Assembly (NCBI GenBank): GCA_965112735.1
Contig: OZ218956.1
Location: 1,302,001 to 1,366,000, forward strand
Source: Phaeosaccion multiseriatum
Taxonomy: Eukaryota; Protista; Ochrophyta, other classes
Direction of reading: 5' to 3'
Length of the DNA: 64,000 bases
Both the position numbers and the translations under genes were made by a program. Shown here piece after piece: positions 1 through 64,000 of this stretch (within the stretch, counting starts at the first letter, position 1; every line of letters begins with the position of its first letter). A model generated the notes under the pieces. The model ran no database searches and was not told where the DNA came from. It saw only the letters and a program-made list of their open reading frames with translations.

Positions 1-184
1 CCTCGCCAGCCCATCGCAGAACTTGGCAAACTGCAACAAACCCTCAGCTGTGGCCGCCATCATGGCCCGAGAGCCCTGCGTTTCTCCCCTCCCTCCCCTC
101 CCTCCCCTTCTCTGTAGAGTCCCTCTCTGCTGCGGCCGCCCCTCCCTTCGCCCATCGTCGCCATCGCTGCCATTCCTCCTCCTC

Positions 185-228
<44 letters not shown>

Positions 229-480
229 GTTGGTAGCGGCTGTGGCCACGCCTCCGTCTGCTGCAGAGTGCTTCTTGAGTATCGGCTCCGCGATGGCAGC
301 CACCTCTTTATAGACAACCAACACGTCATCCACCGCCTCGGGCTGCTGCCGGTGATGGTGCTGCTCTTGCCTCCACTCCGTCTGGAGCAGGAGCAGCTTC
401 AGTCGATTCAGGTCGTCCTTTTGCGCGGCCGCCTAAGGTGGAAGAAGAGAGCAGAGCCAACAACAACAGCGACGACGACG

Positions 481-558
<78 letters not shown>

Positions 559-575
559 ACCACGACGACGACGGC

Positions 576-627
<52 letters not shown>

Positions 628-650
628 CCAACACCAACACCAACAACACC

Positions 651-712
<62 letters not shown>

Positions 713-2487
713 GCAAGAGGAAAAGACTACACGTGAGCTGCTGAACAGAACAAAAAAATCCAAACAAAGAGCTTACAGGTTCATTCATAAGGAGTCGCGT
801 GGCCCCTGCCCCCCCTGCCCTGCCCTCCCTACCCTGCCCCCCCCCCCCTCACCGCTTGCACCCGTTCGTCGATGAAGCGGAGCGAGCCAGTGATGACGGC
901 CCGCGCCCCCTCGGGGTTGGTGGCGAAGTCTCCGCTCTTGAGGCGGGCCCAGTTCACGCGCGCTATTTGCGGGGCGGGAGTGGTCAGATCAGGATCGAAA
1001 CGCCGGATACCTGCGTGTGTGTATGTGTGTGTGTGTGTGCGAGTGTTTTTGAGTGTACGTGTGCGTGTGTGTATGTGTGAGAGAGAGAGAGAGGAGAACA
1101 GTCACCCTGACCCTCACTACCACCCTCACCCTCATCCTCACCCTCATCCTCACCCTCATCCTCACCCCCACTCACCCCCACTCACCCCCACTCACCCCCA
1201 CTCACCCCCACTCACCCCCACTCACCCCCACTCACCACCCTCCCACCCTGATTCTCTCTCCTCCCTTACCCTCAATGTACTTGTGTGCCAAGTCCAACAC
1301 GCCCTCCTCCACCGCGGCATCAGCGGCGCCCAGCAGCAGCCGCCCAAGATGAGCATCGATGGCACGGTTACACGCCAACCTGTCCTCTGGTGCCATCATC
1401 CTCGCCGTCCCAGTGCCCACGCTGCTCCCCCCCCTGCCTCCACCTCCAGCTCCACCCACACCCACGCCTCCTTCTCCTCCGATAAGGTTCGGGTTGCTGT
1501 TGTAGCCTTGCCGCAAGGCCTGGAGGCACCTCAGGCGAAGGGCCAGCACTCCGTTCCACACCGTGCTCGAATCGCGCTACCAGACACACAATATGGTCAA
1601 GAAGTAGGGTTGAGTTAGTTAGGTAGTTAGGTAGACAGGTAGGTTAGGTAGATGGATGGGTAGGTATGTAGGCAGGAAGATGGCTAGTAAGAGGAAGGAC
1701 ACGGACAGCGCAGCTGTAAAGCATCAGTGGAGCAGTAAAGCAGCAGAAAGAAGTAAGGAAAGAGGCAGCAGTCCTTCTTACCTTGATGGACGGACTCTGC
1801 ACCTCCCACCGCTTCAGCAGCGCCTCAATGGAGGGGCGGTCGCTCGCGTTGCTCTGCAGGGCCTTAAAGCCTGCCCAGTCGTGCATCTCCACGAGCAACT
1901 CGAGGCACTGCAGCTGCTGCTTGCGGGCAGCGGTGGCACAAAACGCGAGGCCTGACCAGCGGGACTGGTGGTGGTGTGGGTGGTGTGGTGATCAGATGGT
2001 GAGGTAGTGGGTGGGGCGGGCAAGTGGGGAAGTAGAGCAGCAGGAGGGAGGAAGGGAGGAAGGAAGGAAGGAAGGGAGGAAGGAAGGGAGGGAGGGGGGG
2101 AGGGGAGGAGCGTGGGCTTCACTCACTGCTTCACTTCACATCATCAATTGGCGCTGCTTCTTGGAGCCCCCAAGCTCCACCTCCCTCCCTCCCTCCCTCC
2201 CTCCCTCCCTCCCTCCTTCCATCCCCTCCCTCCCTCCCTCTCTCCCTCTCTCCTTCCCTCCTTCCGTCTCCTCCCTCCTCTCCTCCCCTCCTCCCCTCTA
2301 CTCCCTCACTCACTCACTCACTCACCGCGAACCTCGAGAGCGTGTTTGCGATGTGCATCTCTGCTCTTGCCATGTCGCCCCTCTGCACCGCGGCGAGAGA
2401 GAGCTCCAGAGGCATATTGTCGGACAGCCACCGCCACCGAGTCGTGGTCGCAGTTGGGTCGTCTGATTGAACACCCATACCCAAACA

Positions 2488-2518
<31 letters not shown>

Positions 2519-5500
2519 CAAGGCACCCAAATAGTTCGCGGCGACAGACGCGATGAGAGGTCAGAGGGAGGGGGAGGAGAGGGGAGAGGGAAGAGGGGAG
2601 AGGGGGGAGGCGAGAAGGGAGAGGGGAGGGGGGAGGCGACAGAGGAGAGGGGAGGGGGGAGAGGGGAGAGAGGAGAGCGTCAAGGCTGTCTCTAACCAAA
2701 TCTAACCTGACCGAACCTGACCTAACCTGACCTAACCTGACCTAACCTGACCTAACCTGACCTAACCTGACCGAACCTGACCTAACCTGACCTAACCTGA
2801 CCTAACCTGGGTCAAGGCTGTCTCTAACCTGACCGAACCTGACCTAACCTGACCTAACCTGACCTAACCTGGGTCAAGGCTGTCTCTAACCAAACCGAAC
2901 CTGACCTAACCTGACCTAACCTAACCTAACCTGACCTAACCTGACCTAACCTGGGTCAAGGCTGATGGGCGAGGCGTCCTCCTTCGCCCCGGTGAGAAAA
3001 TCCGCAAGCTCTGCTGCCGCTCCGGCGACATTGTCTGTGGCAGCCCCCCACCCCCCCTCCTCCTCCTCCTCCTCCTCCTCGCTGTACAGCAGTGCCCAGA
3101 CGAAGTAGGGAAGGTGCGAGTCGCGGCGAGAAAGGTCCCACATGGGCACGTCCTTGCACATTGCCTCCACCGCCTCCTGCAAGTAGGTCAAATTGGGTAT
3201 ACAGATTGGGTGTATGTGAAGGGGGTTAGAGGTGTATGGGCAGGTAACGTGCCCGTACCATCTCGAGAAGCGGTGCATTGCGAGGAGCGTAAAGAGATTG
3301 GTACAGGGGTTGGGTACACAGGTGTATCAGTGACAGAAAGCACACCTGACTTCATGATTGACTTGGACTACCTACCCGCCAACCCACCCATCCACCCACC
3401 CACCCCCCCCCATCCATCCATCCACCCACCAACCCACCCATCCATCCACCAACCCACCCATCCACCCACCCACCCACCCCCACCCACCACCCCACCCATC
3501 CACTCATTCACCAACTCACCTACCCACCCATCTACCCACACCCAATGACCCACCCACCTTCATGCTCGCCCAATCGCCGAGCTTTCTGCAGCACTCCAGC
3601 GTTCGCAGATCCCACATATCCAGCTCCGTCTGGGTCGCCACCACCTCTCCCCTCCCTTCCCCGCCTGCCCCTCCCTCCTGCTCCTCGAGGCGGTGTGCGG
3701 CATCTCTCACCAGTTGGTTGTACGCCTTCATGGCGCCCTTAAAGTCGCCCCGCAGCTCGCAGTCCAGTGCCCTGCGCGTCTCCTCTCCAGTGCTCGCCCT
3801 TGCCGACAAGCCCAATAAGACTTCCTTCTCCCCCAGTTCGGCGTACAGTCTGCTCAGCTCCAGCCACGACACCTGTTCCTCCTTCTCATCCTGCTTCTCC
3901 TTGTCGGCCTCCGTCGTATCACCAACCGCACCACCTCCACCTCCACCTCCACCTCCACCACCCCTCTTGGACGTGATGTGCGCTGCCCCCTTACTCCCTC
4001 TCCCCTTTGCTGCGGTCATACTCCTCTGCTGCTTGGCCTGCTTAGCCGCGATGCTGGTGCCGAGCTGATCCTCCAATAGGAGGATGCCGGAGTGGCAATT
4101 CAGACTCCGAATAGCCGAGTTGGCAATGAGCGAAGGAGGCAAACGCAACGGCATGGGGGCAGCTGTAGCAGCAGCAGTCGCAGCAACATCAGTTGGTGAT
4201 ACAGAAAGCGTCGCCACCGCCCGGCACGCCGCGAGCAGGCACCCCACGAGCTCTGTATGCTCCTTTGACACTGTCAGCATGCGCCGCAAGGCCCCGCCTA
4301 GGCGCTCTTGCCTCTCATGCTGGTGTATCACCAACTGCTGCTGTTGTACCACCAATTGGTGATCCTGCTGGTGCTGCTCACTCCCCGTCCCGACACCTGG
4401 AAGCGCGCGTCCACCTCCTCCTCCTCCTCCTCCTCCCCCTACGTATAGATGACTGAAGAGCTGCACGAAGAGCTCCTTTGCCACTCCTCCGTCGAGCATG
4501 GCGAGGTGCTGCAGAGGCTTCAGTATGTCACTAAGAGGAATCTCAATGTCCGGGAGCTCCCCCTGCCGATACCGCCTGCGCGCGGACAAAAGGAAGGGAA
4601 GGGAGGGAGGGAGGGAGGGAGGGAGGGAGGGAGGGAGGGAGGCAGGGAGGGAGGCAGGGAGGGAGAGAGAAAGGAGGGAGGAAGGGCAAATTCTCACATA
4701 GGTGTCAATTTCTGCAGCTGCTTGTGCATCTGTGCGTACTGTACACTATTCTACTACAGGTATGTGTGACAACCTCCACTCCCCCCACCTCCAACCAAAC
4801 AAGTGTTTTAACCCTCAAAACAGGTCCCAGGTTAGCTCAATCCACCCACATCTTACTTAAAGCATACGTACCTGAGAATGGCGTCCTTCGGCGGTCTTCG
4901 TCCTTTGCCGTAGCGCCTCCGTCCGTGCCACCCCCCTCCTTGTGACTGCTGTGTAGCGCCACCTCCTCCTCCGAACCTCGGAGGAGGCGGGGGCATGAGA
5001 GCCGCCCCGTCTCCCCCTCTCCCCTCCCCTCCCCAGCCTCCACCACCGCCGGCACCGCTGTCTCCGCCAATGTTACGCAACAGCAAGGAGGTGTCCTGGC
5101 TCTGAGACAGGTACGCCGCGGTACTGCCCACAGCCGCCCCTCCTCCTCCTCCTCGTCCTCCTCCTCCCCCTCCTTGCTGGGTTTGTGTCCAGCTAAAGTC
5201 TTGCGTCGAGCGGAGTAGCCCACCTGCGCGCTGCCGTTGACTCATGCTGCTGGGGAGCCCCCCTGCCCCTCCTCCTCCGCCCACAGCCTGACTCGTCGTC
5301 CACTCGCGCTCCAAACCTTGGTCGAACTAGTATAGAGAGGATGGTAGCAGACGGAGGAGACAGAGACTCACAGATTGAGGGTCTGACTGAGTCACTGGCC
5401 GACTGCCTGACCGACTGCCTGGCCGATTGCCTGACTGACTCACTGACTGACTGACCGATAGAGTGACTGACTGACCGGCTGACTGACGAGCTGACTGACG

Positions 5501-8500
5501 ACTGACCTGAGAGAGGCTGAGCAGTTGCGAGCTCAGAGAGAACATTGGGGTCATTGGCCGTGCACGCATAGGGCCCGCTCCAAGACCGCCCAGGTCCATG
5601 TCAGTGAACTTGCAATCACCTGCAAGTCAGTCAGTGAGGCAGTCAGTAAGTCAATGAACCAGTCAGTCAGGCAAGCAAACAAGCAAGCAAGCAAGCAGAG
5701 CAAGTAGAAGAGCAAGAGAGGAAGCAATGCAAGCAGGAACGGGGGCCCTCTGCAGACTGTTGATGTATCCCTTTAGCAATACAACACCACACACGTACCC
5801 AGGCCCTTGGGGAAGAGCTGTCGGTCGAACTCGTGGGAGAGAGCCGTTACACGCAGCAGCATGAAGGTACTAAGGGATAACGTAGTGAAGTAGGGGAGTG
5901 ATAAGATGAGGGTGGTGGGAGTGGGGGGGAGGTTGGGGACGGGGGGGACGGTGGAGGCGGTGGGGAATGTGGCGAGGAGGGGGTGGCGAGGAGCGGACCA
6001 AGACAGCGAGACACATGCACGAGAGGAGGGTGGGGAGGAAGGCAGGGCCGTTAATCCCAGCAAACGACGGGAGACAATACGAAAAGAAAGAGGATCAAAG
6101 CGAACGAAAGCAAAGGGAACAACTGTGTAAACGCACCTTCACCCACCACGCCCTATCTACACCTCCAGCCATCTGCCTCTCACCTCAAGTGCAGACACTC
6201 CTGTAGCTGTCCACTACTCCCTACCTACCCAACCTCCAACGAACCACCTTTCTTGTGTGTAACTGTCATTCTAACCTATGGAAGTACAGTCACCTTTCCC
6301 TCCTTAACCCTCTCCTCCACCAACCAGTTCCTTCTGCAACTCACCTAAAGTGGAGCCACTCCTGTGCGGTGCTGGCGTCGAACATGTCCCTCATGAGCAC
6401 CTCGAGGCGGCCAGACGGCCCGACAGGAAGCAGCCCCAGAGCATCCCAAAAGTCGTACAGAGTCCGCCGAATACCCTTCCGTCCACCTCCCCCCCCTCCT
6501 CTTCCTCCTTCGCCTGCTCCTGCTGCTGCTGCTGCTGCCTGGGCTTTGATTCTCTGCGTCGGCTCGGCTTGATCAGCACCACCATGCCCGTCCTCCTCCT
6601 CCGCCTCCTCCTCCTGCAGCATGTAGTTGCTGTCTTGCCCACTGGCATACACGTCGGGAGGAGCCGCACCATCACCAACTCCTCCACCTCCACCTCGGCC
6701 GCCACCGCTGCTGTCGTTGCTGCTGTCATTGCCGCCGCTGCTGCTGCTGCTGCTGTTGACCTGTCCGAGAGAATCCATTCCCTCTGTGTCGGGGTCGTCA
6801 AGCCCCTGCAAGAGACATGCCTTTACTGACTGAGATTGGGCAGCGCTCAGGAGGGAGGAGGAGGAGGAGGAGGCACCATCCTTGCTTAGGACGAACAAGT
6901 CCACCATAATGCGATACACCTCCTCTCTGCAGTCCACGAATGTGTTGGGTGAGGTGAGCTGCAACAGCGAGTGGGGGCTGTCGGATCCGCCCAACAGATG
7001 GCGATAGTCCGCCTGGTCCAACGTGGGCAGCAGGTGTCGCACCACTCGGAGGGCATTGAGCTGAACCATCGGCACATGGCGCTTCTCCGCTCGAATATAG
7101 ATGGTACCGGGGTCGAGTAGTGCGGCAGGAAGGTGTTGTCTCAGCATCTTGAAGAGGGAAGGCTCCAGCTCCATGCTCTCGATGGCGTCCAGGGGTTGAG
7201 CCGCAAGCAGCGCGAAGAAGGCAGAGCGGGACTTTGCGTCGCAGCGACTGAGAGAGGGAGGTTGGGTAGAGGATTCGGAGATATGGAGAGTAGTGAGAGC
7301 AGTGAGAGATGGCGTAGTATGGGTAACACACCTGTCGTTCTCCTTACCTGAAGACCGAAAGCGCCTTGTTGAGCAGCTCTCTGTCGAGTATCTCTGGGAA
7401 GGCCCTCGCCACGAGCGACACACTCTTGACGAAGCGAGACGGACTCTGTGCACCCCCTTCATTGTACATGGACCGAAGCTTGCGGTGCACTTTGTTCATC
7501 AGGTCCTCCGCCTCCTTACAACTGTCAATACCTTGCAACACGAGCCGCTCCTTGTGCGCCAACGCCAGTCCCGCCGCCTCCGAAGCAGAGGCAAATACCT
7601 CCGCCCGTTGACGGTCCAAGGCGCGTACAAGCCACTTGACCAAAGCATCGGCGTGTGGAGTATCATGTGCAAACACCTGCACGCCTCTGTCGAAGAGCAT
7701 CCCGAGCAGCGACAGGCCCAACAGAAGGCGGTCCTTCGCAACGGATCCGGAGGAGTCTCGCTTAGCCTTGGAACCACCCGTGGACTGCTCCCCCGTGGAC
7801 AAGAAGTCAACGATGGACTCCATATCGAACCGCAAGGGAGGCGGAGCTCCTCCCCCTCCTCCCCTCCCTCCTGCCGCCTCTCTAGCCTCTTGCACGAGCC
7901 CCACGAAGCCATGCAGCGCTACCACATTGCTACGAAGCACGCTCTGCACAGGCACATCACCTGAAGGGATCGATCGAGGCGTGAGTGACAGTTACGTCCG
8001 TTACGTCATCAGTTGAGAGTGAGGGAGAGAGGCAGACAGATGGCCGCAGACCGCGGGAGCCAAGGAGGGCTCCTGACAGCCACCCACCTTTGGTCTCGTT
8101 ACCCCTCCTGGAGAACATGCACATGGGAAGGAGCTTGGACACGAGGGCGCACGCCTGGGGTACTCCTTGCTGCTCGGAGAAGGACAAGTGAGGCCGCCAA
8201 GGCCCGCCCAGCAACACCAGCACGTCTCTGTGTGTGTGAGAAAGAGTGTGTGCGTGAAAGAGAGAGACGAGACAGAGGGCGTAAGTGTGTGCGTGTGTGT
8301 ATGTGTGAACAAGAGAGAGAGTGTGCGTGTGTCTGTGTCTGTGACAGTTGTGTGTTTCTGTGCGTGCGTGTGGACATGAGAAATGGGAGACAACGACAGC
8401 GTACACAATATGGGCCGCAAGCAGCAAAACAAATGAAACTCTCTTCGGATCCAATCTATCCCATTCCATCCAATATACTCATATACCTCAGCATGTAGTT

Positions 8501-11500
8501 AAAGTCTTCGTGTCGAGGCGAGGAGAGCAGTTGGGGGTGCAGGCACACGTCCAACACGCCACTGAGGAGGTGCCGGGAGGCGAAAGGGGCGACGATGGAG
8601 CTCACGGGGCTGCGCATCAGCACCTCCAACACCAGCAGCCGGACATTACCGGGCACCTGTCCCTGCCCCTGCTCCTGGCCGCGTTCCTCCTGACCGGGAC
8701 CAGTAGCAGTAGCAGCACCAGCACCAGGTGGTGATACATCAGCGATGGTGGTGATGTTGTCTTCAGGGGGGTTGGAGAGCAGGCCTGCGAGACGGATCAG
8801 CCAGGCGGGCGCGAAGCACGGGTCCCGCTCGAGAGATGCCGTCCAATCCTCGCCGAAGAGGTACCACATCTGCGCAGGAGGAGGAGGAGGAGGAGGAGGA
8901 GGAGGAGGAGGAGGAGGAGGAGGAGGAGGAGGAGGAGGAGGAGGAGGAGGAGGAGGAGGAGGAAGAGGAGGAGGAGGAGGAGGAGGAAGAGGAGAACGAG
9001 TGAGCTGAGGAGAAGAATGCTCACCTGGACTAGATTTCGACTCCACAGGCACACATGCAATATGGGAATCCCCCAAGAGCCCTATAAATTGAATGTACAA
9101 CAAACCGCACGGAGATCCTAGGCTTCGCGTAGGATCGGATTATAAAAGGGAGGAGGCGTGAGAGAGGGAGGAAGAGGATTCCTGAATCGCCCCCGCCATG
9201 GGTCCTTCTCAAACCCCTGACCGAGGCTCATCAGGCAAAGTGGGCCTTCTTTACCGTTGGTTCTTTTGCTTATCGCACGTACGTACTCTTACGTACTCTT
9301 TCTTACCTTGGCGATGAGCCTGATCAGGGCCGACACAACAGGCTCCCTCCCGAGGTCCGTCAACTCCAGCTCGATGACTCCGCCCCTCCGCCCGCCCCCT
9401 CCTCCTACTCCCTCCCCTCCCTCCTCGTCCTCCTCTCCCTCCTCCTCGTCCTCAAGCTGATCAAAGTCGTACATCATGTTGAAGGTGTCCATCGTTGCCA
9501 CACTCGCCGCATTCGTAGCAGCAGCCCGTCCTTTGCCCTTGCCGTCACCTCCCCCCTCCTCCCCCTCCTCCCCCTCATCACCCCCTCCTCCTCCTTCTCC
9601 TGCTCCTCCCCCTTCACCCATGGGCTCATAATCCTCCTCCATGACGGCCTGGCTATCATACCCCTCCCTCGCATCCTCTGTCCTCTGAGGACCATCGAGC
9701 AGCCCCCTACCATCCCTCCCCGCTTCCCCGAGCCCTCCTCCTTGCTGACTCAAGCTGCTGCACGAAAGCATGTAAGAGTACAACGCCGGACGGTGGTGCT
9801 GCTGCCCCTGCCCCCCTCCAGCTCCATCTGCGCCTCTCCCTCCATAGATACGTGGTGGCAAATCTCCCTTTTCGTCCGACAGTACAATCTTTTTAAAGTC
9901 CTCTGCAACTGTGCGCAGCTTATACCGCCTTGTGAGGTCCATGAGAAGACTCAGCTGCTGACAAGCATCGCTCCCCCCCCCACCGGGCATGACCAGATCG
10001 AAGGCCTTCTCCTTGGTCTGCGTCACGCGCACGACGGTGCAGAGAGCGGAGAAGGTTGAGCCTAAGCGACGAAGTTCTGCTCGGCGCAGGGCAGAGGTAA
10101 CTCCTGCAAACTCTTTCTTGCCGGAGGGGGCATTCTTGAGAATCCTCCTCATCAGGGCAATCAAGTCTTTCACAAGGTCCTTCTCCTTTGCTGTATCACC
10201 AACTGCTCCTGCTGCTGCTCCTGCCCCTCCCGCCGTGGATGGGCGATTGTAAGCCAACTTTACGCTACCTCTGAGGCGCCTCTCGGGCAAGGCATCGAAG
10301 AGCAGTTCCAGCAGCTGAAAGCCACCCGCCTGCATTAGTAACTGTCCCTCCTGGCTCATCTTGTTGGACTTAGTGGCTGCTAAAGACGGAGCAGCAGCAC
10401 CAGCACCAGCACCAGCACCACTGATGACGGCCGTGGCTTGCGCACCCTTCTCCACCGCAGCCACTAAGGCCTGCAGAAGATTCGCAGGGCCCCGAGTGAC
10501 AACGGTGAAGCCCTGCCGCTTCCTTTGCTCCTCGGTAATCTCCTCGCAAAACACCTTCTCCACCACATCTGCTCCCATCACCGGGCTTGTGGCCGCATTT
10601 CCCGCCGCCACAGCCGTCACCGTCAGCGCATGGCGCCGCAAGAGAGGCACACACAGCTGCTCCACCAAGCCCGTCCGCACGCGCGGGGCCGTGTGCGCGT
10701 GTAACAGTCGGGTGAATACAACGTCATGCACAACCTCGCGCACGTGCTCCTCCTCCTTTGAGAGCTTGTCCACGAAGCGGCCGAGCTCCGTACGCACCAA
10801 TGCCGTGTGCTTCGCCTCTTCTTTTCGCGCCCCTCTGCCTCTGTTGCCCCTCTTCCCGTTCGCGATACATCCACGCCCTGCCCCTCCCGGCTTCCCCGCA
10901 CCATTCGCTCCCTCCTTCTCCTCCTCGCCCCCCCCCTCCTCCCCCTCCTCCCCCTCCTCCCCTGCTGCATCCAGATACTCCATTGGAGGAAAGAGGTAAG
11001 GCTGCACACACAAAAGCAGCTCAGTGCTGCAGCTCGACACCAGGGCCGACAGACACGCTCGCAGTAACCGGGCATGCGCCTGCGCCTTACTGGCGGCGGC
11101 GTCGAAGGCTTCGCTGTCTACTGTATCACCAACTGCTGTGTCTAGAGCGAGGTCTGCCACTCGGAGTGACACATGGCGGGCGAGCATCTCTTCCAGTCCG
11201 TCTTGCAGGACCTGTCTTTGCACCTCCACAGAGGCGGGGGGGCCGAACACGGCTACGCCATCTGTGGACCGGCACTATACCATACCGGGCATGAGGGCCA
11301 CGGCAGCATGCATCATAGCATCATATGGCAAAAAATGGCAACATACGGCATACATAGGGCAGAGGGCAGAGGGCAGAGGGTAGGAACATAGGGTAGAGCG
11401 CAAAGGGCATGCATGAGAGAGATATGCGGTGCCGGGGACGCATCAAGGTGGACTGCCTCGTTCCGTCTCCGCCTCTTGTCTCTTCGGCATGTTCCTCCCT

Positions 11501-14500
11501 CCCCCCTTCCTCCACCCTCCTTCCCGCTCTCCCCCTTCCTCACTCACTCCCTCCCTCCCTCCCTCCCTCCCTCGCTCCCATTCTCATGCCCTCTTCCTCC
11601 CCGCTCTCTTCCTCCCTCTCTTCATTCCTCCCTCCCTCAGCTTACCCTCTCTCCTTCCCTCCTCCCTCCCCTCCCTCCCTCACCTTCAGGAAGTAAGGCA
11701 GCATCTGTGTGGCCTCAATCTTGGCTGCAACGTCCACGTGTCGAGCGCTCAGACACTCTGTCACCACGCGTGAGGACTGGTGCGTCAACTCGGGCCACCA
11801 TTCGCCTGCGATGAATGAAGAAGATCAAGCATATGTAACAGTATGTAACATTACAGCAAGTGTGTGAGTGAGAGAGAGAGAGAGAGGGAGAGAGAACGGG
11901 ATAAATAGAGAGAGAGAGAGAAAGAAACAGAGACAGAGGGAGGGAGAGAGAGAGAGGAGGGCAGTGTATGAGGGATGCTTGAGATGTGGTGTGTCCGGTA
12001 AAGGCGGGAGAGCGCTTCGATGAGAAGGAGGCCTTCACATGCAGTAAGTGGAGAGGGCACACCTATATTCGAAGCGACGGAGCCGAAGAATCATGCTGGC
12101 TTTCATCTCCTCTCCCTCTCCCTCTCCCTCTCCCTCTCCCTCTCCCGCTTCTGTTCCCCCTTCCTCTCTCTCTCTCCTTCCTCCACTTCCTTTCCCGTCT
12201 TCCGCTTACCCGCACACGGAGCCGCGAGCTTCAGAACGCGTTCGCAGAGACTCAGGGCCATCCTGAGGTCGTCGGGTGCGTCGCCCCATCCCTTGTCGGA
12301 GCGGGGCCTGGGCGGCAGCAAGCGGCCTTGGGAGAGAAAACAGAAAGAGAGAAGGGACGAGGAGGGGCGGAGGCAGAGAGAAGACAAGAAGACAAGTCGA
12401 AGTAACAAGAGAGGATTGTCGAATCCATGAATCAGTGTGTCGCTCGACTTCAGCGTAGGAAAGAGGTCGACCAAGCGGCCTCAAGCCGTTGTCAAGCGGT
12501 TGTCAAGCGGCTGTCAAGCACACCGCGATGTTGGGTTCGTTGGTGGCTGGCCGACCGCCTTTGGTGACGTGCTTGATCCCGCCCACAGTTTGGAAAAGGG
12601 CATGGTACGGACACTTGACGTCTTGACGTCTTGACATGGAACTGCTTGGATCAACAAGAAAAAAAAACCATCCCAGCCCTGCGCACAGCCTCACGTACTC
12701 ACCGAGTTGGCCGTGAAAGGCACCCAGAAACTCCTCGGCAGAGATGCGCTGTGGCAACGAAGACGGCCCAGACGCAGGCAATAGCAAGTCGCTGGACAGA
12801 AGACCGTCCAACATGTGGAGGCCAATGGAAGCCAAGCGGCCCGGCCCGCTGCCGCTGCCTCCTCCTGCTCCTCCTCCGACGCATAGGTCTACGAGTCGTC
12901 GACAGACCTCGCTCCAGCCGCCACCGCCGCCGCTGCTGTTGCTGCTGCTCCTGCCACTGGTGGTGCTGGGTGAGACCGTTTGCGGACGCTGCAGAATCGC
13001 TGCATTGATCTGCTGTTTGTAGTTTCTGTACATGCGGAGTCCTCGCGAGCCTGTTGGTGATACAGACGAATTATCATCCCCACCGCCGCCGCCGCCGTCG
13101 CTGCGGTGACCAGCACCATGTTCCATAGCGAGAAGCCCCATGAGCGAGAAAGAGCCCTTCCTGCTGCCGAACAGAGGAAGACCCATGTGCAGGGAGAACT
13201 GAAGCACACGCGCCCCCGCCTCCAGCGCGCCAGCAGACGTACGTACCACAGAGGAGGAGGAGGAGGAGGAGGAGGAGGAGGAGGAGGGTGCGGAGGAGGA
13301 GGAGGAGGAGGAGGACACGGAGGCGCAACCGTCGTGCAGGAGTGCAGTGAGCACCACCGCCAGTCGGACGGGGATGGTGTTTTCACAGAGGAAGGTCGGT
13401 CCCGCTCGCTCCACCACATCGTTGCGTAGAGGCCGCACTACGCTGCTCATAAGGCCCACTTCGTGCAGTACTTCGTACGTGTGCAGCACTCTGGCCAGCA
13501 GCTCTGTCTTGGGGACGTGCAGGCTGTTATCCGATGACGCCCCCGATCCTGATCCTGGCCCTGATCCTGACCCTGACCCTGACCCTGACCCTGACTCGGA
13601 CAGACCCCACTTTTCCGCCAGCGTCTTGGACATGGTGCAGGAGGCGACAAGCCACTGACAGATGTCCGTCTCGCGTGGGAGAGACGACGACGAGGAGGAT
13701 GAGCTGCTCCCACCATCCCTGCTGCTGCTGCTGCTGCTGCTGCTGCTCGGCTGGGTCGGTGTCGTCAGGAATCTTCGGAGGAGCCCTGCATTCATGTGTA
13801 TGTGTGTACAAATTGGTGCGTGTGAGTGAGTTGAGTGAGTGAGTGAGTGAGTGAGAGAGTGCGCGAGGGTGAATGAGTGAGTGAGTGAGTAAGGAAGGGA
13901 GCGTGTGAAAGCAAGCCCCCGCCGTGTCACCATGAGAGGCAAGCTCCTCTGCCCACTTCAACCAAGCCTTCAAGCCGAATACCCCCCCCTTCCCCCTGTC
14001 TGTCCCTCTGTCCTTCCCTCCCTCTCCCTCCCTCTCCCTCCCTCCCTCTCCCTCCCTCCCTCCCTCCCTCCCTCCCTCTCCCTCCCTCCCTCCCTCCCTC
14101 CCTCCCTCTCCCTCCCTCTCCCTCCCTCCCTCCCTCCCTCGCTCGCTCCTTCCCTCCCTCCCTCCCCTCCCCTCCCCTCCCCTCCCCGCCTCACTCACCT
14201 TGCAGCATGGAGGACGAGGCATCGTATACACCGCTCTTGTCTACGGCTTCATCAAGCACCTGCCAGTGAGAGAGGAGGCGTCGTGCCTGGGCGGGGAGAT
14301 ACATGCTCACCTCGTTACTACTGCCTCCTCCTGCGGAGAGACCCGGAAGAGGCATGAGACCAGCGACGCCAGGCCATAGCAGACTGTAGGCCAAGACCGA
14401 CTGTGAGGCTTCACTCCACAGACCCTGAGCAAGCAAGACACGACGGACACACACACAAAAGAGAGAGAGGGAGGGAGGGGGATGCAAGGAGTTGGAAATA

Positions 14501-17500
14501 TCCACAAATACAGAGTAGATTGCCATCTTAAAACTCTTTCCCTCCCCCCCCCCCCTCCCCCCCCTCCTCCCTATCTACTTACCTACCTACCCATCCACCC
14601 GTCCACTTACCCATCTGCCCACCCATCCACGCACCCATCTGACCCACCCGCCCATCCACTCACATCTACCCACCTGAGAAACGAATTGAGCGGCGACAAG
14701 CTCGGCCTCGGCACTCTCTCCCCCCTTGGTGAGCAGTGCCTCCATCAGCTTGAGAGAGCGTCTCGTTACCTGGGGAGAGGAGGACCCAGGGTATTTGATA
14801 GTTGTTAGTATGAGAGGGGAGAGGAGGTATCGGGAGAGAGACAGGGAGGGAGGGAGGGAGGGAGGGAAGGAGCGGAGAACGGCCATCAAAGAAATGAGCA
14901 CAAGGGTAGAGTGGAGTAGAGCAGAGCAGAGGGTGCCGTAGAGAGGAGAGATGGGTATCACAAACGGCGGCGTGGATGAAGAATACCAATGCCTTCCTGA
15001 CCTGCCCTCGCATGGCCTGCAGCTCGGCGGTGTCTGTGGGGAGCAGCGCCGGGTCATCGAAAGCGTTCCATGAGGAGGTCTTGTTGTTGGCTCCTCCTCC
15101 TCCTCCTCCTCCACCTCCTCCTCCTCCTCCTCCTCCTCCTCCTCGGACACCGAGGGCGTGAAGAAGACCCATGTCGGAGGGCGGCAGATGCTTGTGGCAG
15201 TACGCAAAGAAAGACACCACGTCTTGAAGGACGCGAGGGGAGGTGTGGTGTGCCTGATACGAGGCCGTCTCTTGACCCCCAGCATCACCCCCCTCGTCGG
15301 TCTCAGCAGCGGTCGAAGAGGAAGCTCGGCGCTTTGAGCCCCTCTGCGGCGCTGTGCTCCCTGTCCCCTCTCCCTCTCCCTCTCCTCCTCCTCCTCCTCC
15401 TCCTCCTCCTCCTTCTGCTGTTGCTGGTGATGCTCCTGCTCTGTCCTCTGAGGAGAAGATGTCATCAGCGCTGAGAAGGTCTCGCTCCAGAGCAAAGGTG
15501 TAGCAGTCTGCAGACGCGCTCAGCGAGCTTAGCCACTCCTTCAGCTCAGGAAGAGCCGGATACGCCCCGCCTCGCAGGATGTCAACGCTGCTACAACTCT
15601 TACTGCTACCGCTGCTGCTGCTGCTGCTGCTGTTGCCCCTCTCAAACACCCACACAACTTCGGCCAAGCCTCGGGTCCGGCGCACCTCCTTCACCCAATG
15701 CCGAGCCCCTTCCCCGTAGTCCGTAACCGCCGACGGGTCTTCCCTGTTCTCGGGCAGGATGAGCAGCGACAGTGCCTCGAACGCGAGCATACACTTGCGG
15801 CGAAACCTCGTCTCCGGAGAGCCCAGATGCTCCCACAACCACTCCGTCATTTCCCGGAGAGAGGTGGGGAAGATGCGATCGGCGTTGACGCGACAGAGAT
15901 TGGCCCCATCCCCTCGCTCCACCACCGACTTGCGAATGATCTTGAGAAGGTGGTGCACCGTCTGTGAGGCCGCGTCGGCCGTACCCAGCGCCGGAGGATC
16001 GTCGTGCGCCAGGCGAAGAGAGGAGAGCGCCGCGTGCAGCGCCTGCAGGATGTATCTGTCAATGAGGCTCATCTGCTCCCGTAGATATATGTACATCTTG
16101 TTGAGGGCGAGAAGGGCGCCCAGTCGCCGGTGCTTGTCTGGATGCACACACATGCTAAACACCCGACTGAGCAGGGCGTCAATACCCACGGGTCCGGAGG
16201 CAATCTCGCCCTCTGTGGACTGTTTAATGGCATACTTGAGGAACTCCACCACGCCGTCGATGCTCACTCCTCGCAACGGCCCGCCCTCTGCACATCCCAT
16301 GCCATCGGCCAGGCACTCCACAAGGGCGAGGGTGTCTTCGTTGTGTTGCTTGGCGTTGGAGAACCAATGCACCAACTGCTTCACCAGCGTCTCAAAGAGC
16401 TTCCGCGTGACCGGGTCAACGTCCACTGCAAGCTTGAGTAGGGAAGGGAAGACCCTCCGGAACAGCTTGGACAGCTCCCCTGCCCTCCCATGCATGTTGG
16501 CTGTCGGGTCCGTCGCCGTCTGTCCGACCATGTACACGACGATGGCATGCAGAGCCTCTGCCGACAGCGTCTTGGTCTTGCCGCTACTACTCTGGGCCGC
16601 GAGGTCGACCAGCAGCGGCAGGATGCTGTCGAGGCAAAGATCGATGCTGGGGTAGTCGCGAAAGGGCACTCGGAGGCTGAGGCGGCGGGTGGTGTCCCAA
16701 GCCAGGCTCTTGCTGAGAGCGGCAGTCGTATCTCCTGCTACGTAAACGTTGTGCCCTCCGAGTCTGCCCAGCAGCAGCAGCACACGCCTCTGCAACAGAG
16801 CCCACTCCTCCACATTGTCCTCCCCCGACCCGGGGGGGGAGGAGGAGGAGGAAGAAGGTGAGGTGCTGCTGCCCTTTTTACCTCGCATCTTGGATCCCTT
16901 GCTTCTCCTCGCTCTCTTGCCCTTTCCCTCCTCCTCCTTTCCGCGGGCCCCACTCGGTACCTCCTCTCTGCTGCTGTGCAGGTACGGCTCCAGTTTGGGC
17001 AAGAGGGTCGGAAGGTGTGGGACAAGCTCCGCCAACAACGATCGAGAAGCCTGGATGCGCTCCAATGCATGTACCGCCACACTCGCCGTGGGGAGGTGTG
17101 ATACACCCGTGCTCAATGCAATACCTATGCTCTTCACCAGCGGCTCCACTCCACCTCCCCCACTACCTGGCCAGACAAGGAGACAGCGGGGTGCGCTGAG
17201 TACCATCTCCACGCAGCTGGCCAGTAGCTCGTCCTTGAACTGAGTGAGTTGCACATTGCAGTGCGCGAGGAAGTTCTGCAGCATACGCCGGCACACCTCC
17301 TCCCCCTCCACTGTGGTGCTCTCACTCCTCCTCCTCCTCATCTTCTTCCTCTTCTCCCCCTTCTCCCCCCCCCCCCTGCCCGTCGGTGCCTTGGTCTTGC
17401 TATTGCTCTGGCTCTCCCCGTCGTCCTCGCAGTCCATGGCATCATCGGCGCCATCGGTTGCCATCCTCTGCTCGTGTCCCTCTTCCTCGTCCGCCTCCTC

Positions 17501-19407
17501 TTCCCCCTCCTCGTCCTCGTCCCCATCCTCTTCTTCTTCAGGAAAGAAGCCGACTCGGAGCCCTTGCTTGAGGAGCAGAGAAACAAGTCGGTAGAGCCCA
17601 CTCACGAAGGGGAACTCCATGGATCGACTGATTAGGGCCTTGGCGAGGGTTGGGATCCAGCCAATGAAGAAATCCCTGCCAAGGCCAGCAAACAAGAGGG
17701 GTGAGGAAAGGCGGGAGGAGGAGGAGGAGGAGGAGGAGGAATGAGCGGTATGCACACACTCACACGCACGCACATGCAGTATCGACCAATCGGCGCTACT
17801 GCGCTACTGACCCTCTTAGTCCAGCAAGGAGCTCCTCGCAGAAGGTGACAAGGTTGAGGAGGCACTCCTGATCCATGGGGCGGGAGGGCCGTGGGATGCC
17901 ATCTGCAGGTAGCTCGTAGGACAGGTCTAGCTGGAGCAGGCGGCTGTAGACGGCGCTAAGGAGGGCGTCAGAGACCACCCCGGTGATGCTCGATCGCTTG
18001 CCTGAGAGGAGGGAGGGGGGGGGGGTGGAGGGGGAGGAAGGGCGGGGAGGAGTTGTTATGCTCAGTCCATTTGTGGAATGAAGGGAAAGGTGTCTTTCGC
18101 TGCTGCTGCTGCTGCTGCTGCGGCTGCTCCATTTTTTGGTGGAGAAAAGAGGAAGAAAAAAGACGAAAGAGAGAAAAGAGGACAGAGCAGATTCGATCCA
18201 AAGACGACCAAGCCTTAAGCCTTGCCCTCCCTACCCCTGTCACTCTTTTTCTCACCTACGAAGGACAGCGTGACGTGGTGGTCGTTGTTGTTGGGGGCGG
18301 CTTTGCTGGGCGGCTGCAGGACGCGCTTCCACAGATCGGCGTAGGAGAAGCACAAACGGCTGTCGAGAAGGCCGGTCTCGCTGTCGATACGCATGCCGCC
18401 TCCGCCTGAGAGGCGTAGGGAAGGGCAAGAAGGGGGGGGGGGCAAGGTGGGGAGGGCAGCAAGGAGTGCAGTGGGGAGGCAAGCAGGTCACCAAGTCAGC
18501 AAGTCAGCGAGCGAGCAAGGACGGACGGACGGACGGATGGATGGATGGATGGATGGGACGCAAGAACAAACCCACGCACACACACACCGCCACTCCTCAA
18601 ACTCCTGAGCCGACTCACTGTAGATCAACGTGCGGCCCTCCTCGTCCCTGAGCATTGCTCTTGTAACGGCGACGTCCACAGTGGCAAGCAGGGCATCGTA
18701 CATCACGGAGCTCCCTCCCCGTCGCCTCCCGCCGTTGCTGCTGATGGCTGCCAACGCCACGTACAGTTGCCTGACCGACCAGAGGAGGAGGAGGAGGAGG
18801 AGGAGGAGGAGGAGGAGGAGTGAGCTTCTACCTCCACCTCTACTTCTCTACGTCTCTGTATACATCGTATAATAGGCCTCTCTCTACCGTGAGTACTCAC
18901 GTGATGCCGTTAGCAGCGGTGGAGCAATCCTTCCTCATCAGGGTGGGGTAGTCCTCCAGCACGGCCACAGCGAGTCGCGTCAGCACCCGCTGCACGTGCA
19001 TGGGGGGCTCACCAATGCCCAACATTGCCTGTGCAGCAGCATCGCCAACAGCACCAGCACCAACGGCGGTATCTCCTCCACCTCCTCCTCCTCCCCCCCC
19101 TCCTCCCCCCCCGCCTCTCGCCGCTTCCTCCTGCTGTATCACCAACTGCTGTGCCTTGATCTCTAGCATATGTGTGGCGTACACGACGCTGGCGAGTGTG
19201 AAGAGCATCTCGGCCTTGAGCAGCTTGAAACGGTACGACTTGTGGGCGGTGCTGTGGTACTTGGAGCTGCTGCTGTGAGGAAGATGGATGGCACCATACG
19301 GCACACAACAGAAACACCCCACACAAACGCACACATGAACGCACGCACGCACGCACACGCATGCGCACGCACGAGAACCCGCATGCACGAGAACCATACA
19401 CACACAT

Positions 19408-19459
<52 letters not shown>

Positions 19460-21492
19460 CAAACAGAAGAGCGTGAGAGCCGCCCCGAAAAATCATTTGC
19501 TACACCGAACTTGACTCTCCGCAAGGAGGCACGAGGCCATGTCTATCAGTGAGACTATGCCGAAGGACGGGAGCGTCCTGTCGCCTCCCTCCCTCTTTTC
19601 GTCCCTCTCTCCTTACCTTGCGTAGCTTCCATCGCCCCTCCCCCCCCCTGCTGCCTGCACGGCGCCCTCTAGAGTGCTTGACGCGTTGATGCCCGTAAAT
19701 CGCTCCACAAGATCGAGGACCTTCGCCTGAGAGGAGGGGGTGGCATGGAACGAAACGGAGCAGTTGGTGGTACAGCAGTAGTATTTGATGATGCAACAGC
19801 AGCAGTTGGTGATACAGCAGCATGAGCGTGAGAAAGAAGGGGGAGGGAAGGAGGGGGGGGGGGTTTGTAAGTGGCGGGTAGTGTGACGTAGATCTCTGAG
19901 CGGGATGGGACCCTTTCTCTCTCTCTCTCTCTGTCTGTCTGTCTATCTGTCTATGCTGTACTTTCGGTTTAAGACCAGGCACGCTCGAACAGCAGAATGG
20001 TCCGATCGTTACCACACATGCACAGAAATGGACACACTGAACACACGAATCGCAAACACATACACACACGACAATTTGGGCCTGCACCGAACCAATCCTC
20101 CTCTTTTATGCAATCCTTAGATTGATTCGCAAGTCGATGTTTACATACTACATGTATATAACAAACCCTCTCTTATAACTCTTCCCCTTCTCCCTGTCCC
20201 TCCACCCACCCACCCACCCTCCCACCGCACCTGCACACTCTTGACGACCTCGAGGCTGCAAAGCTCCCGCAGTGCCGGCCCCAGGGCAGCCACCCCCGCC
20301 AGCCCGAGCGCCACGGTCTTCGGCTCGGGTACCATCGTCATGGCCATGCAGTCGTTCAGAAAGTAGTCCAGGTAGTCTGTGTCTCTCTTCTGTAGAGCTG
20401 GTGGTGGTGGTGATGGTGGTGGTTGTTGTCATTCGTGGATGTCGTGGTTATGTCATTGATTGATTGGCTTGTTGGTTGGTTGGGTTGGTTGGTTGGGTCG
20501 GTTGGGTCGGTCGGTTGGTTGGCTCATGCCTAGCTCAAATGGTTCGTTCGCTTGAAGTGAGTTCAGCGCAATGTACAAACCAACCAAACGCTCGACCCGA
20601 CTCCCATTGCCACACAAACCTGCTTGGGCGGCCTGGCAGAGCAGACTCGTGAGGGCGGGGCCTGCGTGCTTCAGCTTGTCTTGGTCTTTCTCCAAAGCAC
20701 ACCTCTTGACGCATGCGTGCAGCTGCTCGAATGCCAAGGACCTAAGGGGGGAGGAGAGAGAAGGGGGGGGGGGAGGGAAAGGGAGGAGAGAGAAGGGGGG
20801 GGGGGAGGGAAAGGGAGGAGAGGGAGGGGGGAATGAGAAAAGCGGAAGGAGGGGAAGGCGGAGAGGAAGGGGGGAGAGGGGGAGAAGGGAAAGAGGGAGG
20901 GACGAAGGGCGAAAGCAAAGGAGGGGGCGAGCGAGAAGGAGGCAGGACGTCTTAGGAGGCAGGACGTCTTTCTGCAAGCAATCGCAACACTCACGAGGCG
21001 GCAAAAATGGGCAGGAAGAGCGCAGCATGCCTCCGGAAGAAGCGGAGGGCCTTGCCGCTGATTTCGAAGCGATGTGTGATCACCTTCTCATCGAAGAGAG
21101 AACTGATTGACTGTTTTATTGGCAGCGTATCGTGTGGGGTTGAGACAGGGGGAAGTGAGAGAAAGAGAGAGGGGGAGATTACACACAAAGAGAGAGGGAG
21201 AGAGAACGAGTGATTCACACACACACACACACAGAGAGAGAGAGCGTGATACACAGATCGAGAGACGGTGATACACAGAGAGAGACACCCACGCACACAA
21301 ACAGAGACAGAGAGACACAGAGAGAGAGAGAGAGAGAGGTGCAGGTAGGGAGGTGTCATCCGAGAAATGGTTCCTGCCCTTAATCCTTGGTGACTTACCT
21401 TGAATAGGTAAGCGTAGAGGTCCTTGCGCTTCTTGTCCGAGCACGAGTAGTGGCCGTCGTGGTTGCGGATACAGTGGTCGATACTGCACACG

Positions 21493-21525
<33 letters not shown>

Positions 21526-23914
21526 GCACACACGCACACACGCACACACGCACACGCACATACACCAACAAAACACGATTCAGAAACAACAGAGAAAGTA
21601 TAGTAAACCCAACAGCACTGCCATCAACCCATGCATGGCAAGGAAAGCGTGCGTGTGTGCGTGCGCACGTACGTACCAGACAAAGGCTCCTACGATGACG
21701 GCCTTCTTGGGATTATTGGCGCTGAAGTTATTCTTCAGTGCGGTGTCGCACCTCGACAGGATATTTTTCACTTTTGCCTCGTCCTGCGGGTAGGTGGACA
21801 CTAACACTCCAATCAGCTTCAGGATCTCGCCTGGAGGGAGGGAGGGAGGGAGGGAGGGAGGGAGGGAGGGAGGGAGGGAGGGAGGGAGGGAGGGAGGGAG
21901 GGAGGGAGGGAGGGAGGGAGGGAGGGAGGGAGGGAGGGAGGGAGGGTGGGAGGGAGGGAGGGAGGGTGGGAGGGAGGGAGAGAAGGGAGGGGAGGAGAGA
22001 AGGGAGGGAGGGGAGAGAAGGGGGGGGAGGAGGCGACATTATAGCCAGACAGACGTGGCCAGATTTTCCATCCAACGGGGGGAAATTTCACAAACGGTCA
22101 GAGACGACGGCCACTCTAAAGTACCTTTGACAGAGTCCGACTTGGACGACTGGCGGTACGCAACGTCCAGCAGTTCGAAGGTTTCGCTCACGTCCCACTT
22201 GCTCTCTGCCGGGGTGGAGGAGAGAGGGGAGGGGCAGAGCAGCAAGAGGGGCGCGGGCGGTAAGAGGGGAAGAGGGTGCGCTATGACACGAGAGGATGAA
22301 GGGGGATGGGGGTCAAAGGCGAGCCGACACGGGCCGACGGGGGGCACACAGGAGCACACGCGCGGAGGGGGTGGGAGCGAGGGAAGGGACAGGAGGAGCG
22401 AATCGTTTGGTGTGGTTTGTGTGCATGGTGCGTGTGGAAGCTGAGGGGGGGGGCATGTTATGTAATGTTATGTATTCATTCCTCTACCTGCGAGGCATGC
22501 CGGTCTGGTCTTGAGAAGTGTCCGCAGGGGCACGAGGGCTTGTCCCTGTATGTCGGGGCTAGCAGTCTCCCTCTTGAAGATATCCAGGCACTGGTTCTGG
22601 AGGAGGGTAAGGAGGGAGTGCAAGGGCGGGTAGAGCCAGAGTCAGTCAGTCAGGCAGTCAGTCAGTCAGTCGAGCGAGGGTTTGGTGGGCAAGAGCGAGA
22701 CACCGAGCGAGACAGTCAGTCAGTCTAGCGAGGGTTTGGTGGGCAAGAGCGAGACACCGAGCGAGACAGTCAGTCAGTCTAGCGAGGGTTTGGTGGGCAA
22801 GAGCGAGACACCGAGCGAGACAGTCAGTCAGTCTAGCGAGGGTTTGGTGGGCAAGAGCGAGACACCGAGCGAGACAGAGTAAGAGAGAGAGAGAGACAGT
22901 GGTGGGAGAGGGGAGACGGCATTGCCATAACACCCCATTCTTACCGCTGCGATCAGACCGTAACGCTCCAAGTGGATGCTTCCGGGGCCGAGCAGTCGGA
23001 TGTACTGCTCGACTGTCTCCAAGGCCCTCTTGCGGAGCTAAAGGTGGAGGGGAGGGGACGGGAGGGGAGGGGTGGAGGGGGGGCAGGGGAGGGCGAGAGA
23101 CGGGGCAGCCAGCGATGGATGCCGTTAAGGTCAGGGCCACGGGGTTTCGAGGAGGGGGAGAGGGGGGGGGAAGGGAGGGCATAATACCCTGCGCCACGGG
23201 CACAGGACACGCGCCATGTAGTGGGGGCAGAGGCCTGTGGTGAGTATGACCAGGGGCATGCATGCCTTCGCGAGTGACACTTGACACATGCACTCTGATC
23301 GTCTACTTGTCCCAGTCTGTGGTGCTCGGAGCTCTCTGTGTCCTCCCCCCCCTCGTTCCCTTTCTACTCTTCCCCTTCCACTTGCTCCCTCCAAAGCGAT
23401 GACCTCGTCCAATAGTACACACAAAAGTTGAACAGCACAACGGCACGCACTCACGCTCTTCGTTTCGGCCGGGTCCGTATCGGCAGTGTTGACGACGAAC
23501 TTCAGGAGGTCGGGAGGAGACTCCGAGTCGAACACCAGACTGGACAGGAGGGCCACAGTCTGGGCCTCCGAGGGGGACGAAGGGTCGGCCTGAGCCAGGG
23601 GGGACGGGGGGCGGGCAAGAGATTGTTGTTTCCATGTGGAGGAAAAAAGCAGGAGTAATGCATTGTAAGAGATTGCGAGGGGAGTTGATCGAGTGAGTGA
23701 GTGAGTGAGTGAGTGAGTGAGTGAGTGGGCGAGTGAGTGAGCGAGGAATGCCTCAAGCGCTTGTTACTTTTGACCCCTAGCGTTGTATCCAAGTGCCCAC
23801 CTTCAAGATGGAGATGCCCAGCTGTTCCACGAGGCTCACAGCATCACCCACGAAGGTGTCCAGAGAGTCCAGGTCCCACAGGAAGGCCTCGATGTTCGAC
23901 ACATCCACCAACAT
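1..23914 (-). CDS. PRKDC: DNA-dependent protein kinase catalytic subunit, multi-exon; N-HEAT/M-HEAT through FAT region, with the kinase domain beyond the left window edge
   Basis: Spliced exons carry DNA-PKcs-specific motifs: LAWDTTRRLSLRVPF..LDSILP..KTLSAEALHAIVVYMVG, LAVDVDPVTRKLFETLVKQLVHWFS (ORF 14666-17773), RRYRQGELPDIEIP..PLQHLA..AKELFVQLF and WLELSRLYAELGE (ORF 3516-4697), PMTPMF..STQDFSWTQTQ, and LQFAKFCD at the window edge. Exon 1 is 23914-23801 (MLVDVSNIEAF..., ending AAG|GTGGGC). Confidence 0.95.
458..710. repeat. (AAC)n microsatellite in a PRKDC intron
   Basis: About 250 bp of AAC with occasional GAC/ACC variants. Confidence 0.95.
2679..2964 (-). repeat. GTTAG/GTCAG pentamer array interleaved with repeated copies of the adjacent exon end and donor site
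   Basis: (ACCTGACCTA)n on the + strand; GTCAAGGCTG occurs at 2679, 2811, 2873 and 2955. Confidence 0.9.
21834..21970. repeat. (GGGA)n array, read as (CCCT)n directly before a PRKDC acceptor
   Basis: Direct inspection; it abuts the acceptor AG on the minus strand. Confidence 0.95.
22661..22877. repeat. 54-bp minisatellite, 4 copies, intronic in PRKDC
   Basis: Unit GTCAGTCAGTCTAGCGAGGGTTTGGTGGGCAAGAGCGAGACACCGAGCGAGACA. Confidence 0.9.
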
Positions 23915-24189
23915 CCTTGAACTAATTAAAGTACGTGCCCGCCGGATTTGATGGAGACGTCCTTCCTTCCTCCCTTGGATTCCTTCACTTTAGCCGCTCC
24001 CCTATAATCCCACCCTCCATTTACTTTCTGATTGGCCCCGCGTTCTCTCGCCCTGCACTGGTGGAGAGGAGAAGAAGAGGCCTCTCCGTCCCGCGATATG
24101 GAGGGGGGGGAAGATCGATCGACTGGCATGTTGGGAATTCGCGTCGTCGACAGAAGTACTTGACTGAGGGATCCTGTACCCCTGTTGCG
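23915..24189. promoter_or_regulatory. Putative bidirectional promoter between PRKDC and the SpoU gene
   Basis: Divergent ATGs are 276 bp apart; the interval contains CTATAAT and ATTGG (a reverse CCAAT). Confidence 0.5.
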
Positions 24190-25122
24190 ATGAGTGAAGG
24201 CGAAGAGCAGCAGAGCAGGAGCGATGAAGGAGCCGACACTTCTCGACCAAAGAGCTTCTTGGTCATTTGCAATATAGGAAAAAAGGGAAACGTTCGAACA
24301 CTCATCAACAGTGCTCTGGCCTTCGGGGCCCATATCTTGATTGGTGAGTGAGGGGAGAAGGAAGCGAGGCACAGCGGCTCAGTTATACTCACGCCCCCCC
24401 TCTCTCCTCCGTCGCTCTTTCCGCAACGTTCGCTGAGCAGTGGGCCTTCCCACCTTTGAGTTGAAAAGCCATGTGGACCGCGACATGCACGAGAGAGTGT
24501 CGGCGCCAGGGGGACTGACGCGATTCGAGGACCTGGCGACGTGCAAGGACTACGTGCACCAACAGGTGTGGCCTTGCGTACCTGTGTGGGGAGGAAGGGG
24601 CCAGACCGGCCTCTCGTGGACTTCTCCTGCTTCCTTGCAGTTTTTTCAAAGCCCTCTGTGTGTTTTGCTGATCACCCTTTCAGGGAGCTGTGCTGACGGG
24701 TGTGGAGATTGTGGAGGGGGCGGCGAACGTGGAGCAGGAGCCCTTCTCCGGAGCGACGGCCTTCATGATGGGGAACGAGGTGAGGTGAGGTGCGCTGCGT
24801 CTGCTCGCCTCTCTTGGGAAGGAGATGGGGGCAAGGAGGAAGGAGAAGTCAAGAGGGCTGATTCTCTCCGACGCCCACTGCTGACGCTTGCCGAACCCAA
24901 TGCCCCTCTGCTCCTCCTCCTCCTCCTCTACAGGGCGACGGGATGAGCGACAAGCAGAAGAGCATGTGCGACAACTTCTGCATCATCTCCCAGTACGGCA
25001 CGGGCACCGCATCACTCAACGTCGCCGTCGCGGCCTCCATTGTGCTCCAGCGCTTCTTCCAATGGACCACGGCGGCACAGAGCACCTCCATTAGCCCGGC
25101 CGAGAGCCCGGAAGGCGGGTGA
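24190..25122 (+). CDS. SpoU/TrmH-family (SPOUT) tRNA/rRNA 2'-O-methyltransferase, 4 exons (24190-24343, 24441-24565, 24684-24779, 24934-25122)
   Basis: Motifs NIGKKGNVRTLINSALAFG, AFMMGNE|GDG and SLNVAVAASIVL; GT-AG introns with consistent phases. Confidence 0.92.
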
Positions 25123-25532
25123 TGACGGGGTGGAAGGGCAGTAATGCAGGAGGAGCAGCGCAGCGACGGGTGTGTGGAGCCATCGCACGAAGGCTGCGGC
25201 TGATGTGTGCCCTCGACGGAGGAGGGAGGGGGTGCACGCGACCAGCCCTTGGCACTGCCTGGCGCTCATGGGCCTCTTCCTGCACCCCCCACAGGGTGCC
25301 CAGCTGTTGGGGCAAAGCGAAGCCCATGAGCCACGACGGACACAACGATACCTCCGTGAGGGCTATGGGCACACGCAGTAGTGCAGTGCCAGCATGGCAC
25401 AGTATCGTTCGCCTCTGTGATGGACAGGACCGGGGCAGGGGCCAAGCTCATGGCGGCTGTTGACGGCCAAGGACAATGAGGATCGAGGTTCTAGATACTG
25501 TAAGGTGGGGAAGCTGGGTGGGCCCCTCGCGG

Positions 25533-25789
25533 TATCGATCGGCCCCAGGCGACAGGCGAGGTTTCTCTGGCTCCTGGCTTCTGGGCCGTAGCCTCCCCTC
25601 CTGGCTTCGGGCTTCTGGCCGCAGGCCAGGCCGCAGGCCAGACGGTCTGGCTTCTGGCTTCTCAGGCTGGGAGAACAAAAAATGGGGGGGGGGAGGGGGC
25701 TCGCTACTGTCCTGCTGGCTTCTGAAGCCCAAGGCCCAGCCCCCCTGAGCATCGGGGGCCAGAGAAACCTCGCCTGGGGCCGATCGATA
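25533..25789. mobile_element. MITE-like element, family B (about 32-bp terminal inverted repeats)
   Basis: Left end TATCGATCGGCCCCAGGCGA[CAGGCGA]GGTTTCTCTGGC is the inverse of the right end GCCAGAGAAACCTCGCCTGGGGCCGATCGATA; internal GGCTTCT repeats; intergenic and with no recognisable coding content. Confidence 0.65.
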
Positions 25790-26283
25790 TCGATGCCGAC
25801 TTGCCTCGTGCGAGAGAGAATGACCGAACTGGAACCTGGGGCCTCAGCCTCAGAACCCTGTTGTTGGGGGGTTGGGGGAGGCAAGCACTTACTGGATACA
25901 AGAGGCCTCTCTCAAAGGCAGAAGCCATGTCTGTCTCGGAGAGTCCAGGCTAGAGGAGCAACAGGAGCGGGAACAAAGGACAAGAGAGAGAGAGAGATTG
26001 AAGAAGATGAAGAAGAAGAGTAGTGGCGTTGGTGCGTTGGTTCAACGTGGCAGCGGTCGCAGCAGCAGATCGACAGCAGGAGCAAGAAGGAACATGTTAT
26101 CATGGGGGGGGGGTCTTCCCCTTTTTTCTCCATTTTAATTATTAGTATCCCTTGGGGAGACGAGGGGCAAGCGACGGGGAAGAGGACATACCGCGTTGGG
26201 CTGATGGACCTTACAGTACAGCTAGAGAGCAACTTCCCTTCTCTCTTGTCTTGTATAGCCAAGAACCGCTCCCCCACTCTTCT

Positions 26284-26480
26284 TCGACCCCTGATACACT
26301 ATCGCCACATTCTCGATAGCGCGCTATCGGGCCCCGGCGATAGCGGATAGCGCGCCGGCTGGCGGATAGCACGCCCCAACAACCCCCCCCCCCCCCAAAG
26401 CCGGCTGGCGCCGGCGATAGCGGATAACGCGCCGGCTGGCGCCGGCGATAGCGGATAGCGGATAGTGTATCAGGGGTCGA
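26284..26480. mobile_element. MITE-like element, family A, copy 1
   Basis: Perfect 20-bp inverted termini TCGACCCCTGATACACTATC...GATAGTGTATCAGGGGTCGA; internal GATAGC and GCCGGCTGGC repeats; a related copy lies at 53315. Confidence 0.8.
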
Positions 26481-27504
26481 TCAATTTCTTCTTTTTCTCC
26501 TCGGGGCTTTTTGCGCTGTGATAATAGAGATTTCGAGCAGTTGGTTCAAATTGCACCAAAAAAAAGAAAAAAGTGTCCAGTTTCACGTCGCTAGGTGTAA
26601 CCTCTCACGTTTTTGACCATCCTCCTCCACAGAGCCTCTTTCCATCCTACATGAGCTGAGAGATCACCGCAGGTCTGCTGCTGGATGAGGCCACACATAC
26701 GAGAAACAAGAGGGGAGGAAGAGGCTTCTACTGTCAGTCCCCCGTTCCTGTAATGGAGAGATAAAGGCGAGAACAAGTGGGGGAGAGAGACATCGGAGAG
26801 ATGTGCTGCTGCGGGAGGCAAGTCGCCCTTCCGTCTGGCCATTACCACTTACATCACCACCATCGGTGTACCCAAGTTGAAGCCGCAGTTGCGGCCACGT
26901 CGGCGTAAGGTTGGGACTTGGCCGGCCCTGCTGCGAGTGAGCGGGACCAAACGGAACCATCCTGGCGCGCTGTCCCTACCCGAGAGCAGGTGAGGCGCGT
27001 CACAGACCGTGAGTCCGGGTAGAGAGAGGGAGCGGGCTGTGAATAGGATGGGCAGGGCTACGGTCGGATTCGAAGTATGGGACGGGAGAGCTGGATAAGG
27101 AGGGTTCGGCGGCGGAGGCACAACAACGGCGGAATAGGGGAGTGGAAAGAAAGAAAGAAAATTTCGCATGTCCGCTCCTAGCCTTTCGTATCAGCACGGG
27201 CCCTCACCACCGTGCTCACTGCACCTCAGCATCCCGCTCCCAAGGCGCTTGCCATTGCTGTTCCCCCCTCTCCCCCCATCGAAGCCCCGTTCCGGGCAGG
27301 GGTTGTCGAACCGACACTTTCGTTCTTTCGGGGGGCTGGTACCTAACATACACCTTTCTTTGCCTCCCTCCTGCGTCATGTCGTCTTGTCCAACAGTGAC
27401 GGGAGGAGTGGTTAATCCGTAAGTTCGGGAGTACTTCGTTCTTTAGGGAGAAGGAAGGCTTCCAATACGGAAGGAAGCAAGGGAACAAAGAAAAGGAGAG
27501 AAAG

Positions 27505-29204
27505 ATGATGGCACGGCAGGGCCTGCGTCTGGGGCAGCTTCAGCAGCTCCGCTGTGGTGTGCCCAACGGGGGGACGGGAGGAAGACTGGGGGCAAGTGGG
27601 GGGGGGGTGGGAGTAGGAGGAGGCGTCCTCGCTTTCCGCAGGGAGGCCGGGTCGGCAGGATCGGCGGGCACGGCAGCTTTCAGGTCCTCCAACCGAGGCC
27701 GAAGCTTTGGTCGGAAGGGGGGCATGGCCAAGACGCAGTCGTCTTCGCGCCCTTCCCTGTCGACAGCTACGTGGGGAGGAAGTAGCGGAGGAGGAGGAGG
27801 AGGAGGAGAGGCGATGCCAGGAATAGGGCAGACGATGCTCCTCCGCAAGTTGCAGATACAAATGCAGCAAATCCCGCGGGTGAAGGTGAGAAACCTGTAC
27901 ACGGTCATGACCAGGAAGCGCTCACTCCAACTGCTGGGCTTCAAGATCGAGACGACGCTGAGCAACCTCTGCGGCCACGGAAGCTTTGTGGTGCTGGCCA
28001 TTGCATACATGGAGTCCGACGTGCTGCTGCTGCGAGGATACGCAGTGGGCTCCATCGCGCTGTCGAGCTTGTTTCAGTTCTACCGCCCTCAGCCCCTATG
28101 GATGTAAGTGTTTTGTTTATTACTCTTGTGTGTGTGTGTGTGGAAAACCCGTTCCGTTTCGTTCTTTTCCTTGGGGGCCCGCCCCCCGCGTGCATGCGTG
28201 AAAAGGGGGGGAGACGTTTATACTTCCGTAGTAGTGACGTTTCATTTCCTCCTCCCCTCCCTCCCTCCCTCCCTCCTTCCCTCCATTCCCCAGCCCCATC
28301 TCGTGGGGGGCGGTCTTCTTCCTCATCAACACCGGATTCATTGTGTCCCTGCTGGAGGAGCGTCGCGCCGCCAGCCACATGGAGAGGGATGAGGCTGAGG
28401 TGTTCCAAGAGGTGTATGAGCCCATGGGCCTGAGTGCGCATCAATTCAGGGCGCTCTACCGCCTCGCCTCCACCCGCACGGTGCCCAAGGGCCAGGTCCT
28501 GCAGCAGGCGGGCGATCGGCAAAAGTGCGTGTACCTCATTACATCGGGCAGCGCTCAGACGGAGTTGGAGGGAGAGGCGCACTCCACGCTGGACAAGCAC
28601 GCGTACATCGGTGCGTTCGTTTGCACCGCTGGGTTGTGGCTTGTTGTCCCCTCATTCGACCCTCTCTTCTCTTTCCTCCTCCTCTCCTCCCCCCCCCTTG
28701 CGTGAGGTGTGCAGTGATGAATCATTGTTTTTGACGTCTCTTTACAGTAAAATGCTGAATGGGCGATATTAATTTTTTTGCCAGTTATCCCTCTGAGCAC
28801 CACCTCCGCTCACTTCACTTCCCTTCCCTTCCCTCTCCATTGAAGGCAGATGGCCTCGTTTTGCATTATTATTAGTATTATTTATTGGAGAGGCAACATC
28901 CGTGCTAATCATTCCTACCTGCCCTTTGCACCTGTCTGCGCCTTGACTGACTCTGCAGGCAGCATCGCCTTTCTGCGCTATGCTCTGTTGGAGGGAGAGG
29001 ACGACAGCCCGCCACTCGTCACAACCACGATCCGCACGCAAAGGGAAACGAGGGTCCTCGCATGGGACTTTCAAGAGGTGAGTTGGAGAGGAGAGGAAAG
29101 GGAAACAGAATGCAAAATCGAAGCACATGCACAAAAAGCAACTCTGGTGCGGCCACGGAATCTGAATTTGTTTGACCCCCGAGCCCCCCCCCCGTCTTCT
29201 CGCG

Positions 29205-29243
<39 letters not shown>

Positions 29244-29961
29244 GTCTCTCTCTCTTCAGCTCAAGGAGTTTCTGCTGGCCAATCCCACCATCAAGTCCGC
29301 CTTCAGCACGAGCATCTCCGCGGACCTTTCCTCGGCCATTGACGAGTCCCGCAGCCTCTTTAACCGTTACAGAGACGTGCTCAAAACGTCATTGGACTAT
29401 GGTGAGTGCACTCCCTTGGAGAAGCGCAAGCTCGGCCACTATCGAGAGACGCATGGGGTGACCAAGGGGGTGCATGAACAGGCCCTCCACGAAATGGGAT
29501 GGACAGACCACGAGTTCTCGCTGGGCTTTAAGGAGACCACTCCGATTTACAAGTACGAGGTGCTGCTTCGGGAGGAGGTGAAGGACGGGGTGGTGTCGGA
29601 GGAGGGTCGCAAATTCCTGCGTGCCTATCGGGGGAGGAACGGCATCACAGCGGAGGAGCACTTGCTGGCGTTGGAGAGTCTCGGCTGGACCATGGACAAT
29701 TGGGAGGGGGGGAGGATCCCCAACAAGGGCAACAACGGTACCAGCAGCAGCAACAACAACAACAGCAGCACCAGCAACAGCAAGAGCAAGAGCAAGTCCT
29801 CATCTACTGACGCAGCTGCTGCCCCCTCCAGCACCACCACCACCACCACCATCGGAGCCGCAGCTGCCGCACCCGTGGTCGTAGCCAGCAGCAGCATCGG
29901 TGCCAAGGCGGCGGTGGTGGCCACGAGCAGCAAGCGACGCAGCGAGAAAGAAGAGGGCTGA
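27505..29961 (+). CDS. Popeye-like membrane protein with a cyclic-nucleotide-binding-fold domain and two C-terminal helical repeats; exons 27505-28103, 28294-28610, 28959-29077, 29260-29961
   Basis: Three hydrophobic segments (HGSFVVLAIAY..DVLLLR..QPLWIPISWGAVFFLIN), then E..VFQEVYEPMGLSAHQFRAL and a cNMP-like core (KGQVLQQAGD..VYLITSG..YIGSIAFL..VLAWD). The start codon is uncertain. Confidence 0.8.
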
Positions 29962-31390
29962 ATGGGAAGGTACATGAGGGCGCTGACACAATAGGGCTGA
30001 AGGAAAAGAAGGGGAGGGCAGAGGAGGGCCGTGATACTGTACCAGCAGCGCATGTGATGTGTGTATAAATATGTGTGTGTGTGTATGTGTGTGCCATCAA
30101 CACCACGCGACAGATGTGCACGGTGCCCAGGCAGGGGGTCTTGAAAGCCGTCTTGAAAGCCCTCAAGCTTTCTTGAGCTTGGTCAGTGGAGAGAGGAGAG
30201 GAGAGGGGAGGAGAGGAGGGCACCCGCGGGGCATAGGGTGCGGCCGTAATGCCGTGCACGCATAGCACCTTCGTGGTGGAGCTGTTCTTCTTGTGTTCTG
30301 TGAAGTAGGGGAAGGAAGGACGGGGGAGAGAGGCATTTTCCTGCAGAAACAGGTTTGAGTGTGTTTCAAGGTCGGGAACGGGGTTCCGAGCAGCCGGGGC
30401 AGTTGGTTGGCCCCAGCCCTTTGAACCGCCACCACCCCGAGCAGGGAGAGGTGTACATAGCGAATGGGGAGAGAAAGAGAGAGAGGGGGGGGGGGGTGGG
30501 ATGGTGCACGTTGGGAAGTGGGAGAGATGGGTCAACGTGTTGCTTGGTGTAGTCACACGAGTTGTTCAAGGCCGCCGTCCCCAGTGGTCGGTTGGGGCAG
30601 AGGGCGTACAATTACAATTCAGCACGTACCCCTCCCTGCTAAGGTTCAACAATGAAACATTAAACGAAAGGCCCAAAAACTCCCTTCTCTTCTTTTATTC
30701 TTCATAAATCTTTCCCTACCAATACTTCGGTACGTACAAAGTACAATATACACTATTTGTCAGACGTCTGTGGACGAGAGGCCCTGAAACGCAAACCAAC
30801 GTTGTATACAAACGGCGCTACACCCCCCCCCCCCCCCCTCCCACGAGACCTCCAGTGTCGGTGCTGAAGTTAATGTACTTCCGAGGATCACACGGAAACC
30901 TCGGCTCCTCCCTAGCCTTACTAAGCAGGGGCCAAGGCTTGCGCTTGATCCTTGTTGGTACATCGAACCAAGCAAGAAGCGGTCACTCCAGGGGGTACCG
31001 CTTCGACGGGGTCGGCTGGGCTGCTGACTGTCGGCTGCAAACCACACAAGGCATCCATTTACCAATCCATACACCCATACATCTGTCCATCTATCCACCC
31101 ATCCCTCCACCCACCCCTCCACCCACCCTCCCATCCATCCATCCATCCATCCATCCATCCATCCCCCATGGTGACAAGACGGAGACGCCTCTTAGCACCA
31201 AGCGACCCGTCGTACGTCAACGCTTAACTCCCGAGTGCAAGCAAAGCAAAGCTCTCTCCGGTGCGGTTTAAGCTGGTGGGGACAACAGTGACATGGGCCT
31301 CTGACTCTGGTCCTGGCTCCGACTCTCCCCGCCTACAGCCTCCTCAGCCTCCTCTTGCGTCTGCCTCTGTCTCTGCCCCTCCCCTTGTCC

Positions 31391-34300
31391 TTATCCCTCC
31401 TGCCCCGGTGCCTTCTTGTTTGGCTGTTCTGCGGCCCCTGCTGCTTCCCCGATCCCAACCCCACCCTCGGCCGCCGCCTTTGCTCCAACGTCCATCGACA
31501 CGGCGGGAGACAGAGTGGGTGGCGTGGCTATGCCCGTGTGCATGATACGCTCAAAAGCCTCAAAGTCCAGAGTGCCGTCGCTTGCCACACCTGCTTCTTC
31601 CAGCATCTGGGCGACTTCAGAGTCGTCAAACTGTGGCGGGGAGGTGAGGAGAGGGGAAGGGAGGGGAGTGGAGGGGAAGGGAGGGGAGGGGAAGGGAGGG
31701 GAGGGGAAGGGGAAGGGAGGGGAAGGGAGGGGAGGGGAGGGGAAGGGAGGGGAGGGGAGGGGAGGGGAGGGGAGGGGAGGGGAGGGGAGGGGAGGGGAGG
31801 GGAGGGGAGGGGAGGGGAGGGGAGGGGAGGGGAGGGGAGGGGAGGGGAGGGGAGGGGAGGGGAGGGGAGGGGAGGGGAGGGGAGGGGAGGGGAGGGGAGG
31901 GGAGGGGAGGGGAGGGGAGGGGAGGGGAGGGGAGGGGAGGGGAGGGGAGGGGAGGGGAGGGGAGGGGAGGGGAGGGGAGGGGATGAGAAAAAGGCGGCGA
32001 TGAAGACTCGTACTCCCAAAATACACACGCCAACCCCCCCCCGTTGAGGGTGTGGCTGCTTCTCTCCTCTAGGGTCCCCTCTGCTGCTTCCTCCCCTCTG
32101 GCGTCCCCTCTGTTGCTTGCTGGTTTCGTCTCCTCGTACTCGAACTTGCCTGCACCAGGAAGCGCTTTATGTCTGCTGCGGTAATGACTCCGCTGCGCTT
32201 CCGGTCGAACTTGTCGAACACCGTCTGCAGCGCTTGCTCGCAGTGGCTGCGAGGGTCTCCGAGTAGAGACGCTGCCAGGAAGTCATTGTATCTGGGGCGG
32301 GTGGGAGGCATTCAGAGGGGGGGGGGGGGAGGGGTGCGGTGGGGTGGGTGGATGGGTGAGGAGAGGGGCGAGACAGCCTGGCGAGGCAGCATAGAGGCTC
32401 GTCGCGAAGGCACAGATAGAACAGCAGCAGCAAGCATGCACAATGCACGCACAATGCACAAATCTACTGACCTGATCTTCACCCTGTTGTCCCGCCCATC
32501 GTTGCGCAGGCGGTGCTCCAGCTGCTGCCCCTGCTGCTGCCCCTGCCCTTGCCCTCTCCCCTCCTCCTCCTCCTCCTCCTCCTCCTCCTCCTCCTCCTCC
32601 TCCTCCTCCTCCTCCTGTTGTTGTTGCTGGTGTTGCTGCTGCAGACATGGAAGCTGCTTCATCCCACCACCACCCCCACCACCTCCACCACCATCACCAT
32701 TCCCCGACATATCTTCAGCCACCTCAACGTCCTGCTGTACCCCGTCAATCATAGACTGGATGCTGCTCTTCTCCGCCGTCGCCAGCCCCGCCCCACCCAA
32801 AACCTCCCCCACCTCATCCAGCGCCAGCAGCCCAGTGCCCTCCTTGTCCAGCCTCTGAAACTGTCGCCTCAAGTCAGCCACTTGAGATGAGTCCAGGGAA
32901 AAAGCCACCATTTGCAAGAGAAGCTTGCGAAGCGTCGCCAACCTGTGAAAGTGCCGTAACCGTCGGAGCACGGATTCCTGTGAATGACCACTGCCGCTTG
33001 AGGGAGGGCAATTCTGTCGCTCTTCGCTGTCGACAACCCCCCCATCCACCACACCCCTCCCACCTCCTCCTCCTTCTCCTCCTCCTTCTCCTCCTCCTCC
33101 TCCTCCTCCTTCCTCTTCTTCCCTCGCCTTCTCCTCCTCCTCCTCGGCCGCCACCGCCTTGAGTATCCACGGGTGTTGCGAGGCCTCCTCTGCCGTCATG
33201 CGCTCAACGGGGTCCAGCACCAGCAGCTGCGACACAAAGTCCTTCGCCTCTGAAGTTACTTGTAAATTCGATGGCCATGTCCACTGCGCCTGCTTCACCG
33301 CTGCTAGTACTTCAAAATCGTCACCGCCCCGAAACGGCGACTGCCCAGCTAGAAGCATATAGGTCATGACCCCGAGGCTCCACAGATCACACGCCTGCGT
33401 GTACGAGCCCTTTAGCACCTCGGGCGCAATCGTGTACGGCGTACCCACCGGGGTGTGCATTATCATTGGTGGCGGGACCTCCCCGGTGAGGCTGGTGCTG
33501 CTGCTGACGCTGTTGCTACGACTGCCTCGGCTGCTGCTCCGTGAGAGCTGACGACGGCTTCCTTCGTCATGAACACCGTCGTTGCCACTGCCGCTGCCGT
33601 CACCGGTGCCAGTGCCGCGTTTTCTGCTGCTGTTACTGGTACTGTTATGGCCCAAAGGAATGTGCTTTCTCAGTCCCCACAGAGAAGGGGACTCCTCCGC
33701 AGGTTTGGGGGGGTCATCCTTGCGCATTTGGGGGGGTCGGCTCGGGCGGGGGGTGCCTCGAGTCATGCGAAAGTGCCTGAAGAGGGGAGGGGGGGGGGAG
33801 AGAGAAGGGGGGGGGGGAGCGAGAGAGAACGGAGGGGGCGAGAGTGTGTGAGAGAGAGCGAAAGCGAAGGAAAGGGAGAGAGAGGGAGAATGACTACGCA
33901 GTGAGGGGGTTACAGAATTGATAATGGGAAGGAGGGGTAGGCAAAGAGAGAGGGGGGGGGCGTGGTCAATCTACGCTTGTCAGTGTCGGATGGCAAGGAA
34001 AGAAAGACCACCTTCGTACCCACACCCACCACCAAGACCACCACCACCCACCTTCACACCCACTCCCAAACCTCGACCTTACGAAATCCCTCCCCCCTTA
34101 CCTCGACATTCCAAAGTCGATGAGCTTAAGCTCTGCCTCAGGCCCCTCGCTCTCAAACACCCAATTCTCCAGCTTGAGGTCCCGGTGACAGATACCGTTC
34201 TCGTGACAGTGCCGCACCGCCGAGAGCATCTTCCTCACCAGCTTGGCGCACATGGCCTCCGAGTAGGTCCCCCTCCTCTGCAGTCGATGCAGCAGCTCCC

Positions 34301-34830
34301 CGCCAGTGCAAAGCTCCATGATGAGGTCGATACTTCCTCTCCCAGGGCTCTCATAAATCTCGTGAAGTCGCACAATGTTGGGGTGGTTGAGGGAGGACAT
34401 GATCTCAATTTCGTTCCGCAGCTCTTCAAGCTTCATGAAATCGTGCAATCTGCTTGGTTGGTTTGGTTGGGTGGGTGGGAGGGTGTTGGACATGGGCAGA
34501 GGGGCAGAGGAGGTGAGTCGGCATGGTGATGGTGACCACGCGGCAAGTACACGACCCGCTGACCGACCGACTGACGAACCGACGGACGAGCCGACCAAAA
34601 ACACCTGACCGACCGAATGACCGACTGACCGACTGACCGCCCGACCCACCGACCGATCGGCCGACAGACCCACCCACCATGCACCCACCCACGCACCCAC
34701 GTACGCACCCACCCACACACCCACCTGGTGAGGTTGAGCGTCTTCATGGCGTAGAGTTTGCCAGTTCTCTTATGCCGCACCACCCGGACCACGCCCGAGA
34801 TGCCCACCCCGAGCAGCCCCCCAGCCTTGA
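31391..34830 (-). other. CDPK-like Ser/Thr kinase domain plus calmodulin-like EF-hand lobe of the fusion gene
   Basis: LGVGISGVV..YAMK, ELCTGGEL, HRDLKLEN, DFG, GTPYTIAPE, DLWSLGV, HPW, junction LRRLRHFHRLATLRKL, and EF-hands DKEGTGLL, YNDFLAA, DRKRSGVI, DGTLDFEAF. Confidence 0.93.
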
Positions 34831-35270
34831 CCTTTACCTCCGCCTCAATCTCCTTGCCTCCCCCTATCCCCTCTCTACCAGCCCCCTTCTCCATGTCCTC
34901 GCCCTTCTTCTCCTCCACCTTGTCTTGCTGCTGTATCACCAACTGCTGCTGCTGCTGCTGCTGCTGGTGGTGGTGGTGGTGGTGGTGGTGGTGCTCTACG
35001 TTATCAGCGTCCACAGCATCGTAGTGTGCCCACACGTCCCCAACTTCTCCCAGGATAAGGGACCGAATCATCGTGGCTCTGCTGTTTGCGTCTCCCCCTC
35101 GAAGATCCTGTCCCCCACCCAGCCCCGAGTCAAGTCCTTTCTGCCGTCTTCGCCCCCTGAGGCTCTGGTCTAGATGGAAGGATTTGCGCCTGAACCTGTG
35201 TGTCACGCTCGCCCGCCGCTCATGCTGGTTGGTGGTAGTGAGTGATGAAGTGAGTGAGAGAGAAGGAGAG

Positions 35271-35335
<65 letters not shown>

Positions 35336-36771
35336 ATGGTAAGAAGAGATGGTGGTGCAAAAGCAGGGAGGGCAGTGACAAGGTGTGTTATTGTAGCGTT
35401 CCCAATGGAGCAAGTAGCGTGGAAAGAGAGAGGTGAGAGGAAAGAAAAGACTACACACGCACACGCAGCAGAAGTATATGGGATACAGCAGCAGTCATAT
35501 GGGCAGCAGCATTTGCCGTAGCTACGTAAACGTACATACCTCGAGGAGGTCCTTGGTGTGTCCGAGCCTCCCCCCCGCGTCCGTCTGTCGCATGTCCATG
35601 AGCTCCTCCAGGCACGGCTTGAGCCTCGCGTAGGGGCTGCATCATCAGGTGCCATCAGGTGCCATCAGATGCCAAGGAAGGAAGGAAGGAAGGAAGGGAG
35701 GGAGGGAGGGAGGGAGGGAGGGAGGGAGGGAGGGAAGGAGGGAGGGAGGGAGGGAGGGAAGGAGGGAGGGATGGGGAGGGAGGGAGGGAGGGAGGGAGGG
35801 AGGGAGGGAGGGAGGGAGGGAGGGAGGGAGGGAGGGAGGGAGGGAGGGAGGGAGGGAGGGAGGGAGGGAGGGAGGGAGGGAGGGAGGGAGGGAGGGAGGG
35901 AGGGAGGGAGGGAGGGAGGGAGGGAGGGAGGGACGGACGGACGGAGGGAGAAAGGAAGGGTCAAAACTAGAACAGAAAAGAGGAGAAGCAAGCAGCAGCA
36001 CGACCACCATCACTCCAGCGCGGCGATACGACCATCTATCTTCCATGCGATGAGAGGCCCCCACCCGCACCTGCAAACAACCAACACACTTACTTACCTG
36101 TGGTACTGCACCTCGCGGGTGTGATGCGCTCTTCTCTTCCCTCCCTCTGCCGCGGGATGGTGCGACGCCCCGCCGATCTGGAGCAGGCCGTCTCTGTCTC
36201 TAGGCTTCCTCCGCTTCCCTCTTCGTTGCTTGTCGTCGCCAGACGCCCCTGCTGCTCGCACACGCCGGGGCACGGGGGGTGAGGGGAGGGGAGGGCGGAG
36301 CGAGGATGGCAGTGGATGAAGGGGGACGGGTAGTACAAGCAAAAGAGTGAATCCAAGACAACTTCCCGACTTGCCGTACCTGCGGCATCCATGCCCATGG
36401 ACAGTTGCCAATGGCGGAGGTGAAAGTAGTAGCGAGCGAAACACCCGCTGCTCACGCGAACATTGTACTGCAGCACCTGTGCAAGTAGGAAGAGGAGGAG
36501 GAGGAGGAGGAGGAGGAGGAGGAGGAGGAGGAGGAGGAGGAGGAGGAGGAGGAGGAGGAGGAGGAGGAGGAGGAGGAGGAGGAGGAGGAGGAGGAGGAGA
36601 GGGAATGATAGGGTTCGTCGGTGGGATAGGGTATAGGGTACGCACCAGCACAAATCCCTCGTTTGCAAGCAGGTGTGTGAGTGTTTTCAAAGGTTTCATC
36701 AGACGGCTCACTTGGCAAGTGACGGCGACAACGGCGAGTGGCGAAAAGACCAGAAAAGCAAAACACACACA

Positions 36772-36826
<55 letters not shown>

Positions 36827-38193
36827 CACAGACGGAAAGGATGCCCACCGAATGCCCACCAAATCCATTCAAGGCACCCACCTGCAGTACCGCCACCTCC
36901 AGCTCGTTGATGCGGCGGAGGTTGATGCGACCGACCTTTGGAGCGGTCAACGTTCGCCGGGAGGAGGAGAAGGAGAAGGAGGACAAAGAGGGCGCGTGAG
37001 TGAGCCGCACAGCAGTCACACAGCAGACAGGCAGCACAAAGACGACAGAAGGACAAGCGAGAGTTTAGCGCTCGATCGCTCGCTTGGTTTCCGGGGTTGT
37101 GTATGTTAGTGAGTTAGGTGCGTAAGTTACGTGAGTTACGCACCTTGGAGAAGTCGCAGTTCCACATGCTAAGGTCGTCCCACACTTTGCTGGCGAGCAC
37201 GAGGCCCGACAGCAAGATGCTGTGCCAGTTTGTCTCACAGATGCGCAGCTTGCCCGCGGTTTCGGTAAGCACCTTCTCGATGTAAATGAGGCTCATAATG
37301 ACGCAGTCCTTCTCCAGTTGGGCTGTCTTGAAGATGTAACTGTAAAACTCGAGGACCTGTTTTGTGTGTTTGGTCGTTTGTGGATGTTTTGTATCGAGTG
37401 GAAACAGTCAGGGAATGTGCCATACCGTCAGCCGTCAGCTGAGTTGGGTGGGTCTCTATGCCGTTGATGAAGGCAGGCTCTCCCTCCCTTAGCACCTCCC
37501 CTCTCCCCCGCAATCACATGCATTCAAGGACCCAATGACCAAAAATTCCCACCAAGATGGAAGACACCCAAGCGCATCTACCTACATTGGTGCAGTACCT
37601 ACCAGACACCCAAGTGCATGCACCTACCATGCACCCAAGTGCATGTACCTACCAGACACCCAAGTGCATGCACCTACCATGCACCCAAGTGCATGTACCT
37701 ACCAGACACCCAAGTGCATGCACCTACCATGCACCCAAGTGCATGTACCTACCAGACCCCCCAAGTCCATGTACCTACCAGACACCCAAGTGCATGCACC
37801 TACCATGCACCCAAGTGCATGTACCTACCAGACCCCCCAAGTCCATGTACCTACCAGACCCCCCAAGTCCATGTACCTACCAGACACCCAAGTGCATGCA
37901 CCTACCATGCACTCAAGTGCATGTACCTACCAGACCCCCCAAGTCCATGCACCTACCATACACCCAAGTGCATGTACCTACCAGAACCCAAGTGCATGCA
38001 CCTACCTGGTCATAGGTGGGCAGGACGGGGTGGCAAGACATCATCGGCGCCACCCCTCCCGAGGGCCTCACGCGAATGACCGACCCTCCCGCCCGGGAAG
38101 AGCACGGGCTGCCCCGAATGGCCGAGTCATCGAAGATGTGAAACTGTCATCGGTCGTCGGGCGTCGGAGATACAAGAGAGAAAGAGAGAATGA

Positions 38194-38239
<46 letters not shown>

Positions 38240-40760
38240 GTGAGAGAGAGAGAGAGAGAGAAAGGGAGGGAGGGAGGGAGGAAGAGAGGCGCCGCAAATG
38301 GCCAATCGAATGATGAGAAGGCAAGAAAAGGAAGGGAGCCAAATCAGCATCAATCAATCAATCAATCATTTTCTCCCAGGTCAAGTGATTCTACATCTAC
38401 AACCTTCTTGTGTTGCTCTGTGTGCTCATTCAGCACCACCCTCACTGCCTCACCTCCGGCGCGATGGGCCACTTCTGCCGGGCGCCCTCCATGATGTGGT
38501 GGTGGAGCGCGAGACAAGCCACCTACATGGTTACAGTTACACGAACGGAGGGAAGGGGATGGTCAATCAGTCACTCCCTTTGTGCGATGTGGTTTCTCAC
38601 CACACCGTCCTTATCCGAACCGCAAGCACAGCATGCAAAGACGTCCCAACAACTCTCTATAAATACGACGAGCACCCTTCCTATTGGATACGCCCGCTTT
38701 CCACCCTCAACATCCCACCAAGCCGTGGCGTGGCAACTGCCTTGCTACACACCTTGCTTGCTCTCCCGAAGCACTCACTCACTTACTCACTCACTCACTC
38801 GCTCACTCACTCACTTACTCACTCACTCACTCACTCACTCAATCACTCACTCAATCACTCACTCACTCACTCACCCGCTCACTCACTCACTCACTCACTC
38901 AATCACCCGCTCACTCACTCGCTCACTCACTCACTCACTCACTCACTCACTCACTTACTCACTCTCTCACTCAATCAATCAATCAATCAATCAACGCCAA
39001 TTGCTCACCTTCATCATTCCCTCAGTGTCCAGATCGTCCATAGTGAGGCAGATCTGCACGCTGGACGTGCTGTTGCAGCGACGCAGAAGCAGACGAGGTT
39101 TTTTCTGTGCGATGCCCACGAGACAGGAGGAGAGACAAAACGGTTAAAGGCGGAGAAAAGGGCAAGGGGGGGGTGGGGTAACAAGGCATACAATGTACAG
39201 TATATAAGTATACCCAAGGCACCCCACAACTGCACACCCAGCACCCACACCCATTCCACATCCATATGGGTGCACAAATACGCACACACACACACATACA
39301 CACCAACACAACAACACACACACACACCCTTGCCCTGGCCTGACCTGTCCCAGCCTCCTGCTCCTGAGCGAGACGTGCTCCTGCATGAGGCTCACATCAA
39401 GCTGCGGCGTCGTGCGGAACAGGTGGTGTGGCTTGTGCGCTCGGGCGGTGGTGTTAAGGCTGAGTCAAGGGGGTCCGGGGAGGAGGGGGGGACGAAGGCA
39501 GCAAATGACACATGAGAACGCAAACAAAGAAGCCTTTCTTTGCCTCTCTTGGAATCGCTGGATTCATAGCTTCGAAGCCAAGTGTAAAATACATCCCACC
39601 CCCGAAAGGGCGAGAGAGTGAGAGAGATGGCAGAGACACCAACAGCGTAGTCGGTGCCTTGCTTCTCCCTCTCGGTCCCACACTACTCTAACGTTCCGCC
39701 CCTCCCCTCCCCTGGTATACCCTCGAAGATCAAAGAGCCTCGCTTTCATCCCTTCTCACCTCCCGCCCACAAAGTTCTGCCACTGGTGCGGGTCTGGATC
39801 TACGTCGTCGTCGTCGCTTTCGCTGCTCCACGAGTCCTCCTCCGTGCTTGACTTGGCCCTGGCACGCTCCTGTGGACGGTAGCACGCAGGACAAAGGTGG
39901 GGCAGAAGGTAGGTAGCGCGTGCGAGACGAAGCGGGGGGGGGCAATTGGTGAGGGGCAAGAGATCCTACACACCAAGCTGCAAGGTACACACCAATGACA
40001 TGGCAGAGGAGAAAGGAAACATAGAACTTTCTGAGTGTTTTCGGTTTCTGTAATACTGCTGCTGCTGCTGCTGCAGTTCGACGAGGAGGAAAGTAGCATA
40101 CGGAGCGAACACCCAACCCACCTGCAGCTCCTGCTGCCTCTTCCATACGTTCTCCTCCATCTCTGTGAAGAATTTCTCCATCTGTGGAGAAGTACGCTTC
40201 TTCTTGTGATCGCTCGGACGCCTGCTCGGGAGGTTGCGTATCGCAGTGCCATCACCACGGACCAGCAACGACAACGGAGGGGGTTAGCGTTTTATATGGG
40301 GAGAGGGTTCGATTACGGTGTACATGGAATAGAAAAAAGGGGGGGGGGGGGGGTATAGGACAAGGGAAGAGCACAAAGGGAGAGGCCGGTGGAAGCTCAA
40401 CGGGGGGGTGAACAGCTACCAAAACAACGGTGCGAATGCTACTTGCCTTTGAAGAGGGGTTGGAGCTGCGGTACCTCTGCCATTGGGGGGAAGACCTTGG
40501 GCCGGCAAAGGGTGCATTTCTCCAAAATTGAAGACGGTTGTGTCACCGTCCCCTTCGCCACTGCTGCTACTGCTGCTGCTGCTGCTCTTCCTGGCGCTGA
40601 CCAAGTACCCTCCAGCTCCTAAGGCATCTGAGCCACGCCGCGTGCCCTCCTCCTCCGCCTGCTCCCTCCGGCGCTCCGCCTCTTGGTGCTGGTGCTGCTC
40701 CAGCCGCTTGGGCTCCTCGGGCTGGCCGGCATATTGCTCGCACGAAGAGTGATTCCCCAT
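31391..40760 (-). CDS. Cyclin Y - calcium-dependent protein kinase (CDPK-like) fusion protein, 17 exons, about 1362 aa
   Basis: Exons 40760-40447, 40221-40122, 39869-39760, 39459-39345, 39104-39009, 38522-38454, 38143-38006, 37356-37144, 36935-36882, 36476-36380, 36248-36098, 35636-35540, 35224-34725, 34449-34102, 33776-32472, 32291-32150, 31630-31391. All intron phases are consistent and there is no internal stop. Confidence 0.72.
31655..31982. repeat. (GGGGA)n pentamer array upstream of the last acceptor of the kinase gene
   Basis: Direct inspection. Confidence 0.95.
35696..35932. repeat. (GGGA)n intronic array
   Basis: Direct inspection. Confidence 0.95.
37595..38005. repeat. 25/50-bp minisatellite starting at a splice donor
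   Basis: Unit GTACCTACCAGACACCCAAGTGCAT/GCACCTACCATGCACCCAAGTGCAT, about 16 subunits. Confidence 0.92.
38772..38993. repeat. (TCAC)n/(TCAA)n intronic array, (GTGA)n on the sense strand
   Basis: Direct inspection. Confidence 0.9.
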
Positions 40761-41180
40761 CCTCCAGCTCTACAATATCACACACCTGGCTCCTCTTTTC
40801 TCCACATATAACTCTTTACTGTATTTCATTCTCTCCAGCTTCAAGTTCGGGGCTGGTACCTGAAACTCGTATTCTGTCTGTATCCGGGTCACCCTTGGAA
40901 GAACTTTGCCACCGCCACCTCAACAGCAATCAGTAACCGGTTTTCTCCTTGGTACATAGATACATTGGGAGCGACAAGGCAAGGTTGGGGGCAGGGGGTG
41001 AATGATTCCGACGAGTGATGCGACGTGCCTGCGCTGAGTGAAGGGGGCGGGCTGGGAAGCACAGCACGAAAAATTCAGAAAATTGCACGTGGAAAGGTGC
41101 TTGTGCAGGTCTAGACAAGGGAAGCTCAGAAATTGAGGGAGACAAAGGAAGAGGGTGTGGGGAGCCGCCAATAACAAAGG

Positions 41181-43538
41181 ATGGAGGCTGACCTTATCAC
41201 GAGACCCAGAGTGTACGCCACCACCAACCGAGGTGATGCGTCGAGGCTGATTCCAGAAGGAGACGTGCTCCTGCCCACCCAACCTGGGGAGGTCAGCGAT
41301 GGAGGTGAGAGCAGGGCGATGGTGTACCGCCAAGAGGGCGAGGGTGGAAAGCAAGAGCCAAGAGATTCGTGGTACATTCCCCGAGCGGAGGCTGAAGCGG
41401 CCTGAGGCTGACGAGGAACCTTCCGTGTTCACAACCTTTCTCCGAACACGACAAACTCTTCCGCAGTCTTCCCCTGTCTCACTCTCACTCACTCGCTCCC
41501 TTCCGACCCTTGCTTCCACCATCCATGCTTTTCCTCTCCAGACATACTCTTCCGGCACGCTGTAGTCAGTCTGGATGCGGGCAAGACATTCTCCTGGGGC
41601 CGAGCCATTGGAGGCGTGCTGGGTCGCCCCAACTCACGAGACTCATCCACCCCTCGGCTGATCCGCTCCTTGAACCATTGCAAGATTCGAGTTGTGTCCT
41701 GCGGTGAGGAGCACTCCCTGGTGCTCTCTCAGGCAGGCCTTGTATTCTCCTGGGGCGACGACTCTGTCAATCAATGTGGAGTGCGAAGCCAAGGCACACG
41801 CATATCTGTTGAGCAGCCCACGAGAGTGGACTTGCTTGGTGCGGGTGAAGGGGGTCTGGGTTTGGAGCGCTGCATTGATGTGAGTGCGGGTAGGAACTTT
41901 AGCGCCGCTGTGACGGAGACGGGGGCGGTCTTCACATGGGGCCTTTCTGAAGACGGTGAGTCACATGTGGTCAGTCACATTCCTCCCTGCATGGCGTTGA
42001 GGGAGGGACAGGAATGGTGTTGGGGGCGAAACAGAACTTTCCTTCAATTCTTGCTTACCACCCCGCTTTGTCCCCCCCCCCCCCTCCCGTTGGCGCAGGG
42101 CAAACTGGGCATGGATCCGCATGGGCAGGAGTGGGGCGCTCCCATCTCCCCTTCAGGTACTGTAACGGGAGGAGACTTGCTCTTGTATTGCACGTCTCTC
42201 TCGCGTGGCCCCACTGTCTCTTCGACTCTCTCTCTCTCTCTCTGAGTCCTTAACTCTCTACCCCTCTTCGCCTCCCTTCCTCCCTTTCTCCCTCCCTCCC
42301 TCCCTCCCTCTCTCTCACACACCCTCCCTCGCCCCTCCCTCGCCCCTCCCTCGCCCCTCCCTCGCCCCTCCCTCCCCTCTCTCTACCGCCTGTGTAGACT
42401 GTCCGACTTCGGCGGGCCCAACAGCCCATGCAACCCTGTCAAAAGGATCGCGTGCGGCAGGCGCCACGCCGTTGCCGTTACCGTGGAGGCGGAGCTGTAT
42501 TCCTGGGGCGTCGATGGCCTCTCCCCCTCAGGCGGCTACTCCCCTACTCGCTGCACAGCCCTCTTCAACGTCCGCATCGACCGTGCTTGCTGTGGTAACT
42601 TCTCCACCGCGGCCCTCTCGGAGGAAGGAATTGTCTTTGTGTGGGTGTCTGCGGGTATCGGCGAAGGAGCGGCGGTCTTTCAGACCTCCGTGTCTGACTC
42701 CAAACCCTGGAGTCCCGGGGAGACCAAGGCGAGCCCGGTAGGCAAGTCCACCACTCACCCTCGGCCTCTTATGTTTGGCGGAGGGGTGCGAGTGAGCAGC
42801 ATTGCCTGTGGCATCAAGAATTTGAGTGTAACCTGTGCTGACGGCACTGGCTTCATCTACACCGAGCCTCACCTCCCCTTCTTGGGCCAGGCAGTGGCAA
42901 GAATGAGCAACGCCCGGGCCGTCAAATGCGGTGACGGGGTGTGCATGGCCCTCCCCCTTCGCCGCTCGTGGCCGAGCTCCAGGCGATTGGTAGAGGCACT
43001 TGCGCAGCGCGCCGACGTGGACACAGGAGGGGCGGGGGTAGGAGGAGAGGAAAGAGAGAGCAGCACAGGAGGCGACCACGAGGAGGAGGAGAAGAAGGAA
43101 GAGGGGGAGGTGGAGGAGGAGGTGAAGGAGGAGGAGGAGGAGAAGGAGGAGGAGAAGGAGGAGGACGACGACAATGAGGAGGAGGGAGGGGAGAAGGAGG
43201 AGGAGGGGGGGGGGGGAGGGAAAGGCATGCTGCAGAAGCACTTTCGCCGGCTCCTCGAGAGCGGCGAGGGGGCTGACACAAGCGTACGCTGCGCGGGGGG
43301 GAGGGTGATGCGCGCCCACTCCTTCGTGTTGCACGTGTTCCTCGCAGAGGAGGCGAGGCTTCGCTTTCGGACGGCGGAATGCAGGTGGGGCCTTGACGGT
43401 GCTGCGTGGGAGAGGTGAGTGGGGGGGGGGGTTGTGTAGTGTCAATCGGTCCTGTGTGTGTGAGAGAGAGAGAGAGTGCAAGTGAGCCGCGAAGTGTGAG
43501 GAGCTCCTTCTTCTTCTCTTCTAGTTTCTCGTCCAGTC

Positions 43539-43587
<49 letters not shown>

Positions 43588-44619
43588 TGAGTGACTGATC
43601 CTAACCAAGGCTGTACTGGTCTCCTTGTCCTCATCCTATTCTGGGTGTCTGCTGTTGTGCACCTACCTCCCTCTGCAGGTACACTCTGGACATGAGTGAG
43701 TTCAGCCCCCTCGTCACCGCCGTCTTTCTCATGCACCTCTACACCGGTGAGCAGGACTGGCTTGTGCTAGATTCTTTCTTTGCTCCGTCTGTCTCTCTTT
43801 GTAGAGCCTCTTTCCCTTCCCTCTCTCTCTTATCTCTCTCACACACTGACCCTTCTCACTCGTGCTCTCTCTTTCTTTCCCCATTTTGTGCGGTTCACAA
43901 CCAAACCAAACAGGAGAGCCTGTTACTGGCTTACTCCCCCTCGACGCGGGGGGTCAGCAGGAGGGCCGGGCAGGCGTGCAAGCGTTACGAAGCCTTGGAT
44001 GCCGGGTGGACGACACCGCTGTGACCGAGGAGACGGAGGAGGAAGGGTTCGCGTCTCCAGAACGGCGCCACCGGTCCCCGTCACTCTCTCCAATGTCATC
44101 GGATATTGATTCCCCTTGGGCCGAGGGCGGATGTTGCTCCATTTGCCTGATGGGGGTGGTGGATGCCTTCTCTCCGGGGGTTTTGGATGAGTGGGGCCCC
44201 ACCGCGCCTGCAGATAGCGCCAGGCCGGAGAGGCTTGCGTGTGGTCATGTCTTGCACAGAGGATGCCGGAGGAAGCTGGAGAGGGGGGGGTCTACGACGT
44301 GCCCTGTGTGTAGGAGGGACTTTCGGGGAGGAGGAGGAGCAACCGCAACGGTACTGGCAGAGTCTCTCTCACGCCTGTCGCAGCCTCCTGGAGTTGTCCA
44401 TCCCCCGCTGCCCTCGGCCACCGAGGAGAGGGAGGCCTTTGGGAGTGCCGTTTACAGCACTTTGCGAGTGTCGGGGGCGAGGCAGGGGGGAGATTTGTCC
44501 TTGGTGTTTGTTGATGGGAGCCGGCAGTTGGTCCATTGGGCCATTGTGCAGTCTTCGCCACCTTTGTATTACTACCTCAAGGACCTCTGGCAAGGGCAGG
44601 GGCGGCCTCCAAGAGCACA

Positions 44620-44661
<42 letters not shown>

Positions 44662-45631
44662 TGGTTACACAGCAGCAGGAGGAGGAGCAGCAGCACCACC
44701 ACCACCGCCTCCCGCAGAGCCCTCCGTGGCAGAGGTGCGCATCCCCTCTCACCTGTTTGGGTCGAGAGTGTGTGTGTGTGTGTTAGAGGTGCTGTACGGA
44801 AGAGACGCAACCGTCGCTTTGGATGAGGCGCTACTCAGCCTGCCCGAGCGGATAAACTGCACGGCGGAATGCGTCAACATTCTGGCTGTGGCCGCCCTCC
44901 TCGGGCTTACTGGGCTCGCGGCGGCGGCTGAGGACAAGCTGCTGGAAGCATTTGAGCGCTCCTGCTCGAGCATCTCGGGGGAGGTAGTCCCGCGGAGACT
45001 GGCCATGTGGAGTCGTCCCCAGCAGGGACAGCAGCAGCAGCAGCAGCGGCAGCAGCAGCAGCAGCGGTGGCAGCAGCAGCAGCAGCAGGGGCAGCAGGGG
45101 CAGGGGCAGGACAGCAGCGGCAGCGGGTGGAGGACGAGGCTGCGTCTGAGGCGTCGACGATCTTACGCCCAGCAGCGACGGCAGCATCATGCCCAGGACT
45201 CTGAGCAGGAGCGACAGGGGCAGCAACTGGGGTATCGCCAACCTCGTCAGCGGAGGTTTTCCTCCGTGGTGGACATTCTGCGGGGTGAGAGAGTAAGCCA
45301 GACCAGTCTCGAGCTTGCACGTCGGCTCCTAATCACCACGTCGAGCTGCTTCAACGAGACTCGGTCCTGCCTCCTCCCTCACTGGATGCGTCAGAAGGAG
45401 GGCTTTAGTCAGTGCGAGCGCGAGGAGGCCATGAAGGTGGAGGCCGTGCGGCTCCGCGTCGGTATACTTGGACTGTTGATGTTCACCCTGCCGCAAGCGC
45501 TCTCCTCCTCCTCCTCCTCTTCCTCCTCCTCGCCCCAGCCCGAGCTCACCTTTCGCAGGCATGTGTTCGGGCTGTCCACCCATGCGCTCATTGGGGAGCT
45601 GAGCATGATGATCGACGTAGCATCGTCATAG
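41181..45631 (+). CDS. RCC1-repeat / BTB / RING-H2 / BTB protein (putative ubiquitin-ligase component), multi-exon
   Basis: RCC1 repeats (VSCGEEHSLVLSQAGLVFSWG, VSAGRNFSAAVTETGAVFTWG..GQTGHG, IACGRRHAVAVTVEAELYSWG); BTB (ADTSVRCAGGRVMRAHSFVL..FLMHLYTG); RING-H2 CSIC..CGHVLHRGC..CPVC at 44135-44311; second BTB-like region (GDLSLVFVDGSRQLVHWAIV..VLEVLYG). Confidence 0.85.
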
Positions 45632-46472
45632 TCAAAGGGTTGTTTGTGGTTTTGTATGAAAGGAAAAGGGATTGTCAAAATGTTTTTTTTTTTTAAATTT
45701 TGTGTGTATTAATTAAAAATGAAGAGCGCGAAGAATTCTCGCCTGATTCCTGGTGGAACAGAGAGGAAGCCCGGCCTAGGTTCACGCCCTCACTCACGCC
45801 CTCACACACACACACACACACCACTCCTCCTCAAGTTCCGTTCACTTCTACTGCGTATGCTATCAATTCTGTGCATACCCCCGCTCTTGCCAACACAAGT
45901 CACAGTCCTGACCAGATGGCAGTCACAACAGGGTGAGGCCGTCGCTCCCGAGCGCCTCATCACGATCCCAACCACAACCACATCCTATGGAATTGCCTGC
46001 ATGGTTTGCCGTACTCCCTTCAGTCCCGCCAGGCCGAATTGAAGCTGCTCTCTACCGGACAGCCCAAATGCCTTGCGCAGGTAGAGACCAGCGTAATCAG
46101 TGTACTTACTTACTCACCCACCGGCCTGGCGGGACTTTATGACTGTAGCTTCTCGTGACACAGGGCCGCCGAGGAAAGCCCTACAAGAAGGCAAATGATA
46201 CAGTCACAAACACCCTCACTGCACTCACTGGTCCTTACATGGGACGATGAACATCCAAGGTGGAAGTGCTCAGCAGGGAGCCAAGCAGCAGAGAGGTCCC
46301 TAATCAGGAAGAAATAAACCAATTCGAGCACGTCTCTGACTTGTTTTCTGTGTGTGATCCCTGAGACTGACCATCTTGGAGGGTTTGATCGTCCACGCGC
46401 AGACCGGCCAAGAAGCAAGAACGGCAGCTGCCCAGCAATTCCGTATCCACATAGCCAAAAGCCATTAATCGA

Positions 46473-46908
46473 TTAGTGGCTCTCTTCTTCTGCGTCTCTC
46501 TTGGCTGCGTCCTCCGCAAGTTCTGCCTCTCGCATGCCCTTGAACTGTGCAAAGCGCCGGTCGTCGGAGTTCTCCTTGAGGCACTCGGTCAGCAGGTTGT
46601 TCAACTCGCGGCACTTCCAAAGCACGGAGAGGCCCGACTCCTTGGCACACTCGGCAAACACCTTCACCTCTGATGCGCACATGTGCAGGGCCACCTCGTT
46701 TAGCTCCTCTCGCAGGTGCTGGGGGGAGGGTGGTTGGTGGACGCAATGAATGACTCACAAACTTTTCGCATCGCCCCGCTTTTCTTTCCTTCGTCCACCC
46801 ACCTACCATGTCCGCCTTGCGTGACCAGGTCAGCCGTGCGCTCCTTCCTGAGTCTCTAACCTTGCCCGCATCGGGTAGTGAGTGTTGCTGTTGGCCTTCA
46901 GCGCTCAT
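46473..46908 (-). CDS. CMC1: COX assembly mitochondrial protein with twin Cx9C motifs, 2 exons
   Basis: WSRKADM|HLREELNEVALHMC-x9-CAKESGLSVLWKC-x9-CLK. Confidence 0.85.
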
Positions 46909-47347
46909 AGCAAAAAAAAGGCCCACTCTGTGAGACAAGTTCCTGCTGCAGAGAGGTTAATATCGAGCCTCTACCTACAGTGGAGAGGGCAAAGGGAAAG
47001 AAAGGACCTTTTCCGGAAGAGAAGAAGAGAAAAAGCGATGGAAGAAGAGAGAGATTTGGAAGAGATCGCGTGGGGGTGGAGAGGGGGGGGGGTGGAATGC
47101 GAAGTGGAATGCGAAGTTTCAGCGTGTTAGATTTCTTTGCGCCACATAGGAATCATTAAATCATTTCATCAAACAATAAAGAGAGTGTGCGAAGGAGAAG
47201 TGACTGTTGTTCCTGGTGCTGGTGCTGGTGCTGCCACTACTGCTGGAAGTGTTGCTTAAAGTGCCGCTTGCCGTACCACAGCAACGAGGCTCTTCGTGAA
47301 CATGCGTTGGTCAGCCCGTCTTTAGTCCGTGGCCAGGCCACGCAGTC

Positions 47348-50300
47348 ATGTCAGCCGCTATGGCCGTAGCGCTGCTGCTTCTCTTAAGTGGAAGTGGCAC
47401 GAGCAGTAGCAGAAGCAGCGGAACCACGGCCAGCAATGTGTGCAGCGCATTTCAGGTTCCTGCGAGTGGGCGTGGGCTCGAGGGTACTCAGAAGCCACAA
47501 CAGGCGCGGCACCTACAAGCACAGCAGCAGCGGCGGCGGCGAAGCTACATTTGCCGCAACTCAAGATCTGATGGAAGGGGTAGCAGAGGCAGGGACGGCT
47601 GGAGGAGCAGCTCGCGCTTACGGAGTCGCCCTCAGCGCGACGCTCTGGAGCAGCAGTACCAGCTCAGGTCACGGGGTGGGTGGGGTCATTTTAGCAGTGT
47701 TGGGAAAGGGGCGCTACTACGGGGGCTAGGAGGGGGGATAGTAGCATCGGATGGGGCACGAGCTGCGTCCGTTGTCATGAAGGTGGCAGCGAGAGGGGGC
47801 GAGGGAACTGCAGCAGTCGCGCGCACGCCAAGGGGGCAGAAGCTCAGAGTGCTGAGCTGGATAAAGCAGGTTGGTTGGTGCGTGCATGTGCGTGTCTGTG
47901 TTTCCACCTTTGCCTTCGAGGAATACGTACGCCACCTCCCCACTTCCCACGTAGCGCCGCTTCACCCCCCGCTCTGTTTCCCAACCCCCCCTTGCCCGAC
48001 ACAGGTCCGAAGCGACCTCACGAGCGCAGAGTTCGTGTCCAATCTAGAGGTGGAGGGCACCGGGGGGGGCGCAGAAGACGGAGGACCTGTGGACTACGAC
48101 ACAGTCGCTCTGAGATTGGAGAGGAGTCTGGGTCAGATTGAGACTGGCCTCATCACGGACGTCAATGACACAGTGTCCGAGAAGGAGGTGAGGGGTGAGG
48201 GATCCCTGGCGATTTTGGAAAAGAAAGACACCTTGCACACGCACACACACAGAACACTCGCACCCCCCCCCCCCCCCCCCTTATATACCCCATGTGCTGG
48301 TCTTGTGGGCTTGTTACTCATACGTACGGTGGTGTAAAAGAGTTGAAACTCCCTCCCTTGGCCCCTAATGATTCTCTCCTTCATTCTCTCTTCACCTCGT
48401 AGCTCAATGACTTGAAGCAACGCCTCAGTAGGACTATCATGGCCATGAAGCGTGCCTCTTCCAACGTAGCTGCCGGGAAGAGGAGAGCGCAGGAAGGAGA
48501 CTCCACCAAGGAGACGGCGCCGAGCAAAGGGGCAAAGGGGGGCCAAGAGAAGGTGGACAAGTCAGGTGAGCTCGTACAGATGAGACACTTTTGGGTGGCT
48601 GGGAACACCCTCACCTCTGTCTCTCTCAGGTCCATGTATGATATGTGTAAGGCTTTTCTTCCGGCTTTTCTTGCAATCAGACGACGATGAACCAGTCTTT
48701 TGTTTTGCTCTCTCTTTGTCCCGTGCGCTACGGGTGCGGGGGTGTGTTTGTGCGGGCGTGCGTGCGTGCGTGCGTGCGGGCGGGCGTGCGTTTGTGGTCC
48801 TCGTTCTCATCGCTTCTGGGCAACAACCACAAATCCCTCTGTGACTCAACGAACCTCCTCTGCTTTCTGTCTGTGTGCCTCTCGCGGAACAGGAGGGGGC
48901 GTGAGTGGTGTCAAACAGGCCTTGGGAGATGTGAGCATGCCGGAGTTTGGCGTTTTTCTCCGCCAGGACGGGACTGTTGATTGGGACGGCGCCATTCAAT
49001 CAGGGCAAGGCTTGGCCCGCTTTGGACAGGAGCTGTGGGACCGAATCAACGGACAGAGTCCAGAACACGGGGGAGGAGGGGAGCAGCAGGAGGGCCATAG
49101 CGACAGTCAGAAGCAGCAGCAACAGCAGCAGCAGGATACCAAAGGAGGGGTGGTTGACATTGAGGATACGCCTCTGCTTGTGAAGCTCAAGCACAAGGAG
49201 GAGAGGCTCATGGACGTGGAGGTGAAGCTGGCAGAGGCGGTGGCTCAGGTACGCGAGGGCGTGAGTGCGTGTGACACGATAGTAGTCGAAGGAGACGAAA
49301 CGCGAGCAGTGAGCCCCGGAGGATTCAGAGGCAGAAGCAAGCAGGGGTGGGGTGTGAGCGAGCAAGCAAGCAATCAATGGGCATGAAGGGGCTCTGCTCC
49401 GCTCAGGCGTGGAGGACTCGGCGCCGCTCGCCTCCGCTCCTCCATCCCTGTTCCCGATCGCGCCCCCCCTGAAGCTTTTTATGCCTCCAATCGTCCGCGC
49501 TTTTCGCCCCACGCACACCTGAACCACCACCGGCAACATTCACCACACCCACCCTCGCTCGCCCTGCGCGTGAATACCCACACTCCTACCCCCCTCCCTA
49601 TCCCTCTCCCCTCTCCTTCTCTACCCTGTTGTCCGCCCCATCTACCCTACTCTCTTCCCCCCCTCTCCTCTCCCCTCTCCTGCCCGGCCCAAACCACCTC
49701 ATCTGCTCTACTCCCCGCCCCCCTCTCTCCTCCTCCCTCCACCCTTCATAGGCCAAAAAGGAGCTGATGGCAGTCGTAAAGACACAGCTACAGACGGGCG
49801 AGGGGCTGTCGGAGGAGGACGAGGAGGAGGAGCTGTTTAGCACTAGTGCCTCGGTGAAGCAGACTGCTCAGATACAGGTGTGTGCGTGTGCGTGTGCGTG
49901 TGCGAGTGTGTGAGTGCGATGAAAGAAAAGGAAACAGGGCAGACTGGAGGGGGGGGCAGCTCGGCGGTGGGCATGAGTTTGGGGCCAATATGCCCAAATA
50001 CCCGTTTGCTTCGCCAGGCTGGCTACCTGAGTGGTGACCGGCCGGAGCGTGAAAGTACTTTGCTCAGCAGTGGCCTTCCAACTCAAATCAAATGCGCCGC
50101 TTTGTTCTGCTTTACTGTGCGGCACATCGAATTCGCCTCTCCTCCCCTCCTCTCCCTCTCCTCCATAACCTCATTCATTGCCCCCTCTGCCCTCTCTGCT
50201 CTCCCCCACCGCGAAACCCCACCCCCCCTCCCTTCCTCTTCCTACCTTCCAGGTCCGCCTGAAGGAGGAGGCCCTTTCCTCTCTGCAGCGTCGCCTCCGC

Positions 50301-52799
50301 TTACACCGCCTCGACATGGACATGGAACGCATATTTCACGTCATAGAGCTCGACCTCAAGGTACCTTTACCTTTTACCTACCTGCACTTGGGTACCTTTA
50401 CCTACCTGCACTTGGGGGGGGGGGGGAGGTGGTTGGACATTGGGCAGCCTGTCCTGAACGGGAACCCTGAATGGGCTTTCTGAATGGGCCTTGCCTCCTG
50501 AATGGCATGACCTTCGCTCACTGCGTTAAGGCCTGCTGCCTGCTGCCACCCCATGGCGGGCTGTTAAATGTCGGCGACTGTTCCCTCACCCCGCCTCTCC
50601 CTCCGGCCTGACACGCCGACATGTCTTTCCTACGCAATCACCATGGTTGTGCAATACAGCTTATGCATGGAACTTCTCTAACCCCTCTCTCTTCCCCTCC
50701 TCCGCCGCCGCCCCCCCCCCCGTGTGCAGGAGAGCGGAGTAGCCTCTCTGCGAGACCAAAAGCGCCTAGTGGCAGAGTTTGGGCTCCTCGACTCCCAAAT
50801 CTCGCAGCTAACGCGTCTCATTCTGGGGCCGCGGCGGGGCAAAGACAGCAGCGAGGACGAGGCGGAGGCGGACTCCGTGTTCCTACTTGACGACGACGAG
50901 CTTGACCTCGTGTCTTCAGGGGTATCCGACCTCAAGCAGCGTCTGGGCATAGGTGAGGAGGAGGAGGAGGAGGAGGAGGAGGAGGAGGAGGAGGAGGAGG
51001 AGGAGGAGGAGGAGGAGGAGGAGGAGGAGGAAGAAGAAGACGAGGAGGACGAGGACGAGGAAGAGGAAGAGGAAGAGGCGGCCTAAGCCCTTGTTCCTTG
51101 TCTCGTCTCGTCTCGTCTCATTTTGTCTTGGCTTGGATTGGATTTGGATTGGTTTGGTTTGATTAGGCCAACTTGCAATGTCCCCGGCAGCTAGGCCTCA
51201 CATCCTGATCCCCATCTGCTGCACTACCATCCTTCTCCTCCTCCTCCTCCTCCTCCTCCTCCTCCTCCTCCTCCTCCTCCTCCTCCTCCTCATCTCCTCT
51301 CCTCCTCCTCCTCCTCCTCCTCCTCCTCCTCCCCCTCCTCCTCCTCCTCCTCCCAGGAATGGAGCTCCTCAAGCCTACATTGTCGGTTGACAAGGATAGC
51401 TTATTCCGCTACGTCAAGGACACCTCGAGCAAGATCAAGAACGGGGTGGACTTCTATGTGACCGGCACAAAGCTCATTGGACAAGACATTCAGTACGCAT
51501 GGCAGCTAATCCTCCAGGCAGCTCAGGTGAGGAGGGAGGGAGGGAGGGAGGGAGGGAGGGAGGGAGGGAGGGGGAGAAGTGGGGAAGGAGGATACGCTGC
51601 GCGCGCACCACGCGCCCACACTCACTCACTCCGTCACTCGATTACACCGAAAACATCGACGTTCACACACTCGCACGGATGTGCAAGCAAGCGAGAGTAC
51701 GAAGGCAGTGTATTCGCAAGCAGAAGCAGGAGGAGGAGAAGGGAGAAGGGAGAAGGGAGTGGGCGCTGTGTTTTCAAAGGAGTGCGGCCATAGACCTCTT
51801 GTTGAATACTGCCTCTCCACTCTCCTCCCCCCTTCCTGCATCTGCCTCCCCCTCTCTCGCACTTGCTTCGTTACTTAACGTACGCAACCTGCGTGTCTTT
51901 AATGCGCGTTCAAACAACGCACCGTTTCAATAGGGCAACACTCTCAAGCCTCGGGAGGTTCGCACTCTGCGCCGGACCGGGAAAGATCTCGTGACGATGA
52001 TTCCGTTCACCATCATCCTTATCGTCCCTCTCACGCCTGTCGGGCACGTGCTCGTGTTTAGCTTCATACAGCGCTTTTTCCCGGACTTTTTCCCGAGTAC
52101 TTTCACCGACAGGAGACAGGTGAGGAAGGGAGGGTGGGAGAGAGGGAAGGAGGGAGGGAGAGAGGGAAGGAGGGAGGGAAAGAGGGAAAGAGGGAGGGAG
52201 AGAGGGAAGGAGGGAAGGAGAGAGGGAGAGAGGGAAAGAGGGAGGGAGAGAGGGAAAGAGGGAGGGAAAGAGAGGGCGGATGTTGGGCTACCGTGTTAGA
52301 ACCGCTGTATTGTGTGCCGGGTCTTCCTTTTTGTTTGTGACGGACAACCAACTATCCAACCAACAGTGTTGTCCACCTTCCCCTGTTGTCCCCCCTTCCA
52401 AACCCATGCTCATACTCATGCTGCTTCTGCAACAGAACTTGCAAAAGCTCTACGAGGAAGTGGAGAAGAAGCAAGAAGAGGGCATTGCGAGCCCTGGCAA
52501 GAAGGGGGCGTTTGGCTGGACCGGTTTTGGAGGAGGAGGAGGAGGAGGAGGAGGAGGGGGGGGGGGGGCCGGGGGGTGCGGGGGCAAGCGTGCCTCTCAA
52601 GGGAGGAGCCGCGGAGGATCTGTTGGAGGGGCTGAAAAGGAACTTTGTGGAGACTTTCAACACGAGTGCAGGAGCGGGGAAGCGAAATAGCGGAAGCAGT
52701 GGCGGTAGTGGTAGCAGTAGCAGTAGCAGTAACAGTAGCAGTACTAGTGGGGGAGGCACTTCCTCGGCGAAGGGGCAAGGGGTGAAGAAGGGGAAGTGA
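47348..52799 (+). CDS. LETM1-like domain protein (plant/algal type), probably plastid-targeted, multi-exon; C-terminal frame ambiguous (stop at 52690 or 52799)
   Basis: [84 protein letters not shown]; N-terminal hydrophobic stretch followed by CSAFQVP. Confidence 0.85.
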
Positions 52800-53314
52800 T
52801 GGAGGAAGGAAGGAAGGAAGGAAGGAAGGAAGGAAGGGTGGAAGGTAGAAAGGGAGAAAGGGACGAAGGGACGAAGGGAGGGAGAGCGCATCACATCTCT
52901 GCCCTTTCTTGCCGCTGCGAAAGGTGTAGAGGTGGGCGCTGTCAATAATAGGGAAGGGAGGATATGAGCAACACCAAGGAGGCGAGTGAAGGGAAGCAGT
53001 CGGGAGTATCTGAGATATGGGGAACAGCGAGGGAGACGGAGCAGGGATGGGGAGGGAGGGAGGAAGGGAGGGAGGGGGGGAGGAATAGAAGGAGATGGGC
53101 CAAGTGTGTGTGGAAGCTTTCGGAAGGCCCTCCCTGGACGGGAGAGACAAGCAATGGGTTCGGCTGCTTGATATCAGGCAGGGAGTGATCGAGGGTGCTG
53201 CGAGTTCACGAGTTATTAAAATTAATCATCTAATCGTAAGCTCATAATCCTGTCCGCGGCCGAGCAGAAGCACAAGTATACATATTTTAATTAAAATTAA
53301 AGAGGAGAGGAGAG

Positions 53315-53449
53315 TCGACCCCTGACGCACTATCGCCCACATTCTCGATAGCGGATAGCGGATCGGCTGGCGCCAGCGATAGCGGATAGCGTGCCGGCTG
53401 GCACCGATAGCGAACGAAAAACAATAGCGCGATAGTGTGTCAGGGTCGA
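53315..53449. mobile_element. MITE-like element, family A, copy 2 (shorter)
   Basis: TCGACCCCTGACGCACTATCGC...GCGATAGTGTGTCAGGGTCGA; shares CACATTCTCGATAGCG and the internal repeats with the copy at 26284. Confidence 0.8.
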
Positions 53450-54308
53450 GAAAGAAACATGATTACTCTTAGGCAGATGGCACTCGACGTGAGCCCCGGG
53501 GGAGGGCGGGTGAGCTCGACCAAAAGTACAAGCGATCAAGCGGTACAGGCAAGGTAAGAGGGAAAGAGGAGGAGCCCGCGGATGGAAGACGGGAGGAAAA
53601 GCAGGAAGGATGAGGTGCAGCCACGCATGTAGGCAGCGGCAGCAGCGTATGTGCAGCAGCAAGCTGGCGAAGGCTTCGCGCTCCATGGAGGTCGAGAGAA
53701 GAGGAGAGGAAGAGAACAGAGGGAAGTTGTGATGGGGAAGAGCTACAGAAAAGGCGGTGACCATCCGTACCATAGAGCCGGTTCTGCTCCGTGGTGCTGA
53801 GTGCTTGAGGGCAGTGTATATACAGCGTGCAGTGCCAGGGGAGAAGCAGCAGAGAACAATGATGGGCGAGGCGGAGAAGCACTAGCAGCAGAAGAACAAC
53901 TCGTTCTTCCATTCGTATTCACTGCTGGCTCAAGTGGCGGTGGTTGCGAGGACGGAGTGGTCAATCGCCAGGACGTAGGCGGGGCGGGCTGAGGAGCAAC
54001 GAGGGTTGCAGAGAAAGAGAGGGAGAGGGGAGGAAGAATCGTTGACAAGCAGAGGATTCTGCCCGTCTTGTCCTTCCTAACACCCTTGGCCCTGATGTCT
54101 GCGCCCCCCCCTCTCCCTCCATTGCCTTCATTCCTCTTGATGCTCTCTTCTCCCCCGCGGACCGCGAACAGGAAACAGAAAGCAGCAAGGAGAGGGAGGG
54201 CTTTGGAAGTAGACAGAGAGAGCAAAAAGCAGAGAAGACACACATCAGCTGCAGCAGGACTAACGCCGTGGTCGCAGTAGCGGTGGTAGGAGGAGAGTAC
54301 AGAGTGCG

Positions 54309-56129
54309 ATGTTTCGCAATCAGTACGACACGGATGTGACCGTCTGGAGTCCACAGGGCAGACTGCATCAGGTGCGTGCGTTAAGGGGCACAGAGCAAAG
54401 GGCCTCTCTTGCCGTGCATATATACCCTGTGCCCCCAAGCTGTCCTTCCTCTACCCTCCTATTATCATGACCTCCTGCATTATTTCCACTTGTACTCTGT
54501 CGTCCTCTCTTTTGGTTGTCACACTCATATCACCAAAGGTGGAGTATGCAATGGAGGCCGTGAAGCAAGGGTCGGCGTGTCTGGGGGTGCGGAATAAGAC
54601 ACACGTCGTGCTCGCCGCCCTCAAAAAGTCCCCGAGTGAGCTTGCTTCGTACCAAAAGAAGATTCTCAAGGTACGAGTGAGACACACAGAGAGAGAGAGA
54701 GAGCGAGAGACGGAACGAGGGAACACCGGCACTTCTTTGCTGCTGCTGCTGCTGTTGTTGTTGCTCCTTTAGACCAATCCCCCTCCCTCTATCTTGTCGT
54801 TTTTCCCGTCGGTTAGTTGCCTCTTTTCCCAAACGTCCCTCCGCTTAACAAAGAAGAACGTGCGATTGCTTCTACAATCGATCTGCAGCTGTTGAATAGC
54901 GACGGGTGGGTGTGAAGCACTCTCTCCCGTCTTGTTCTCCCTCTTACGCTCAATTCCGTCCTTGTCCAGCAAAGTGGTGTCCTTACCCAAGAGAGAGAGA
55001 GACGTCTGAATGAAGGGCGCTTGTTGAATTACGAGTTTGTGGTGTTCCTGTCCGTAACCCTTCCTCGGTCTCCCGCCTCCTTTGGGGGTCTTATGTGCTC
55101 TCTCTCTCTCTCTCTGCCCCTCACTCCTGTCCTGACACCATTAGGTTGACTCTCATATGGGCGTGGCCATCGCAGGACTCACAGCCGACGCGAGGTCCCT
55201 GGCAAAGTTCATGCGGACAGGTGAGCAAGGGTCCATTTCAGTTTCGGTTTATTGACCGAGCAGTGCCTTCCAGCCAACAGATGCATGTATGCAATGTGGT
55301 GATATATGTGCAGGCATTCAAGTGCAGGCCATTGCACTACTTGGTGGTAGAGTTGTGCTTTGTTCCTCCCCATCCCCCTTCTCCGGGATCACTGAAGTGC
55401 ATACATCCGTCTCTTCCTCCTCTTCTCCCTCCCTCCCTCCCTCCCTCCCTCCCTCCCTCCCTCCCTCACCCTTTCTGTCTTCCATTGTCCACGTCACTCA
55501 CCCGCGCATCCGCACACCTACACACCCCCGCACACGCACTCACTCACGCCCTCACAGAGGCGTTGAACCACAAGTATGTGTACGGCTCGGACCTGCAGAC
55601 CGGCAGGCTCGCGCTCGACCTCGCGGACAAGCACCAGCGGTGCACGCAGACGTACGTACCCCACTACCGCTCCTTCGCTCCTTCTGCCCCTGCCCCTCCG
55701 TCCCTCTTCCTCCCCCCATCCCCGCCCCTTACTGGGGCTATTTTCTACCATTCGCTCATGTGTCTCCTTGTTGCTCCTTCCCCTCCCCCCCCCCTCTCCC
55801 CGTTGCTCATTTACCCCATTGACCCACTGCCTTCCTGCCCTCCCTCCCTCCCTCCCCCCCTCCCTACCGCCTCAGATACGTCCGACGACCCTACGGCGTG
55901 GGCCTCCTCCTCGCCGGCTACGACGCCACCGGGCCGCACCTCTACGAAACGTCCCCATCAGGCAACTACTACGAGTACAAGGGAATGGCCATCGGCGCCC
56001 GAGCGCAGAGCGCCAAGACCTACCTCGAGAAGCACTTCGAGAGTTTCGACGAGTGCACGCTGGATGAGCTCGTGGCACACGCTCTCAAGGCGCTCAGCGG
56101 CTGCGTGGCCGGGGACAAGGAGTTAGATA

Positions 56130-56188
<59 letters not shown>

Positions 56189-56665
56189 GCCTGTGCCTCC
56201 CCTTCCCCTGACCCTGCAATGGATGATTGTCCTTTTGTTTTGCGGCCCTCTGTCTGCCATTACCTTTTCTTCTCCCTCCCCCTTCTCCCCCTCCTCCTCC
56301 TCCCCCCTCCCCCTCCCCTCCTCCTCCTCCTCCTCCTCCTCCTCCTCGCCGTCGTCGCCGTCGTCGTCGCCGTCGTCCTGTGTCGGCAAACTGCTGCAAA
56401 CTTATAAATTCTTTGTCTCCTGCTCCTGCTCCTGCTCCTTCTCTTCCATCCCACCCGTCCTCCATCCCCTTATATGATCGTACTTCAGGAGTCGGCCAGT
56501 GTGGCGATCGTGGGTAAGGGAACGCCATTCTCTCTGTTCGAGGATGACGATGTACAACCATATCTTGACCAGATAGAGGTGGATGGAGACGGGGGCGGAG
56601 CTGAGGAGGCAAAGGCAGGGGAGGGGGAAGAGGAAGCCAAGGCAGAGCCGATGGAGACCGCATGA
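54309..56665 (+). CDS. PSMA1: 20S proteasome subunit alpha type-1 (alpha-6), 6 exons
   Basis: [21 protein letters not shown]|[45 protein letters not shown]. Confidence 0.97.
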
Positions 56666-57281
56666 TGACGGAGGGCCTTGGTCAAGTCAGGCAGGGAGGT
56701 GGACTTGGGGTAGGAACGGGGGGTGGGGGGAGGCTGGGGGGGGGAGGGGGGGGTGTTCGAGAGAATGGATCTTGTGTCTCGACAGCGGCAAGGAGAGCGG
56801 AGTGGCGCCCATATGTGGAAGACTGGAGAACTTGAGGATTTACAAGAGCAGCAGGCAGGGGGGGGGGGGCGGGGGGTGAGGCGAGGAGCGGGGGGGGGAG
56901 TGGAGGAGGGCAGGGCGGGCAGGGCTTCTTCCCATTGGTCAAGAGGGAGTGTGGCATTGTGGGACAAGCATGCGACAAGAGGATCATCGTTGTCCTTGGA
57001 GAAGAAGAAGACACCGAGGGAAGCAAGAACAAGCGCCTTGGTGGTGGGTGTGAGGAGAGGCGGAGAGGGGAGGAGGGCACGAGTCTTACCGTCTCTCGGT
57101 AACGAGTCTTATCGTCTCTCGGTTGCGCTGGGCACGGGAGCCTCGGCTTGAGTGTCTCTGAGACAGCCGCCGCCGCCGCTGCCGCAGCTGCAGCAGGAGG
57201 AAGAGGAGAAGGAGGCGTAGCAGTTGGTAATATGGGCAGTGCACGGTGATAAGAGGGCCTGACGTCTCAGCCGCCCCCCCA

Positions 57282-57430
<149 letters not shown>

Positions 57431-58142
57431 GTAGGACAAGGAGTTTGTATCCCCAGCAAATAAATGCCTTCCTTCGTGGAGAGTCAAGGCAAGGGAAGAG
57501 GGTTCCTCCCCCACCACCCCTCCATCCACTGCCATCTGCTTACATCCACTGTTGCTATGATGGCGCCGTGACATTTGGGTGAACACAAGTATGCCCCCAA
57601 AATAAAAAAATATAAAAAATAAAAAAAACTACTACTCTCCGTCCCTCCCTCCTCCTCTCTCCCTCTCCATCCCTCCTTCCTCTCTCTCACTCTCTCTCTC
57701 TCTCCCTCTCTCTAGCTCTCTCCCTCCAGTCTAATCACCGACACCCCATTGCAGTGCGGGCGCGAGGTAGCTGCGGTGTGCCCAGTTTGTCCGAGGGGGG
57801 ATCGAGGGGGCTTACCCTTACCCTAGAAAGAACTTAACTTACAACTGTACCTGCCAAGAAAGCAGGGCCCATTCAAGATGGGCTGTGGGGAAGTGTCTCT
57901 CTCTCTCTATCTCTCTCTCTCGTAAGATTACAAAAGTCGTTTTCTAAATTATAAAACGTCGCATGTCCCACTTGTTCTGTACATACGGTAAGATTAGGTA
58001 CACTATTCGTAAATTCCTCGGCACACCTTTGGCGTTTCTCTACTTGCCAAGGAGACAGAGGTGGGTGCTCATTGCAGGTTTACAAATCACCCACTGTGAT
58101 AAGCCAAGCAGGCCAAGCAAGGTTCAAGGTCCATCCTTTCCG

Positions 58143-59310
58143 TTACCCACAGCAGGGCAAGGGTTTGCTCTCGGGATAGGCCTGCTCGAACTGCTCACAC
58201 ACATTCTCCTGACTGGCCAGCACCTCGCTCGGATGCACACAAGTCAGCAGCAGCACCAGGCCCAGAGCGAAGAGGCAAAAGGCACAGGCCGAGGCCACCC
58301 GGCGGGCATGCCTTGTGTTGGAGGGTTGGGGCCGAAGAGGAGAGAGAGAGGAGGAGGAAGAGGGGGGATGGGGGGGAGCACGAGGAGGAGGAGGAGGAGG
58401 GGGGGGGGGGGGGTGTAGCAGCAGAAGCAGCAGGAGGAGGAGGAGGACGAGGAGGAACAGGGATGGGGGGGGAAGGGGCAAATCATCAGTTTTCCTAGGA
58501 TGACGTGGACACCACCCTCATCTGATGCTTTGATGTGACGGTGTGGAATGCCACCAGGGATGGGATGGAGGGATAGATAGATGGATGGATCCGTGCATTG
58601 CAGTGGGTGGACGGGATGCGATGGCAGTAGATGGCTTAGGACGTGCGGACGCCTTATGACTGGAGCTCACCTCTTGACCGCCTCGAGGTTAGACGAAGGC
58701 CCGTACAGATACACACCCAGCAGCGCTCCCATCACCATGCCACCTGCATAGGTGTCGATGCATGAAAACGAACCGAGTAGCAGCAGCAGCAGCAGCAACA
58801 GCAATTGGTGATGACACAGCAGCCGCAGCAGCATCAGCATCAGCAGCACCATGCCGGCGAGAAAAAAAGGTGGCAGCAGAGGTGGGTGACGCAGGCCCAT
58901 ATGCCTGCCTACCTACGGTTACGCCTGCTTGACCCAGGCCGATATTCCTACTTGACCCAGGCCCGTATGCCTGCCTGCCTTCACCCCAGGCCCATACGCC
59001 ACAGCCTCACGTACCAATGTGGGCAGCATAGTCCACATACGGAACGAAGCTGAACCCGCTGTGGTGCACGTCAAGGAGGAGAAGGAGGAGGTGGATGGCA
59101 GTGGATGGCAGTGGATGGCAGTGGACGGAGGATGAGGAGAACGAGGTGGGGTGGGGTGAGAGGTGGGATGGGGGTGGGGGTGGGGGTTGTGGGGGGGCCT
59201 TGAACACCCCAAGTGGAGACATATGTTAGGGGCACCGCACGGGGCAAGGCAATGTAGAGCTCTCACTCTCTGCCGCTGACCCTCCTCCTTCCTCCACGGT
59301 TTGCTCGCTC

Positions 59311-59359
<49 letters not shown>

Positions 59360-59983
59360 GAATACTCACAGCGTGACGCTGATGTTTAGCGTGGCCATGA
59401 CGAAGTTATTGGACCTCTGGCGATGCTCCTGCTCCGAAGCGTCCTCCCCCCCCCACCGACACACGAGCTCCGCCACCCATGCCCCCATCAAACCCATCAG
59501 GGCACCGCTCGACCCCACCGCTAGCTGGTTGGGGAGCAGCACTAGACGGGAGAGAAAGGGGAGGGGGAGAGGAGAGAGGAAGAGGAGCCGAGGAGGAAAG
59601 GGGCGGGGGGGTGCGAGGGGTGAGCTTCGCGATTGGGGCCACGCAGGGCTTCTTTCAGTGCCTCGAAGAGGACGAACATATTGGAACTGGCAACAGAAGG
59701 AGGCCTCCGGATGCCTACCTGCGCTCATGAGAGAGCTGAAGGTGCCGCTAACGATGAAGACGAAGAGCCACGCTCGGGTGCCCCACTCCTTCTCCAACAA
59801 ACTGCCGATCTTGAGCTGAATTAAGACGTTCACTCCGAGATGAATCCTGTGAACACGACGAGGAGAGGAGAGGCGGAAAGAGGAAGAAGGAGACGGAGAA
59901 GACGGAAGGAGAAGAGTTAGGAGGAGGAGAAGAAAGAAGAGGAAGAGGAAGAAGAGGAAAGAACAAGAGGAAGAAGACCAACT

Positions 59984-60023
<40 letters not shown>

Positions 60024-63000
60024 ACACCCCTCCTCCCTCCCTCCCTCCCTCGCTCGCTCTCCTCTCTCACCAGCCGGCGTGCAACAGCACGGGCGTGAGC
60101 AGCCTCCACCACTGCCACGAATGGAGGATCATATACGTGTTCTTGGCCCCAAAGGCGAGCAGCACGGGTGGCCAGGGCCCAAGCATAGGGTTCACCGCCG
60201 CCGGAGCGAGCCCCCCTCCATCCCATGCCATCACTGACTCGATCCACCGATCGATCGATTGTTCGTGGGTGGGTGCGATGGAAGAAACAAGGAAGAGGGG
60301 ACAGTGGACAGGGGTCAGGGGAGGGGGGAGAGAGGACAAAAAGGGGAGAAGAGGTGTAAGATTGGGCGCAAGGGGCAAGACATCAAGGCTCCGACGGCAA
60401 ACTCTTGCTGCTCATTGGCAAATATGACAATCAATGGTGTCGAAGAGAGCCGAGGGTTGGTTGGTTGGTTGGTTGGTTGGTTGGTTGGTTGGTTGGTTTG
60501 GTTGTTGGAAGTGGTGGAGTGTGGGTGGTACGGGAAACTACCTGCACCTGTGAGCCGACCACAACGACCAACCCACCACAGAAGGCCCACCCCTGCTTCA
60601 CCCTCCCGGTGCTCTGAGCCTCACTAACGCACTGACTCACTGACTCACTGACTTACTCAGCAGCATGATGGCCACCTGCAGCACGGCGAGGATAAAGCTC
60701 CAGGTCCTCACAAAGCTCTTGAGCACGCCCTTCTTGTCCTCGTGGCAGCGCGGGATGCGCAGCTGAGAGGATCAATGCATGCATGTGTGCATGCGTGTAT
60801 GTGTGTACGTATGTATGCAGGTACGTATGTGTGTATGCATGCATGTGTGGTGGCAAACAGCAAGGGGCACACCAAGAGACGGGGGCACGAGGCAGGCAGG
60901 CATATGGGCAGGCAGGTAGGTAGGCAGGCGCCACATGGGAGGGTGAAGGGGGAGAAGCAGCAGGAAGTAGACGTGAGCCAGGAGCGGCCGCGGTGGTGCC
61001 AAGGTTCAGTCAAGTGCGGAGCGAACCAAACCACGGTAGAGCTTTCCCCCCCGCATGGATCTCTCCTTCTTCCTATTCTCTTGTTCGAGCGAGTCATCAC
61101 TTGCCCATCCCCCCTACATCCACCCACACCCTGTCTGAATGGTCAACCAAGCATGCTCCCTTCTGCTGGCCACGCTAATCCAACGAAGGTGTGTCCAACG
61201 TGTCGCGTGGGTCATATTCCCTCCCCTCCGCGCCATCGGGTTCCTCACCCTCATATTTCCGCAGCCGTAAGTCCTCCCCTCGCCGCTCCAGTCGAGCACG
61301 TTTCCCATCAGGCAAGGGCAGCAACCAAAGCAGACTACCTGAGCGGCCCGTGGGTCGTTGGCAGGAAGCAAGATCAGGATCAGGGTCCGGGTCAGAGGCA
61401 CGACGAGGGTAATCAGGAAGAAGAGGAAGAAGAAGAGGAAGAGGAAGAAGAAGAAGAAGAAGAAGAAAAGAAGAAGAAAGAAGAAGAAGAAGAAGAAGAA
61501 GAAGAAGAAGAAGAAGAAGAAGAAGAAGAAGAAGAAGAAGAAGAAGAGGAACGAGAAGAAGAAGAAGAAGAACGAGAAGAAGAAAAAGAAGAAAAAGAAA
61601 AAAGAAGAAGAAGAAGAAGAAGAAGAAGAAGAAGAAGAAGAAGAAGAAGAAGAAGAAGAAGAAGAAGAAGAAGAGGAGGAGGAGGAGGAGGAGGAGGAGG
61701 AGGAGGAGGAGGAGGGCTGCTGTTCCACCGCCTCCTGGGAGGAAAAACACCAGAGGTAGCGCGTTTCGAGCGTCATACAGTCCAAACACTTGCCTGGGCG
61801 GGGTTCGGACGCCGCTGGCCAGGTTTGAGTTTAAGCTTACCCCACACGGGGTCTTCCAGGAAGTACATCTGCGGTAGTGGACATTTGCGTACGTAGCAGC
61901 AAGAGATACAGGAGAAGGAGGAGGAGGAGGAGGAGGAGGAGGAGGAGGAGGAGGAGGAGGAGGAGGAGGAGGAGGAGGAAGAGGAGGAGGAGGAGGAGGA
62001 GGAGGAGGAGGAGGAGAAACAGTTGGAGATACAGGAGGGGCATGCAGCACTTGGAGATACAGTAATGAGAAAAGAGGAGGCATTGGGTGCCTGGCGAGTG
62101 CGCTGCTGAGGATCGATCCCTACGTGAAAGCCCTATTTTGTTTGTCCAATCCAGTTAGGCACACACTGAAGTTTATCCCTCTCTCTCCCTCGTCCTTTCT
62201 GTGTATCCCTCTGCACGCGATGTTTGGGCCTTCCTCCGCACCCACTCGTTCAATCCACTTGTCGCTGTCATTCGACCTCTCCCCCTTCCACTTCTCCTGA
62301 CACTTCTCCCTCCACCCCCTCTCTTCTTCACCTCACAGTCCCCCATCCCCCCCCTCCCCCCCTCCCTCCGTCCCTGCTCACCTCTTCGTCCCCCCCCCCC
62401 GCCTGCAGCGCGATCTCCATGTTCTGCATCATCAGGGCCAGCCTGGCGTCCTCCTTCTCCGCATCCGTCATGAATCCGACCTCGAGCGGCTCCATGGTCA
62501 TGGCCATCGGATGCATGCTCCGAACAGCCTCGGCATGATGCCCGCTGGCTGGAGGGAGCACGTGGGCTCTACTGTGCAGGCCCTGACTCGAGCCATCACC
62601 AGCATCCAACACGCTTCTGGTGCTGCTGGTGCTGCGATCATTTTCGCTGCTCAGGAGACCAGTGCTCTCCCCCGTCTCTCCATCCTCCTCCCCATCATCG
62701 TCGCCGCCTCTGTCATCGTTCTCCCTTCCTCCACCAACACCACCAGTAGTTGTCCCGTTCCCGGTCCCTACCACGGCTGCTGCTGCCACTTGGTACTGCC
62801 GCTGTCGCTGTTGTTCCTGCTGCTCCTGGCGCTGCTGCTGCTGGGCCACAAGAAGCTCTCGGATGAGCTCTTCCTGGACCTTCAGTTGCTGCCTCAGATC
62901 GGCCTGCTCGTGTCAGTCAAGAGAGGCAGATGAAAGCCACAACAGGAGACCCTGGCTGAGAGCTGTTAACCTGCAAACCATTAATTCAGTTCCTTACTCT

Positions 63001-63267
63001 ACCCTCCTTTCAAAGTGGCCCCTGGCACTGTCGTACCACCTTCGAGATGCCCACTACTTCACCTCCTTGGTCAACCGTAAGAGCCCCCCATCCCACACCC
63101 ACCTCAATTTTGCCCTGCGAAGCCGCGCTAGCGTCAGTGGGAACGACGGCTGCATCATCAGCTCCATCGGCCGTTCCAGAAGCCGGAGCAGGAGCCGCAG
63201 TATTCTCAGGAGTCGCATCAGCGTCGGGCGAGGGGATCGAGGGCCCTCCTCCCTCGGCCTGAGCCAT
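58143..63267 (-). CDS. Rhomboid-family intramembrane serine protease, multi-exon, with a long N-terminal extension
   Basis: NPMLGP..FGAK..QWWRLLTPVLLHAGW|IHLGVN..LEKEWG, catalytic GSSGALMG and VDYAAHI|GG; stop at 58143. The 5' exons (MAQAEGG...) are less certain. Confidence 0.88.
61415..61715. repeat. (GAA)n(GGA)n array in a rhomboid intron
   Basis: Direct inspection. Confidence 0.95.
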
Positions 63268-63734
63268 GACGCTCTCACGGCTTTGTCTCCAGAGAAGAAA
63301 AACAAGAAGAAAGAGGAAGAAGAAACAAGGACTACACACAGACGTCAAGTGGGGGAGGAGAAGAAGATCAAGACGGGAAACCAGGATGTATAGTATGTGT
63401 TCTTTGTCTCCTTCTCCTCCGGGATAGAGAACAAATTGGCCGGGCCGGAGGGTTCTTCACTAACTTACGCGCTACAACATCGACGTCCACGCGCCCTTGG
63501 CAGGCCCTCACTGTACACAGCCTTGTGTGCCCACCCTGTACTCATTAAAGCACACTTGCACCAAGCAAGGCCCAGCCACCAAACGGCGAACGCACACACT
63601 CTCGTCCTGGACGTTGGCTCGGACTGCGTATATTCGTGGGCGTGTATAGTAAGATTAGGTACATATTCTCCAAGCCACTTGTGCACACCCTTGATGTTTC
63701 GCCCCCGCTGATGCTACTGCTGCGACTGCTGCTG

Positions 63735-64000
63735 CTACTGCTGTTGTTGTTGTTGTTGCTGCTGCTGGAACCAGGACCGGACCTCCCCCACATCTGGTAC
63801 ACCCGATAAGTTACTCCCCACGGCGGCGACGGTAGGGGGGCTCGCCATGAGTCGCCGTCCCACTCGCATAATGTCCTCCGCCGTGGTCTCCTCAATCTTG
63901 CGACATACGTCCTCCACCGGCTCTCGCTTCCCGTAGGCCAGAATCTGACGGCCAATGTCCTCAAACAGCACCACTCTGCTCTCCAGCTGCGTAAGAATGT
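63735..64000 (-). CDS. PMPCA: Mitochondrial processing peptidase alpha subunit, C-terminal fragment; the gene continues beyond the right edge
   Basis: ILTQLESRVVLFEDIGRQILAYGKR..IEETTAEDIMRVGRRLMASPPTVAAVG, followed by a poly-Q tail. Confidence 0.88.
   Translation of the reverse strand, partial: ILTQLESRVVLFEDIGRQILAYGKREPVEDVCRKIEETTAEDIMRVGRRLMASPPTVAAVGSNLSGVPDVGEVRSWFQQQQQQQQQQ

What the first reader, a model, noticed from the sequence alone, without database searches (positions are those of the whole stretch)
31391..40760. Cyclin Y fused in frame to a calcium-dependent (CDPK-like) kinase in one gene
Seen: the cyclin Y exons continue without a stop through three linker exons (36248-36098, 35636-35540, 35224-34725) into a complete kinase, junction and EF-hand lobe. 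Every intron phase matches across 17 exons (4089 nt). The critical 35539-35225 interval looks like an intron (GAG|GTATGT..(CT)n..CAG) and lacks the AT-rich patch seen at other gene ends here. Established: cyclin Y is a membrane-anchored activator of PCTAIRE/PFTAIRE CDKs in trans, and CDPKs are Ca2+-activated and do not use cyclins. Inference: an N-myristoylated (MGNHSSC) protein that couples Ca2+ sensing to CDK recruitment or activation, or uses the cyclin box for substrate docking. I know of no described protein with this architecture.
Basis: partly seen in the sequence, partly recalled or inferred. Interest (0 to 1): 0.9.

Follow-up and report, generated by a model that had tools for sequence, protein, structure and literature searches.

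The report
Cyclin Y fused to calcium-type kinase
This alga has one gene that joins a membrane-anchored cyclin Y to a CDPK-like protein kinase; the join is real and conserved in other algae and probably foraminifera, it already sits unremarked in public databases, and no paper I could find describes it.

Summary
A 17-exon, 4089-nt minus-strand model (40760-31391) is open throughout. It joins a cyclin Y box to a complete CAMK/CDPK-type kinase, a junction segment and a degenerate EF-hand lobe.

No transcript data could be obtained for this organism: the only runs holding the locus are genomic DNA. The case for one gene therefore rests on comparison.
- Chrysoparadoxa and Scytosiphon proteins align in single HSPs across cyclin box, linker and kinase.
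- Residues on both sides of all three linker splice junctions are conserved.
- Transcript-derived proteins (MMETSP; a transcript filed under Bolivina argentea; four RNA-like contigs) carry the same architecture.
- In three foraminifer-associated genomic loci, the last cyclin-box helix, the linker and the whole kinase lie in one uninterrupted ORF.
- The fused kinases form one clade (SH-aLRT 99) among 124 CDPK-like kinases.

The architecture is not new to databases. The Ectocarpus member (CBJ30826.1 / D7FRN5) is filed simply as "calcium-dependent protein kinase". I found no paper describing it.

Proposed mechanism, by inference: the tethered basophilic kinase phosphorylates the RRxS 14-3-3 sites flanking the cyclin box, as AMPK does in animals, and so gates recruitment of a CDK. 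Calcium sensing in this copy is uncertain because most EF loops are degenerate.

The parts
40447..40760 (-). Exon 1. Start codon at 40760. N-terminus MGNHSSC (G2, S6, C7: myristoylation/palmitoylation-type motif as in animal cyclin Y). GC donor.
   Evidence: MG start shared with P0162, P0164, P0289 and an internal MG of P0163.
39345..40221 (-). Exons 2-4 (40221-40122, 39869-39760, 39459-39345): cyclin Y N-terminal region with conserved blocks (FFxEME; HQWxNFVGGxLNTxxRxHKPHH).
   Evidence: tblastn to L005/L006/L007.
39009..39104 (-). Exon 5. Basophilic Ser motif RRCNSTSS (39083-39060), conserved as RRNS[ST]NS in all fused orthologues and positioned like human cyclin Y pS100 (RKYSSCS).
   Evidence: alignment. 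Human peptide ARKYSpSCSTIF in PMC13168255. HMMER register to 9r2i_D.
36380..38522 (-). Exons 6-10 (38522-38454, 38143-38006, 37356-37144, 36935-36882, 36476-36380): single cyclin box of cyclin Y type.
   Evidence: Pfam PF08613 in E8. Human cyclin Y 9r2i_D E 2.5e-15. 41-48% identity to fused orthologues.
36098..36248 (-). Exon 11, linker 1. Conserved motif RDRDGLLQIGG, present only in the modelled frame.
   Evidence: ERDNLFNIGG in P0162, ERDNLLLIGG in P0163, ERNSLFSIAG in P0007.
35540..35636 (-). Exon 12, linker 2: SPYARLKPCLEELMDMRQTDAGGR, the most conserved linker block; GC3 0.94.
   Evidence: SPYSRLPPCLEELVDM in P0162; YSKLPPCLEELV in P0007/L005.
35225..35539 (-). Intron 12 (315 nt), the critical interval: GTATGT donor, (CT)n tract, CAG acceptor, phase 0. 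Holds the in-frame TAG 35524-35522 that would end the protein if the intron were retained.
34725..35224 (-). Exon 13. Starts HERRASVTHRFRRKSF (two RRxS sites at 35218-35204 and 35191-35177), then LILGEVGDVWAHYD, a His/Gln run, and kinase subdomains I-II (GVGISG, YAMK).
   Evidence: Residues on both sides of the E12/E13 joint are conserved (window KDLLE|HERRA; P0289 RDLKSHEEEA; P0163 RDHQRHERHK).
33161..34449 (-). Exon 14 (34449-34102) and the first part of exon 15: rest of the kinase domain with intact HRDLKLEN, DFG and APE. It includes a 93-aa S/R/G-rich activation-loop insert (33766-33488) found only in this species.
   Evidence: Pfam Pkinase. Motifs. The insert has 0 stops in frame against 2 and 6 in the other frames. 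Best PDB matches are apicomplexan CDPKs.
32472..33160 (-). Rest of exon 15: G/E-rich spacer, CDPK-type junction segment, EF1 loop DKEGTGLLALDE (32848-32813), then a G/Q/E low-complexity insert.
   Evidence: Alignment of junction and EF1 to PfCDPK2 4mvf..
31391..32291 (-). Exons 16 (32291-32150, GC donor; EF3 loop DRKRSGVITAAD at 32206-32171) and 17 (31630-31391; degenerate EF4; stop TAA 31393-31391).
   Evidence: Pfam EF-hand_6 E 3.5e-5 in E16, nothing in E17..
30640..30764 (-). AT-rich patch with AATAAA-like sequence about 0.65 kb after the stop: probable polyadenylation region of the whole gene.

Best explanation
What it is (shown by comparison). One gene at 40760-31391 on the minus strand has 17 exons and encodes a 1362-aa protein. 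In order it carries:
- an N-terminal myristoylation-type start;
- a cyclin Y N-region with a conserved RRxxS motif;
- a single cyclin Y box;
- a conserved ~130-aa linker carrying two further RRxS sites;
- a catalytically complete CAMK/CDPK-type kinase;
- a CDPK junction segment and a degenerate calmodulin-like lobe.

It belongs to a conserved but undescribed family of cyclin Y-CDPK fusions. Members occur in ochrophyte algae (Ectocarpus, Scytosiphon, Discosporangium, Chrysoparadoxa, probably Phaeothamnion), in an MMETSP protist, and in foraminifer-associated data.

How it probably works (inference). In animals, cyclin Y activates PCTAIRE/PFTAIRE CDKs only after two Ser sites flanking its cyclin box are phosphorylated and clamped by a 14-3-3 dimer. 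One of those sites is phosphorylated by AMPK, a CAMK-group kinase. The kinase for the other site is unknown.

Here a basophilic CAMK-group kinase is tethered directly behind the cyclin box, with RRxS motifs on both sides of the box. I propose three steps:
1. The fused kinase phosphorylates these sites in cis or within dimers.
2. The phosphorylated sites license 14-3-3 binding.
3. That permits recruitment or activation of a CDK partner at a membrane.

The junction/EF lobe would give Ca2+ or other allosteric control where it is still functional.
For: Gene model
- The model is open, with consensus splice sites.

Orthologue alignments across the fusion
- Single blastp HSP: window aa 112-803 to Chrysoparadoxa P0162 aa 54-635, 45% identity, E 9e-176.
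- Single blastp HSP: window aa 452-803 to Scytosiphon P0163 aa 481-764, E 6e-82. Both cross the linker and all three linker junctions.
- Motifs are conserved on both sides of each junction, and only in the modelled frames.

Genomic continuity in relatives
- Uninterrupted ORFs hold the last cyclin-box helix, the linker, the kinase and the EF lobe: L005 nt 1727-3703, L006 nt 5914-7839, L007 nt 1137-2771.

Transcript-derived full-length fusions
- P0161: MMETSP, annotated 'type:complete', 1224 aa.
- P0289: EukProt, labelled Bolivina argentea, 965 aa.
- P0065: four independent 3.2-3.4 kb contigs with coincident 5' ends and one 3093-nt ORF.

Other support for a single gene
- Pfam finds Cyclin + Pkinase + EF-hand in P0065.
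- The kinases of the 10 fused proteins form one clade, SH-aLRT 99, among 124 CDPK-like kinases.
- No AT-rich gene-end patch lies inside the gene.

Support for the mechanism
- The catalytic motifs are intact.
- RRNS[ST]NS is conserved where human pS100 lies.
- AMPK phosphorylates cyclin Y S326 and thereby promotes CDK16 binding (PMC7042329).
- 14-3-3 binding to both sites is required for CDK16 activation, and the S100 kinase is unknown (PMC13168255).
Against: Against the single-gene reading
- There is no RNA evidence from this organism. The runs found are genomic DNA, and the one metatranscriptome matched only low-complexity stretches.
- The first 52 codons of E13 show no codon-position GC bias.
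- Intron retention after E10, E11 or E12 would give a stand-alone cyclin Y ending within a few codons. Cyclin-only isoforms therefore cannot be excluded.

Against the mechanism
- Nothing was tested biochemically.
- The post-box RRxS sites are only loosely conserved (RHKS in Scytosiphon, KRKRFSS in foraminifer-type, none obvious in P0065/P0161).
- They could not be aligned to human S326.
- Several family members have degenerate catalytic loops: CRDLCLRH in P0289/P0007; HRDLKLES with IEFG in P0065; HRDLNLEN with IDVG in P0161. Kinase activity is therefore not a universal requirement of the family.
- The EF-hands in this copy are mostly non-canonical.
- Whether this genome encodes a PCTAIRE-like CDK or a 14-3-3 protein was not examined.
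Confidence: 0.85

Rival explanations
1. Two adjacent same-strand genes were merged by a chance in-frame model. In this reading a stand-alone cyclin Y gene ends at TAG 35524-35522 (or TAA ~36095), and a separate CDPK-like gene starts at Met 35071. An ancestral fusion may have been split in this lineage.
For: No transcript data exist for this organism. Stops follow each linker donor within a few codons. An in-frame Met lies at 35071. The 154 nt between the acceptor and that Met have flat codon-position GC.
Against: The putative intergenic gap would be only 315 nt, without the AT-rich patch seen ~0.65 kb after the real gene end. The residues encoded just before and just after the joint are conserved with orthologues in which the region is one ORF or one transcript. 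The Met is not conserved in any orthologue. The frame is preserved through three successive linker introns.
Confidence: 0.07
2. The fusion is real, but the cyclin box acts in cis on the fused kinase. It would either bind the kinase's alpha-C/N-lobe as a built-in activator, as cyclins do for CDKs, or serve only as a docking or scaffold module for substrates. No CDK partner is involved.
For: There is a precedent for kinase-cyclin fusions in which self-regulation was proposed: CDKs with C-terminal cyclin domains in Phytophthora and ciliates (PMC3019232; Stentor preprint).
Against: CAMK/CDPK kinases are not known to need cyclins (established knowledge). The cyclin Y-specific features that serve CDK activation in animals are retained: the N-region, the pS100-like motif and the single box. 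A ~130-230-aa, partly low-complexity linker separates the two modules.
Confidence: 0.2
3. The fusion is real, but the kinase half of the family is drifting towards a pseudokinase or scaffold and the calcium lobe is vestigial. The protein would then be functionally a long cyclin Y with a structural C-terminal appendage.
For: Catalytic-loop substitutions occur in the foraminifer-type and P0065/P0161 branches. The EF loops in the window copy are degenerate, and large low-complexity inserts sit in its activation loop and EF lobe. The Phytophthora CDK-cyclin fusions are also predicted to be inactive.
Against: In the window, Chrysoparadoxa and brown-algal copies every catalytic motif is intact: GxGxxG, VAIK Lys, alpha-C Glu, HRDLKxxN, DFG and APE. 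The kinase domain is the best-conserved part, at 55-68% identity.
Confidence: 0.12

Closest known systems
Animal cyclin Y (CCNY/CCNYL1), activator of CDK14/CDK16-18 together with 14-3-3
   Same: Single cyclin box that matches human cyclin Y and nothing else in the PDB. N-terminal MGxxxS(C) lipid-anchor motif. A basic Ser motif at the position of pS100. Basic Ser sites after the box.
   Different: About 850 further residues follow the box: a conserved linker, a complete CAMK-type kinase, a junction and EF-hands. The equivalence of the post-box sites to S326 is not shown. No partner CDK has been identified here.
Calcium-dependent protein kinases (CDPK/CPK) of plants, apicomplexans, ciliates and oomycetes
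   Same: The kinase domain is closest to apicomplexan CDPKs in the PDB (PfCDPK2 4mvf E 1e-27, CpCDPK, TgCDPK1/3). A junction-like segment and EF1 align to PfCDPK2. Order is kinase, junction, EF lobe.
   Different: The N-terminal variable domain is replaced by a whole cyclin Y. The activation loop has a 93-aa insert. Only 1-2 of 4 EF loops look competent, and a long low-complexity insert sits inside the lobe.
CDK-cyclin fusion proteins of Phytophthora, ciliates and Theileria (Judelson & Ah-Fong 2010, PMC3019232; Stentor kinome preprint 10.1101/168187)
   Same: One polypeptide carries a protein kinase and a cyclin fold in SAR-group protists. Some members have degenerate catalytic residues.
   Different: Those are CMGC/CDK kinases with Cyclin_N + Cyclin_C at the C-terminus. 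Here the cyclin is cyclin Y-type with a single box at the N-terminus, and the kinase is CAMK/CDPK-type with EF-hands.
Ectocarpus siliculosus CBJ30826.1 / UniRef100_D7FRN5 'calcium-dependent protein kinase', with Scytosiphon CAM9226548.1, Chrysoparadoxa CAM9309871.1 and Discosporangium CAM9191729.1
   Same: Same family and same order of modules. 45-48% identity in the cyclin part and up to 68% in the kinase core. The linker motifs are shared.
   Different: The window copy is longer (1362 aa) because of species-specific low-complexity inserts. The Ectocarpus and Discosporangium models skip the equivalent of exon 13 and part of exon 14; I read these as probable annotation gaps.
WW-domain cyclin Y-like proteins of diatoms and oomycetes (e.g. 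'Cyclin-Y-like protein 1' of Phytophthora)
   Same: Cyclin Y-type box in stramenopiles, 35-40% identical to the box of the fused family.
   Different: They carry a WW domain and no kinase. They are a separate paralogous architecture.

Membership tests
Cyclin Y | Single cyclin box most similar to cyclin Y | tested here: met
   E8 alone matches human cyclin Y 9r2i_D at E 2.5e-15, the only PDB hit. Pfam PF08613 E 5e-8. The orthologue P0162 box matches 9r2i_D at E 1.3e-25.
Cyclin Y | N-terminal myristoylation/palmitoylation motif (MGxxxS/T, nearby Cys) | tested here: met
   MGNHSSC at 40760-40740. An MG start recurs in P0162, P0164, P0289 and L005. This is sequence motif only; lipidation was not tested.
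Cyclin Y | Two phospho-Ser 14-3-3 motifs flanking the box (human S100, S326) | tested here: inconclusive
   Upstream motif RRCNSTSS / RRNS[ST]NS is conserved and in register with human RKYSS100CS. Downstream RRAS and RRKS are present but only loosely conserved and could not be aligned to S326.
Cyclin Y | Binds and activates a PCTAIRE/PFTAIRE-type CDK | not testable with these tools
   Only this window was available. No partner search or binding assay was possible.
CDPK (calcium-dependent protein kinase) | CAMK-group Ser/Thr kinase domain with intact catalytic residues | tested here: met
   Pkinase in E14 and E15. GVGISG, YAMK, HRDLKLEN, DFG and APE all present. Top PDB hits are CDPKs.
CDPK (calcium-dependent protein kinase) | Autoinhibitory junction directly after the kinase domain | tested here: inconclusive
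   Segment VLRRLRHFHRLATLRKLLLQMVAFSL aligns to the PfCDPK2 junction (second stretch, weak). It is separated from the kinase end by a ~55-aa G/E-rich spacer.
CDPK (calcium-dependent protein kinase) | Calmodulin-like domain with four Ca2+-binding EF-hands | tested here: inconclusive
   Pfam sees only EF3, at E 3.5e-5 and 23.6 bits (cutoff 25). The EF1 loop DKEGTGLLALDE is plausible. The EF3 loop has Lys at position 3. EF2 and EF4 are degenerate, and an 80-aa insert sits between EF1 and EF2. Orthologues P0065 and P0001 score well.
Cyclin Y-CDPK fusion family (undescribed; Ectocarpus D7FRN5 type) | Cyclin Y box, conserved linker (ERDxLxxIxG; YxxLPPCLEELV; GGR) and clade-specific kinase in one polypeptide | tested here: met
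   Single-HSP alignments, linker motifs, and the kinase clade with SH-aLRT 99. The one-polypeptide status in the window itself is inferred from the splice model, not from RNA.
CDK-cyclin fusions of oomycetes and ciliates | CMGC/CDK kinase domain with C-terminal Cyclin_N/Cyclin_C | tested here: not met
   The kinase is CAMK/CDPK-like and the cyclin is N-terminal with a single box. Architecture described in PMC3019232.

The most novel reading that the evidence does not exclude
The fusion is a self-priming, signal-gated cyclin. The tethered CDPK-type kinase phosphorylates cyclin Y's own 14-3-3 sites, including the S100-equivalent site whose kinase is unknown in animals. A Ca2+ (or other) signal at the membrane would then directly switch on a PCTAIRE-like CDK. 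This would be an ancient module shared by stramenopile algae and foraminifera, and it would point to a CAMK-family kinase as the missing S100 kinase in animals.
Probability: 0.2. Interest if true: 0.8.

Novelty: new variant of a known kind. Interest (0 to 1): 0.6.

Why it matters
Cyclins are defined by partnership with CDKs. A cyclin covalently joined to a non-CDK, second-messenger-type kinase has not, as far as I could find, been discussed in the literature.

Gene fusions often record functional links. This one suggests that a CAMK-type kinase and cyclin Y act in the same pathway. That fits the finding that AMPK phosphorylates cyclin Y S326 in animals, and the statement in the 2026 CDK16/cyclin Y/14-3-3 structure paper that the S100 kinase is still unknown.

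The family gives a directly testable model for how calcium or energy signals could be wired to atypical CDKs at membranes.

It also shows that database names hide the cyclin half of these proteins: the Ectocarpus member is called only "calcium-dependent protein kinase".

Occurrence in both ochrophyte algae and foraminifer-derived data raises a question of ancient origin versus transfer within the SAR group.

Tried and rejected
1. RNA evidence. The look-up of sequencing runs returned four runs holding 95-97% of the words. Read laying showed their contigs to be colinear with introns, so they are genomic DNA. The one metatranscriptome laid only on G-rich and low-complexity stretches at 33756-33969 and 34612-34825. 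I then asked for the part beside it, as the tool proposed, so introns 10 and 11 were never laid.
2. The window's own protein is not in either protein library. Exact look-ups were therefore pointless.
3. The ESM Atlas look-up of exon 13 gave only unnamed fungal clusters at low recognition. I judged it uninformative.
The single-protein scan with exon 14 found one locus, L007.
5. I considered that the 93-aa activation-loop insert might be a missed intron. I rejected this provisionally: there is no usable GT...AG pair at its borders, and it has 0 in-frame stops against 2 and 6 in the other frames.
6. I considered an internal start at Met570. The Met is not conserved.
7. Structure prediction was not run. 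The tool returns no inter-domain contacts or PAE, so it could not discriminate between the mechanisms.
8. I could not identify the organisms behind GCA_024449685.1, GCA_024449705.1 and GCA_024449895.1. Only PJEL01 could be traced, to unassigned contigs of a Globobulimina metagenome.

Full report
**1. The observation**

The 17 exons are:

| Exon | Coordinates |
|---|---|
| E1 | 40760-40447 |
| E2 | 40221-40122 |
| E3 | 39869-39760 |
| E4 | 39459-39345 |
| E5 | 39104-39009 |
| E6 | 38522-38454 |
| E7 | 38143-38006 |
| E8 | 37356-37144 |
| E9 | 36935-36882 |
| E10 | 36476-36380 |
| E11 | 36248-36098 |
| E12 | 35636-35540 |
| E13 | 35224-34725 |
| E14 | 34449-34102 |
| E15 | 33776-32472 |
| E16 | 32291-32150 |
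| E17 | 31630-31391 |

They sum to 4089 nt and translate to 1362 residues with no internal stop. Fourteen introns are GT-AG. Two (introns 1 and 16) are GC-AG with the same AG|GCAAGT donor.

Pfam on single exons finds Cyclin (PF08613) in E8, Pkinase in E14 and E15, and a weak EF-hand in E16. E8 alone matches human cyclin Y (PDB 9r2i chain D) at E 2.5e-15, and nothing else in the PDB.

- If intron 12 is retained, the frame ends at TAG 35524-35522.
- The first Met of the kinase half is at 35071-35069.
- The only AT-rich patch between 30640 and 45626 lies 0.65 kb after the stop at 31391, with none inside the gene.

**2. One gene or two?**

No transcript evidence could be obtained. The runs that hold the locus give contigs colinear with the introns, so they are genomic DNA. 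The only RNA run, a metatranscriptome, laid on low-complexity sequence alone. Intrinsic signals are mixed. E12 has strong coding periodicity (GC by codon position 0.69/0.41/0.94) and E11 moderate. The first 52 codons of E13 have none.

The question was settled by relatives. A profile-free search of 1.84 billion representative proteins with exon 15 did not find the window's own protein. It did return three proteins that also match the cyclin half or the linker:
- P0065 (1030 aa) has Cyclin 330-429, Pkinase 581-833 and EF-hands 880-1001.
- P0001 (Discosporangium mesarthrocarpum, CAM9191729.1) carries the end of the cyclin box, an E11/E12-like linker, then kinase and EF-hands.
- P0007 carries the linker, kinase and EF-hands.

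Word-indexed searches from P0065 and P0162 added further members:
- P0161, an MMETSP transcript annotated 'type:complete', 1224 aa.
- P0162, Chrysoparadoxa australica CAM9309871.1.
- P0163, Scytosiphon promiscuus CAM9226548.1.
- P0164, Ectocarpus siliculosus CBJ30826.1 / UniRef100_D7FRN5, named "calcium-dependent protein kinase".
- P0290, Phaeothamnion confervicola, partial.
- P0289, 965 aa, filed under the foraminifer Bolivina argentea in EukProt.

The window protein aligns to Chrysoparadoxa in one HSP from residue 112 to 803 (45% identity, E 9e-176). It aligns to Scytosiphon from 452 to 803 in one HSP (E 6e-82). Both run straight through the linker and all three linker splice junctions.

In the multiple alignments each junction is bracketed by conserved residues that exist only in the modelled frames:

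| Junction | Window | Orthologues |
|---|---|---|
| within E11 | RDRDGLLQIGG | KERDNLFNIGG |
| E11/E12 | QYH\|SPYARLKPCLEELMDM | FTSPYSRLPPCLEELVDM |
| E12/E13 | KDLLE\|HERRA | RDHQRHERHK (Scytosiphon); RDLKSHEEEA (P0289) |

Three kinds of evidence do not depend on gene prediction.

(a) Three genomic loci encode one uninterrupted ORF. It holds the last helix of the cyclin box (LQFSVRVDASTFARYYFRLRHW), the linker, the entire kinase and the EF lobe. Earlier cyclin Y exons lie just upstream on the same strand. The loci are:
- L005 nt 1727-3703, from GCA_024449685.1.
- L006 nt 5914-7839, from GCA_024449705.1.
- L007 nt 1137-2771, from PJEL01. These are the unassigned contigs of a Globobulimina metagenome, per PMC6783311.

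(b) P0161 and P0289 come from transcriptome assemblies.

(c) P0065 sits on four independently assembled contigs of 3.2-3.4 kb. Their 5' ends coincide within about 20 nt, and they consist of one 3093-nt ORF with short AT-rich UTRs. That is the signature of an mRNA.

A maximum-likelihood tree was built of 124 kinase domains, drawn from the best CDPK-like matches plus the further fused family members. It places the ten cyclin-linked kinases, the window's included, in one clade with SH-aLRT 99. This argues for a single origin of the fusion.

I put the probability that the window encodes the fused protein at about 0.9. Cyclin-only isoforms by intron retention remain possible.

**3. Anatomy of the protein**

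- Start: MGNHSSC, with G2, S6 and C7 as in animal cyclin Y. MG starts recur in the Ectocarpus, Chrysoparadoxa, Scytosiphon and Bolivina-labelled proteins.
- Before the box: RRCNSTSS, conserved as RRNS[ST]NS in every family member. It is in register with human RKYSS(100)CS.
- The box: 41-48% identical to the orthologues.
- The linker: two conserved blocks, then HERRASVTHRFRRKSF with two RRxS sites. These are basophilic sites of the kind CAMK/PKA-type kinases prefer (established knowledge).
- The kinase: all catalytic motifs present (GVGISG, YAMK, alpha-C Glu, HRDLKLEN, DFG, APE). Its closest solved relatives are apicomplexan CDPKs, and the PfCDPK2 alignment extends weakly into the junction and EF1.
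- Species-specific features: a His/Gln run, a 93-aa S/R/G-rich activation-loop insert (open in frame, with 2 and 6 stops in the other frames), and G/E and G/Q/E runs.
- The calmodulin-like lobe is eroded. EF1 is plausible, EF3 is weak (Lys at loop position 3), and EF2 and EF4 are degenerate.
- Elsewhere in the family the catalytic loop is itself degenerate: CRDLCLRH in the foraminifer type; HRDLKLES with IEFG in P0065; HRDLNLEN with IDVG in P0161.

**4. Mechanism**

Shown: the architecture, intact catalytic residues, conserved RRxxS motifs around the box, and conservation of the whole arrangement.

From the literature:
- Cyclin Y activates CDK16 only when S100 and S326 are phosphorylated and bound by a 14-3-3 dimer.
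- S326 is phosphorylated by AMPK, a CAMK-group kinase, and this was also seen after ionomycin.
- The S100 kinase is unknown (PMC13168255 and PMC7042329).

Inferred: the fused CAMK-type kinase primes its own cyclin Y moiety for 14-3-3 binding and CDK recruitment at a membrane. I give this roughly 0.3.

The rivals are cis-regulation or docking without a CDK, and a drift towards a pseudokinase or scaffold. They are listed with their tests in the rival explanations.

**5. Comparison and novelty**

Kinase-cyclin fusions are known, but of another kind. They are CDKs with C-terminal Cyclin_N/Cyclin_C in Phytophthora, ciliates and Theileria (PMC3019232; Stentor preprint). The present family has an N-terminal cyclin Y and a CDPK-type kinase.

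It has been in public databases since the Ectocarpus genome, under a name that ignores the cyclin half. Six literature searches combining cyclin Y or cyclin domain with CDPK, EF-hand, brown alga or stramenopile found no description of it. The held library omits most subscription journals, so this absence is not proof.

I therefore rate it a new variant of a known kind. The window gene is a new member of an existing but undescribed family.

Earlier notes of this scan call the genome an ochrophyte alga, which fits the closest relatives found here. They also list other unverified kinase fusions in the same genome. The scan had not found this fusion on other DNA.

**6. Verdict**

The fusion is real with high probability. 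The functional reading is plausible but untested, and the calcium part is doubtful for this copy. Interest 0.6.

Noticed in passing
P0291-P0404; no window coordinates: Diatoms and oomycetes carry a large separate family of 570-1300-aa proteins that combine a WW domain (PF00397) with a cyclin Y-type box. Some Phytophthora members are named 'Cyclin-Y-like protein 1'. This is a second stramenopile-specific cyclin Y architecture.
   Followed up: no
L005 nt 1727-3703, L006 nt 5914-7839, L007 nt 1137-2771: The fusion also occurs in foraminifer-associated data: Globobulimina metagenome contigs PJEL01, a transcript filed under Bolivina argentea, and three very fragmented NCBI assemblies (GCA_0244496xx/98xx). 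There the catalytic loop is degenerate (CRDLCLRH; HRDLRLHH in L007). Whether these are foraminiferal genes or come from an associated eukaryote is open.
   Followed up: partly
window 33488-33766 (-): A 93-aa Ser/Arg/Gly-rich insert sits between DFG and APE of the kinase. It is absent from all orthologues and open in frame. It could be a regulatory phospho-loop, or less likely an unrecognised intron.
   Followed up: partly
window 31638-31983, 35675-35950, 36487-36599, 37590-38006, 38772-38993: At least eight of the gene's 16 introns hold a long microsatellite or minisatellite array: (GGGGA)69, (AGGG)68, (AGG)38, a 25/76-nt repeat x16, and (CACT)55 on the + strand. These arrays blocked read laying and may hamper assembly and annotation of this genome.
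   Followed up: no
window 40441-40446 and 32144-32149 (-): Two GC-AG introns with the identical donor AG|GCAAGT occur in one gene. This suggests that GC donors are fairly common in this genome.
   Followed up: no
window 28500-29960 (+): A convergent neighbouring gene on the + strand ends about 700 nt from the AT-rich patch at 30640-30764. The two genes therefore appear to share a 3' intergenic region.
   Followed up: no
P0164 (Ectocarpus CBJ30826.1) and P0001 (Discosporangium CAM9191729.1): Both public gene models jump from the linker motif ...GGR straight to kinase subdomain V. They omit the equivalent of exon 13 and the first part of exon 14 (kinase subdomains I-IV). These look like annotation errors rather than real deletions.
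   Followed up: partly
same genome, other pieces (scan notes s1-350154, s1-357192, s1-343290): Earlier first-stage notes list further kinase fusions in this genome: Vta1/MIT-CDPK, Set2-cyclin-CDK-like and F-box-CDK-like-cyclin. If real, this alga is rich in kinase and cyclin domain shuffling.
   Followed up: no
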